Source: Macrostomum lignano (Eukaryota). From it: a stretch of 64,000 bases of DNA. How positions within the stretch are numbered: the stretch's first letter is position 1; the number at the start of each line of letters is the position of its first letter. The position numbers were made by a program, and so were the translations under genes. Positions 1 to 64,000 of the stretch are shown in pieces. Location of the stretch: positions 1 through 64,000 of the forward strand of contig NIVC01003448.1 of assembly GCA_002269645.1 (NCBI GenBank). The letters are read 5' to 3'. The notes beneath the pieces are model-generated. The model worked only from the letters and a program-made list of their open reading frames with translations. It was not told the origin of the DNA and searched no databases.

Positions 1-3000
1 CTGTCGCTCGGAAACGGCTCGAAAAACTGGAATCGTCACTTTCACAGGACTCTGCGTTGAAAAGCGACGCAGCTCTGAGGCAATTGCGTCAATTGGTGGA
101 GAAACCTCCGGCGCTTTTCTCCATCGACCGGGCGTCGAAACCGTCGGTTCGCGCCGACAGGTTTCAGCTGGTAGACGGCCTGATTGATATCAGCTATGAG
201 ATTGACTGGGAAAGCGCTGATGCGGTGATAATCTCGATGCCAACTCGAGCCGAGTTTCAACTGACCCTACATAACCAGATGACTGGATTTGCTGTTCCAC
301 TGCTGGATGCGGAATTGATTCGACGGTTTTCTAACGGCCCAGGTGATCATACGGCGGTCATCAGAAGAAGAGGCGATGTTACTGTAGCAGTTGACTGGAC
401 AGGCGAGTCTTCTATTGGCGATTTGCAGCGGCTTCTGTGGGACGACACGTGGATGTCTGCGACAATTGAGTCTGTTTTGATGCCGACAACATTGCAAGTG
501 ACTACAAGCCTTGGACAGGTAGGGAAACCGAATCTTCAACTCTCCTAAGATAAAAAATCACAAAAAACGAAAACTAGAAGTACGCAAAACTTGCGATTTT
601 TTGCGAATTTCGTTAAAGACAGGGTTTTAGCTGCAAAAATGCTTCAGCAAAATAGAAATTTTCATATTTTTTCACCGCTAACTTTGCAATATCTGGAGCC
701 ATTTATACTCGTAGAACAGATATTTCTCGACCGAAGTGATGGAAGTTAAGAGAAAGCCTCCTCTTTTTGAAGTTATCTGCTTGAAACACGTGATTCTATC
801 TTTAATCTTCAGCCATGTTCACTCGCAGGCCCTCTTGATATCAAGCGAGGCGGCACTGATTGCAAATAGCGGTGTGTCACGGCGGCCACCGTCTGTGACT
901 GAGAGCTTTCGAACCGATGCTCCGTCATGCTGCAGCCGAGCTTCTCAGTTTATGCCAGTCGCTCAGTCCATCTATCAGGGTTGTCCATGGGCAGGCGGAG
1001 TTCGCGTTCAAGTGTCATCCATCGATTGGGCATCTCTGGCGACGGCGATCTCTCAGTGGAGCTGTTCTGGCGCTGGCAGACTTCTGATGGATGGGGCCTG
1101 TCTGTGGGTCTTCGATCGCCCCTGCAACGTCAGGAGCTGCTCAGAGTGCGCTTGATGAGTGTTCTGGCTGAAGGCAAGAATGATGCGAAAAATCCAGTGT
1201 TTAATGACACCTGGATTTCTGAAAATCAAGACGACATTTCATCAAGACAATCTTGGCAGTTGTGCATGCGAGCTTTTTCCAGAACTATCACGGGCCACAA
1301 CATTTGCGCCAGCGTTAAAAAGCAGAGACAGTGGAGTAAGTTTAGTCTAATTTTAGAGCGACAGGTGAGTTTATAATCTGTAAACGATATTTAATAAGGT
1401 TATAAAATACCTGGAGGGTCTGGGGGGAATATGACGGGGTTGTAGCCTAGTTGGGGGTTGTAGCCTAGTTGGGGGTTGTAGCCTAGTTGGGGGTTGTAGC
1501 CTAGTTGGGGGTTGTAGCCTAGTTGGGGGTTGTAGCCTAGTGGGGGTTGTAGCCTAGTTGGGGGTTGTAGCCTAGTTGGGGTTGTAGCCTAGTGGGGGGG
1601 GTTGTAGCCTAGTGGGGGTTGTAGCCTAGTTGGGGGTTGTAGCCTAGTGGGGGGTTGTAGACTAGTTGGGGGTTGTAGCCTAGTTGGGGGAGGGTTGTAG
1701 CCTAATTGGGGGTTGTAGCCTAGTGGGGGGGGGGGTTGTAGACTAGTTGGGGGTTGTAGCCTAGTAGGAGTTGTAGCCTAGTGGGGGGGGGGTTGTAGCC
1801 TAGTTGGGTGTTGTAGCCTAGTGGGGGGGTTGTAGCCTAGTGGGGGTTGTAGCCTAGTGGGGGTTGTAGCCTAGTGGGGGTTGTAGCCTAGTGGGGGTTG
1901 TAGCCCAATGGGGGGTTGTAGCCTAGTGGGGCTGTAGCAGTGGAGGGTTGTAGCCTAGTGGTTAGAGCGTCGGACTCACGACTTGAAGTTCGGGGTTCGA
2001 TTCCCGATCCCAATGGAACAATTTGTGTCCTTGAGAAAGACACTTGTAACTCTGCTTTGCTTCAGTTCACCCAGCTGTGAAATTGGTGCCAGCATTAGCT
2101 GGAGTAATTGAGACTGTGTGTGGCTGCTTTGTTCGCGCCCAAGCTTTGAAGCGCGCCATCTGACGCTGCTTTTGTGATCTGGCAGCGTACTCTGTTGTTG
2201 TTGTTGTTGTTGTTGTGTGGCTGGCGACCTCTCTTAGTCATTGGACTGACCAGCTGTACGCAGCCTTCAGATGCGTCGCGCAATAACTAGGCGGGTGTAA
2301 TTATTTTACAAAATTAAAAAAGATTAAATCTGTTACACATTTTTCCGCCATTTGCAGGATCCCAAGGCTGAACTGTTTGAAGCTACACTGGAAAAGAAAA
2401 CCACCGAGACCATGTCAGAGACCAAAATAGTTTTTGGAAACCGAAACTCTCCTCAGAGACACTTCGGTTTGACAATTAATTCGCTAAATACTTCGGAAGG
2501 CAGCTTTTTAAAGTTCGACGCCAGCAACCCGGTGTTTCCGGTGAGTCTCAACTCGAGTCTGCAGGCTGGAGGAGGCATCGCCGCTGCCCAGTTGTTGGCT
2601 GGCAGCCAGAGCTACTCGTTTCTTGGAAACTGGAGCCGCAACAGCTCAGATTGGCGGTGCGTATCATTTGGGGCTCGTGCACAAAAATTGACCAGTGCTT
2701 TGATTCAACCCATGAGGGACAACCCCCAAGGCACAAAGAGTGTTCCTGCCTGACGATTAGAAAGGCAGGGCCCCTCCCTGTGCACCCTGTTCGAGCGTGT
2801 GCATGAGTGCTTGTCTGCGTACAGTGTTGGCGCGCTTGTATTGTGCTCAGGATCCAGAGGAACGGGCACAATTATTTGACGATTTCGCCGAAGCCAGAAT
2901 GCCCGCAACCATATCCTGCAGCTATTGCTGTCATAATCAGATCAATTTGGCACAAAGTTCAGACCCATTACTGTTGAGCCCCAAGCTCTGGACTTGGTTT

Positions 3001-6000
3001 ATAAAGACAAAGGTGTACTTTTTCACTTCCCTTTATCAGACTGACTGGCGACGTGTCCAGAGTGGACAGACCCTGGCAGAGATTCGGTCTAGACTTGGTC
3101 TCCGATGCAGTGTCCGGCACTGATCAACTCACTGTGAGATTTCCCAACGGCAGCCGGCGTATCAACAGTTTAGATGGCGACTTTGGAAGCCTAACTTTGG
3201 CTCGAACTTTGCGACTTCGTGTCTCGGATTTTGAAGCAGCAATTTCTGCGCGGTTAACCGAATCAGGCAGTAATGAGACGGCCTCTGCGCGTTTTAGAAT
3301 TTCTGGCGGTCGCGTGTCAAATGGTTCATCAGATAAGCTGGTGTTTGTACAATCGACAGAAGCCCGACAACTTGGGGTTGGATGGATGCGGCATCGACTT
3401 GAAACCTCCGTGAGCCGAGCTGGCATTGAAAATGGCTTAGGTACTCTAAATTTAAGTTTAGGGCATCGACTTGAGTTATTTACTCATAGCGCGCTTGGAA
3501 GAAGCTTTTCAATGCTGCCGTCTGATGTTTTTTCTGACAGAACCGACACGATCAATGTTTCGTTAGCAGAGACGCGAGGTGAGAAATGGCTCGCACTGTC
3601 TGGTGGCGGTGAAATATTTAGCCTTGTTGGCACTCTCGGGCAAAGGCTAGAAGTTCCAAAGGCTCTATTGAACCTATCTGTGTCTGATGCCGGCAGTAAC
3701 TTCATGTCGCTGTGTCAAGCTCGTGGAGCTTTGACGATTTTGTCATCAAATTCAAGCAGATCGACAACTGTAGCAGCTTCCATGGGGTTAATCGAAACTG
3801 CAGATGGCGTATTTCGTCCGGCGCCACTGGAAAGCTTCAACCTAGATGTTCGGTTTATTCGTTCTCCCAGCGGTATGAGAATTTATAAAGAAACTGACGG
3901 CATAGCATTCAATATCAAGCACTACTGGCCAGCTTTGACCTCACTGAACCAGTCTCTGCGATTGACAATTGACACGCAGAGATTCCGAGAACCTAAGCAT
4001 TCCAAGAACGCAATTTACTTTCAACAATCCTTGTTGCACCTGCCTGAGAACCGTGGTCTGACGCATCAGATCAGCGCAGATGGCAGCCTTGTGCCGAGAA
4101 ACTTCAGCCTGACAAATCAACTCAGTTGGCTTGCCTATCGCAGAGGTTTCTTCAAACTTGTCAGCTTGTTCGAGCTAAACGGAAAGTGCCTGTTCAGGAT
4201 GAAACAGCAGGTTGAGCTGGCTGAAAACTACTCAGCCAGTGCATCAACATGGTGGCATCGAGTCGGCTACGCTCTCACTGTTGAAACTCCAAATAACTCG
4301 CATCTCCTACGCAGCGGCGGTTTGAAAATTTCCACCCAAGCCGCTGTTGATGACGCCACGGTGAAAGCTGCGCGACAGCTCGTACGCGCAGATTTTGTCG
4401 CGATCGATCGCGCAAGCGCTAACGCAGTGACTGCAGCTTTCTTGCGCCAACTTTGGCAGCTGCTCAGTACAGTCAGAGCTCGTCAGAACATGACATTCAG
4501 TCTCGGTAACAGCCTTTTAGCCAGTGTTCAGACAGACATTGATGCAGTAGACTTGCGACTGCTGCATCGGCATGTCCTGCAGAAAGGCTGGGGGAGCTCG
4601 CAGGTCTTGTTGGATGTCAGAGTTCTCAAGCTACAGCGTCAGGTTCAAGCAACGCTTGAAATCGCCGGCCGCGGCGAGCTTCGTGCAAAACTATCGAACT
4701 GGCCAGCTCAGAGAGCCTCCGTGCAGTTTGAACTTCGGTCGTACGTAAGCGGAAGACAGGGACTGCTGACAGCTGACTGGAACTTATCATTGCGAACTGC
4801 TTCTATCCTTATCAAGGCTACCAGCCCTACCACTGGTGCTAGCGCCGGTAACTTCAATTTCTCAGGAGCAATCAACCTGTCAGTTGGTTCGCTTAGACTT
4901 TTAGCTGAGCAGCCGAACATTCGGGCTCGTCAGAGGCTCGAAATTACCTGGCCCAAACTCGGCAGTATGCGATTGGACTTTGAGAAAACTAGCATCGACA
5001 ACAGATGGGGCCCAGATATCCACCTGGCAGTGGAACGTCCTTCAAGTGGTGGACGATTGACTTTCCTGTTAAATACGTCAGAACCGAAAATAGAGCAAAT
5101 CGGACTCGCCTATCGCAGCTCAGACGTTGCTGAAGGCTATGCTGCTACTGTAAGGTACGTGCGCTACGGACATGAGTTTCGAGCTGATGCCCGAGGACGC
5201 GGTGGTGTTACGTTCAATGGCGCTTCAAATCAGCTTCCGTTATTCAATCTGACTGTTGAGCAGGTAAGATGTTTTGTTTGAGTTCGGATTTCTCGAGTTA
5301 TCCACGATGTTTATTTGCTGTTTAAATTTTCAGGCCCTGGATCTGTACGGACTGGAAGATGCGGCGCCTTTCTCTGACATCGCTAAGCAGCTTCGCTTGT
5401 CAGCTCAACTGATTGCGACTCGGCGCGGGGAGGTCGACCTTGCCTGGTGGCTGACGTCTCCTGTGTCAGCTTTTGGCCTCGAGCCGGTGGTCGGGATGGA
5501 GGTGCTTACTCGCTGGTGGCCGCTGCATCTGCGCCTTGGGTTGGCGACGCCGGTCGCTCACTGGCGCCGATGTTCGGCGGAGCTCCGCTGCCAACTGTCG
5601 CGTCGGGTAGCCCTCTTGTCCGCGGCCCTGTCGGGTCCGAGCTCCAATTTCGTTGCGCTGTACGAGCACGAGTTTGACGAGGCGCTGACTAATTTAAAAG
5701 CTCGAGTGCACTATCAGAACAATCTTTTGATATTGACTTTTGAGCCGCAGCTTCTGAATGCTAGCGTTGCAGCTGTCTTGGCAGGAAGCGGGGAAACAAA
5801 TTTGCGCGGTTTTATCAAGACGTCATGGAGGTCGCTGCAGCAACTCGAGTTTGTTGCCACTCCGGCAGCTGCCTATATTGACCGAATAGCGCACGGCGAG
5901 TCGCTAAGGATTTTTGATGCCCGCCGAATCAGCAATAGAAATGTCGATCCAAAAGGTTACATACGTCGACGCGATGACTGGGTTCTCGGCATAGCCTTCG

Positions 6001-9000
6001 GTGTGAACTCCATTGAGGCCTTCGTTGCCAACGCCAGCATCGGCCTGAACTCAGGAGGCGGCATTGATGATAGCGACTTTGAACTGACGCTGAGTGGAGC
6101 AACTGCAGGAATGGACCTTCTAAGTAGTCGAATTTACTGCCTAACTAGCAATGGCAGTAGCGGAAACCCCGTGATTTCCAGTGGTCTCCGGGTAATCTGT
6201 CCGGTAGTGACTCTGAATGCTACCGAAGAAGCTACTGTAGGAGAAAATGGCAGAAAGAGATGGCAACTGTTTCTCTACGATGGTGGCGACGCTGTGACAG
6301 CAGACGTTCGCTTTCGAGGCACTCGCTTGGACCCAGATCCAACAGCCCAGTCTTCAGTGATCATCCGCGGCACCAAATACTCAGTTCAACAGCCTGATGG
6401 TCCTAGCAGTCTTCGCATCACTGCCAGTGGATTCGAGCCAGTCGACTTCAACTGGTCAGTCCAAGCAACCAGCCTTGCAAGATTTCGTTTTCGTCTGAAT
6501 TCGAAGCATCGGGCCAAAAGTTCATCAGAGACCACTGTTGGTACTTTAGATGTTGAGGCTGACTGGCCCAGTCGCATTCGTGCTGTTTTTGGTCGAGGTG
6601 CTAATCTAGCTTCTGTTAAACTGGGGATTAGCACAAGCTCGTTGTCGCTGATTCATAGTGCAAACGGCAGCTTTGATGGTCGAGTGCCTCTGGCTCCCGG
6701 ACTAGCGCTCCGTCTACCAACACCTCCTGGACCTGTCAACCTGACCGCCGTTTGGACTCCGGATGACTGGCTGTCCAATGGCCTTCTCAATCTTGACTTC
6801 TGGTCCAGCTGGCGATTTCGTCACCGCCATCGCGTCGTGCTGTCAGCGGCCGCCTCCGAAGCGCAGATTGAGACTGTATCAAATTCTTGGCGCATTTTCT
6901 GCAATCACAGCACGGCAAGTCGTACGGTGCAAATCTTTGGCAGTTCAAATGGTTTCGGAGACGTAAATATCACACAAAACAGCTTGAAAGTAAGCCTTGC
7001 TGACTCTGCAGATAAACTTGATATGCTTTACCCAAATCTGTTTCAATTTCCATGGAATAATCAAGACAATGTTAAGAGTTTGAAATTTGCGGCGAATCTT
7101 ACAGCACCAACTTTGGGTTTGCTGAGGCCCGCGTCTCTCAATATTGTTCGCATGGTTGCTTTGGATTCGCAGTTGAAAGTTCGGAATGTCAGTCTTGTGT
7201 GCACCTATCAAGCTGATGGCGGTCTTCAGCAAGCTGACGTTACTATTGCTAAAGCATTCACCAAAAGCCAAGGTAGCAAACTGATAGGTACTGTCATGAC
7301 TAAAGGTTTCAAGTTGATTCAAGCCCTACACTACGAAGCCGAGGTCAACTGGAAATCTGCTAACGGAGAAGCCACAGCAGGTGTTGCGTGTCGCGAGCAA
7401 GCAAAGCAACTGTTGGCAGTTCAAGTCTTTGCCAGTAAAACTGGTATCGCGGAATTCAATGCTGAAACCAGCACTAACCAGAGTGCTTGCCGCGGTCGGG
7501 TAGTTCTACCGTATCTAGTGAAAAGCCGAGCACCTTTGCTTCACTTCTCAATGACAGACCAAGTACGAATCGCCTTCAATGCTAGCAGCGATGTGAAAAA
7601 TTGGCAGTTCGAGTGGTACACAATGATCCGACACTTCAAAGTCTCACGAACAACCATCGATGGCGTTTCCAAGTGGCATTTAACGCCGGATTTCCGACGA
7701 ACCTCGGGTGTTGTGCTTAGCAACTCGCCCAGCAATGGTACAACGGAACTGCGACTTCCCTGGCGCACGATTCGACTGGTGCAACGTCGATTGACTGCCA
7801 ATTTGTGGGAGCTGATGCTCTGGCCCGATGCAATCAATCGGCCCTTTGACGCCAATAAGCTGCGGTGTCTCACAGTGAGTGGCAGTTCGCTAAACTACAC
7901 GATTGAACTTACTTCACCTTATCTTGCTTCGCCAGGTTTGGTGGTCAGCCTCTCTTCTAATGCTACCAGAATGCAGTTGTTGGTTGCTTTGACTCGCGCA
8001 ATTCGTCTCGATTTAAAGGCGTCACTTCTGCAGGAAGTTTCTTTAAAAAGATTGCAAATCTTTGCTAGCCTAATCACGCCGGATGCGACTTCTCGAATGG
8101 AAGCTGGAGCAGATTTGCCTGCGAAGATGGAGCGCATCGGTCCTGTAGCCTTGCGCAATGGTCGCATGAAGATTTTACTTGGCAAGTCGATGTCAAATGA
8201 TCATCGTGGTGGCATAGCGCATCAGATCGAATTTGAATTGGCGCCATTTCAGCGATTCTATTTCTCGGTAAGTTGTAGCTCAATGATTGAAGTTGTTTGA
8301 ACTTTGACTCTCAATCTGATGCTTGACTATTTGTCGCTAATTGTAACGCCTTTTAGATGAAGGATAGTTCCTTGTTGGACCTGAGCTTCAACCAAGCCTC
8401 CGGTCGCCTGGTCTGGCAGCTCCTGACTTCCCGAAGCGGCGCTGGTGGCAACGGAACTCAATCAGTAAAAGATTCTGCTGCAGCAAGAGTTCTGGCAGTT
8501 GTGGATGCCGCAAATTCCGATGCTCAAATTGAAGTGAGCAGCGGGTTGCTGAACAGGCAGCATCGAATCTACTGGCCGACTCAAGTGCCCGCCTTGCTGT
8601 TTGCTGTCTTCAACGGAACCGCAGCTCACGCCGGTGCCCTGGCAGTCAACTCCGATTCCGACAGCGTCAAAGATGCCAGAAAAATTGATTTATGGTTCAG
8701 CGAATCTGTGCCGGCCAACGTGAGCTTCGGTTTTGCCGGCTTCCACCTGAGTCGCAACGGCTCAATGGAGTTGGCGACCTCGTGGCGTCTGCCTAGGGAG
8801 CCGGTGTTTCATGTGCGCGGTTTTATGAATAATTTATGCCGTTTTGTAGCTTAGGGTTAGACACGGTCTGAATTGTGTTAGACAGGATTTGAATGGTGTT
8901 AGACACGATTTGAATAGTGTTAGACACGATTTGAATAGTGTTAGACACGATTTGAATAGTGTTAGACACGGTCATCTGAATAATGTTAGACACAACCATC

Positions 9001-11103
9001 TGAATAGTGTTAGACACGATTTGAATAGTGTTAGACACGATTTGAATAGTGTTAGACACGATCATCTGAATAGTGTTAGACACGATTTGAATAGTGTTAG
9101 ACACAACCATCTGAATAGTGTTAGACACGATTTGAATAGTGTTAGACACGATTTGAATAGTGTTAGACACGATTTGAATAGTGTTAGACACGATTTGAAT
9201 AGTGTTAGACACGATTTGAATAGTGTTAGACACGATCATCTAAATAATGTTAGACACAATCATCTGAATATTGTTAGACACGATTTGAATAGTGTTAGAC
9301 ACGATCATCTGAATAGTGTTAGACACGGTCATCTGAATAATGTTAGACAAAATCATCTGAATAGTGTTAGACACGATTTGAGTAGTGTTAGACACGATTT
9401 GAATAGTGTTAGACACGATTTGAATAGTGTTAGATACGATTTGAATAGTGTTAGACATAAATTAAATGGTTGAAGCTGCTGTATTTTATTTGACTGTAAT
9501 GCAACTCATCCGTCAGGTCCAGCTTCTGTCCATCATCAATTCACGACTGATTGCCAATTTGCCCTCTGCCTCAGCGCTGCGTCAAGCCCTGGCCGAAGGC
9601 TCTCGCGTTGCTCTCACAGGTTCTGGCGATGCACTTCAGTACGAGCTGTTCGCATGGCAGGTGAGCCGCTGATTATTCAAATGTTTTTTTATGATTTTTC
9701 ATTGCGAATATACATGTACAAGCTCCACTACTTGAAATGTGAAGCCAACAGAACACCATAACCAGACATCATTCTACGTGTACTTTGAAACCCAACAGGC
9801 CCGACCCGATTCCGACCTGACCCTCGCGGCCTCCGACCTGACCGCTGGGTGGAATTTCATTTGCCAGATTTCATCCAGGGACGAATTCTACTTGAAATCC
9901 GTAGCAACGCCGTTGCTAAGCAGATTTGGCGGCCTTAGCAACCGAGTGTGTAAACTTGGTTGGCAAAGAATATTGACTATTAGGAATCAGATGCGGAGGT
10001 TTCAGTTGTCTCAGTCGAGGCCACCGGGAAGTTATTCAGCACCAGGTTGGTTGCACACTGCTCTGGAACGTCTGGCCCTTCGCTGGCGACACGCCGTCTC
10101 CGGGCACCTTGGCCGCTTGAGACGGGCTTGGATGCGGCTCCGGGAGCTGGACCAGCGGCCTGCGGAAGCGAGACAGGACTACAGCGAGGCCGAATATGAT
10201 ATCTGTGCGTGAGACTGGATTATGGTAGCTGCATCCCAGTCCCTGCATCCCAGTCCCTGCATCCCAGTCCCTGCATCCCAGTCCCTGCATCCCAGTCCCT
10301 GCATCCCAGTGCCTGCATCTCAGTCCCTGCATCTCAGTCCCTGCATCCCAGTCCCTGCATCCCAATCCCTGCATCCCAGCTCCTTCCTTAATATTACTCA
10401 CAGTCCACTTCTAATAGCCTGCTCCCACATTCCGCTCCCTGCATTCTACTCCCTACATTCCGCTCCCTACATTCCACTCCCTACTTTCCACTCCCTGAAT
10501 TCCAGTTTTGTTTGCAAATCCAAAATCAAAACTCAAATCCCCATTTCTCAAGATTGGCTGCAGAATTTCCTCACGCCAGACGATTCGTTCGAGTACTCCA
10601 CAGCAGCTCAAGTGATGCAGAACAGCCTAGTGAGCATGGGGTCCGAGGCTGCGGCTCGCCTGCACGGCATTCTGTTTGCCCACCTGGCTGACTACAAGCG
10701 CCTCTATGACTGGCTAGATGATATGGGCTACGAGGTGCGAAGGTTGATGTCGATGAAGCTGGACCCGTTACCGGAGCTTGACAGCGAACTCCTCGCTCTG
10801 GCTCGACTGTGGCTGCGCACCAAGCGTCGATCCGATATTTTCCAACGACTAACCGGTTTGGATAGCAACCAGGTGTTGTCATGGCAACCAAGGTGTCGAG
10901 CCGATTGCTCCGAGCTGGGCGGCACTGGAGTGGCCCAGTTTCGAGCGCAGATTCGAGCCCGGGTCCCTCGGCTGAGACCGGCGGAATGGCGAAGGTTGGC
11001 CGGTCGGCTAGCGCGATTCGCTCGCGTTGCTATGGACGCTATTGATTTTGCCATAGCAACTGTTAATGGCGCCGATAAAGCGACTAGACTGGAAACCGAT
11101 TAA
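1..11103 (+). CDS. apolipoprotein B/apolipophorin-like large lipid transfer protein (LLTP), 5'-partial, multi-exon
   Basis: Phase-compatible exons: <3-518, 936-1364, 2358-2656 (GTGCGT donor), 3040-5263, 5334-8267, 8357-~8812 (donor uncertain), 9517-9660, 9799-10204, 10553-11103 (TAA); about 2650 codons. The first exon (LRQLVEK...MPTRAEFQLTL..MTGFAVPLLDAEL) resembles, from memory, the apoB helical-to-DUF1943 transition (LKKLVKE...LPKESMLKTTL.AFGF..DLIEIGL). It is followed by ~2000 aa of alternating hydrophobic beta-strand pattern with many N-x-S/T sequons and a helical C-terminus. The CDS is well supported; family assignment is by recalled similarity. Confidence 0.7.
1436..1960 (+). repeat. 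17-bp minisatellite (ggggttgtagcctagt[t/g]) running into a SINE head
   Basis: About 30 tandem units in LLTP intron 2; the last unit is the 5' end of the tRNA-like sequence. Confidence 0.95.
1945..2110 (+). mobile_element. tRNA-derived SINE with CORE-like body (3' limit uncertain, may extend to the (ttg)n at ~2215)
   Basis: A box TAGCCTAGTGG (1951-1961) and B box GGTTCGATTCC (~1994-2004), then gtgtccttgagaaagacactt...ttcagttcacccagctgtgaaattggt, resembling the metazoan CORE-SINE domain. Confidence 0.7.
8856..9458 (+). repeat. 21/24-bp intronic minisatellite (gttagacacgatttgaatagt)
   Basis: Direct tandem repeats; source of spurious ORFs 8823-9473. Confidence 0.95.
10230..10357 (+). repeat. 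14-bp intronic minisatellite (tgcatcccagtccc)
   Basis: About 9 tandem units in the last LLTP intron. Confidence 0.9.
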
Positions 11104-11503
11104 AACTTTTACCCGATGCAGTCTGTCTAAGACTGCCAACTGACTAAAGTTTTGCTACAGCTAATGAAGTAAAAATTTAGCAGCAAATCCAGACACGATA
11201 TGTATCGAAAAAGCGCTTTGCCAATTAGTTAAATTGCGTTGGTAACAAAGGTATCAGGACAATTTAATGTCTGCCATGTCTTTATCGGCAATCTATGAAC
11301 GATTTTTCTAATTTTGACAAAATCGAGCAAAACTTTGTTATTATTAATTTAGAGCGTTAAAACAAAACTTTTAAATATAATTTTGAGAGAATTATAACAC
11401 TGCAATAAACAAATTCAACGAATTTCCTAACTTGCCTACTTAGTTGAACGTTATACTCGTAATTAAATCAGCCTTAAAATCTTCGAACAATTCAACTCGC
11501 CAG

Positions 11504-12208
11504 CACACTAATTAGCACACCCACCTGCACAATAATTAGCACAATCATCTGCACAATAATTAGCACACTCATCTGCACAATAATTAGCACACTCATCTGC
11601 ACAATAATTAGCGCACCCCACCTGCACAATAATTAGCACACCCACCTGCACACTAATTAGCACACCCACCTGCACACTAATTAGCACATCCACCTGCACA
11701 CTAATTAGCACATCCACCTGCACACTAATTAGCACACCCACCTGCACACTAATTAGCACACCAACCTGCACACTAATTAGCACACCCAGCTGCACACTAA
11801 TTAGCACACCCACCTGCACACTAATTAGCACACCCACCTGCACACTAATTAGCATACCCAGCTGCACACTAATTAGCACACCCACCTGCACACTAATTAG
11901 CACACCCATCTGCACACTAATTAGCACACCCAGCTGCACACTAATTAGCACACCAACCTGCACACTAATTAGCACACCCACCTGCACACTAATTAGCACA
12001 CCCACCTGCACACTAATTAGCACACCCACCTGCACACTAATTAGCACATCCATCTGCACAATAATTAGCACACCCAGCTGCACACTAATTAGCACACCCA
12101 CCTGCACACTAATTAGCACACCCACCTGCACACTAATTAGCACACCCACCTGCACACTAATTAGCACACCCACCTGCACACTAATTAGCACACCCACCTG
12201 CACACTAA
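11504..12208. repeat. 24-bp minisatellite (cacactaattagcacacccacctg)
   Basis: About 29 units; abuts the TAG stop (12205-12207) of the minus-strand gene. Confidence 0.95.
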
Positions 12209-13646
12209 TCGCTCTCTCTGCTGCAGCAAGCTGCGTACATCAGGCCAGCGGCAGCGTACAGCATTGTCAGCCAGAAAATGCTCTCAAAGCTACCGAGTAA
12301 AATGAGCTGAACCGCACTGACCGGTGCAATCGTCTCAGAGAAAATCTTTTTACATAAGAAAATCACCAGAAAGCAGAACAGAGCAACCAGTTGAAACAGA
12401 CACACGCAAAGGATCAACTTGACTGAGCTGGAAAGCTGGTTGCTACCGCCGCCGAATGTCTGCAACTCGTCGCCATAGTCAGTTGCGCCTTTGCGCTGAC
12501 CGCCGTCTCCCCTGTCGCCAAGAGCGTCGCCAGCACGAGTTTTATGATGTGCCCGATCCACGTCCGCGGAGTCCGTCAGGCTGCTGCCGCTGGTTGTGTG
12601 ACAATTTGATTTCAGTCTAATTGGGTATACTTACTTACTTACTGAACTGTGACCTAAATAGTGACTTCAATAACTATCTAGATAGTGACCTAAACTGTGA
12701 CCTAAATACTGACTTTGACGACTACCTAGACAGTTGACCTAAACTGTGACTTAAATACTGACTTCAATAACTATCTAGATAGTGATCTAAACTGTGACCT
12801 AAATAGTGACTTTGACGACTACCTATAGACAGTGACCAAAACTGTGACCTAAATACTGACTTTGACGACTACCTATAGACAGTGACCAAAACTGTGACCT
12901 AAATACTGACTTTGACGACTACCTAGACAGTGACCTAAACTGTGACCTAAATACTGACTTTGACGACTACCTAGACAGTGACCTAAACTGTGACCTAAAT
13001 AGTGACTTTGACGACTACCTATAGACAGTGACCAAAACTGTGACCTAAATAGTGACTTCAATAACTATCTAGATAGTGACCTAAACTGTGACTTAAATAG
13101 TGACTTTGACGGCTAACTAGACAGTGACCTAAACTGTGACCTAAATACTGACTTTGACGACTACCTGTGACCTAAACTTTCACTTAAATAGTGACATTGT
13201 CGACTACCTAGACAGCGACATAAACTATATGATCTTATCCTAAATAGTGACTTGATAACAACTTAGCTAGAGAGTGACCTAGCTATATAGTTTATTTGAC
13301 GAAGTGACCTATAGCAGCAGTCTAAAACATTCCCTACGCCACTAAAGTGAGCTAGAAGGCAATCAGGATGATCGCTCCCATAAAAAATCCCATATGTGCG
13401 GCAACTCACCGAGCCAGGTTGGCAGCAAAGTGCGATCCAGTGGTCGCTTTTGTGCCAGTCGTAGCTCCACCGCGCTCCCTGTCCAGCCAAATCTCCAGCC
13501 CGTGCACCCCGGTCTGCAGGTCGGAGTCCTCTTCGAGCAGGCCAAACTCGCCGTTGTCTTGGTGTCGATGCGGCGACATCCGATGACCGGTGCCGCCGGT
13601 GCTAGGACGATGGTGGTGGCGCGATTGACGTAGCACCCGAGACGGA
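12205..13646 (-). CDS. putative alternative 3' exons of the SRCR-ZP gene (basic cleavage-like motif, linker, transmembrane tail)
   Basis: Exon 13646-13410 (TTCAG acceptor, CG|GTGAGT donor) joins in phase 2 to exon 12589-12205 (ACCAG acceptor, TAG). Reads PSRVLRQSRHHHR...EEDSDLQTGVHGLEIW...ANLAR/GSSLTDSAD...hydrophobic segments...CCSRESD*. The upstream junction to the ZP exon is not resolved. Confidence 0.6.
12643..13300. repeat. ~48-bp minisatellite (tgtgacctaaatactgactttgacgactacctagacagtgacctaaac)
   Basis: Tandem repeats in the intron between the two downstream exons. Confidence 0.9.
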
Positions 13647-13866
13647 CTGAATTTCACGACGCTCATGACTGTGAGCTCTGTGCAATATGCTGCCTTGCAA
13701 TCTAGATAGAATTAGCTAACTAGTTTGTGTGCTTTTACTTGCGAGTCTTTGTCTTTGTTGCTTTTGACATACCGAGTAAGAAAACCGACATCTTAAAGCA
13801 TATATACAGGTTGGGCCATAGACAATACGCCAATTTCTGAATTTTGGTCAAAGAGCTCAGTCAAAG

Positions 13867-13940
13867 ACGCCAGCACCAAGGGGCTTTAGCACCAAGGGGC
13901 GCCAGCACCAAGGGGCGCCAGCACCAAGGGGCGCCAGCAC
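13867..13940. repeat. short 16-bp tandem repeat (gcgccagcaccaaggg)
   Basis: 4-5 copies. Confidence 0.85.
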
Positions 13941-14243
13941 TCATTTTTAGTTAAATCTCAATAATACCTATGTAAACGTAGTTCTCGCATATTTACGAGC
14001 TAGTTCCAATAGTTGTTTATAAATCACTGACCTTGCTGTTTTCAATTGTCTATGGCCTTAACTTACTGTTGGATAATGATTGTAATTGTATAATACTAAT
14101 GCATAAAGTGTGTTACAAAACGGATTAGTTATATTTTTAATACAGTTTTTGACAGTCGCACAGGCAAAATATAAATATAATAAAATAAGCATATTACATT
14201 ATTAAGCATTCATGTACGCTTCATTGCGCGTGTTTTTCGTCAA

Positions 14244-14245
<2 letters not shown>

Positions 14246-14326
<81 letters not shown>

Positions 14327-14329
14327 TAG

Positions 14330-14378
<49 letters not shown>

Positions 14379-14447
14379 TAGTGTCTGTCTGTCTGTCTGT
14401 CTTAGTGTCTGTCTGTCTGTCTGTCTTAGTGTCTGTCTGTCTGTCTA

Positions 14448-14482
<35 letters not shown>

Positions 14483-14518
14483 GGCTGTCTGTCTGTCTGG
14501 CTGTCTGTCTGTCTGTTT
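14246..14518. repeat. (TGTC)n microsatellite
   Basis: Direct sequence; lies just beyond the 14536 stop of the ZP gene. Confidence 0.97.
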
Positions 14519-14535
14519 CTTGTCTCTGAGGTCAA

Positions 14536-17500
14536 CTACAGCATCCACAGCAAGCTCAGGCCAGCGGCAGTCGCAACTGCAGTCACGCCAAACTGCAGGC
14601 TCAGTCTTCGACCAGAGTTCGCCGGCTGATGTACACTCAAGGACGCTGGCAGGGTGACCATCTCTCTCGCCTCCTGCTCAGCCTGAGTGCCGAGAGCCGC
14701 CTCATGATAATAGAAGCTCACGCACTGCCTGCTGCACTGCTCAGAAGGATCCCCCAGTCTGCAGACAATTGTGGAACAGAGCAGCTGCATGCTACCGGAA
14801 CCGATGCCACCACTGCTGGTGTTGAACATGAATGCCTGCAAAAAATAATGATCAAGTTCTGGTTGTTTGCGATTTAATTTGGCTTGTAACTACCAGTAAC
14901 ATTCTGACATAAAAATTTCATAAGAAAATTTCAATTGATAGGGTAAATATCAGTTGTAGACAATTCTGCCATCAATAACACATTATTTTAACACACTTTT
15001 TACATGATTCCGTAAGTATCTTAAGCACATACTTTGTACATGATGCATGTTATATACTACTGACATAGATAATTCACGTGTCTTTAGAAACCCTCAGTGC
15101 CTATGATTTAAAATGTGTCAGAATCATTTATGGAGGCATGTCTGAGGGTCAGGGTCAGGCTTCTATCAATGTCAGAATCATGTCGAAATGTGTATGACTA
15201 TATGTAACAAATAAATACGAATTATGTTCGTGTACAAGTATACCAAAAGCGAAACTATCCACTTATGTACAAGATGTAAGTGCCGTGAGATTTTTTAAAA
15301 ATGTCAGAATAGTACAATAAGCATGTCAAGATGACGAAATAAGCATGTCAAGATGACGTAATAAGCATGTCAAGATGACGTAATAAGCATGTCAGTATGA
15401 CGTAATAAGCATGTCAAGATGACGTAATAAGCATGTCAGTATGACGTAATAAGCATGTCAGGATGACGTAATAAGCATGTCAAGATGACGTAATAAGCAT
15501 GTCAGTATGACGTAATAAGCATGTCAGGATGACGTAATAAGCATGTCAAGATGACGTAAACAGCATGTCAAGATGACGTAATAAGCATGTCAGGATGACG
15601 TAATAAGCATGTCAGGATGACATAATAAGCATGTCAAGATGACGTAATAAGCATGTCAAGATGACGTAATAAGCATGTCAGTATGACGTAATGAGCATGT
15701 CAGTATGACGTAATAAGCATGTAAGGATGACGTAATAAGCATGTAAGGATGACGTAATAAGCATGTCAGGATGACGTAATAAGCATGTAAGGATGACGTA
15801 ATAAGCATGTCAGGATGATTTAACAAGCATATTAGGATCATGTACTAAGCATGTCTGAATAATTCATGTACTACCGGTAGTTGTATCATACAATTCATCT
15901 TTAAAGCACTGTTAAAGCTAAAAAAAACAATGCAAGCAAAGACACTTGCCTGAAAGCGCACTGCCATGGCGGTATTATTCACTGGGATCAGTATGACGCT
16001 GCCATCCCTTGGGCACTTATTCTCCACTAGAGTGGCATTCTGCTGACCGTCGGTGGCCCAACAGCTGTTAACGACAAGCCAGCTGCTGGTCAAATTTGCG
16101 GCTCCGCGCAGCACCACCGCGGCATAGAGAATGGTGCCGACCTCCACGCTGCCCGAGATTGGGCCGTCAGTGAAGTTGCCGCCTGTCAGGCCTCTGAGAG
16201 TGCGAAAGGTGTGAAATGAAAGCGATTTTTACTTTTGGGATGAAGGTGCTTTTCACCTGCTGATTATCTGATAGTCACTCTCGGATAGTCACTCTCGGAT
16301 ATTCACTCTCGCATAGTCACTCTCGGATAGTCACTCTCGGATAGTCACTCTCGGATATTCACTCTCGCATAGTCACTCTCGCATAGTCACTCTCAGATAG
16401 TCACTCTCGGATATTCACTCTCGCATAGTCACTCTCGCATAGTCACTCTCGGATATTCACTCTCTCATAGTCACTCTCACATAGTCACTCTCGCATAGTC
16501 ACTCTCGCATAGTCACTCTCGCATAGTCACTCTCGCATAGTCACTCTCGCATAGTCACTCTCGCATAGTCACTCTCGCATAGTCACTCTCGCATAGTCAC
16601 TCTCGCATAGTCACTCTCGGACAATCACTCTCAGACAATCATTCTCAGATAGTCACTCTCGGATAGTCACACTTGCATAGTCACTCTCGGATAGTCACTC
16701 TCGGATAGTCACTCTCGCATAGTCACTCGGGTGATAATCACTTAGGTAGTCACTCTCAGATAGTGACTCGATTGTGGATAGTCACTTTCGCATAGTTATT
16801 GCCCCTCTCATATAGTCACTCTTGCATAGTCACTCTCATATAGTCACTCTTGCATAGTCACTCTCATATAGTCACTCTTGCATAGTCACTCTAGGATATT
16901 CACTAGTACATAGTTACTTCCAAATTTCACCCTTGAGTAATCACTCTTTGATAGGTCAATCTCTAATCGTCACACTTAAAGAATAAACATACACTCTATC
17001 TTAGTCACTCTCTAACAGTCACTCCTATATAGTCATTCTAAAAACTTCGTTGACGCCATCATCACCTGAGGCCCACACTTATATATGATGATTTTACTAC
17101 CCACATCGGTACCGATGTCTCCCACAAGCGCATTTTCACCTGTAGATCTCCACAACAGACACACCGCCCGAGTGACCATCGATTGCGCTCGTGGGGGTGA
17201 CGAAGTCCGGCCCGATGGACTGGCCGGTCGCCAGGGTCTCCTTAGCCAATCGGCAGTACAAATCGAAACTCATTGGCGGTCGCACATAGTTGCCAATTGA
17301 ATTCTTTTCGCCTAGGAAGCGCATCAGCAGGTGGTACTGCGTGTACTGGGCCGTCTCACCCGACACCGCGGCGCATGTTGAATAGCTCTGCACCTTGGCG
17401 CACACCTGACATGATTGGGGAAGTGAGAAAGTCTTTTCTTTTCGGTCTTTCAGTAGTCATTTTTTATAGTCACTCTCGGATAGTCACTCTCGGATAGTCA

Positions 17501-20500
17501 CTCTCGGATAGTCACTCTCGGATAGTCACCTCTGATAGTCACTCTCTGATAGTCACTCTCGGATAGCCACTCTCGGATAGTCACTCTCTGATAGTCACCT
17601 CTGATAGTCACTCTCTGATAGTCACTCTCGGATAGTCACTCTCGGATAGTCACTCTCGGATAGCCACTCTCGGATATTCACTCTCGGATAGTCACTCTCG
17701 GATAGTCACTCTCGGATAGTCACTCTCGGATAGTCACTCTCGGATAGTCACTCTCGCATAGTCACTCTCGGATAGTCACTCTCGGATAGTCACTCTCGGA
17801 TAGCCACTCTCGGATATTCACTCTCGCATAGTCACTCTCGGATAGTCACTCTTGGATAGCCACTCTCGGATAGTCACTCTCGGATAGTCACTCTCGCATA
17901 GTCACTCTCGGATAGTCACTCTCGGATAGTCACTCTTGGATAGCCACTCTCGGATAGTCACTCTCGGATAGTCACTCTCGGATAGTCACTCTCGGATAGT
18001 CACTCTCGGATAGTCACTCTCGGATAGTCACTCTCGGATAGTCACTCTCGGATAGTCACTCTCGGATAGTCACTCTCGGATAGTCACTCTCGGATAGTCA
18101 CTCTCGGATAGTCACTCTCGGATAGTCACTCTCGGATAGTCACTCTCGGATAGTCACTCTCGGATAGTCACTCTCTGATAGTCACTCTCTGATAGTCACT
18201 CTCGGATAGCCACTCTCGGATAGTCACTCTCGGATAGTCACTCTCTGATAGTCACTCTCGGATAGCCACTCTCGGATAGTCACTCTCGGATAGTCACTCT
18301 CGGATAGTCACTCTCGGATAGTCACTCTCGGATAGCCACTCTGGGATAGTCACTCTCTGATAGTCACCTCTGATAGTCACTCTCTGATAGTCACTCTCTG
18401 ATAATCACTCTCTGATAGTCACTCTCTGATAGTCACCTCTGATAGTCACTCTCTGATAGTCACTCTCGGATAGTCACTCTCTGATAGTCACTCTCTGATA
18501 GTCACTCTCTGATAGTCACTCTCGGATAGTCACTCTCGGATAGTCACTCTCGGATAGTCACTCTCGGATAGTCACTCTCTGATAGTCAGTCGTGGATAGT
18601 CAGTCGTGGATAGTCAGTCGTGGATAGTCAGTCGTGGATAGTCAGTCGTGGATAGTCAGTCGTGGATAGTCACTTTAAGATAGTCGCTCTCAGATAGTCA
18701 CTCTCGGATAGTCAGTCACTCTCGAATAGTCACTCTCAGATAGTCACTTTTGGACAGTCACTTTCGGATAGTCACTCTTGGATAATAAATCTCAGATAGT
18801 GACTATAGGATAGTCACTCTTGGATAATAAATCTCAGATAGTGACTTTAGGATAGTCACTCTTGGATAATAAATCTCAGATAGTGACTATAGGATAGTCA
18901 ATCTTGGATAATAAATCTCAGATAGTGACTATAGGATAGTCACTCTTGGATAATAAATCTCAGATAGTGACTATAGGATAGTCACTCTTGGATAATAAAT
19001 CTCAGATAGTCACTATAGGATAGTCACTCTTGGATAATCACTCTCAGATGGTCACTCTCGGATAGTCACTCTCGGAAAATGATCACTCTCGGATAGTCAC
19101 TCTCAGATAGTCACTCTCAGATAGTCACTCCTGTATAGTCACTCTCAGATAGTTACTCCTGTATAGTCACTCTCAGATTGTCACTCTCACATAGTCACTC
19201 AGTATATAAAGCAAGCATCCCGGTCAGCCTCATACCTGAGCAGGTGTCACTTCGCTAATAACAACGCAGCCGCTGACTTCAGTGGCATTGTACATCAACT
19301 GCAGCTCGCTCATCGAACTGATGGCATTGGTGCCGAAGCAGATTCTGGCTTCCTGACGATAGCAGACCAGCGTGGGACTCGGCATCGGCTTGGGTGTGGG
19401 CGCCACAGGGTTGCAGGCCACTGCCAGCCGGTTGTGAACCTCATAGCAGCCACTTGCCGACTGCCAATTGCAGTTGATTAACCGGTCACCGGGTTTGCAG
19501 TTCAACTGCTCCACCGTGGTGTTCTCAGTCGGGTCGCTTGGATTCGGCTTGTACCGGCCCGTGATGGGGTAGGCGCTCTCGGGACTGCGGGGGAGTTGGG
19601 GAAGTTTGACAGCGGAGGTGAGGTGGGTGCGCGGAGGTGAGGTGGGTGCGCGGAGGTGAGGTGGATGCGTGGAGGTGAGGTGGGTGCTCGGAGGTGAGGT
19701 TAATGCGTGGAGGTGAGGTGAATGCGCGGAGGTGAGGTGGAGGCGCGAAGGTGAGGTGGGTGCGCGGAGGTGAGGTGGGTGCGCGGAGATGAGGTGGGTG
19801 CGCGGAGGTGAGGTGGGTGCTCGGAGGTGAGGTGGGTGCTCGGAGGTGAGGTGGGTGCACGGAGGTGAGGTGGATGTGTGGAGGTGAGGTGGATGCGCGG
19901 AGGTGAGGTGGGTGCGTGGAGGTGAGGTGGATGCGCGGAGGTGAGGTGGGTGCGCGGAGGTGAGGTGGGTGCGCGGAGGTGAGGTGGGTGCTCGGAGGTG
20001 AGGTTTGTGCTCGCTGGCACTCACTTGGCGAATCCGAGGCTTCTGCACACTGCGGCAGCTTCGTTCAAGCCGGCTCCCGTGGCGCACACGGTGCCAAGCT
20101 GTCCAGTAAGGCCGACCACCACCAGGCCTTCGCTGCTGGCGCTGTCCGGGCGCAGCTCCACCAGCTCGCAGGCCAGCTGCAGCCGGCGCTCGTTGCAGAT
20201 GCCGGGAATTGCCGGGCCAGTCTTCACGTCGCAGTCGTTGTTGAGGTTCCACCGGCCCGTTTGGGAGGGCTGCCGTTTGGGGGCCGGGGTGAGAGATTTT
20301 ATTGACATTTTTAGACAGGAGACACCCCAGTCTGAAAGGACACACCCTAATCTGACAGGAGACACCCCAGTCTGACAGGAGACACCCTAGTCTGACAGGA
20401 GACACCCCAGTCTGACAGGAGATACCCGAGTCTGACAGGAGACACCCCAGTCTGACAGGAGACACCCCAGTCTGACAGGAGACACCCCAGTCTGACAGGA

Positions 20501-23500
20501 GATACCCCAGTCTGACAGGAGATACTTCAGTCAAAAAAGAAAAGCTTTAATCCACCTAAGAAGCACCATAATCCACTAAAAAACACCATCATTCACTAGG
20601 AGACACCCTAATACAACAGAAGACACTCTAATCCACCAGAAGACACCCCAATTCACCAGAAGACACCCTAATCCACTAAAAGACACTCTAATCTACTAAA
20701 AGATACCCTAATCCACTAAAAGACACCCTAATCCACTAAAAGACACCCTAATCCACTAAAAGACACCCTAATCCACTAGAAGACGCCCTAATACAACAGA
20801 AGACACTCTAATCCACCAGAAGACACTCTAATCCACCAGAAGACACCCTAATCCACTAAAAGACACCCTAATCCACTAGAAGACGCCCTAATGCAACAGA
20901 AGACACTCTAATCCACCAGAAGACACTCTAATCCACCAGAAGACACCCTAATCCACTAAAAGACACCCTAATCCACTAGAAGACGCCCTAATGCAACAGA
21001 AGACACTCTAATCCACCAGAAGACACTCTAATCCACCAGAAGACACTCTAATCCACTAAAAGACACCCTAATCTATCAGAAGACACCCTAATCCACTAAT
21101 TTACACTCTAATCCACCAGAAGACACTCTTATCCACCATAAGACACTCTTATCCACCAGAAGACACCCCAACCCACCAGAAGACACCCTAATACACTAGA
21201 AGACACCTCAACCCACCAGAAGACACCCCCATTCACCAGAAGACACCCTAATCCACCAGAAGACACCCAAATCCACCAGAAGACACTCTAATCCACCAGA
21301 AGACACCCAAATCCACCAGAAGACACCCAAATCCACCAGAAGACACACTGATCCACTAAAAGACACCCCAACCCACCAGAAGACACCCTAATACACCAGA
21401 AGACACCTCAACCCACCAGAAGACACCTCAACCCACCAGAAGACACCCCAACCCACCAGAAGACACCCTAATACACCAGAAGACACCTCAACCCACCAGA
21501 AGACACCCTAATCCACCAGAAGACACCCAAATCCACCAGAAGACACCCCAAATCCACCGGAAGACACCTCAACTCACCAGAAGACACCCCAACCTACCAG
21601 AAGACACCTCAACTCACCAGAAGACACCTCAACTCACGACAGAAGACACCCCAACCCATCAGAAGACACCTCAACTCACCAGAAGACACCCCAACCTACC
21701 AGAAGACACCTCAACTCACCAGAAGACACCTCAACTCACGACAGAAGACACCCCAACCCACCAGACGACACCTCAACCCACCAGAAGACACCTCAACTCA
21801 CCAGAAGACACCCCAACTCACCAGAATACACCTCAACTCACCACAGAAGACACCCCAACCCACCAGAAGACACTCCAACCCACCAGAAGACACCCTAATA
21901 CACTAGAAGACACCCCAAATCCACCAGAAGACACCCCAACCCACCAGAAGACACCTCAACTCACCAGAAGACACCTCAACTCGCGACAGAAGACACCCCA
22001 ACCCACCAGAAGACACCTCAACCCACCATAAGACACCTCAACTCACCAGAAGACACCCCAACTCACCAGAATACACCTCAACTCACCACAGAAGACACCC
22101 CAACCCACCAGAAGACACCCCAACCCACCAGAAGACACCCTAATACACTAGAAGACACCCCAAATCCACCAGAAGACACCCCAATCCACCAGAAGACACC
22201 TCAACCCACCAGAAGGCACCCTAATACATTAGAAGAGAGCAACTCTATCAAAGGACATGCCAACCTACGCAAATCAGAAATTGAATTTGCTCTCACATCG
22301 TAACCATGGCAACCATTCAAAGCGACAACAACCGCTGGCGCGGTGCCCTTGAAAAATGTGACTCGCACAGCCGAAGAGTTGGCCTTTCCCAGCAGGTAAG
22401 TGCAAACCGCCGTCCCAACCCTTGAGTCGTTCAGCATACACACGCTGCCGACTTGGCCATTGTCAAGCTCGGCCAGCAGCAGTCCGCTCTGGGAGCCGCT
22501 GCCCAGACTGGCTCGCTCAATTGTGAGGCCTGAGTTGATTGACAAGTTGTGTTTCAGTAGATTCAGAATGCTGAGATTCTTATAAGGTGATAAAAATTCT
22601 AGAATGAGATTCTGGAAATAAGATTAGATCTAAATAATGAGTTTTGAAATTTGAAATTAGATTGAAAGAATGAGATTTTCAGGATGAGATTGGATCTAGG
22701 ATGAGATTCTCAAGATGGGATTAGATCTATAGGATTAGATTCTCAAGATGAGATTAGATCTAAAAAATAAGATTTTCAAGATGAGATTCGATCCATAGGA
22801 TGAGATTCTCTAGGTCTGTTGGATAAATGAGTCTCAAAATGAGATTAGATCTAAAGGATGAGATTCTCAAGATGAGATTAGATCCATAGGATGAGATTAG
22901 ATCCATAGGATGAGATTCGATCCATAGGATGAGATTCGATCCATAGGATGAGATTCGATCCATAGGATGAGATTCGATCCATAGGATGAGATTAGATCCA
23001 TAGGATGAGATTCGATCCATAGGATGAGATTCTCTAGTTCTGTTGGATAAAAGTCTCAAAATGAGATTAGATCTAAAGGATGAGATTATCAAGATGTGAT
23101 TAGATCCATAGGATGAGATTCTCAAGTTGGGATTACATCTAAAGGTTGCAATTCTCTAGATGAGATTAGATTTAATGAGTAAAATTCAAGATGAGAATAG
23201 ATCTATATGTATAATATTCTCACGATTGGATTATATTTAAAGAATAAGAGTTTCAAGATGAGAATATATCTATAAGGTGAGATTCTTTTGGTGAGATTAG
23301 ATTAAAAAGAATAGGATTTTCAAAACAACCTTAGATCTATTGGATTAGATTCTCAAGATGAGAGTAGATCAAAAGGATGAAACTATCAAGACTTCATTCA
23401 AGCTAAAGGAAGAGATTATCAAGATGAGATTAGATCCATAAACGAGGTTCAGAAAGCTGAGACTAACTTGGAAGGATGAGATTAGACGAGATCTGTTGGA

Positions 23501-23692
23501 TTCAAATAACAGATTCTTCAAACCAAAGAATCAAGGAGAATGAGATTAAATGAGTTTAGATGAGATGAGATTAATTTGAGTAAATCAAATGAGTGAAAGA
23601 AGGCAAATTAACTTACAATTTCCATCTTCTGGAAGCAACAACAGTGCAAAACCCAGAAATACAAGATTAAAAAATCGATTAGAAAGCAACAT
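14536..23692 (-). CDS. secreted/GPI-anchored SRCR-SRCR-ZP domain protein (DMBT1/uromodulin-like architecture), ~570 aa
   Basis: All phases consistent: 23692-23617 (signal peptide MLLSNRFFNLVFLGFALLLLPEDGNC), 22529-22297, 20269-20025, 19584-19236, 17405-17140, 16193-15950 (GC donor), 14835-14536. SRCR-like motifs GLLLAELDNGQVGSVC and EGLVVVGLTGQLGTVC...AAAVCRSLGF. ZP-C motifs VEVGTILYAAV...LVVNSCWAT...LVENKCPRD...RFQAFMF...LLCSTIVC...C...C. C-terminal NSG followed by a hydrophobic tail (GPI-like). Confidence 0.85.
15318..15835. repeat. 22-bp intronic minisatellite (aagcatgtcaagatgacgtaat)
   Basis: About 23 tandem units inside the GC-AG intron. Confidence 0.95.
16268..17040. repeat. 14-bp minisatellite (gtcactctcggata), array 1
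   Basis: Tandem repeats; same unit as 17467-19200. Confidence 0.95.
17467..19200. repeat. 14-bp minisatellite (gtcactctcggata), array 2
   Basis: More than 100 units; homogeneous core with diverged edges. Confidence 0.97.
19612..20005. repeat. 19-bp G-rich minisatellite (ggaggtgaggtgggtgcgc)
   Basis: Fills the intron between the two SRCR exons. Confidence 0.95.
20322..22235. repeat. related 20-bp minisatellites (gacaggagacaccccagtct, then accagaagacaccctaatcc)
   Basis: Two adjoining arrays, 20322-20525 and ~20560-22235, sharing an AGACACCC core. Confidence 0.95.
22600..23530. repeat. degenerate 19-bp minisatellite (ataggatgagatt[c/a]gatcc)
   Basis: Tandem repeats in the first intron of the ZP gene. 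Confidence 0.85.
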
Positions 23693-24164
23693 TAAATCCA
23701 ACCTCAAAGCTTGATTAATTTCTACAAACTGAGTTTTTAGTATGCCAGAAATCTTGTGAATCAAAGAAGAAAGTATAATATTGATTAATTTCTATAACTA
23801 GGCTGACTCGTCACCTTATTCTGCATTCATGTTTCTGAGAAATTAATTCGAACGCTTAATAAGGCGCGTGTTGACTCAGGCCGCAGAGCAATGAGTCGAC
23901 TTTAGGGCTCTCATATCTTATCAAGGCTTGGTCAACAACAGAAAAAAAGCTGTTTTGAGAGAGAAAAACGACGCCCATGTTTGGTTGCTTGGCAGGACGG
24001 GGGTGAATACCTCAGCCACCTCACAGTTGCAGACGCTGTGAAGTTGCGTTTCAGTTTTTAATGTCATAGCTATCGAACTTATACATAAGCTTGTGATTTT
24101 ATTGCTGTTTATCTGAATACTGATTGAAATTATATAGAATAGGATTGGCGTAAGATTAAAATAA

Positions 24165-25035
24165 GATGAAGGTGAGATTAAACTGAGATAAGGGTGGGAT
24201 TAGGATGAGATTGAAATGAGATTAAAATGAGATTGGGTTGAGATTAGAATGAGATTGCATTGGGATGGGATCGGGATAAGATTAGGATGAGATTGGAATG
24301 AGATTAGGATGAGATTGGGATGAGATTAGAATGGGATTCGGATGAGATTAGAATGAGATTGGGTTGAGATTAGAATGAGATTGCATTGGGATGGGATCGG
24401 GATAAGATTAGGATGAGATTGGAATGAGATTAGGATGAGATTGGGATGAGATTAGAATGGGATTCGGATGAGATTAGAATGAGATTGGGATGAGATTAGA
24501 ATGAGATTAGGATGAGATTGGAATGAGATTAGAATGAGATTGGGTTGAGATTAGAATGAGATTGGGATGGGATCGGGATAAGATTAGGATGAGATTGAAC
24601 TGAGATTAGGATGAGATTGGGATGAGATTAGAATGAGATTAGCATGAGATTGGAATGGGATTAGAATGAGATTGGGATGAGATTAGGATGAGATTGGAAT
24701 GAGATTAGAATGAGATTGGGTTGAGATTAGAATGAGATTGGGATGGGATCGGGATAAGATTAGGATGAGATTGGAATGAGATTAGGGTGAGATTGGGATG
24801 AGATTAGGATTGGATTCGGATGATATTAGAATGAGATTGGGACAAAATTGGAATAAATTTGAGTGAGATTGGGATGAGATTACACCGACATTTATGCTGA
24901 GATAAAAATATTGAGATTAAAATGAGATTGAGAAATGAGATTGAGACAAGATTGGGGATGATATTACACTGAGATTGAGATGAGATTGAAATGAGAATAG
25001 TATGAGATGGGAGTGAGACCAGGTTGAGATAAAGA
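24165..25035. repeat. 10-bp repeat (atgagatt[g/a]g)
   Basis: Intergenic array; a related gggtgagatta array lies at 26310-26660. Confidence 0.9.
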
Positions 25036-25577
25036 TGAGCTTATCATGAGATTGTAATAATCTTTTAGCTTAAAATTCCAAAAAACGTCATTGTCCAGAG
25101 ACAAACAAAAGTGCATTACTAATCTCACAAATGGCAGAAGCTTCACAACGCGTCATTTTAGGCTTCCATCGCTTCTCTATAAAAAATGCCACAAAAAGGT
25201 ACTGATTTCTAGAAGGCACTGAAATCAGTGCGGCCCTCTTTTGTCTCTCGCATTCCTATTCAGAGAACTGTGCTCAAAAGAGTTGAGTACTTGCTCAAAC
25301 CTTGGAGCGACGTCCATACTCTTTCTTTACCGACTTTTTGAGCATTGGGCAGCTCCGACTCCACCCCCCCCTGGCATTTGGCCAGCCTTCCGCTTCAAAA
25401 CTCCCCAACTCCATTAACTCGTATGTTAGCCGCGTTGCCATGACAGCAACGGGAACAACTTTGAAGCATTTTTATATGACAATGGCTGTAAACAGAATTT
25501 TTGCGACTGTGCGCTCAAAAAGAACTTTTTGACTGTCTGTCTACCTGCTGAAATCTGTGCCAGTAACTGATACGAAT

Positions 25578-26164
<587 letters not shown>

Positions 26165-26309
26165 CGTCACTTTTTGTTTCCTTGCTTACCTTGCATTGGT
26201 TTGCACTGTAGAAGACTTAGAAATAAGGTTTGGGTGAGGTTGAAATTGAATTAGAGTTATAGTTGGGATATAAAAGTAGAATAATATTGGAATGAGATGG
26301 AAATGGAAT

Positions 26310-26660
26310 TATGGTGAGATTGGGATGAGATTCAGGTGAGATCAAAGTGATATCAGGTGGAGATTGGGATGAGAATAGAGGGAGACGGAAGTGAGATTGA
26401 GGTGAGATTAGGGTGAGCTTGGGGTGAGATTAGGGTGAGCTTGGGGTGAGATTAGGGTGAGGTTTGGTGAGATTAGGATGAGCTTGGTAAGATTAAAGTG
26501 AGGTTTGGTGAGATTAGGTTGAGCTTGGGGTGAGAGTAGGGTGAGGTTGTGGTGAGATTAGGGTGAGCTTGGGTGAGATTAGGGTGAGCTTGGGGTGAGA
26601 TGAAGGTGAGTGTGGGTGAGTTTATGGTAAGAATGGGTGAGATTTGGATGAGAATGGAAT
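26310..26660. repeat. degenerate ~10-bp repeat (gggtgagatta/gggtgagctt)
   Basis: Direct sequence. Confidence 0.8.
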
Positions 26661-27641
26661 GGAATTGCAGTGAGATTAGAATAAGACTTAGACGGCAATA
26701 TTATAATGGGCTTCTAAGAAGCATCAAAAACTCAATGCAATTAAAAATTTGGTCCTTTCTGAGCGGTCTGCTAAAACCTGAATATATTTTTTAAAACCCT
26801 GCAAACACCCGACAATAGGCTCTTCATTCTAATTTTTGAGCGACCATAATGTTTATTGCCAGTATAGAAAGCCAAATGAATTGATTTATGGCCCCAATTG
26901 TGTGGTCTGGGTTCGCAAACTCATATAACACAGTAAGGAAACGCCCATTGTTCGCAGTCGACACAGTTTGTCTTCTTAATCAAAACTCACCATAGCAACC
27001 AGCCCAGGTCGTAAAATCCCCCGGCTTTGCCAACTGTAATGAATGTCAAAATTCGTTTTATAAGCTGTAAAACTGATTTTAATTCTCGCTTTTCAGAGAC
27101 TACGACTTCCGCCTGACAACCAGAGCAAACCGCTTGACAACCCATGCAGAGCTGGTGTAGGTTGTTGACAAAGCAGCTCTGCCCCAAGTTAGATTTTGTG
27201 TGTTCACCTGTCGTTTGCTCTTAAATCCTACTGGCTCCTACTGTGAAACAACTGAAGCTCATTGACAACTATAAAGTACATAGAAGGACGCAAGTTATAA
27301 ACCCAATTTTCACCAACAACAGCTAAGCAACAACATGCAACTAATGTGCATAAATTTATAATATATCGTCCCTAACATCACTCGAAGTAAAATATCAAAC
27401 CGATTATCACTTTCTATCAGAATTTAGACAATGTACCTCTAACTTTAACGCTCGCAAGTACTGTAATAGCAGTTACAATTAAGCATTGCAATGCTTTTTT
27501 TAAATTATGAAGCTTTAGGGGCGGTACGATACTACTTAAAGTAGAAAAAATGTATCTTTAATAAATTTTTATAGTTAATTGGACTAAAGCGGGTAAGGGT
27601 CTGTCTTCTGAAGCTTATTAAGAACTCGACTCCCTACTCGC

Positions 27642-27889
27642 GCCAACCCCTAAGGCACAGTGAAGTGTACATTTCTAACGATAAATAGCTCGTAAAGTTA
27701 GGGCCCCTTACACTCCTGTGTGAGTGTGTGCCTGTGCGTATGACTGCGTACGTATCCGCGCGCTTGTGTGCCTGTCATGCTTAGGGGAGTCTGCGGAATG
27801 GGCAGCAATGCCTCTCGCCCGTTGTGTGACAATGTCGCTTAATTAAAATGCGCCATGGTGCACACAGGCCCTGCTTCTAGCTATTAAAA
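27642..27889 (+). mobile_element. 5'-truncated copy of the tRNA-SINE at 49565
   Basis: Collinear with ~49703-49920 (gccaacccc.aaggc.cagtgaagtgtacat...acactcctgtgtgagtgtgtgcc...gcggaatgggcag.aatgcctctcgc...gtgcacaca). Confidence 0.75.
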
Positions 27890-28046
27890 TACAGCAGCCG
27901 AACTCTGCTTAAACTTTCGAAACTATTTAACTTGTGAATTAAAAATCTTTTTTAGTATCATAAAACCATGTTAGGACGATTATAAACAGCAAGGTATTTA
28001 TAACAAAGAAACTGTGTTCGATTCGCCCATCGCGACATCGTGAGAG

Positions 28047-28352
28047 TCAGTCTCCAGGAAACTTGATGCCTCGCTCATCCCTGACAGTGATGCGCAGAAG
28101 GCATAGCAGAATACAGGATAAAGGATTTCCTGCAGCTTTCCATTGTGTTTTGTCTAACTGTTTGCAAAGACAGCATCCACCCTGGTGTTTCCTGTGGGGC
28201 GCATGGGTTGCAGGGTCGGCTATAAGGAACGGGACGGAAGTCAACGAATCCTTTGTCTCCCGCATCTTTTCTTGAGCAACTTGCGCGGAAATGAAGACAA
28301 CTGCAGATTTTTTTCTTTCTTTAGTTGATCCAAAACGCTTTCTGTAATGCAA
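28047..28352 (-). pseudogene. possible relic of a piggyBac-like transposase Cys-rich C-terminal domain
   Basis: HAPHRKHQGGCCLCKQLDKTQWK followed by frameshifted Cys residues, resembling the H-P..RCxxC..KTxWxCxxC..LC pattern. Short and degenerate. Confidence 0.3.
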
Positions 28353-28489
28353 TCGGAGGTTTTAATAACGTTTTTTGCTGTTAATCTTCTTTTAGATGAA
28401 GCTAGGGGCTTCGTAGGCAGTACGCGACTATGTGAGCTGGAACTTTACAGCTGGTAAACAAGAATATAGCATATCAATACGAGTACTCA

Positions 28490-28950
28490 CAGGAATGTAC
28501 ACAGCGGCTTCGAGTTTGCCCTAAAGGGTCCTGAGCCACCAGCGACGTGGGTGCGGATGGGCAGTCGAACAGATGGTTTCTTAGTCTTCGGAGCGGTTGC
28601 AGCGAGGGCAGGTGGGCGAGGCGCTGCTGTCAATTTTGTGCTGGTAAGAGGAAAGGAGCTTGCAGTGGCCAGATCGGAGTTGAGACAGCAGGACGCGCTG
28701 AGCCCTACATGTAGGAAGGGGCAGTTCCCATCGGTCGATGTGAGGCGGCTGTTCTTGAATCACCTTGTTTGAGCCGCTCATGGCTAGGTGCCTTTGGATG
28801 CACCAGGCTGTCTGCAGGTCCTTCACAACTTGGCCGAGCGGCTGAGGATGGTCTTGGTGCAGGTGGATGTTATGTGCAGGTAGGCGGGATGGAGGGCATG
28901 GATCCGGGGTCGCACAACACTGATGAAAACTCCGACAGGTACAAAACAAG
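28490..28950 (-). mobile_element. non-LTR retrotransposon (LINE) ORF2 3' fragment with CCHC zinc knuckle
   Basis: RVLLSQLRSGHCKLLSSYQHKIDSSASPTCPRCNRSED, then after a frameshift NHLFDCPSAPTSLVAQD: the typical LINE ORF2 C-terminus. Confidence 0.75.
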
Positions 28951-29540
28951 CTGGAGTGTGAAGAACAAGAATTAGTTTATTTGAGCAAATTTCTGATTCA
29001 AACTTCTCAATGTAACGATTTTTGCACTTTTTGATCTTTGAGCTTTTGGCATACTCATAGAATCAATTGATTTTAGACGTACAATAACCTACTTCAATTT
29101 AGTGCACTTTGAAGTACGCATTCTTTCGGAGGTTTACAGGCTTTGCACTTAAATTTCTTGAATGCATTTTTTATTCTATAGCTTTTAATGAATGTTACAT
29201 GGAATTTTTACGAGTATCTGAAAAGTATATAGGGGCATCGGTTCGGTTTTTGGGAGTTTCACGTGCGAATCCATTGTAACATCCTGCTTATTGTGTTGGA
29301 GCTCCAGATCAGATAATTTGTCATATTCAAATATTCGACCCATTGCCTAACAACGAGCACTATTTGCCAAGTTTTGCAATTACTACTAACTAAACTACTA
29401 AAAATAACTTCTTGCTATTTTCTTGGGAGCTGCTGTACCGGTTTGGCCAATCAGCTTACAGAGATACAGTTCCTGAGGAAAAAAGTTAAGATTTGAATCC
29501 CACACATGAAGAGCTGAATGGCCTCATCTAAATTGCAAAA

Positions 29541-31108
29541 ATGAAAACTAAAATCGAAGTTCTCACTTTTCTGCTGCTGCTGTTCGTCTACAGCCATCCA
29601 GCCGACTGTCTTGCCGTCACCTTCGTCAAGGCGTCCAATCTTTGCCTAAAGAATTCAACGCCAGTAGCAGTCGCGGCGGTCCCGCCCGCTGCAAACTCCA
29701 CTAACGCGACCTTTCGTCGAATCTCCGGCATTGCCGACGTTCGAGTGTGCGCTGTGGAGTGCGCCGCTGCGGGCTCGCTGCGGTGTTCGGTGTTCCAGCT
29801 AGTTCCAGGATCGGAGCAGGGTTCCAGCTCGCCCGGTGACTGTCTGCTCGGCTCCTCCTGCGACCTGGCTAATCAGTGGAGCTACAACAACAACTATTCT
29901 AACGGTGAATGCCTCACTCAAGTGCTCGACGATCGCCTGTCGTGTGACGCTCTGTTGGCCAGTCCGATGATCTATTCGGGTTCGTGAGATTCCTCTTATT
30001 TAGAATTTAAATTGTTACTCTCTAAATCTTAAAATAATAATTATTATTTGCCCGTAAAGCAACACGACATTGACGATGACCAATGTTTTTTTCGATTAGT
30101 ATCGGACGTCGCTAGCTAAATGGGGATATTTACACTACACCGACGTTTAGCCAACGTGTTTGGCATAATTTAAAAATACCCATTCGTCTATGTCGTTCAT
30201 ATAGACATCGGGTACATCGGAAACTGGTCGGAATGTTGCAAAGAATATATACTTAAACAAATTTGTTATTGAGAAATAGAGTATTTACATAATGTTATGC
30301 TTTCAATGCAGCCAACAATGCAGCCACCTCCACTGGTCGGTTCGGCAATCTGCAGCATTTCTCGCTGACAAGCTCGTCCGGCTGCTTCTTAATAACAGCT
30401 TGGGGCGCTAAGGGCGGATCAGCTGATGGCGGCGCCGGCGGTCGCGGCGCCATCATTAGCGCCAGATTTGCTCTACCAGCTGCTAACGGTTTAGTGACGC
30501 AACTAACTCTGGTTCTCGGCCAGGCCGGAACCAGCAACAACTGCGGCGGCGGTGGCGGCGGCGGCACATTTGTATATTTCCGTCGGAACAACACCGGCAA
30601 CGACGCAGCCGATTGGAAGCTGCTGCTGGTTGCTGGGGGCGGTGGCGGCGCCGGAGCTGGCAGTTCAGGCAACAGTGCCGGATTGTCGTTCTCGCGCAGC
30701 GGAGCCGGAACTGGAGGCGGGGCCTCTTCCATTCCGTCGTGCGGCGGTGGCGGCGCCGGTTGGAGCGGATCCGGCGCGGACTGCGACGCGTCGACAAAGC
30801 AGGGCTTCGGCGGCAGTTCCGGTCGCGCTAACGGATGGGCTGGCGGAGCTTCAAGCGCTACGGGAGTCGGTGGATTTGGCGGCGGCGGCGGCGCAGGAGA
30901 TGGGAACGGAAATTCTGGCGGTGGCGGAGGTGGCGGCGGCTTTGCTGGCGGTCGCGGAGGCAAAAGTTCCGGCGGATCTGGCAGCGCGGGTAGCAACTTC
31001 GCGGCCCTAGAAGCCAAAGGCGTTACTGTCAGTTCCAACGTGCAGACTAGCGGTGGAAGAGTAAAAATTGAACTGTTAGGGACCGCGAGCAGTGACTTGT
31101 GCGCCTGA
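29541..31108 (+). CDS. secreted PAN/apple + ALK/LTK-type glycine-rich domain protein, ~410 aa, no TM or kinase
   Basis: Exon 29541-29979 (signal peptide MKTKIEVLTFLLLLFVYSHPADC; PAN-like CAVECAAAGSLRCSVFQL...CLLG) joined in phase 1 to exon 30312-31108 (ITAWGAKGG...GGRGAIISARF..LVLGQAG..GGGGGGGTFV..LLVAGGGGG..GGFGGGGG..GGGGGFAGG..GSAGSNF..GRVKIE; TGA). Confidence 0.85.
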
Positions 31109-32443
31109 GCTTGGTATAATTTTGCTAGCTGAACATGAATGTGCATGCATGTTTCGGTTGATGAAATGCGTAACCGTACGGCAGTCTGCAAAAAAATCCG
31201 TCAAGGGACACTTATAATTACATGTCAATATTTTAAGTTTATATTCCTGTTTATCCTGGTACATATGTACGAGTGTGCGCATGTATTGAATTTTTTTATG
31301 AAAGTCCATAGGACTACATAGATTACCATGTTTACGTGGTACATGTATTTCCTAAATATTTTTTCCTAAAATTAATATCAACAAATAAAATAGTTATATC
31401 ATGATTTTTACTATCATGATTCGTAATAAAAATAAAAGCTTATAATGCATGAATTTACATATTTTTTTGTATCTTCACAGTAATTGTGAATGATTGGATA
31501 TCAAACTATTTAGAACAGAGTACGGGGAAAGGCCTATTAAAGAAATGTAAGTGTTACAAAAATTGCAGCAAAAGTCCACCCGGCCAACTTTGACCAACGC
31601 AGTTTTGCATCTGAGAAAAACAAATAATTGTGTATTAAAAAGGATCGTAGATTTTTTAAAACAAACTACAAAAGCTGCTTGACCGTTTAAATATAAAAAT
31701 ACTTTACATAGAACTTTCTGTAAAAGAAAGCCTCAATGAAATATTTGTTTTAATGCAAAGCAAAAACTGGTTTGAGCTACACACTTTCCGGTTCGGACGG
31801 ACTGCACTCTATTGACGACGACCGTCTAATCGTTAGTACAGCAAATGAAATTATGATTAGACTGACTAAAATGCCTGTTATGGTGTAGACTTTTGTATAG
31901 GCTAATGGCTCTGAGCATTAGATAGAGCAGTTGAAAGTAATAAATAGGCTAGAGCAGTAGCTAGAGTGGTAGTCGTAGATAGATCAATAGAACAGATAGG
32001 GCAATAAAAGTAGCGATAGTAGATACTAGATAGAGCTAGGCCCTGGCCTAGAGTATTTTCAGATTCTATCTACCATCCTTTGGCCTCAGATATCCTTTTC
32101 TACAATGGCACTATGTTTTAACTTTTAGCAAAAATTCAAACTTGAAAATAATAATGCAAAACAAACCAAAAGATTGCCTTAAATTTATTTAGCTATAGGC
32201 CTAGCATAGGGCCTAATTATAAAAAAAATATATTTGTGGCTGCTACAATAGGTCATGATCTATTTTATCTTTTAAATAAAATACAAAGAAAAATAAATTA
32301 TAATTTTGACATTTATCAAGCCCTGTTAGAATAAAAAAATAGACAAAAGTAAAAAATTGTCCAACTCAACTGTCTAATGCAACTTTAGAATTTTCTAGTG
32401 TCAAATTTATAGCTGAAGTCAAGGCAGATGGTCTTGCAACAAT

Positions 32444-32624
32444 GGCAGTGCTTATCCCCACGGTACCGTAGGAATAATTTCTGTCTTATTCCAACGGTAC
32501 CGTGCGAATAATTTTCTGCTTATCCGCACGGCACACTGAGGAGATAGCTGACCTATCTTCTACATATGCCGTGCGAATAATTTTCTGCTTATCCGCACGG
32601 CACACTGACGAGATAGCTGCCCTA
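32444..32624 (+). repeat. left TIR of Mutator-like element
   Basis: Reverse complement of 44384-44570 with few mismatches or indels. Confidence 0.9.
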
Positions 32625-34479
32625 TCTTCTACATATGCCGTGTGGGAAGTTTAGTATATACGACTAGCTAAAGTTTTGCCCCCCTTCGGGGAGCAGAAAT
32701 AATTAATATTCGTCTAATATAATATACCTTTTAGCAGGAGTACTTTAAGTGTCTTTCTTAAGCTTAAGCTTAAAATAGGAATTTTTGGAGATCGTTAATA
32801 ACGCATTTTAGGTAAAACAAAACTATCAACTTTTTACAGTTTTTTAGTTTAGAGCCCTGTATATGTCAACGTGTTTGATAAAAATTATTTTATTTATTTA
32901 GTTTATAAAACTGTTGAGATCACTTTTTTAGTTGTTACTGAAAATAAATTAAATAATATTCCAAGAAATTGCGACTTTCCGAGAAATGACTTGCTTTATT
33001 CCGATTTTCTTGTTGCTTGTATTGCTCATGTGTACTACAGTTTTATACACATCCCGATAAATTTTTTACTTTCTTCATTTGTAAGTGAATTTCTTAGCCC
33101 TGCTCATCGTACTAACTGCGACTGCAATGTTCCGAACAATAAGTAGCTCAGCATTGCAACTATTGCCCTTGAATGAGGCCCCTCTTATTATAATAAATGA
33201 CTTAAAGAGTCAGTTCAATGCAGCTATCTCATTGTGAATGGACTTTGCAAAAGCAACTGGAGCTACATCCTTCGACCTTTGGTTTGACACTTTTAATAAA
33301 GCTAACATTGGCTATATATAGGCATGATATATGATATATATTATCATGCTAAATTCCCCCTTTCTTTTCTAGTCACACTCCTCAGCAGACTTCTCTTTTC
33401 TTATATGCCTCATTCACATTGTCAAATCTTATTTTGAATCAAATCCTATATGACATAAAAGTCTATTTCAAATTAGATCCATTTTGATAGTTCAAAATGG
33501 TTAGCTCATATCAATGGCTAATTAAATATCAATGGATCAATTTCTAATCTCCTTTCTTTTTCTTAATGATTCCAGTTCTGATCAGATCCTATTTCTCATC
33601 TGACCTCTTTTCTTAGTAATCCATTTTGTATCATTCTTCATTATAAATGCATGCCTGACAATTTATCTTTTAAAATAGAATAAGGCAGGTACCAGGTGTG
33701 CAGATTCATGAATCATGGGACTGGTCTTTGTCCACTGAAACATTTTTTGTATTTCTTCAATTGCAAAACACATTGAAAACAACAAAACAACAACAATTGA
33801 GTGAGCATCTGGCAAAATTATTATTATACAAATACATATCATTATGACATTATAAGAAAACAAACTCCAAATGTAGAGAATTCAGCGATTTTCCTCTTTC
33901 GTTTGTTAAATTATTTTTTCGACAGAAACAAGTTGTGACTACTGAGTAATGTCAGAAAACGACAGTAATGGGACAGTAATGGGATTCAGTTCAATGAAAA
34001 AAGAAAAAATTGCATTGCACCTAAAAATATTACCCACAAACAGTAAACATGATGCACTTGCAGAAGGCTCCGCCAACAAGACAGTATCATTGCACAGTTC
34101 ATTGCATTTGACTGCAAGAATAATGGTGTCAATCCTACTGCTTGTTGGCTTGCTTTACTCTGCACTGCTGGTCAGAGGCATTCACTGGGGCAAGTTAAGT
34201 TCACGCACTCAACGTCACACAAAAAGCTTAGCTATCACAAGTCTCTAGGTTTGCTGAAGCTGCTTCAAACCTCTCTCTCATGGCTGCATACCCTCAGTTT
34301 TAGAGTGGAAGAACCTCTGAATCGTGAAAAAGCAGCGAACACGTTATTTCAACCACAATCTCAAGGCCCATTGATATGCAGCCAACCTGCTATATATTCA
34401 CCTAATATTTACCTACATTAATTTCACTATTACTTATTAACTTTCATGGCACAACTAAATTGGGATCCGATTGTATCCG

Positions 34480-34740
34480 ATCCTATTCTGGTTTGCCTTG
34501 ATCCCAATCTAGTTATGCAATGATCTCAATCTAGTTATGAAAGGATCTCAATTTTGTTATGCAATAATCCCATTTTAGTTACGCCAAATGATCCCAATTA
34601 CGCTAAGCAATGATCTTAGTTCTGTTATGCAATGAACCCAATTAGGCTAAGCAATGATCTCACTTCTGTTATGCCACAAACACAATTTAGCTAAGCAATG
34701 ATCTCACTTCTGTTATGCCACAAACACAATTTAGCTTACA
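34480..34740. repeat. degenerate minisatellite at the point where the helicase ORF stops
   Basis: atgcaatgatc-type units and a duplicated ttctgttatgccacaaacacaatttagct. Confidence 0.75.
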
Positions 34741-37700
34741 AAATCTGCAGACACACGCCATGACGCTGTTGGCGCGGGTTCCATTCACTACGACAGGCAG
34801 GAGCTGGCGGAAGTCACCGGAACACACCAGAGTGACTCCTCCAAATGGCTTGTCCTGCTTCCGAACGTCTCGCAGACACCTGTCCACGGATTCCAGATCC
34901 TTTCGATTGGTCATGGAGATCTCGTCCCAGACAATCAGCCGAACTCTACGAAACACTTCCGCTTGCTTGGACTGCGCGCCAACAGCGCAGACATCCTTGT
35001 TGGATCGGAGCAGCCGGACTGGGATCTTGAACCTAGAGTGAAGTTGTCATAGGTAGAATCGATTAGAAACGCGACTCTAAAATTCAGAAGCATTCCCCTA
35101 ATCTAAAAAACTTACGTGGAATGCGCAGTCTGTCCGCCTGGCAGCAGAGTCGCTGCGATTCCAGACGCCGCAACTGCCAGGGCGAGTTCACCGCGGCTGC
35201 GCACAAAGGCCAGCAAAACCTCCAGCAGGAAGGTCTTGCCAGTGCCAGCGGGCGCGTCCAGGAAGTGCAAACCGCCCGAGCCGGCCACAAGATCCGCAGT
35301 CACCGACTCGTACACCGCAATCTGCTCCTCCGTCAGCATTGACAGTCTCGCTTCCCGGATCTCGGCCTGTTCAACCGGGTCGAACTGCATCGGTCCGACT
35401 TGAAGCGGCACGGAGGCCGCAGGCAAGCCGTACTCGGGCAGGCTGTGACCGCCCATGGAGGTCAGCATGCTCTGCAGCTCGCGCAGCGCCAGGTCGGTGA
35501 TTTCCTCAGCGCTCAGATCTCGGTGGTGAAACCGCAGGTCCTCGCACAGATCCTCGGCGAATGTGCACCACAGATCGCTGCCATCCTCAGGGTTGCCCCA
35601 AATCAGAATGACAGCCAGCAGGTGCCTGAGAGCTCTCGGCATTCGCGACTGGACTGCCTCGGCTAGGCAGCGCCGCCAGTGGTCGTCTCGTTGCAGCAGA
35701 CCCAGGGCCGTGCAAGCAGCCTTGGCGCTGGGACACAGCACTCCGTCCACAGTGTGCAGCGCCTCGAAGCTGGTTGGCCCTCTAACCTGCAGGAGGAGCA
35801 TTCGCATATAAAACAGATCCCCTGCTCTCGGACTCACCGTGTACATTCGGGCAATGTTCGTGTTGTGCACAACACCAGGGTGGCCCTCAACTCTCGAACC
35901 CTTCTTGGCGCGGCGCCACTCCCTCTCGCTGTGGTGCCACACGAAGTAGGACGGCACCTCGGTGTACACCAGGCCTCTAGCGAATTCATCAGTGCGGCAC
36001 AGCTTGAAGAAAGCCGTCAGCGTCGAATCTCTGGGCGCCCTGGCCTTTGTGCTCGCATTTTGCTCGTTGAAATACACGAGCTGCTCGTTAGACTTGTGCA
36101 CGCACAATCGGATCACAGCCGGAAATCTGTTGTGCACCTGTTGTGTTTTAGTTTAAAAACCATATCATTATTTTCCCATTCTTTGCTCCTAGCACTGCCT
36201 TGCAAACATCTATGACTTACTTCAAAGCCCAAGATGGTATTCACGGCTTCCATTGGGCCTATGTAGCGCGCCAGCAGATACTCCTTGATCTCATTTCGCC
36301 CCTCCTTCTTGGCTTGAGTCGGAGCCTTGCTAGCTGAACCTTCCTGTCGTTCGCCATCCGCAGCCTGCTCTCCTGGCCCGCTCGGCTTCTTGTTTGCCTC
36401 GAACTTGAACGACGCCATGTCGCCGCCTTTTAGCAAGTACTTGATCACGTACTTGACCGACTTGACGGTGGCACAAACTTCAAAGTTCATGTGGCATTCG
36501 AAAAGGAGCAGCAGGCCCGGGTTGTATGGTACAACCGACCTGTATTTGTGCCAGGAAAAGAATTGCTAATTAATGATTTATGTATTCTAGCAATGGTAAA
36601 TTAAACTTACAGTAAATAAACAATTTAGCAATATAAATAAACTAAACACAAGGCTAAACTAAGTACTTTGCTTTCGTATTAAAGAATCAACCTTTCAATC
36701 AAGTCTGAAAAAACACCAACACCTCCTCACTCACCTGTTGTCCATGCGAATGCTGCGGCCTTTGAATAGTTTGTCCACCGTAAATCCGCCCATCTCAGGG
36801 GACAGCCTGCGATACAATGGGTAGCCAGTATCGCTGGTTAGGGTCGCCTGCTGGAACTCCTTCGGGAAGCCCTTGCTGCACTGGCCGTCCACCATGCACG
36901 GGCAGGCTGGATTTACCACGCCGCAGGGGCCATGGATCATGTGAGTCTTCACCAGCTCGTGCAGCCTCGGCTGCTGCTGTGGGTCCGGGATCTCAGCGGA
37001 CACGATTTTGTCGTAGCGGTCCGGAGTCACTCTCTGTCCACTGACCAGCCAGAGCAGAAAGTGCACATGGGGGAGACCTGTGGAAGACATAAACAAGTGA
37101 TTCAAAGCGACGTATGAGTGATCACAATTTAGTCATGTAAATTAATTAAAATTCTAAACCAGCGTTTGCATCGTAGAGAAAGCGGAGTTTGAATCATGGA
37201 GAAACTGGAGTTTGAATCATGGCTAAACCAGAGCTTAATTCCGGTTTGCAATGACCCCTTGCATAAAAATATGGATTGCTAAACCTGGAATGCAATTACA
37301 GAATGAAAATTGAAAGCGCAATTTGCTAACTTACCGCGCTTCTGATATTCCAGAGAGCAAACATGCGCGGCCTCCTTTCCAAAGCGCTTCCTCAGCTCGG
37401 CAAGCAGAGCCTTCTTCTTCAGCTCGAAAACACGCGTGACAATATCCGGCCGGTCCTCAGGTCGCTGTCCAGGCAGCAGCTGTGCACTGATTTCCGGCCA
37501 CTTAGGGTTGCACGTCGCCGTGACAAACAGGTCCGGCTTGCCAAACTTTTGTACATAGGTCATGGCGTCTTGCAGCCTCTCCATCAGGTACCTTGGCCCG
37601 CCAACGAAGCTGGAGGACAGGAACACGTGCGCAGGCTTGCCAATATCAGTCGGATTTGTGTCGGTCGACCTGCCATCAGCAGCGAATAGAGCGTCTCGCA

Positions 37701-39231
37701 GACCGCTGTACGTCTCACTGCGCAGATCGCTCTGATGGGTCCGCAGATAGAGCAGCCTCTCTGACTCAATCTTGGCGCACATGTCCACCAGGTACTGCTG
37801 GAACAGCCGCCGTCCGTGGTGCAGCAGGCTGCTATGGCCCGCTCGCACCATGATTTCGCTGGCATAGTACTTCATCGGCGTCAGCTTGCGGCCATTGCTC
37901 ATGCGCAGCTCCGGGTGCCAGCCGTCCTCGCCATGGGGGAACAGCAACACGTACTCCAGTGCATCATACGATCGGTGCGTTTTGCTAATCCTCTTGTAGC
38001 CGCCACCCCGCAGTTGAATGACAACATCTCGGCTAGTTGCTGGCTCATCACCGTCTTCAGGGGCCTCAGTGTCCTCAGTGTCCTTAACAATGAGGATGCC
38101 GACCTCGTTTGCCGTGGGCAAATTGTAGCGCCTGATTTTGAACGGTAGTCAACTCAGGGATGCTGAGGGAACTCAGCATCTGTAAAGGCTTGCAAAAGCT
38201 CTCGAAGTCTCAGTGACTCGTAATGTTCATGGCGCAAAAGCACACGCACAATGGCATTAGGAGGGCGCAAATTAGCCCTGAAATATTGCATCACACTACC
38301 ATTGGCCTGGTAAATGACCAGATCCACATCAAAGCAGCGGCTCAACAAAGAGGCAACTTCATCTGAAACATAAATTCCTGCTTGAAAAGAGGAATTCACG
38401 ATCTCATCAGCAATCTCAGGTGCAATGAGGCCATCTGCAATCAGCTGTGGCATGAGTTCTGCAACACGGCAAGACAAGTCCTGCCGCAGGGAGGCTGCGT
38501 CAGTTTCCAGCGGGGTTCCACGCAGCTGATCACACACAGCATAAAAAAAGCAATTGCCATCACCAACAATGGGGATTACCTGCAACTGCTCAAAGGGTAC
38601 TATAGTTTCTGTACCTTGCTGCTGGGTGTCCGACCTAAGGGGCAATGGGTGAACGTAAGCACAGCAGCCTTAATTGGCTTTTTAAGACAATTCATTCCTC
38701 AAAAATCGTTATCCGCTTAATTTATACAGAATAAAATAGATACTACAAATTATCCCCTTCAAGGCAATTCAGAAAAAAACAAAAATAAAGACTTGTTATA
38801 AAAAGTTACTATACAACTCACCTAGAAACCACAGCTCCACGGCAACGAATCCGATCGGCTTCCAGTCGGGCAGCCCACTCTGCCTCAGTCTCAGCCTCTC
38901 TGCGCTGAGCGTCCCGCTGCCGCTGTTCTTCCAGTCGGGCAGCCCACTCTGCCTCAGTCTCAGCATCTCTGCGCTGAGCATTCCGCTGCCGCTGTTCTTC
39001 CAGTCGGGCAGCTCGCTCTGCCTCAGTCTCAGCATGTCTGCGCTGAGCATCCCGCTGCCGCTGTTCTTCCAGTCGGGCATCCCGCTCTGCCTCAGTCTCA
39101 GCATGTCTGCGCTGAGCATCCCGCTGCCGCTGTTCTTCCAGTCGGGCATCCCGCTCTGCCTCGGATTCTGCCTGTCGCCGTCGCTTGGCATCGCGGCTCT
39201 TCTTTAAACTGCTGGCGCCGCGTCGAACCAT
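34740..39231 (-). pseudogene. Helitron RepHel gene: charged-repeat N-terminus, OTU protease, HUH Rep, Pif1 helicase (C-terminally truncated)
   Basis: Exons 39231-38822, 38634-~38154 (OTU), 38131-37335, 37077-36735, 36539-36221, 36137-35116, 35032-34740. The junctions from 38131 downstream are phase-compatible. Rep motifs PDLFVTATCNPKW, EYQKRG|LPHVHFLLW, KSVKYVIKYLLKG. Pif1 motifs DAPAGTGKT, VAASGIAATLLPGGQTAHST|FKIP, LIVWDEISM, PFGGVTLVCSGDFRQLLPV. Helicase motifs IV-VI not found; no clean OTU-to-Rep splice found. Confidence 0.9.
38154..38634 (-). other. OTU-family cysteine protease (deubiquitinase-like) domain exon within RepHel
   Basis: IPIVGDGNCFFYAVCDQL (catalytic D-G-N-C) ... VLLRHEHYESL (catalytic His). 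Confidence 0.85.
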
Positions 39232-39714
39232 GATTGAGAAATGAGAAGTGAAATGAAATTAGTTCAGAAAGAATGATATGGTTTGAAAGATGAAAGTTTG
39301 TGAATTTGGATGTCTGAAGAATCAGATAAGGTGCCCTTGAGCCAAACTATTACAGGCTATTTATCATCCAGTGGGCTGAATTGGAGCTTATCTTAAGACG
39401 CAGGGTAGAAACTGAAAAATCGATAAAGAAGAAAGGGGTCTAAATCTAAAAACCTATGATTTGGGGTGTGGGCTCTCCAGGCCCGTGTGTCCAAATTCCG
39501 GGGCAGAGGGCTCACAATGTACACTGGTCTGCGCCAGCCAGTGAAAAAAACTGTGAATGTAATCTATTTATGACTGTCTCGCCAGTGGGGTTGATACAGC
39601 TATGTACTTTTGACATAGTGAAATTCTTATCAGAGTTACCAGTATCACTGATATCAGTGATATCATCAATATCAGTGATAATCAGTATCACTTTTAACAA
39701 AACTGGTTTTGCAA

Positions 39715-40040
39715 TGATTCAAACTCTGGTTTAGCCATGATTCAAACTCTGGTTTAGCCATGAGTCAGACTCTCGTTTAGCCATGATTCAAACTCTGGTT
39801 TTGCCATGATTCAAACTTTGGTTTAGCCATGATTCAAACTCTGGTTTAGTCATGATTCAAACGATGGTTTAGCCATGACTTAAACTCTGGTTTAGCCATG
39901 ATTCAAACAATGGTTTAGCCATGATTCAAACACTGGTTTTAGCCATGATTCAGACTCTGGTTTAGCCATGATTCAGACTCTGGTTTAGCCATGATTTAAA
40001 CTCTGGTTTAGTCTGATTCAAGCTCTATTTTTGCAATGAT
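39715..40040. repeat. 23-bp minisatellite (tcaaactctggtttagccatgat) in the Helitron B leader
   Basis: About 14 units; the same unit occurs inverted at ~37180-37235. Confidence 0.9.
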
Positions 40041-40125
40041 TCAAAGTCAGATAATATTTTATTTACGAAGTGAATGAAAAAAATAAATTTAAATAATCTT
40101 CAATCACTACTGGCTGAAATTTGAC

Positions 40126-40220
40126 GCAGTGCAGAATCGAACCCTAGCCGAGCCTATAACCAATTCCTAGTGCCTACACATCGGCTATCGGCTAGTCTGT
40201 TCGCATCTTTCTTGGCTATC
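40126..40220 (-). other. tRNA-like/Pol III B-box segment in Helitron B subterminal region
   Basis: Minus strand ...ggctagGGTTCGATTCtgcactgc; positionally homologous to 43495-43559. Confidence 0.45.
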
Positions 40221-40837
40221 TCTTTTCAATTGGAGAACATGAATTGTGGCCCTTATAATTCAATTCTTACAGCAAGTCAATTGGAGTAAAAAATTATGAC
40301 ATAATCAATTTCTCAGTCAGCCAGAATCAGTCTCAATTTAAGTTGGCAATATGGTTACGCAATTTCATTCAAGTTTTGTGTGCATTTGTTCGGCACTGTT
40401 TTCAACTTGTTGTGATGCAATCTTTATCACAATCGGAATTCAGTCAGTCAGTTTTTTCTCTAGCATTCTTACAATGCATTTCAGGTCGAAAGAGCTGCTT
40501 GACCTTTGCAAAAAATCATGTTTTTCGAATATTTAATCCCTTTAACATTGAGCAATTTCTTAGCCAATATGCATGTACCGTCCCGGGAAAATTTCTGATC
40601 GAATGGTGCAAGTTTGAAGAAAATCGGTTGAGCCGTTCGGGAGAAAATCAATTACAAGCAAGCAACCAAGCATTTCATTTTTAGTATATAGGACTAGCAA
40701 TCTTCGCCCCCCGATGGGGGGCATCTAGATAGAATCTCTGGCACTCTACAAGTATCAAAAAGACGGCCAAATAAAGCCTTCACATAGACAATAGAAAAAC
40801 TGCTCAAATGAAGTGCAATGCAAAAAAATATCCCAGG

Positions 40838-41735
40838 ACAGCAAGCAACCCCCCAGATAGCAAGCACCCCCAGATAGCAAGCATCCACCTAATAGCAAGC
40901 ACCCTTAGATAGCAAGCATCCCCAGATAGCAAGCACCCTTGGATAGCAAGGCAAGCATCTCCAGATAGCAAGCACCCCCAGATAGCAGGCACCCCAGATA
41001 GCAAGCATCCACCTAATAGCAAGCACCCCAAGATAGCAAGCATCCACCTAATAGCAAGCACCCTTAGATAGCAAGCACCCCCAGATAGCAAGCACCCCCA
41101 GATAGCAAGCACCCCAAGTAGCAAGCATCTCTAGATAGCAAGCACCCCCAGATAGCAGGCACCCCAGATAGCAAGCATCTCCAGATAGCAAGCACCCCCA
41201 GATAGCAAGCATCCACCTAATAGCAAGCACCCCCAGATAGCAAGCATCCACCTAATAGCAAGCACCCCCAGATAGCAAGCACCCCAGATAGCAAGCACCC
41301 CCAGATAGCAAGCATCTCTAGATAGCAAGCACCCCCAGATAGCAGGCACCCCAGATAGCAAGCATCCACCTAATAGCAAGCACCCCCAGATAGCAAGCAT
41401 CCACCTAATAGCAAGCACCCCCAGATAGCAAGCACCCCCAGATAGCAAGAACCCCCAGATAGCAGGCACCCCAGATAGCAAGCATCCACCTAATAGCAAG
41501 CACCCCCAGATAGCAAGCACCCCCAGATAGCAAGCACCCCCAGATAGCAAGCACCCCCAGATAGCACGCATCTCCAGATAGCAAGCACTCCAAGATAGCA
41601 GGCACCCCAGATAGCAAGCATCCACCTAATAGCAAGCACCCCAGATAGCTAGAACCCCCAAGATAGCAAGCATCCCCCAGATAGCAAGCACCCCCAGATA
41701 GCACGCATCTCCAGATAGCAAGCACTCCAAGATAG
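40838..41735. repeat. 17-18-bp minisatellite (gatagcaagcaccccca)
   Basis: Inside Helitron A; a few similar units also occur at ~48955-48995. Confidence 0.95.
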
Positions 41736-41749
41736 TAGGCACCCCATTT

Positions 41750-43440
41750 ATGTTTGACATGGTAGCTGTTTTGTGTCTGACATGGTGGCTCTTTAATGTT
41801 TGAGCTGGTGGCTCTTTTATGTTTGACATGGTGGCACTTTAATGTCTGAAATGGAGTCATGTATACGCTTGACATGGTGACTCGTAGATGTTTGACAAAG
41901 TGGCTCTTTTATGTTCGACATGTGGCTCTTTAATGTTTGACATGGTGGCTCTTTAATGTTTGACATGGTGGCTCTTTAATGTTTGACATGGTGGGTCTTT
42001 AATTTATGACATGGTGGCTCTTTTATGTTTGACATGATGGCTCTTTAATGTTCGACATGGTGGCTGTTTAATGTTTGTTATGTAGTCATATGTATATGTT
42101 TTACATGGTGGCTCTTTTATGTGTGACATGGAGTCACGTATATATTTGACATGGAGTCACATATGTTTGACATGGTGGCTCTTTAGTGTTCGATATGGTG
42201 GCTCTTTAATGTTTGACATGGTGGCTCTTTTATGTTTGACATAGTGGCTCTTTAATGTCTGACATGGTGGCTCTTTAATGTTTGACATGGTGGCTCTTTT
42301 ATGTTTGACATGATGGCTCTTTAATGTTCGACATGGTGGGCTGTTTAATGTTTGTTATGTAGTCATATGTATATGTTTTACATGGTGGCCCTTTTATGTG
42401 TGACATGGAGGCACGTATATATTCGACATGGAGTCACATATGTTTGACATGGTGGCTCTTTAGTGTTCGATATGGTGGCTCTTTAATGTTTGACATGGTG
42501 GCTCTTTAATGTCTGACATGGTGGCTCTTTAATGTTTGACATGGTGGCTCTTTTATGTTCGACATGTTGGCTCTTTAGTGTTTGACATGGCTCTTTAATG
42601 TTTGACATGGTGGCTCTTTTATGCTTGACATGGTGGCTCTTTAATGTTCGACATGGTGGCTCTTTAATGTTTGACATGGTGGCTCTTTTATGCTTGACAT
42701 GGTGGCTCTTTTATGTTCGACATGGTGGCTCTTTTTGTTCTACATGGTAACTCTTTTATGTTTGATACGGTGGCTTTTTAATATCTGACATTGTGGCTCT
42801 TCTATGTTTGACATTGTGGCTCTTTTATGTTTGACATGGTGGCTCTTTAATGTTTGACATGGTGGCTCTTTAATGTACGACATAAAGGTTCGTTTATGTT
42901 CGACATGGTGGCTCTTTTAGGTTTGACATGGTAGCTCTTTTATGTTCGACATGGTGGCTCTTTTAGGTTTGACATGGTGGCTCTTTTAGGTTTGACATGG
43001 TAGCTCTTTTATGTTCGACATGGTGGCTCTTAAATGTTTCACATGATGGCTCTTAAATGTCTTACATGGTGGCTCTTTTATGTTTGACAATGTGGCTCTT
43101 TAATGTTTTACATGGCGGCTCTTTTATGTTCGAAATGGTGGCTCTTTAATGTTCGACATGGTGGCTCTTTAATGTTTGACATGCTAGCTCTTTAATGTTC
43201 GACATAGTGGCTCTTTTATGTTTGGCATGGTGGCTCTTTAATGTTCTTCATGGTGGCTCTTTTACGTTTGACATGGTGGCACTTTAATGTTCGACGTGGT
43301 GGCTCTTTAATGTTTGAAATGGTGACTCTTTAATGTTTCACATGGTGGCTCTTTAATGTTTGACATAGAGTCACGTATTTGTTTTACATGGTGCCCATGT
43401 AATGTTTGACATGGTGCCTCTTTTATGTTTGACATTGTGC
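41750..43440. repeat. 23/24-bp minisatellite (gacatggtggctctttaatgttt)
   Basis: Inside Helitron A, about 70 units. Confidence 0.95.
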
Positions 43441-43494
43441 TTTTTTATGTTTAGCAGTTTCGTGTTTTCAAGGTGTTTTATAAAAAAATTATTT

Positions 43495-43559
43495 TGCACT
43501 ACTAAGATTCGAACCCAGGTCGCTACGTTGGCAGTCCAGTCTGTTCGTATCTAGGCTAT
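43495..43559 (-). other. tRNA-Gly(GCC)-like degenerate segment in Helitron A
   Basis: Minus strand TAGCCTAG...gactggaCTGCCAAcgtagcgacctGGGTTCGAATCttagtagtgca: A-box-like start, GCC loop, B box. Confidence 0.5.
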
Positions 43560-44383
43560 CTCTTTTCAATTGGAGTACATGAATTGTGGCCCTTATAATT
43601 AAATTCTTACAGCAAGTCAATTGGGGTAAAAAGTTATGACATAATCAATTTCTCAGTCAGCCAGTATCAGTCTCAGTTCAAGTTAGCAATATTGGTTACG
43701 CAATTTTAATCAAGTCGTGTGTGCATTTCTTCGGCACTGTTTTCAACTTGTTGTGATGCAATCTTTATGACAATCAGAATTCAGCCAGTCAGTTTTTTTC
43801 TCTAGCATTCTTACAATGAATTTTAGGTCGAAAGAGCTGCTTGACCTTTGCAAAAAAGCATGTTTTTCGAATATTTAATCCCTTTATCATTGAGCAATTT
43901 TTTAGCCAAGATGCATGTACCGTCCCAGGAAAATTTCTGATCGAATGGTGCAAGTTTGAAGAAAATCGGTTGAGCCATTTTTTCTGAAATCTATCGCATA
44001 CCTACCCACATACAGACAACTCATTTTTAGTATATAGGATGATGAAGTTTTTAAGAAAATGTGCTTTTTCATTGATTTCCATAAACTATTTTTGCTTCGT
44101 TCTTATTGGGCGCCCCGATTTGAGTGCAGTATAACAACTTTGTTGAATTATTGTTGAATAAGTATACAGAAGGGTACCAGTAAAGTAGAATAACACGCAT
44201 TTACACATGCATATACTAGTCTAGAACTGATTTGAGTTTATACATCAAGATCAACAGCTTCTTAGTATCCTCAGTTCAAATTCCCTTTTAATAAGCTATA
44301 AACTATTCACGCACAGCATATATATGTAGCAGATAGGGCAGCTAGTAAAGCAGAGGGGGAAATGGAATAAAACAGAGGACGTG

Positions 44384-44570
44384 TAGGGTAGCTATCTCGT
44401 CAGTGTGCCGTGCGGATAAGCAGAAAATTATTCGCACGGCATATGTAGAAGATAGGGCAGCTATCTCCTCAGTGTGCCGTGCGGATAAGCAGAAAATTAT
44501 TCGCTGATTCGCACGGTACCATTGGAATAAGACAAATTATTCCTACGGTACCGTGGGGATAAGCACTGCC
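44384..44570 (-). repeat. right TIR of Mutator-like element
   Basis: Reverse complement of 32444-32624. Confidence 0.9.
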
Positions 44571-44618
44571 TGCAACAATATAGAACAGTTTTGGGTAAAT
44601 GTCAGGGATATCTATGAC

Positions 44619-45584
44619 GGCATTCCTTCAGTTTACAATCATTGAAATTAGTGACAATCCCCATTGGAGAGATAGGGAAGATACAAAATTGTTGTTTATT
44701 TCATCAAAATGCAAAAAAACAGTGTAGACAAGCACTCCAATCATTTTATTTATCCATCATAACATTAGTTGCATGTTCAAATGAAAAAAGAAGGTAAAGG
44801 GGTTATAGTGATCCATTTCACAGTTCCAAGAATCTAAAGATAACCTATATATCCACTTCGGTTTACGATCATTTAAATGGAAGAGATACATGTAAATGAT
44901 CGTGAACCGAAGCTAGCGTATGTGTGTAAAGGGGTTTTGGTGTTTTACAAGCTCTATCTGAAATCGATCACTATCTCAATACATGGCTAGCTTTGGTTCA
45001 CGATCATTGACATGTATTGCTTACATCTAAATGATTGTAAACCGAAGCTGAGGGGGGGTGGCAGCATGCAGAGAATAATAAAACATCAAGTTACTTGGGA
45101 GCGCACATTAACTCAAGATGACATTTCAATTGCCAACAAGCTACCAATTATTAAATGACTACATATGTCTTTGACACCCCCTCTTAGCTTTGGTACACGA
45201 TCATTTAAATAGAAGAAATACATGTAAATGATCGTGAACCAAAGCTAGCCATGTATTGAGATAGTGATCAATTTCAGATAGAGCTTGTAAAACACCAAAA
45301 CCCCCTTACACACATATGCTAGCTTCGGTTCACGATCATTTACATGTATTGCTTCCATTTAAATGATCGTAAACTGAAGTGGATATATAGGATCCTCGTC
45401 ATTGCCATGCCATGAAAGAAACCATTTGTTGGCTATTCTGTTCAGTTTTTTTAATGTAATGAATATGCTCAGTTTAACAATTTTTGTTTATTTCAAGCAA
45501 GCTATGATCATTTATATGAAAAATTACATGGGGATTGTGAACCGAAATGTGGGTGGAAAAATGATTGTAAACTGAAGGAATGCC
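44619..45584. mobile_element. 966-bp non-autonomous foldback DNA element (MITE)
   Basis: Perfect 25-bp TIR GGCATTCCTTCAGTTTACAATCATT (44619-44643 / 45560-45584); flanks TCTATGAC / ACTATGAC (7 of 8 match); internal long inverted arms ~44844-45062 and ~45173-45391. Confidence 0.8.
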
Positions 45585-45839
45585 ACTATGACTGTCTTAT
45601 TAGGGTGGCCTAAGGCTAGGCCACTAAATGCCTCGTTATCGAAATTCTAGGCCTAATTGCTACTAGGCCTATACTTGTATTCAATGCAAAAGTTAACATG
45701 TTCTATGTCATATCACATTTTTGAGCTATTAGTTTTAGACTCTGTAAATAGTATATATCTGTAGGTTTTCTACATTTATTCTAATCTAATAGAGTTATCA
45801 AGTCATCAATCATTCATTTATATAAAGCATAGCATAGGC

Positions 45840-46460
45840 CCTTAGTTTTTGCTAAATATATTGTAGGGCTTCTTATATTCTTGATATCCCACCCCTTAGT
45901 CACCAAAAGTTGTTGTAGGGCTGCTTGTTCTCACTGTAACTATCCTACTATTGCAGCCAAAAGCTTTCCTAAGGCTTTCTCTTCCTCTATTTATTATTTA
46001 GACCTATTCTTACTAAGTTGTAATAGGGGTGACTATTTTATCAAGCTCACTTAGTCTTAATGTACTTTTGCATATACTTTTACTTGTTGGTAGCGTGACT
46101 ACTTCTTTATCTACTTCTATGTTGGTAGCATCTATTTGTCTTGTCTATTGGTAGCATTTGTATAGGTATTGTACCTCTAGCCTGAGCAGTCTAATTGCAT
46201 TGCCTACTTTATTCTTACTCTTATAGAGGGTTTTTTCTTAGTCCAAGCATTCCCTAGATCAGAGGGTCACAGTCTACTTGCTGGGTATTCTGCCCTAAGG
46301 TGGATTTCTTGGACTCTGAGTCTGGATTATATACCATTTGGTAAGTGTTCTGCCCTCTAAGGCGATTTACTGCTCTAAGGCAGTCCTCTTTAGACTACTA
46401 AGTAATTCTCACTTTCAGCGGTTTTCAATTCTCCCAATTTTGAGGTTTCTTAGTGCTCAA
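45840..46460 (-). pseudogene. heavily decayed ORF relic (TE-like, family unknown)
   Basis: Long frames such as IEEEKALGKLLAAIVG*LQ*EQAALQQLLVTKGWGYQEY interrupted by many in-frame TAA/TAG/TGA. Confidence 0.35.
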
Positions 46461-47054
46461 GAAATTAAATAAGCCGATTTGAACAATTGCTTAAAGATTT
46501 TAATTGTTTGTATGTTCAAGTTTGCTTGAGTTGCTTGAAGGCAAGGTTGCTCTTCTTGGCCCGCTCTAGGTATCTATTTATACTCTTTGCACAATATATT
46601 TAAATATATCCAATCTTGATTACAGAGGTGCATCCACAACATTTAAACAAAAACTATACTAATTTCTTTTTTTCATAAATTCAAATACAGTATTTTCTAA
46701 GAAAAGTTTTTGTAATTAATATGTATAGGCCTACTGGAAGGTTTTCTATATAAAAAATGAGGTACACTACATCAAATGTTCAAGTAATTTGTTATAGATA
46801 TAGTAATTATTCACTGTTGCCAAAATGCAATATTAAAATAAAAAATGCAATTTCAAAAACTGCTTGTTTATATCACCTTTGAAACTGACTATTCTAGAAT
46901 CAACATAAACTAAAATGGTTTATGTTTAAATTTTTTAAATTTTTATTGTAATGATTTACTTTTTGTAGCTTTATAAACCATAAAAAATAAGGGTTAAAGG
47001 TCAAGGTGTGTGGCGAGGGAAGAATTTTAAGAAACTAGGTGATTAATTTAGATT

Positions 47055-48383
47055 TGAGGCGGAAGGCCTTAATTAGTTCAATAGATAGAATGGCAGGGAA
47101 GATTCTGCACTGCGTTGCGTGTGTATTTATATAATTATAACAAACAATGCAAGATTGAGGGGCCAAGGGAGGTGTGAAAAGGTGGCGTGGCGTGATTGGC
47201 TACGTCAACCCCCCCGGCTTAGCAAGCCGGCTAGCTTGGCGTACACCTACCCCACCTCAGCTAGACAGAGGTGGGGGGGGGTTTCCAGTGCGGCTGCACT
47301 GGTGCTGCCGGTCGCGTAGTCTGGCCACCACACAGCTCCCCCCAGCACCGAGCTAGGCCCCGAACATCGGGTGGTAGCCAAGGCCGCGAGAGTGCCAAGG
47401 AGTGGGCACCGAAAGCTAAGCGCCAAAGACCATGGAGCTGCTGAGGAGCGGGCACCAAAGACCGCAGGGGCGCAAGGCGGGTGCCAAAGGCGGCAGGGGT
47501 GCGAGGTGGGCGCCAAAGGTGGCAGGGGTGCAAGGCGGGTGCCGAAAGTGGCAGGGGCGCGAGGCGGGCACCAATGGCAGCAGGGCGCCGAGCAGGCGCC
47601 GATGGCAGCAGGGTGCCGAGCATGCGCCGACGGCAGCAAGGTGCCAGGTGGGCGCCAAAAGCAGCAGGTCGCCGAGCGGGCGCCGAAGGCAGCAGGGTAT
47701 CAGGTGGGCGCCGAAGGCAACAGCAGGGCGCCAGGCGGGCGAAAAAAGCAACAGCAGGGGCGTATGGCCAGACCACACCCAAGGCAATCGACAGTCAGTT
47801 GCCGCCGTGAGCCAGGTCAATGCTCCTGCACAGAGGCTGGGGACGTTAGGCTAGTAGCAGCAGTGCAAACCTAAAATTTGCTGCAGCGTGTGGCGCTGGT
47901 TGGTCCAACGCGGGGGCCGAAAGGCAAGACACCAGGAGCTACCGGGGGGCGGGCTGACTTGGCCAATTCGTGCTGCAGGGTACTGCTGTGCTGCGGAGCT
48001 GTTGTGCTGCTGTTGCGGTCAGCCAAGGCGGTTGGCTACCAGGACTGCACAGGGCCAACAAGGTAGGCCCAGGTAGGCCCAGCATTCCGCGCTGGGAGTC
48101 GGGCTCACCAATGAGGCGGAAGGCCTTAATTAGTTCAATAGATAGAATGGCAGTGAAGATTCTGCACTGCGTTGCGCATGTATTTATATGATTATAACAA
48201 ACAGTGCAAGATTAAGGGGCCAAGGGAGGTGCAAAAAGGTGGCGTGGCATGATTGGCTACACTAACCCCCCCAGCTTAGCAAGCCAGCTAGCTTGGCGCG
48301 CACCCACCCCACCTCAGCTAGACAGAGGCAGGGGGTTTCCAGTGTGGCTGCACTGGTGCTACCGGTCAGTAGTCTGGCCGCCA
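47055..48383 (-). mobile_element. TRIM-like non-autonomous LTR retroelement (1329 bp)
   Basis: LTRs 47055-47330 and 48112-48383, both TG...CA. 6-bp TSD TAGATT (47049-47054, 48384-48389). PBS TGGTGAGCCCGACTC (48110-48096, tRNA-Trp-like). PPT GGGGGAG (47342-47336). Non-coding GC-rich repetitive interior. Confidence 0.85.
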
Positions 48384-49194
48384 TAGATTCCAGATTACCA
48401 AATGCAATTTTGATGCTTTAAAAACCTTGATTGAAAGGTTTATATATGTTAAAGTTTTTTTGTTTATCTACTAACTTTATATTCTATTTATCTTGCTTTT
48501 TATGTAGGAAATTCTCTAGAATATTGCCATAGACCAGAATAACAATGGTTAAATATTGTATTTATTTATAAAAAATTGTGTATGCACCTTATTACATTAT
48601 AAAAAACAATGTCAAGCAACTAGTGCTAGGCATTATTGCCCATTTTGCTAAGTCCCCTAGGCAGATATATGTAAGAGTGTACAGTGGTCTTGAATTTTCA
48701 ATTGTCCAGCATATTCACATTGTGCCATGGCAACTTGGCCTTTAAAGGTATTAATTTCAAAAGGAGACTCAATCTAAGATTTTGTTAAGAAACAATTCCT
48801 TTTTCAGTTTTATAAATCGCCTTATTTGAGTAAAATTGTCTTGGACAAAGATGGTTACTAAGAACCTATCTTTTAAAAATAAGGACCCAACAAAATAAAG
48901 CCATTGAAAAGTTAAAAGACATTCCCCTAGGGCCCTAAATTGAAATAATCCCCCCAATAGCAAGCACCCCAGATAGCAAGCATCCCCCCCAGATACCACA
49001 TAAGAACTGAAATGTAAAACGCTGATAATACAGTCAACTATACAATGATCACCTTATAATAATTTATAGAGATTTAGTATATTTGGATTTAGTGTGAGTA
49101 AATTAGGGATTAATATTCTAAGAAGTGACAATCAAAATAAATATTTAACTTGCTCCATTCCTGCAGTTGCAACCCAATTAACACAATTGAAAAT

Positions 49195-55615
<6,421 letters not shown>

Positions 55616-55689
55616 GGATTGTTGACAAATCTTTTTGGTGATGGTTTTGATTACGTTTTATACTGCTATAATATTAGACGGTGTTAAAT

Positions 55690-56110
55690 TAGGTAGGCTA
55701 TTAGACAGTCTGTTCTATTAGGCTATTAGACAGTCTGTTCAATTAGGTCATTAGACAGTCTGTTCAATTAGGCTATTAGACAGTCTGTTCAATTAGGCCA
55801 TTAGACATTCTGTTCAATTAGGCTATTAGACAGTCTGTTCCATTAGGCTATTAGACAGTCTGTTCAATCAGGCTATTAGACAGTCTGCTCAATTAGGCTA
55901 TTAGACAGTCTGTTCAATTAGGCTATTAGACAGTCTGTTCAATCAGGCTATTAGACAGTGTTCAATCAGGCTATTAGACAGTCTGTTCAATTAGGCTATT
56001 AGACCGGCTGTTCAATTAGGCCATTAGACAGGCTATTCAATTAGGCCATTAGACAGGCTGTTAAATGAGGCCATTAGACAGGCTATTAGACAGTCTGTTC
56101 AATTAGGCTA
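55690..56110. repeat. 25-bp minisatellite (ctattagacagtctgttcaattagg)
   Basis: Starts about 75 bp after the PK stop, in the presumed 3' UTR. Confidence 0.92.
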
Positions 56111-56689
56111 TTAGTGTGATTAATCAATTTAGGCTCATTATTATTCTGTACTTGTGTAGTTTCTTCATAGATGAAGTTTTTACATTCTAGTGTCTCTATA
56201 TCTGATTAATTACGTCGTATTTACTAGAACTAGTTTCAGATTAGAAAATTTGATTGTGTTAAAATGTGTAGTCAACTTCTTCAAATATTGATTACTTTTT
56301 TATTCTAAGTTTGCCGCTAAAATAATTCAATGATGCAAATAATTCAAAGGCAAATTTTTACAAGTTAATTAAAACTATTAAAGATACTCCGTAGATTCGG
56401 ATTTACTAGAACTTTTCAACGTATCGGCAGACCCGGATTCCTGTCCAGCTATACAGGTAGTGTATTTTATTTTTTTAAATTCTAAGTTTAAATGTAACAA
56501 GTTTTTTTTTCCGAAAAATAATTTCAAAATTAGCATTAAATAAATCAGTTGGACTTTCATCTTACAAAAAAAAAAATTTTGAAGTATTTTAATGTTTTCG
56601 ATGCTTTTTTTATGTTCTGAAGTGGATGCTACAGTCCTAAATATTGTAGCTTAATAATGTAGGCTTAAAAAGACTAAATGATGTGGAGT

Positions 56690-56890
56690 GACTGGGCACC
56701 GCTGGTCAGCAGCCTCAGAACTCCACTGCCGCTGGTCAGCAGCCTCAGAACTCCACTGCCACTGGTCAGCAGCCTCAGAACTCCACTGCCACTGGTCAGC
56801 AGCCTCAGAACTCCACTGCCACTGGTCAGCAGCCTCAGAACTCCACTGCCACTGGTCAGCAGCCTCAGAACTCCACTGCCACTGAGCAGC
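56690..56890. repeat. 30-bp minisatellite (cactggtcagcagcctcagaactccactgc)
   Basis: About 6.5 copies. Confidence 0.95.
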
Positions 56891-57766
56891 AGCTTCGAAG
56901 ATGTCACAAAATCGACGTCGCTCTGTTGTACACTGCTGCATTATCCGACACAGGTATTGGTATACAAAGCTGACAGTACGCTGGTATTCACAATCTTAAG
57001 CGAGTTAATTTCGATAATACTCGTACACTCGCCAATCACTCAGCTCCATTCGTTGTGGCTCTGATAGACCGGCCATTTGGTGCAATGGACAACGTCTTGC
57101 AGAAAGTAATAATAAACACGTCTACTGACTTGTTGGACTTACAAGTACTCGTACTTGACATTCCGTGCCAATTCAAATTATCTACTGGTAATGCTGACAA
57201 ACTTCTCAAAGGGACTGATGTTCACTTTTTGCAACGAGATAGATAATGATTCTGTCAAGAACTGAATCTCATGAGAAGGCGCAAAGGTTACGGATATCCG
57301 CTGATGTTCGCCTCGAGCAGGGGCTTGGTACACTTGTCAATGGCGCAGATTTCGATTTGAGAACTCCCGAATCTTTTCGATTGCTGCTTCCATCTAGGGG
57401 GAGGCCGGCATTTGCCTCCTTGGGCTCTTAGGGTCCAGCGAGGGGTCCGTGTGCTCGTCTAGCATGGATTTAATGTTTGTTCAGTCCAATATCAACTGCC
57501 GATAATTCATCACTCGATTACGTTCTGCATGCTTGTTTGGGTCGATGCTCTCTCGAATCAGCCTCACCAAGATGCCGATTGTGCTCAGGTTGCATGCCAG
57601 CATCAGTGGTGTGCACTCGTGCGAGAATCGTGTCGACACTCCTCCCACCGGCAATGAGGTTCTCCACCGCTTGCAAGTCGTCCGCTTCAATCGACTCGAA
57701 GACCTCTTTGTCAGCGGGCTCGGCTGGCTCAGAGTTTTCGAGTTTAAATTCACAGGTGAAAATCAT
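56890..57766 (-). pseudogene. decayed ankyrin-repeat-containing gene
   Basis: VFESIEADDLQAVENLIAGGRSVD, frameshift, then CTPLMLACNLSTIGILVRLIRESIDPN (ankyrin-like); downstream long frame with several in-frame stops. Confidence 0.45.
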
Positions 57767-58154
57767 TTAATCGTCAGGTGAAAATCACTCAGAAACGATA
57801 AACCGAAATTTTTGTGTAGTGAGACGCCAGGGAGGCAACCATATAACCAAATATTTAACCATTCATAAAGTGCCTAATAAGGTTATGAGACGTGTTCTAC
57901 TGCTTGTGTGCATCGCAAAACCTGGATTTCGGTTGCCATGGTAACGGTTAAAGACTCGATTAATTGCGATTCGCTATGTGGAGATAAAAATGAGGCCTCG
58001 CCCCACCCTACTAACAGTAGACTGAGATAAATGAAAATCTTTAAACTTTGACTGGCGCACCAGCGACTGCAGCACCTGAGGCTACTTGATGAGTTAAGAT
58101 TACTTAAAGACTTGAGCATATTTATGCATTTGTACAGTACGTGTATGTCAGCAC

Positions 58155-61100
58155 AGATCTGTCAGTAGGGGATCTGTCAGTAGAGGATCTGTCAGCAGGG
58201 GATCTGTCAGTAGGGAATCTGTCTGTAGGGGGGATCTGTCAGTAGGGGATCTGTCAGCAGGGGATCTGTCTGTAGGGAATCTGTCTGTAGGGGGGATCTG
58301 TCAGTAGGGGATCTGTCAGCAGGGGATCTGTCTGTAGGGGGGATCTGTCAGTAGGGGATCTGTCAGTAGGGGATCTGTCAGTAGGGGATCTGTCAGTCAG
58401 TAGGGGATCTGTCAGTAGGGGATCTGTCAGTAGGGGATCTGTCTGTCAGTAGGGGATCCGTCAGTCAGTAGGGGATCTGTCTGTCAGTAGGGGATCCGTC
58501 AGTCAGTAGGGGATCCGTCAGTCAGTAGGGGATCTGTCAGTCAGTAGGGGAACTGTCAGTAGGGGATCTGTCAGTCAGTAGGGGATCTGTCAGTCAGTAG
58601 GGGATCAGTCAGTAGGGGATCTGTCAGTCAGTAGGGGATCTGTCAGTCAGTAGGGGATCTGTCAGTCAGTAGGGGATCTGTCAGTAGGGGATCTGTCAGT
58701 AGGGGATCTGTCAGTCAGTAGGGGATCTGTCAGTCAGTAGGGGATCTGTCAGTAGGGGATCTGTCAGTAGGGGATCTGTCAGTCAGTAGGGGATCTGTCA
58801 GTCAGTAGGGGATCTGTCAGTAGGGGATCTGTCAGTAGGGGATCTGTCAGTCAGTAGGGGATCTGTCAGTCAGTAGGGGATCTGTCAGTCAGTAGGAGAT
58901 CTGTCAGTCAGTAGGGGATCCGTCAGTCAGTAGGGGATCTGTCAGTAGGGGATCTGTCTGTCAGTAGGGGATCTGTCAGTAGGGGATCTGTCTGTCAGTA
59001 GGGGATCTGTCTGTCAGTAGGGGATCCGTCAGTCAGTAGGGGATCTGTCAGTCAGTAGGGGATCTGTCAGTAGGGGATCTGTCAGTCAGTAGGGGATCTG
59101 TCAGTAGGGGATCTGTCAGTCAGTAGGGGATCTGTCAGTAGGGGATCTGTCAGTCAGTAGGGGATCTGTCAGTAGGGGATCTGTCAGTCAGTAGGGGATC
59201 TGTCAGTAGGGGATCTGTCAGTAGGGGATCTGTCAGTCAGTAGGGGATCTGTCAGTAGGGGATCTGTCAGTAGGGGATCTGTCAGTAGGCGATCTGTCAG
59301 TAGGGGATCTGTCAGTAGGGGATCTGTCAGTAGGCGATCTGTCAGTAGGGGATCTGTCAGTAGGGGATCTGTCAGTCAGTAGGGGATCTGTCAGTCAGTA
59401 GGGGATCTGTCAGTCAGTAGGGGATCTGTCAGTCAGTAGGGGATCTGTCAGTCAGTAGGGGATCTGTCAGTCAGTAGGGGATCTGTCAGTCAGTAGGGGA
59501 TCTGTCAGTCAGTAGGGGATCTGTCAGTCAGTAGGGGATCTGTCAGTAGGGGATCTGTCAGTCAGTAGGGGATCTGTCAGTCAGTAGGGGATCTGTCAGT
59601 AGGGAATCTGTCAGTAGGGGATCTGTCAGTCAGTAGGGGATATGTCAGTCAGTAGGGGATCTGTCAGTCAGTAGGGGATCTGTCAGTCAGTAGGGGATCT
59701 GTCAGTAGGGGATCTGTCAGTCAGTAGGGGATCTGTCAGTAGGGGATCTGTCAGTAGGGAATCTGTCAGTAGGGGATCTGTCAGTAGGAGATCTGTCAGT
59801 CAGTAGGGGCTCTGTCAGTAGCGGATCTGTCAGTCAGTAGGGGATCTGTCAGTAGGGGATCTGTCAGTAGGCGATCTGTCAGTAGGGGATCTGTCAGTAG
59901 GGGATCTGTCAGTCAGTAGGGGATCTGTCAGTCAGTAGGAGATCTGTCAGTCAGTAGGGGATCTGTCAGTCAGTAGGGGATCTGTCAGTCAGTAGGGGAT
60001 CTGTCAGTAGGGGATCTGTCAGTCAGTAGGGGATCTGTCAGTCAGTAGGGGATCTGTCAGTAGGGGATCTGTCAGTCAGTAGGGGCTCTGTCAGTAGCGG
60101 ATCTGTCAGTCAGTAGGGGATCTGTCGGTAGGGGATCTGTCAGTAGGGGATCTGTCAGTAGGGGATCTGTCAGTAGGGGATCTGTCAGTAGTGCATCTGT
60201 CAGTAGGGGATCTGTCAGTAGTGCATCTGTCAGTAGGGGATCTGTCAGTAGTGCATCTGTCAGTAGGGGATCTGTCAGTAGGGGATCTGTCTGTCAGTAG
60301 GGGATCTGTCAGTAGGGGATCTGTCAGTAGGGGATCTGTCAGTAGGGGATCTGTCAGTAGGGGATCTGTCAGTAGGGGATCTGTCAGTAGGGGATCTGTC
60401 TGTCAGTAGGGGATCTGTCAGTAGGGGATCTGTCAGTAGGGGATCTGTCTGTCAGCAGGGGATCTGTCTGTAGGGGGGATCTGTCAGTAGGGGATCTGTC
60501 AGTAGGGGATCTGTCAGTAGGGGATCTGTCAGTAGGGGATCTGTCAGTCAGTAGGGGATCTGTCAGTCAGTAGGGGATCTGTCAGTCAGTAGGGGATCTG
60601 TCAGTAGGGGATCTGTCAGTCAGTAGGGGATCTGTCAGTAGGGGATCTGTCAGTAGGGGATCTGTCAGTAGGGGATCTGTCAGTAGGGGATCTGTCAGTA
60701 GGGGATCTGTTAGTCAGTAGGGGATCTGTCAGTCAGTAGGGGATCTGTCAGTCAGTATGGGATCTGTCAGTAGGGGATCTGTCAGTCAGTAGGGGCTCTG
60801 TCAGTAGTGCATCTGTCAGTAGGGGATCTGTCAGTAGTGCATCTGTCAGTAGGGGATCTGTCAGTAGTGCATCTGTCAGTAGGGGATCTGTCAGTAGGGG
60901 ATCTGTCAGTCAGTAGGGGATCTGTCAGTAGGGGATCTGTCAGTCAGTAGGGGATCTGTCAGTAGGGGATCTGTCAGTCAGTAGGGGATCTGTCAGTAGC
61001 GGATCTGTCAGTCAGTAGGGGATCTGTCAGTCAGTAGGGGATCTATCAGTAGGGGATCTGTCAGTCAGTAGGGGATCTGTCAGTCAGTAGGGGATCTGTC

Positions 61101-61315
61101 AGTAGGGGATCTGTCAGTAGGGGATCTGTCAGTCAGTAGGGGATCTGTCAGTAGGGGATCTGTCAGTCAGTAGGGGATCTGTCAGTAGGGGATCTGTCAG
61201 TAGGGGATCTGTCAGTCAGTAGGGGATCTGTCAGTCAGTAGGGGATCTGTCAGTCAGTAGGGGATCTGTCAGTCAGTAGGGGATCTGTCAGTAGGGGATC
61301 TGTCAGTCAGTAGGG
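58155..61315. repeat. 3.2-kb satellite of 15/19-bp units (gtaggggatctgtca[gtca])
   Basis: About 180 units with GGGG tracts. Confidence 0.97.
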
Positions 61316-61348
61316 TAATGTCAGAAGAGGGGATCTGCCAGTAGAGCA

Positions 61349-61508
61349 GATATTCTGCATAATTTTAGAGCTCATCACGAATCAGCTGAGCCAGACATAC
61401 TACTTGTATTTGATCTCAAGCTCCCCAGCCCCACTGTACGCAAGAGCAGCTCTACCCAGGCCAGCATTCCAGTCTCACCCGGTTGCCAAAGTGGCAAGAA
61501 TAACAAAC

Positions 61509-61604
<96 letters not shown>

Positions 61605-62724
61605 TCACGTTGCAGCCCCGCAACGGCGAAACACGAGATGGAGGAGGGCGGGGGTTGATGGCGCACCCAGTCTCAGGCTCGGAGCAGTGCTGCAGCTGCT
61701 GCATAAGCTGGATCAATAATTGAATGGGGGCCACATTTTGAGAGCTATTCGAGTGTCTGATAGCCCCGCATTACAATGGAAGCTGCAATAACTGGTGCAG
61801 CAATTAAAACCCAGAATTAATGAGCAGCACAGAGCCGCAGGGGCCACTCATGCGAAGCTCTGAGCCGTTTCGGTTCGCTGATTGTGTTGAATTGAAGTTT
61901 CTCTCAGCAGCCGCTCGAAGCCACTGAGTGCTTCATCTCTATGCCTCATCTGTCAGAGGCTCTCATTGTTCCCGCTTATATTGTGAATTCAACCTTATGA
62001 ATCTTTTTATATGCTGTTAAAGGTTCAGAAAAGTTGAATTTCTTTCCTGTCCATGCAGAGTGTTTGCGTATTCGTTGGTTTTTTGGTTTTAATCATAAAA
62101 TATTGCTGGGTGGTGTGGCATGTTGCATTAGCAGATGCTATTAAAATGCAGGGCATCGAATGTCAGTGTCAATAATCCTTTTAGGCTGAAAGAATTCAAC
62201 TCTGTATGTATAACACATTTCTGGCTGCATAGCATAACACATTTTTGTCTGCATGCCTGCATAACACACACGCCTGCATAACACACACGCCTGCATAACA
62301 CACACGCCTGCATAACACACACGCCTGCATAAAACACACGCCTGCATAAAACACATGTCTGCAAAACACACACGCCTGCATAACACACACGCCTGCATAA
62401 CACACACGCCTGCATAACACACACGCCTGCATAACACACACGCCTGCATAACACACACGCCTGCATAACACACACGCCTGCATAACACACACGCCTGCAT
62501 AACACACACGCCTGCATAACACACACGCCTGCATAACACACATGTTTGCATAACACACATGTCTGCATAACCCTATACATGTATGTTAGTAGGTCATCTA
62601 TCAGTGTTTCAGGTCTGACGTTAAGGTGATATTCTGCATCATTTAGAAAGTTCATCAAGAATAATCCGAGCCCAGCCCAGCATTTTCAATCTCACCCGGT
62701 TGCCAAGTGGCAAGAATAACAAAC

Positions 62725-62786
<62 letters not shown>

Positions 62787-63640
62787 ACGTTGCTGTCCAG
62801 CTTCGGCGAAACACGAGATGGAGGAGGGCGGGGGGTTGATGGCGCACCCAGTCTCAGGCTCGGAGCAGTGCTGCAGCTGCTGCATAAGCTGCATCAATAA
62901 TTGAATGGGCCAATTTTTAGAGCTTTTCGAGTGGTTGGACAGACTCGATTTAACAATGGAAGCTGCAATAAGTGCTTCATCAGTAGGAGCAATTACTGAG
63001 CAGCACAGAGCCGCAGCTCTGAGCTGTTTCGCTTCACTGACCGTGTTGAATTGAAATTTCTCAGAGCAGTCGCTCGAAGCCACTGGGAAAGTGCTCAGCA
63101 TCGGAGCGGAAAAACAACAACCTCTACTCGTCTCGACCCCAGCAAGCCAAGCAGCCGACCTCAATGCCCAAAGGAAAATAACGAAGATGAGGTTTGAGAG
63201 CCAAACCAGCAGCTTGCGAACGCGTGACACAGAAGACCCAAAGGTTGCTTTGCATTTGTGCCCATGCGCTCTCTTTAACTAGAAAATACACCCTGCCTTG
63301 AATAATATTCGGTGCTGTGAGCTTTGAGATGTGAGCCTCACTCATAATACGCCTTCAGAGGCCAAGTGTTTGTGAGAGTCTTTCTGACATGCAAGCAGAG
63401 AAGACAACAGGAAAATAAAACCTGTTGCTGCCCATCTCTCGGGGGCTCTCGTTGTTCCAGCTTATTGTCAAATCTGTCCAATGAAGCAGTATTTCTTATA
63501 TTACTTGAGTGCTTGCACATTCGTTAGTTTTTTCATAATCATAAAATTTTCATAATAATATAATCATAAAATATTTCCTGATGGTTTGTTGCATTGGCAG
63601 GTGCCATCAATACCCAGCCCATCGAATTTCTAGTTTATTA
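61349..63640. repeat. diverged local duplication: ~61349-62180 versus ~62628-63640, each with a (CT)n tract
   Basis: Shared gatattctgcat..., aataacaaacaa(CT)n, cctcacgttg, ggcgaaacacgagatggaggagggcgggggttgatggcgcacccagtctcaggctcggagcagtgctgcagctgctgcataagctg, and cataaaatatt...catcgaat. (CT)n at 61511-61600 and 62727-62782. Confidence 0.85.
62258..62570. repeat. 17-bp minisatellite (cctgcataacacacacg)
   Basis: About 18 units between the two duplicate copies. Confidence 0.95.
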
Positions 63641-64000
63641 TAGTAACTCTAAGTAAGGTTTAGAATATCTCAAAAATGTAAAATTAAGCAAGACCCGATA
63701 CGCAGATGCAGTCATTCAAGATGCAGTCAGGTAAACCTGGTTGCCATGCAATTAAAGCATTAACATCTGAGCCGCCACAGGTGCCTGGCTCCCCTGCATT
63801 GGCGGCAGAAGCTCAGCAGGTATGAAAAGCAATTGGCAAGAGTTGCAGAGGCTGAGCACTGCTCAGTGGCCTGCTATGGGCCTCTTCTGTCCATCTTTCT
63901 CTCTGTGTGCGTTGGGGCACTGCGGCTCTTCCTGCCTTATCTACCACTCTGACGGCCATCTCCCTCATTTATCTACCTCTTTGAATACCCCTCTCCCTCC

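What the first reader, a model, noticed from the sequence alone, without database searches (positions are those of the whole stretch)
32435..44579. Composite transposon: Mutator-like shell carrying a tandem Helitron pair
Seen: ~185-bp TIRs and a perfect 9-bp TSD enclose 11.4 kb of Helitron inserted ~40 bp inside the left TIR. Removing 32664-44039 leaves a ~750-bp MULE-like MITE. With TIRs and TSD intact, a trans-acting MuDR-type transposase could move the whole Rep/OTU/helicase cargo by cut-and-paste, coupling rolling-circle and DDE systems. Whether the composite actually moved as a unit is unknown.
Basis: partly seen in the sequence, partly recalled or inferred. Interest (0 to 1): 0.8.

Follow-up and report, generated by a model that had tools for sequence, protein, structure and literature searches.

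The report
Helitron array nested in TIR transposon
A small cut-and-paste transposon in the flatworm Macrostomum lignano has been invaded by two rolling-circle Helitrons lying head to tail; this is an ordinary nested insertion, and nothing shows that the whole package has ever moved as one unit.

Summary
181/187-nt terminal inverted repeats (3 mismatches, 2 indels) and a perfect 9-bp duplication (TGCAACAAT) enclose 11,376 bp of Helitron, which starts 39 bp inside the left repeat. Removing it leaves a 751-bp non-coding element.

The insert lies on the minus strand. It consists of a minisatellite-carrying non-autonomous Helitron (44039→40694) joined CTAG|TC to a Rep/helicase Helitron, "HelA" (40693→32664).

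The genome is Macrostomum lignano. Nine other HelA-type copies were fetched; the seven full-length ones are 99–100% identical to the window copy. None lies inside this TIR element, and its repeats occur nowhere else in about 325 kb examined. The window HelA lacks about 0.9 kb and about 2 kb that the seven full-length copies keep, including the C-terminal half of the helicase. It is therefore defective cargo.

Head-to-tail Helitron arrays are the rule here: 30 of 31 Helitron 3' ends abut another Helitron 5' end. In the window the array ends at a 14-bp Helitron-5'-end-like motif that looks native to the TIR element.

"Mutator-like" is unproven. The Merlin superfamily (5'-GG termini, 8–9-bp duplication) fits equally well.

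Verdict: a secondary nested insertion, a known kind of structure. Mobilisation as a composite is untested genome-wide and unsupported. Interest is low to moderate.

The parts
32435..32443 (.). Left copy of the 9-bp target-site duplication, TGCAACAAT
   Evidence: Read directly. Identical to 44571-44579.
32444..32624 (+). Left terminal inverted repeat (181 nt). It starts GGCAGTGC and is built from 34-bp (x2) and 69-bp (x2.1) sub-repeats, each holding a short palindrome (ACGGTACCGT; CCGTGCG...CGCACGG).
   Evidence: Alignment A1; I1 and I18; TRF rows 32449-32525 and 32500-32642; pattern counts.
32625..32649 (+). Inner, degenerate continuation of the left arm (TCTTCTACATATGCCGTGTGGGAAG). It is still homologous to the right arm across a 42-bp insertion in the right arm.
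   Evidence: Local alignment, score 26 against shuffles of 13.8 +/- 2.3; 1 of 2000 shuffles reached it.
32650..32663 (-). 14-bp Helitron-5'-end (LTS)-like motif TCGTATATACTAAA, directly after the last Helitron 3' end. It is either native TIR-element sequence that mimics an LTS (favoured) or the stub of a third Helitron unit.
   Evidence: The 11-mer TATATACTAAA occurs 3 times in the window against 0.03 expected. The motif is identical to the 5' ends at L001 22109 and L004 13440. The right arm has a mirrored counterpart, TAGTTTATA.
32664..40693 (-). Helitron unit 2, 'HelA' (8,030 bp). 5' end TCCTATATACTAAAAATGAAATG. 3' hairpin at 32678-32694 (GCTCCCCGAAGGGGGGC), then 10 nt, then CTAG at 32664-32667. 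It encodes a fragmented OTU-like/Rep/PIF1 protein and carries two deletions relative to the full-length sister copies, at 38153/38167 (about 0.9 kb) and 34616/34743 (1.7-2.5 kb, which includes the C-terminal half of the helicase).
   Evidence: Pfam Helitron_like_N E = 3.8e-46 and PIF1 E = 1e-18 and 2e-23. 96% identical to M. lignano P0001. blastn against L001 and L005-L010. The segment missing here encodes the PIF1 C-terminal part, Pif1_2B and UvrD_C_2 in L001. Hairpin fold.
40694..44039 (-). Helitron unit 1 (3,346 bp), non-autonomous. It has a 5' region of about 590 bp that is 92-96% identical to the HelA 5' region, then a 23-bp minisatellite (41747-43452, 74 copies), a 17-bp minisatellite (40840-41745, 53 copies), a 3' hairpin at 40706-40722 (GCCCCCCATCGGGGGGC) and CTAG at 40694-40697.
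   Evidence: (D7, D8, D10). It is 91-93% identical to unit-1-type copies in L005-L008 and L010.
44040..44116 (+). 77 bp next to the array's 5' end. It is homologous to the 3' sub-terminal tail of another Helitron unit in L007 (71 bp at 100%) and ends in the left half of that unit's hairpin. Its orientation is opposite to the array. Its origin is unexplained.
   Evidence: blastn hits at L007 7461-7531 and 25096-25166; sequences read.
44117..44383 (.). Remaining non-coding interior of the TIR element. It includes a 42-bp insertion and a partial third sub-repeat of the right arm.
   Evidence: No ORF or similarity found; arm alignments.
44384..44570 (-). Right terminal inverted repeat (187 nt)
   Evidence: Alignment A1; I1 and I18.
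44571..44579 (.). Right copy of the 9-bp target-site duplication, TGCAACAAT
   Evidence: Read directly.

Best explanation
A 751-bp non-autonomous cut-and-paste (TIR) transposon of Macrostomum lignano inserted at TGCAACAAT and was afterwards invaded by Helitrons. The insert is a short head-to-tail Helitron array on the minus strand. It holds an older minisatellite-bearing non-autonomous unit and a very young, internally deleted copy of the Rep/helicase Helitron HelA.

In this genome Helitrons almost always land immediately 5' of the 5' end (LTS) of another Helitron. Here the landing pad was a 14-bp LTS-like motif, TCGTATATACTAAA, just inside the left TIR, which is probably native to the TIR element. 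RepHel supplied in trans nicks at the 5' edge of an LTS and joins the incoming element there, so the array grew at that point.

What is shown: the anatomy, the identity of the families, the lack of any other copy of the composite in the sample, and the array rule.

What is inferred: the order of events, LTS-directed integration, and that the composite has never moved as a unit.
For: - TIRs and TSD are intact and specific.
- Canonical Helitron ends are present: 5' TC preceded by A, a hairpin 8-10 nt upstream of 3' CTAG, and a precise CTAG|TC junction. Pfam finds Helitron_like_N and PIF1.
- The host is M. lignano.
- Nine other HelA-type copies (L001, L005-L010, L012) all lie outside any such TIR element. 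The seven full-length ones are 99.1-100% identical in non-satellite blocks, and each has a different 5' context.
- The window copy alone lacks both the ~0.9-kb and the ~2-kb segments that the seven full-length copies keep.
- Unit 1 is only 91-93% identical to its relatives, whereas HelA is about 99.9% identical to its relatives. This argues against the dimer being copied from any dimer seen in the sample. It suggests, but does not prove, that HelA arrived later.
- 30 of 31 Helitron 3' ends in 304.7 kb are followed by an LTS motif. All 9 HelA-type 3' ends are, with at least 7 different neighbours. Their 5' neighbours are sometimes plain host DNA.
- The inverted homology of the two arms continues through GGGAAGTTTAGTATATA on the left against GTGAA---TAGTTTATA on the right. 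This places the LTS-like motif inside native TIR-element sequence.
- Nested insertions in TIR elements and tandem Helitron arrays are both documented (PMC3903597; PMC5876387; PMC5148889).
Against: - No second copy of the TIR element, empty or filled, could be found. The pre-insertion sequence is therefore unknown and the 'native LTS mimic' rests on a weak arm-to-arm alignment.
- The 77 bp on the other side of the insertion point (44040-44116) is Helitron-related and starts exactly at the array boundary. A simple insertion model does not predict this.
- Only about 325 kb of a genome of several hundred Mb (size from my own knowledge) was examined, and it was biased toward Helitron loci. Absence of other composites is weak evidence.
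- The closer relatives of unit 1 may simply not have been sampled.
Confidence: 0.7

Rival explanations
1. First reader's reading. The TIR element plus its Helitron cargo is a functional composite that a trans-acting DDE transposase has moved, or moves, by cut-and-paste. On this view the Helitrons were already inside when the element inserted at TGCAACAAT.
For: The TIRs are about 98% matched and the TSD is perfect. MULE-type elements of 10 kb or more exist (abstract of PMC13359780). Nothing in the window fixes the order of events.
Against: None of the nine other HelA-type copies is inside the TIR element, and neither the TIRs nor the junctions recur in about 325 kb. HelA is about 99.9% identical to its sisters, so a composite move would have had to happen in a very narrow recent window. 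No transposase source was identified. Nested insertions are associated with degeneration of the coding MULEs they hit (PMC3903597).
Confidence: 0.06
2. Single-event array transposition. A donor array was copied by rolling-circle transposition starting at the 5' end of unit 1. It read through two 3' ends and terminated 14 nt into a third unit, so the 14-mer came in with the Helitrons.
For: The 14-mer is identical to real Helitron 5' ends elsewhere and is 13/14 identical to unit 1's own 5' end. Bypass of the 3' end is the accepted route to Helitron transduction, and tandem or truncated multi-copy insertions are reported (PMC5148889; PMC5876387). The [unit-1-type][HelA] order recurs at L006, L008 and L010.
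Against: The closest HelA copies are joined to unit-1 copies that are only 91-93% identical to the window's unit 1, so no donor dimer is seen. Termination at ...CTAAA|C would give a non-canonical 3' end and a non-T flank. The arm-to-arm alignment places the motif within TIR-element sequence.
Confidence: 0.12
3. Capture rather than insertion. During gap repair after an excision attempt of the TIR element, synthesis switched template into a Helitron array elsewhere and copied 32650-44116 as filler DNA (Pack-MULE-like acquisition). This would explain why both boundaries fall inside Helitron features.
For: One boundary lies 14 nt into an LTS. The other lies in the middle of the hairpin of an inverted Helitron tail. 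A single event would explain both odd boundaries.
Against: 11.5 kb is very large for filler DNA (my own knowledge of Pack-MULE and Ds derivatives). The 5' end of unit 1 sits at a clean A|TC junction. The LTS-adjacent position is exactly what independent HelA insertions show everywhere else. No donor locus with this arrangement was seen.
Confidence: 0.12

Closest known systems
Nested transposon insertions in TIR elements (for example nested insertions in maize and rice MULEs, PMC3903597)
   Same: A TIR/TSD-bounded DNA transposon is interrupted by a later insertion of another transposon. The TIRs and TSD are left intact.
   Different: Here the invader is a Helitron array rather than an LTR retrotransposon. 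The host element is a 751-bp non-coding element of unresolved superfamily in a flatworm.
Tandem, head-to-tail Helitron arrays (bat Helibat, Drosophila, maize, rice; Fusarium FoHeli4 inserted 2 bp upstream of a partial 5' end of another FoHeli4; PMC5876387, PMC5148889)
   Same: There are precise RTS-to-LTS (CTAG|TC) junctions. One case has a Helitron followed by only a partial 5' terminus.
   Different: The M. lignano arrays are heterogeneous: different families and 3'-end types are adjacent. They are also near-universal, at 30 of 31 3' ends in the sample. This points to integration next to resident 5' ends rather than concatemer replication of one element.
Canonical Helitron1-type elements such as Helibat/Helraiser
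   Same: 5' TC with a TA-rich LTS, a GC-rich hairpin about 10 nt before 3' CTAG, and a RepHel protein with HUH Rep and Pif1-type helicase domains. I recall the Helraiser LTS beginning TCCTATATAATAAAAG, but this is from memory and was not verified.
   Different: The N-terminal region is OTU-like (below the Pfam threshold here). Internal minisatellites are present. The window copy is deleted and non-autonomous.
Merlin superfamily non-autonomous elements
   Same: Termini start 5'-GG, the TIR is within 24-462 bp, the TSD is 8-9 bp, and the superfamily is present in flatworms (PMC8101967). The neighbouring element at 44619-45584 also starts GGCA and has an 8-bp TSD.
   Different: No IS1595-type DDE transposase or autonomous partner with these termini was found. 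Membership is untested.
Mutator-like elements (MULE / Rehavkus) and Pack-MULEs
   Same: 9-bp TSD and long TIRs with internal sub-repeats. The TSD range is 8-11 bp and the TIR range 14-500 bp. Flatworm MULEs have 9-bp TSDs (PMC6446971). These elements are able to carry foreign DNA.
   Different: No MURA-type transposase is linked to these TIRs. The cargo has transposon-precise features (A|TC, CTAG|TC) rather than those of a captured gene fragment.

Membership tests
Helitron (canonical, Helitron1 type) | 5' terminus TC, 3' terminus CTRR | tested here: met
   Both units start TCCTATATAC and end CTAG.
Helitron (canonical, Helitron1 type) | GC-rich hairpin about 10-15 nt upstream of the 3' end | tested here: met
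   7-8-bp stems at 32678-32694 and 40706-40722, lying 10 and 8 nt before CTAG. They fold at -6.6 and -9.4 kcal/mol, with z = -1.8 and -2.0.
Helitron (canonical, Helitron1 type) | Insertion between host A and T without a target-site duplication | tested here: inconclusive
   The 5' flank is A. The 3' flank is T only if the 14-mer TCGTATATACTAAA is host (TIR-element) sequence. The 11-bp repeat TATATACTAAA on both sides is the Helitron 5' motif, not a TSD, because it recurs at every array junction in other loci.
Helitron (canonical, Helitron1 type) | RepHel protein (HUH Rep plus Pif1-like helicase) | tested here: met
   Helitron_like_N E = 3.8e-46 and PIF1. 96% identical to M. lignano RepHel P0001. 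However, the window copy lacks the N-terminal region of about 0.9 kb and the C-terminal half of the helicase, so it is not autonomous.
MITE / non-autonomous TIR element | Short, non-coding, with TIRs and a TSD | tested here: met
   751 bp after removal of the insert. There is no ORF with any database match. TIRs and TSD are confirmed.
MITE / non-autonomous TIR element | Multiple dispersed copies with different TSDs | tested here: inconclusive
   No other copy was found in the rest of the window or in about 273 kb of M. lignano loci. None was found among predicted proteins via TIR ORFs or in JGI metagenomes. The whole genome could not be searched.
Mutator-like element (MULE) | TSD of 8-11 bp (typically 9) and long TIRs | tested here: met
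   9-bp TSD and 181/187-nt TIRs. Criteria are from PMC6446971.
Mutator-like element (MULE) | Mobilised by a MURA-type (MULE DDE) transposase from an autonomous element sharing the termini | not testable with these tools
   No such transposase lies in the window. Of the ORFs of at least 130 aa, the ten longest outside the composite and the composite's own ORFs were scanned against Pfam; the rest were not. The genome cannot be searched by DNA.
Merlin superfamily | Termini 5'-GG, TIR 24-462 bp, TSD 8-9 bp | tested here: met
   GGCAGTGC..., 181/187 nt, 9 bp. Criteria are from PMC8101967.
Merlin superfamily | IS1595/IS1016-type DDE transposase in an autonomous partner | not testable with these tools
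   No partner was found and no way was available to search the genome for the termini.
Composite transposon mobilised as a unit | At least two loci with identical internal junctions but different TSDs | tested here: not met
   There were 0 further junctions in about 325 kb, and all nine other HelA-type copies lie outside the TIR element. The sample is small, so this lowers the claim but does not exclude it.

The most novel reading that the evidence does not exclude
Macrostomum lignano Helitrons integrate by LTS-directed strand transfer. RepHel nicks at the 5' edge of any resident, or mimicked, Helitron 5' end and joins the incoming element there, which builds heterogeneous head-to-tail arrays. 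The TIR element carries a native 14-bp LTS mimic that acted as such a landing pad. A cut-and-paste element with such a pad could in principle ferry a growing Helitron array.
Probability: 0.35. Interest if true: 0.5.

Novelty: new member of a known kind. Interest (0 to 1): 0.25.

Why it matters
As flagged, it matters little. Transposons nested in other transposons are routine in repeat-rich genomes, and intact TIRs do not make a composite mobile.

Two by-products have modest value.

1. The near-universal, heterogeneous head-to-tail arrangement of M. lignano Helitrons is a clean natural data set. Young, about 99.9%-identical HelA copies are always placed immediately 5' of another Helitron 5' end. 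This bears on how Helitron arrays form: target choice at an LTS versus concatemer replication.

2. The window gives a rare view of an array's 3' boundary, reduced to a 14-bp LTS-like motif inside unrelated DNA. This suggests how little sequence may suffice as a landing site.

Both points are directly testable with the public genome and with purified RepHel.

Tried and rejected
- **Other copies of the TIR element.** I searched the window with the terminal 25-mer and the 32-mer sub-repeat, allowing up to 3 mismatches. I ran blastn with word sizes 9-11 against 12 M. lignano loci. I searched translations of all open frames of the 751-bp element against the 5.8-billion-protein collection, hoping for spurious gene calls on other copies (no hit). 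I ran one exact-pattern scan of JGI metagenome contigs (no hit). All were negative.
- **A homeologous or allelic empty site through neighbouring genes.** The pyruvate-kinase gene 4.6 kb to the right led only to a 75-83% paralogue whose contig starts 575 bp before the gene. The single-exon ORF 29541-29987 is not on record.
- **An 11-bp TSD from a non-Helitron element.** I considered that the direct repeat TTTAGTATATA flanking the insert was such a TSD. I rejected this because the same motif sits at every Helitron junction in other loci.
- **Shifted unit boundaries (motif as part of the 3' end, ending CTAA).** I rejected this because the motif also precedes 5' ends that abut host DNA (L001, L008, L012) and because it matches the canonical TC/TA-rich LTS.
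- **The [unit 1][HelA] dimer copied as a block from a dimer like L008's.** I rejected this for the sampled loci because unit 1 differs by 7-9% while HelA differs by about 0.1%.
- **Pfam on other large window ORFs.** No transposase was found.


Full report
**1. Observation**

The left flank reads ...TGCAACAAT|GGCAGTGCTTATCCCC... and the right flank reads ...GGGGATAAGCACTGCC|TGCAACAAT.... This is a perfect 9-bp direct duplication abutting inverted termini.
- MAFFT alignment of 32444-32700 with the reverse complement of 44300-44570 gives arms of 181 and 187 nt, with 3 mismatches and indels of 2 and 8 bp. The repeat finder reports a 121-nt segment at 98% and the terminal 37 nt at 100%.
- The terminal 25-mer is found only at these two places in 64 kb, with 0 expected.
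- The arms are built from 34-bp and 69-bp sub-repeats, each with a short palindrome. These are plausible transposase-binding sites (inference).
- Removing 32664-44039 leaves 751 bp with no meaningful ORF.

**2. What the insert is**

All coding similarity lies on the minus strand: Pfam Helitron_like_N (E = 3.8e-46) and two PIF1 pieces. Read on the minus strand, the structure is as follows.
- The insert starts A|TCCTATATACTAAAAATGAG at 44039.
- At 40694/40693 there is a precise head-to-tail junction...GCCCCCCATCGGGGGGCGAAGATTGCTAG|TCCTATATACTAAAAATGAAATG.
- It ends ...GCTCCCCGAAGGGGGGCAAAACTTTAGCTAG at 32664.
- Both 3' ends have a 7-8-bp GC hairpin 8-10 nt before CTAG.

These are canonical Helitron termini.
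- Unit 1 (44039->40694, 3,346 bp) has no gene. It consists of a 5' region 92-96% identical to that of unit 2 (D7, D8, D10), two minisatellites (23 bp x74 and 17 bp x53) and a 3' end.
- Unit 2, here called HelA (40693->32664, 8,030 bp), carries the OTU-like/Rep/helicase gene.

**3. Organism and sister copies**

A protein search places the gene in Macrostomum lignano. The best hit is P0001, 96% identical; other flatworm copies are 52-89% identical. Through cluster members I fetched loci L001, L005-L010 and L012 from assembly GCA_002269645.1.
- L001 and L005-L010 hold full-length HelA copies. Their non-satellite blocks are 99.1-100% identical to the window copy. L012 holds a separate HelA deletion derivative that is 94-99.9% identical in the blocks it retains.
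- All seven full-length copies retain about 0.9 kb (L001 11064-11959) and 1.7-2.5 kb (L001 15369-17835) that are absent from the window copy, at 38153/38167 and 34616/34743.
- The first missing segment encodes the cysteine-rich N-terminal part of RepHel (P0001 sequence).
- The second missing segment encodes the rest of PIF1, the Pif1 2B domain and UvrD_C_2.
- The cargo is therefore a defective deletion derivative.
- The OTU assignment is weak by Pfam (E = 0.13), although UniRef names the homologue an OTU-domain protein.

**4. Test of the composite idea**

None of the nine other HelA-type copies is inside this TIR element. blastn of the 751-bp shell and of 1 kb of each flank against about 273 kb of fetched M. 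lignano DNA and the rest of the window found no TIR and no junction.
- Indirect routes to more copies failed, as did routes to a homeologous empty site.
- The result is what a simple secondary insertion predicts. It covers only a small, Helitron-biased fraction of the genome, so it lowers the composite reading without excluding it.

**5. Arrays are the rule**

Across 304.7 kb I found 31 recognisable Helitron 3' ends of two types: a G(C/T)xCCCC...GGGGGGC hairpin followed by CTAG, and a CTCCTCC...GGAGGAG hairpin followed by TTCCACTCG.
- 29 are followed directly by the 5' motif TC(N)TATATACTAAA. One more is followed by it after a short microsatellite.
- The young HelA family is informative. All 9 of its 3' ends are followed by an LTS, belonging to at least 7 different neighbour types. 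Several of its 5' ends abut ordinary DNA after an A (L001, L005, L012).
- The base 5' of the insertion point is often G (...CTAG|) rather than the canonical A.
- Heterogeneous neighbours cannot come from concatemer replication of one element. The simplest reading is integration at the 5' edge of a resident LTS (inference).
- Tandem Helitron arrays are already reported, including a Helitron placed just upstream of a partial 5' end of another (PMC5876387; PMC5148889).

**6. The 3' boundary in the window**

After the last CTAG come 14 bp, TCGTATATACTAAA (32663->32650), then TIR-element sequence.
- The 14-mer is identical to true 5' ends at L001 22109 and L004 13440. The 11-mer core is 100-fold over-represented in the window.
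- It could be a stub that arrived with the array, or native sequence that mimics an LTS.
- A local alignment shows the inverted homology of the two arms continuing, past a 42-bp insertion in the right arm, through GGGAAGTTTAGTATATA (left) against GTGAA---TAGTTTATA (right, reverse complement). The score is 26 against 13.8 +/- 2.3 for shuffles.
- This favours a native mimic, but only weakly, because most of the score comes from the known sub-repeat.

**7. An unexplained piece**

The 77 bp next to the array's 5' end (44040-44116, plus strand) match the 3' tail of another non-autonomous Helitron in L007. 71 bp are 100% identical, and the match ends in the left half of that unit's family-typical hairpin. 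The orientation is opposite to the array, and the homology begins exactly at the array boundary.
- Either the TIR element's interior already contained Helitron scraps, or the L007 unit captured TIR-element sequence, or the whole segment 32650-44116 was copied in by template switching during gap repair.
- I cannot decide between these without another copy of the element.

**8. Superfamily of the shell**

- MULEs have 8-11-bp TSDs and TIRs of 14-500 bp. Flatworm MULEs have 9-bp TSDs (PMC6446971).
- Merlin elements have conserved 5'-GG termini, TIRs of 24-462 bp and 8-9-bp TSDs (PMC8101967), and that paper cites a Merlin element from the flatworm Schmidtea mediterranea.
- The element here (GGCAGTGC..., 181/187 nt, 9 bp) meets both sets of structural criteria.
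- A second small TIR element lies 40 bp to the right (44619-45584). It has 25-bp perfect TIRs starting GGCATTCC and an 8-bp TSD, TCTATGAC/ACTATGAC. It shares the GGCA start, which is mild support for Merlin-type elements in this region.
- No transposase was available to settle this.

**9. Mechanism and verdict**

Most likely (about 0.7), an empty non-autonomous TIR element sat at this site. Helitron unit 1 and later the deleted HelA copy were integrated by RepHel acting in trans, at the LTS-like motif just inside the left TIR. This is the position Helitrons take throughout this genome.

Rivals:
- mobilisation of the composite as a unit (about 0.06);
- one-step read-through transposition of an array fragment (about 0.12);
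- capture by gap repair (about 0.12).

The structure is real and neatly preserved, but it is a known kind of thing: a nested insertion combined with a tandem Helitron array. Interest is therefore low. The array-formation rule and the 14-bp landing motif are the only parts a specialist might want to follow up.

Noticed in passing
window 44619-45584: A second small TIR element (966 bp) lies 40 bp to the right of the composite. It has 25-bp perfect TIRs (GGCATTCCTTCAGTTTACAATCATT), an 8-bp near-perfect TSD (TCTATGAC / ACTATGAC) and an internal pair of 220-nt inverted repeats (92%). Its termini share the GGCA start with the element under study.
   Followed up: partly
window 49150-55543 (+): A pyruvate kinase gene. 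Exons lie at about 49222-49462, 50402-50634, 51601-52043, 53997-54488 and 55371-55543. Its introns are packed with 20-25-bp minisatellites. L011 holds a paralogue 75-83% identical in the exons.
   Followed up: partly
window 3053-5281 and 5274-8300 (+): Two very long adjacent ORFs (742 and 1008 aa, overlapping by 8 nt in different frames) have no Pfam match. The second is non-repetitive and rich in N-x-S/T motifs. It could be a large secreted or surface protein, or an unclassified mobile-element protein.
   Followed up: partly
whole window (e.g. 1436-1959, 8852-9457, 11503-12209, 16271-19200, 20548-22236, 52108-53602, 58156-61342): There is an exceptional density of unrelated minisatellite arrays with periods of 14-48 bp, some over 3 kb long. 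Several may be cores of non-autonomous Helitrons like unit 1, but no Helitron ends were found next to most of them.
   Followed up: no
L001-L010, L012 (M. lignano loci): 30 of 31 Helitron 3' ends are joined to another Helitron's 5' end. Two distinct 3'-end types (hairpin + CTAG; CTCCTCC..GGAGGAG + TTCCACTCG) are intermixed in the same arrays. The first 3-5 nt of the 5' end vary (TCC / TCTAA / TCG / none), even among HelA copies that are 99-100% identical.
   Followed up: partly
L010 17694-19102 and L012 13523-14931: An RPA-like gene (REPA_OB_2, tRNA_anti-codon OB folds; 338 aa) lies inside HelA-type Helitrons, as in many plant and animal Helitrons. It is absent from the window copy.
   Followed up: no
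window 37156-37233 vs 39703-40045: 3.4 copies of the 23-bp minisatellite that forms the HelA 5' array lie, in inverted orientation, inside the Rep domain region between EYQKRG and LPHVH. The annotated homologue P0001 treats this region as an intron.
   Followed up: no
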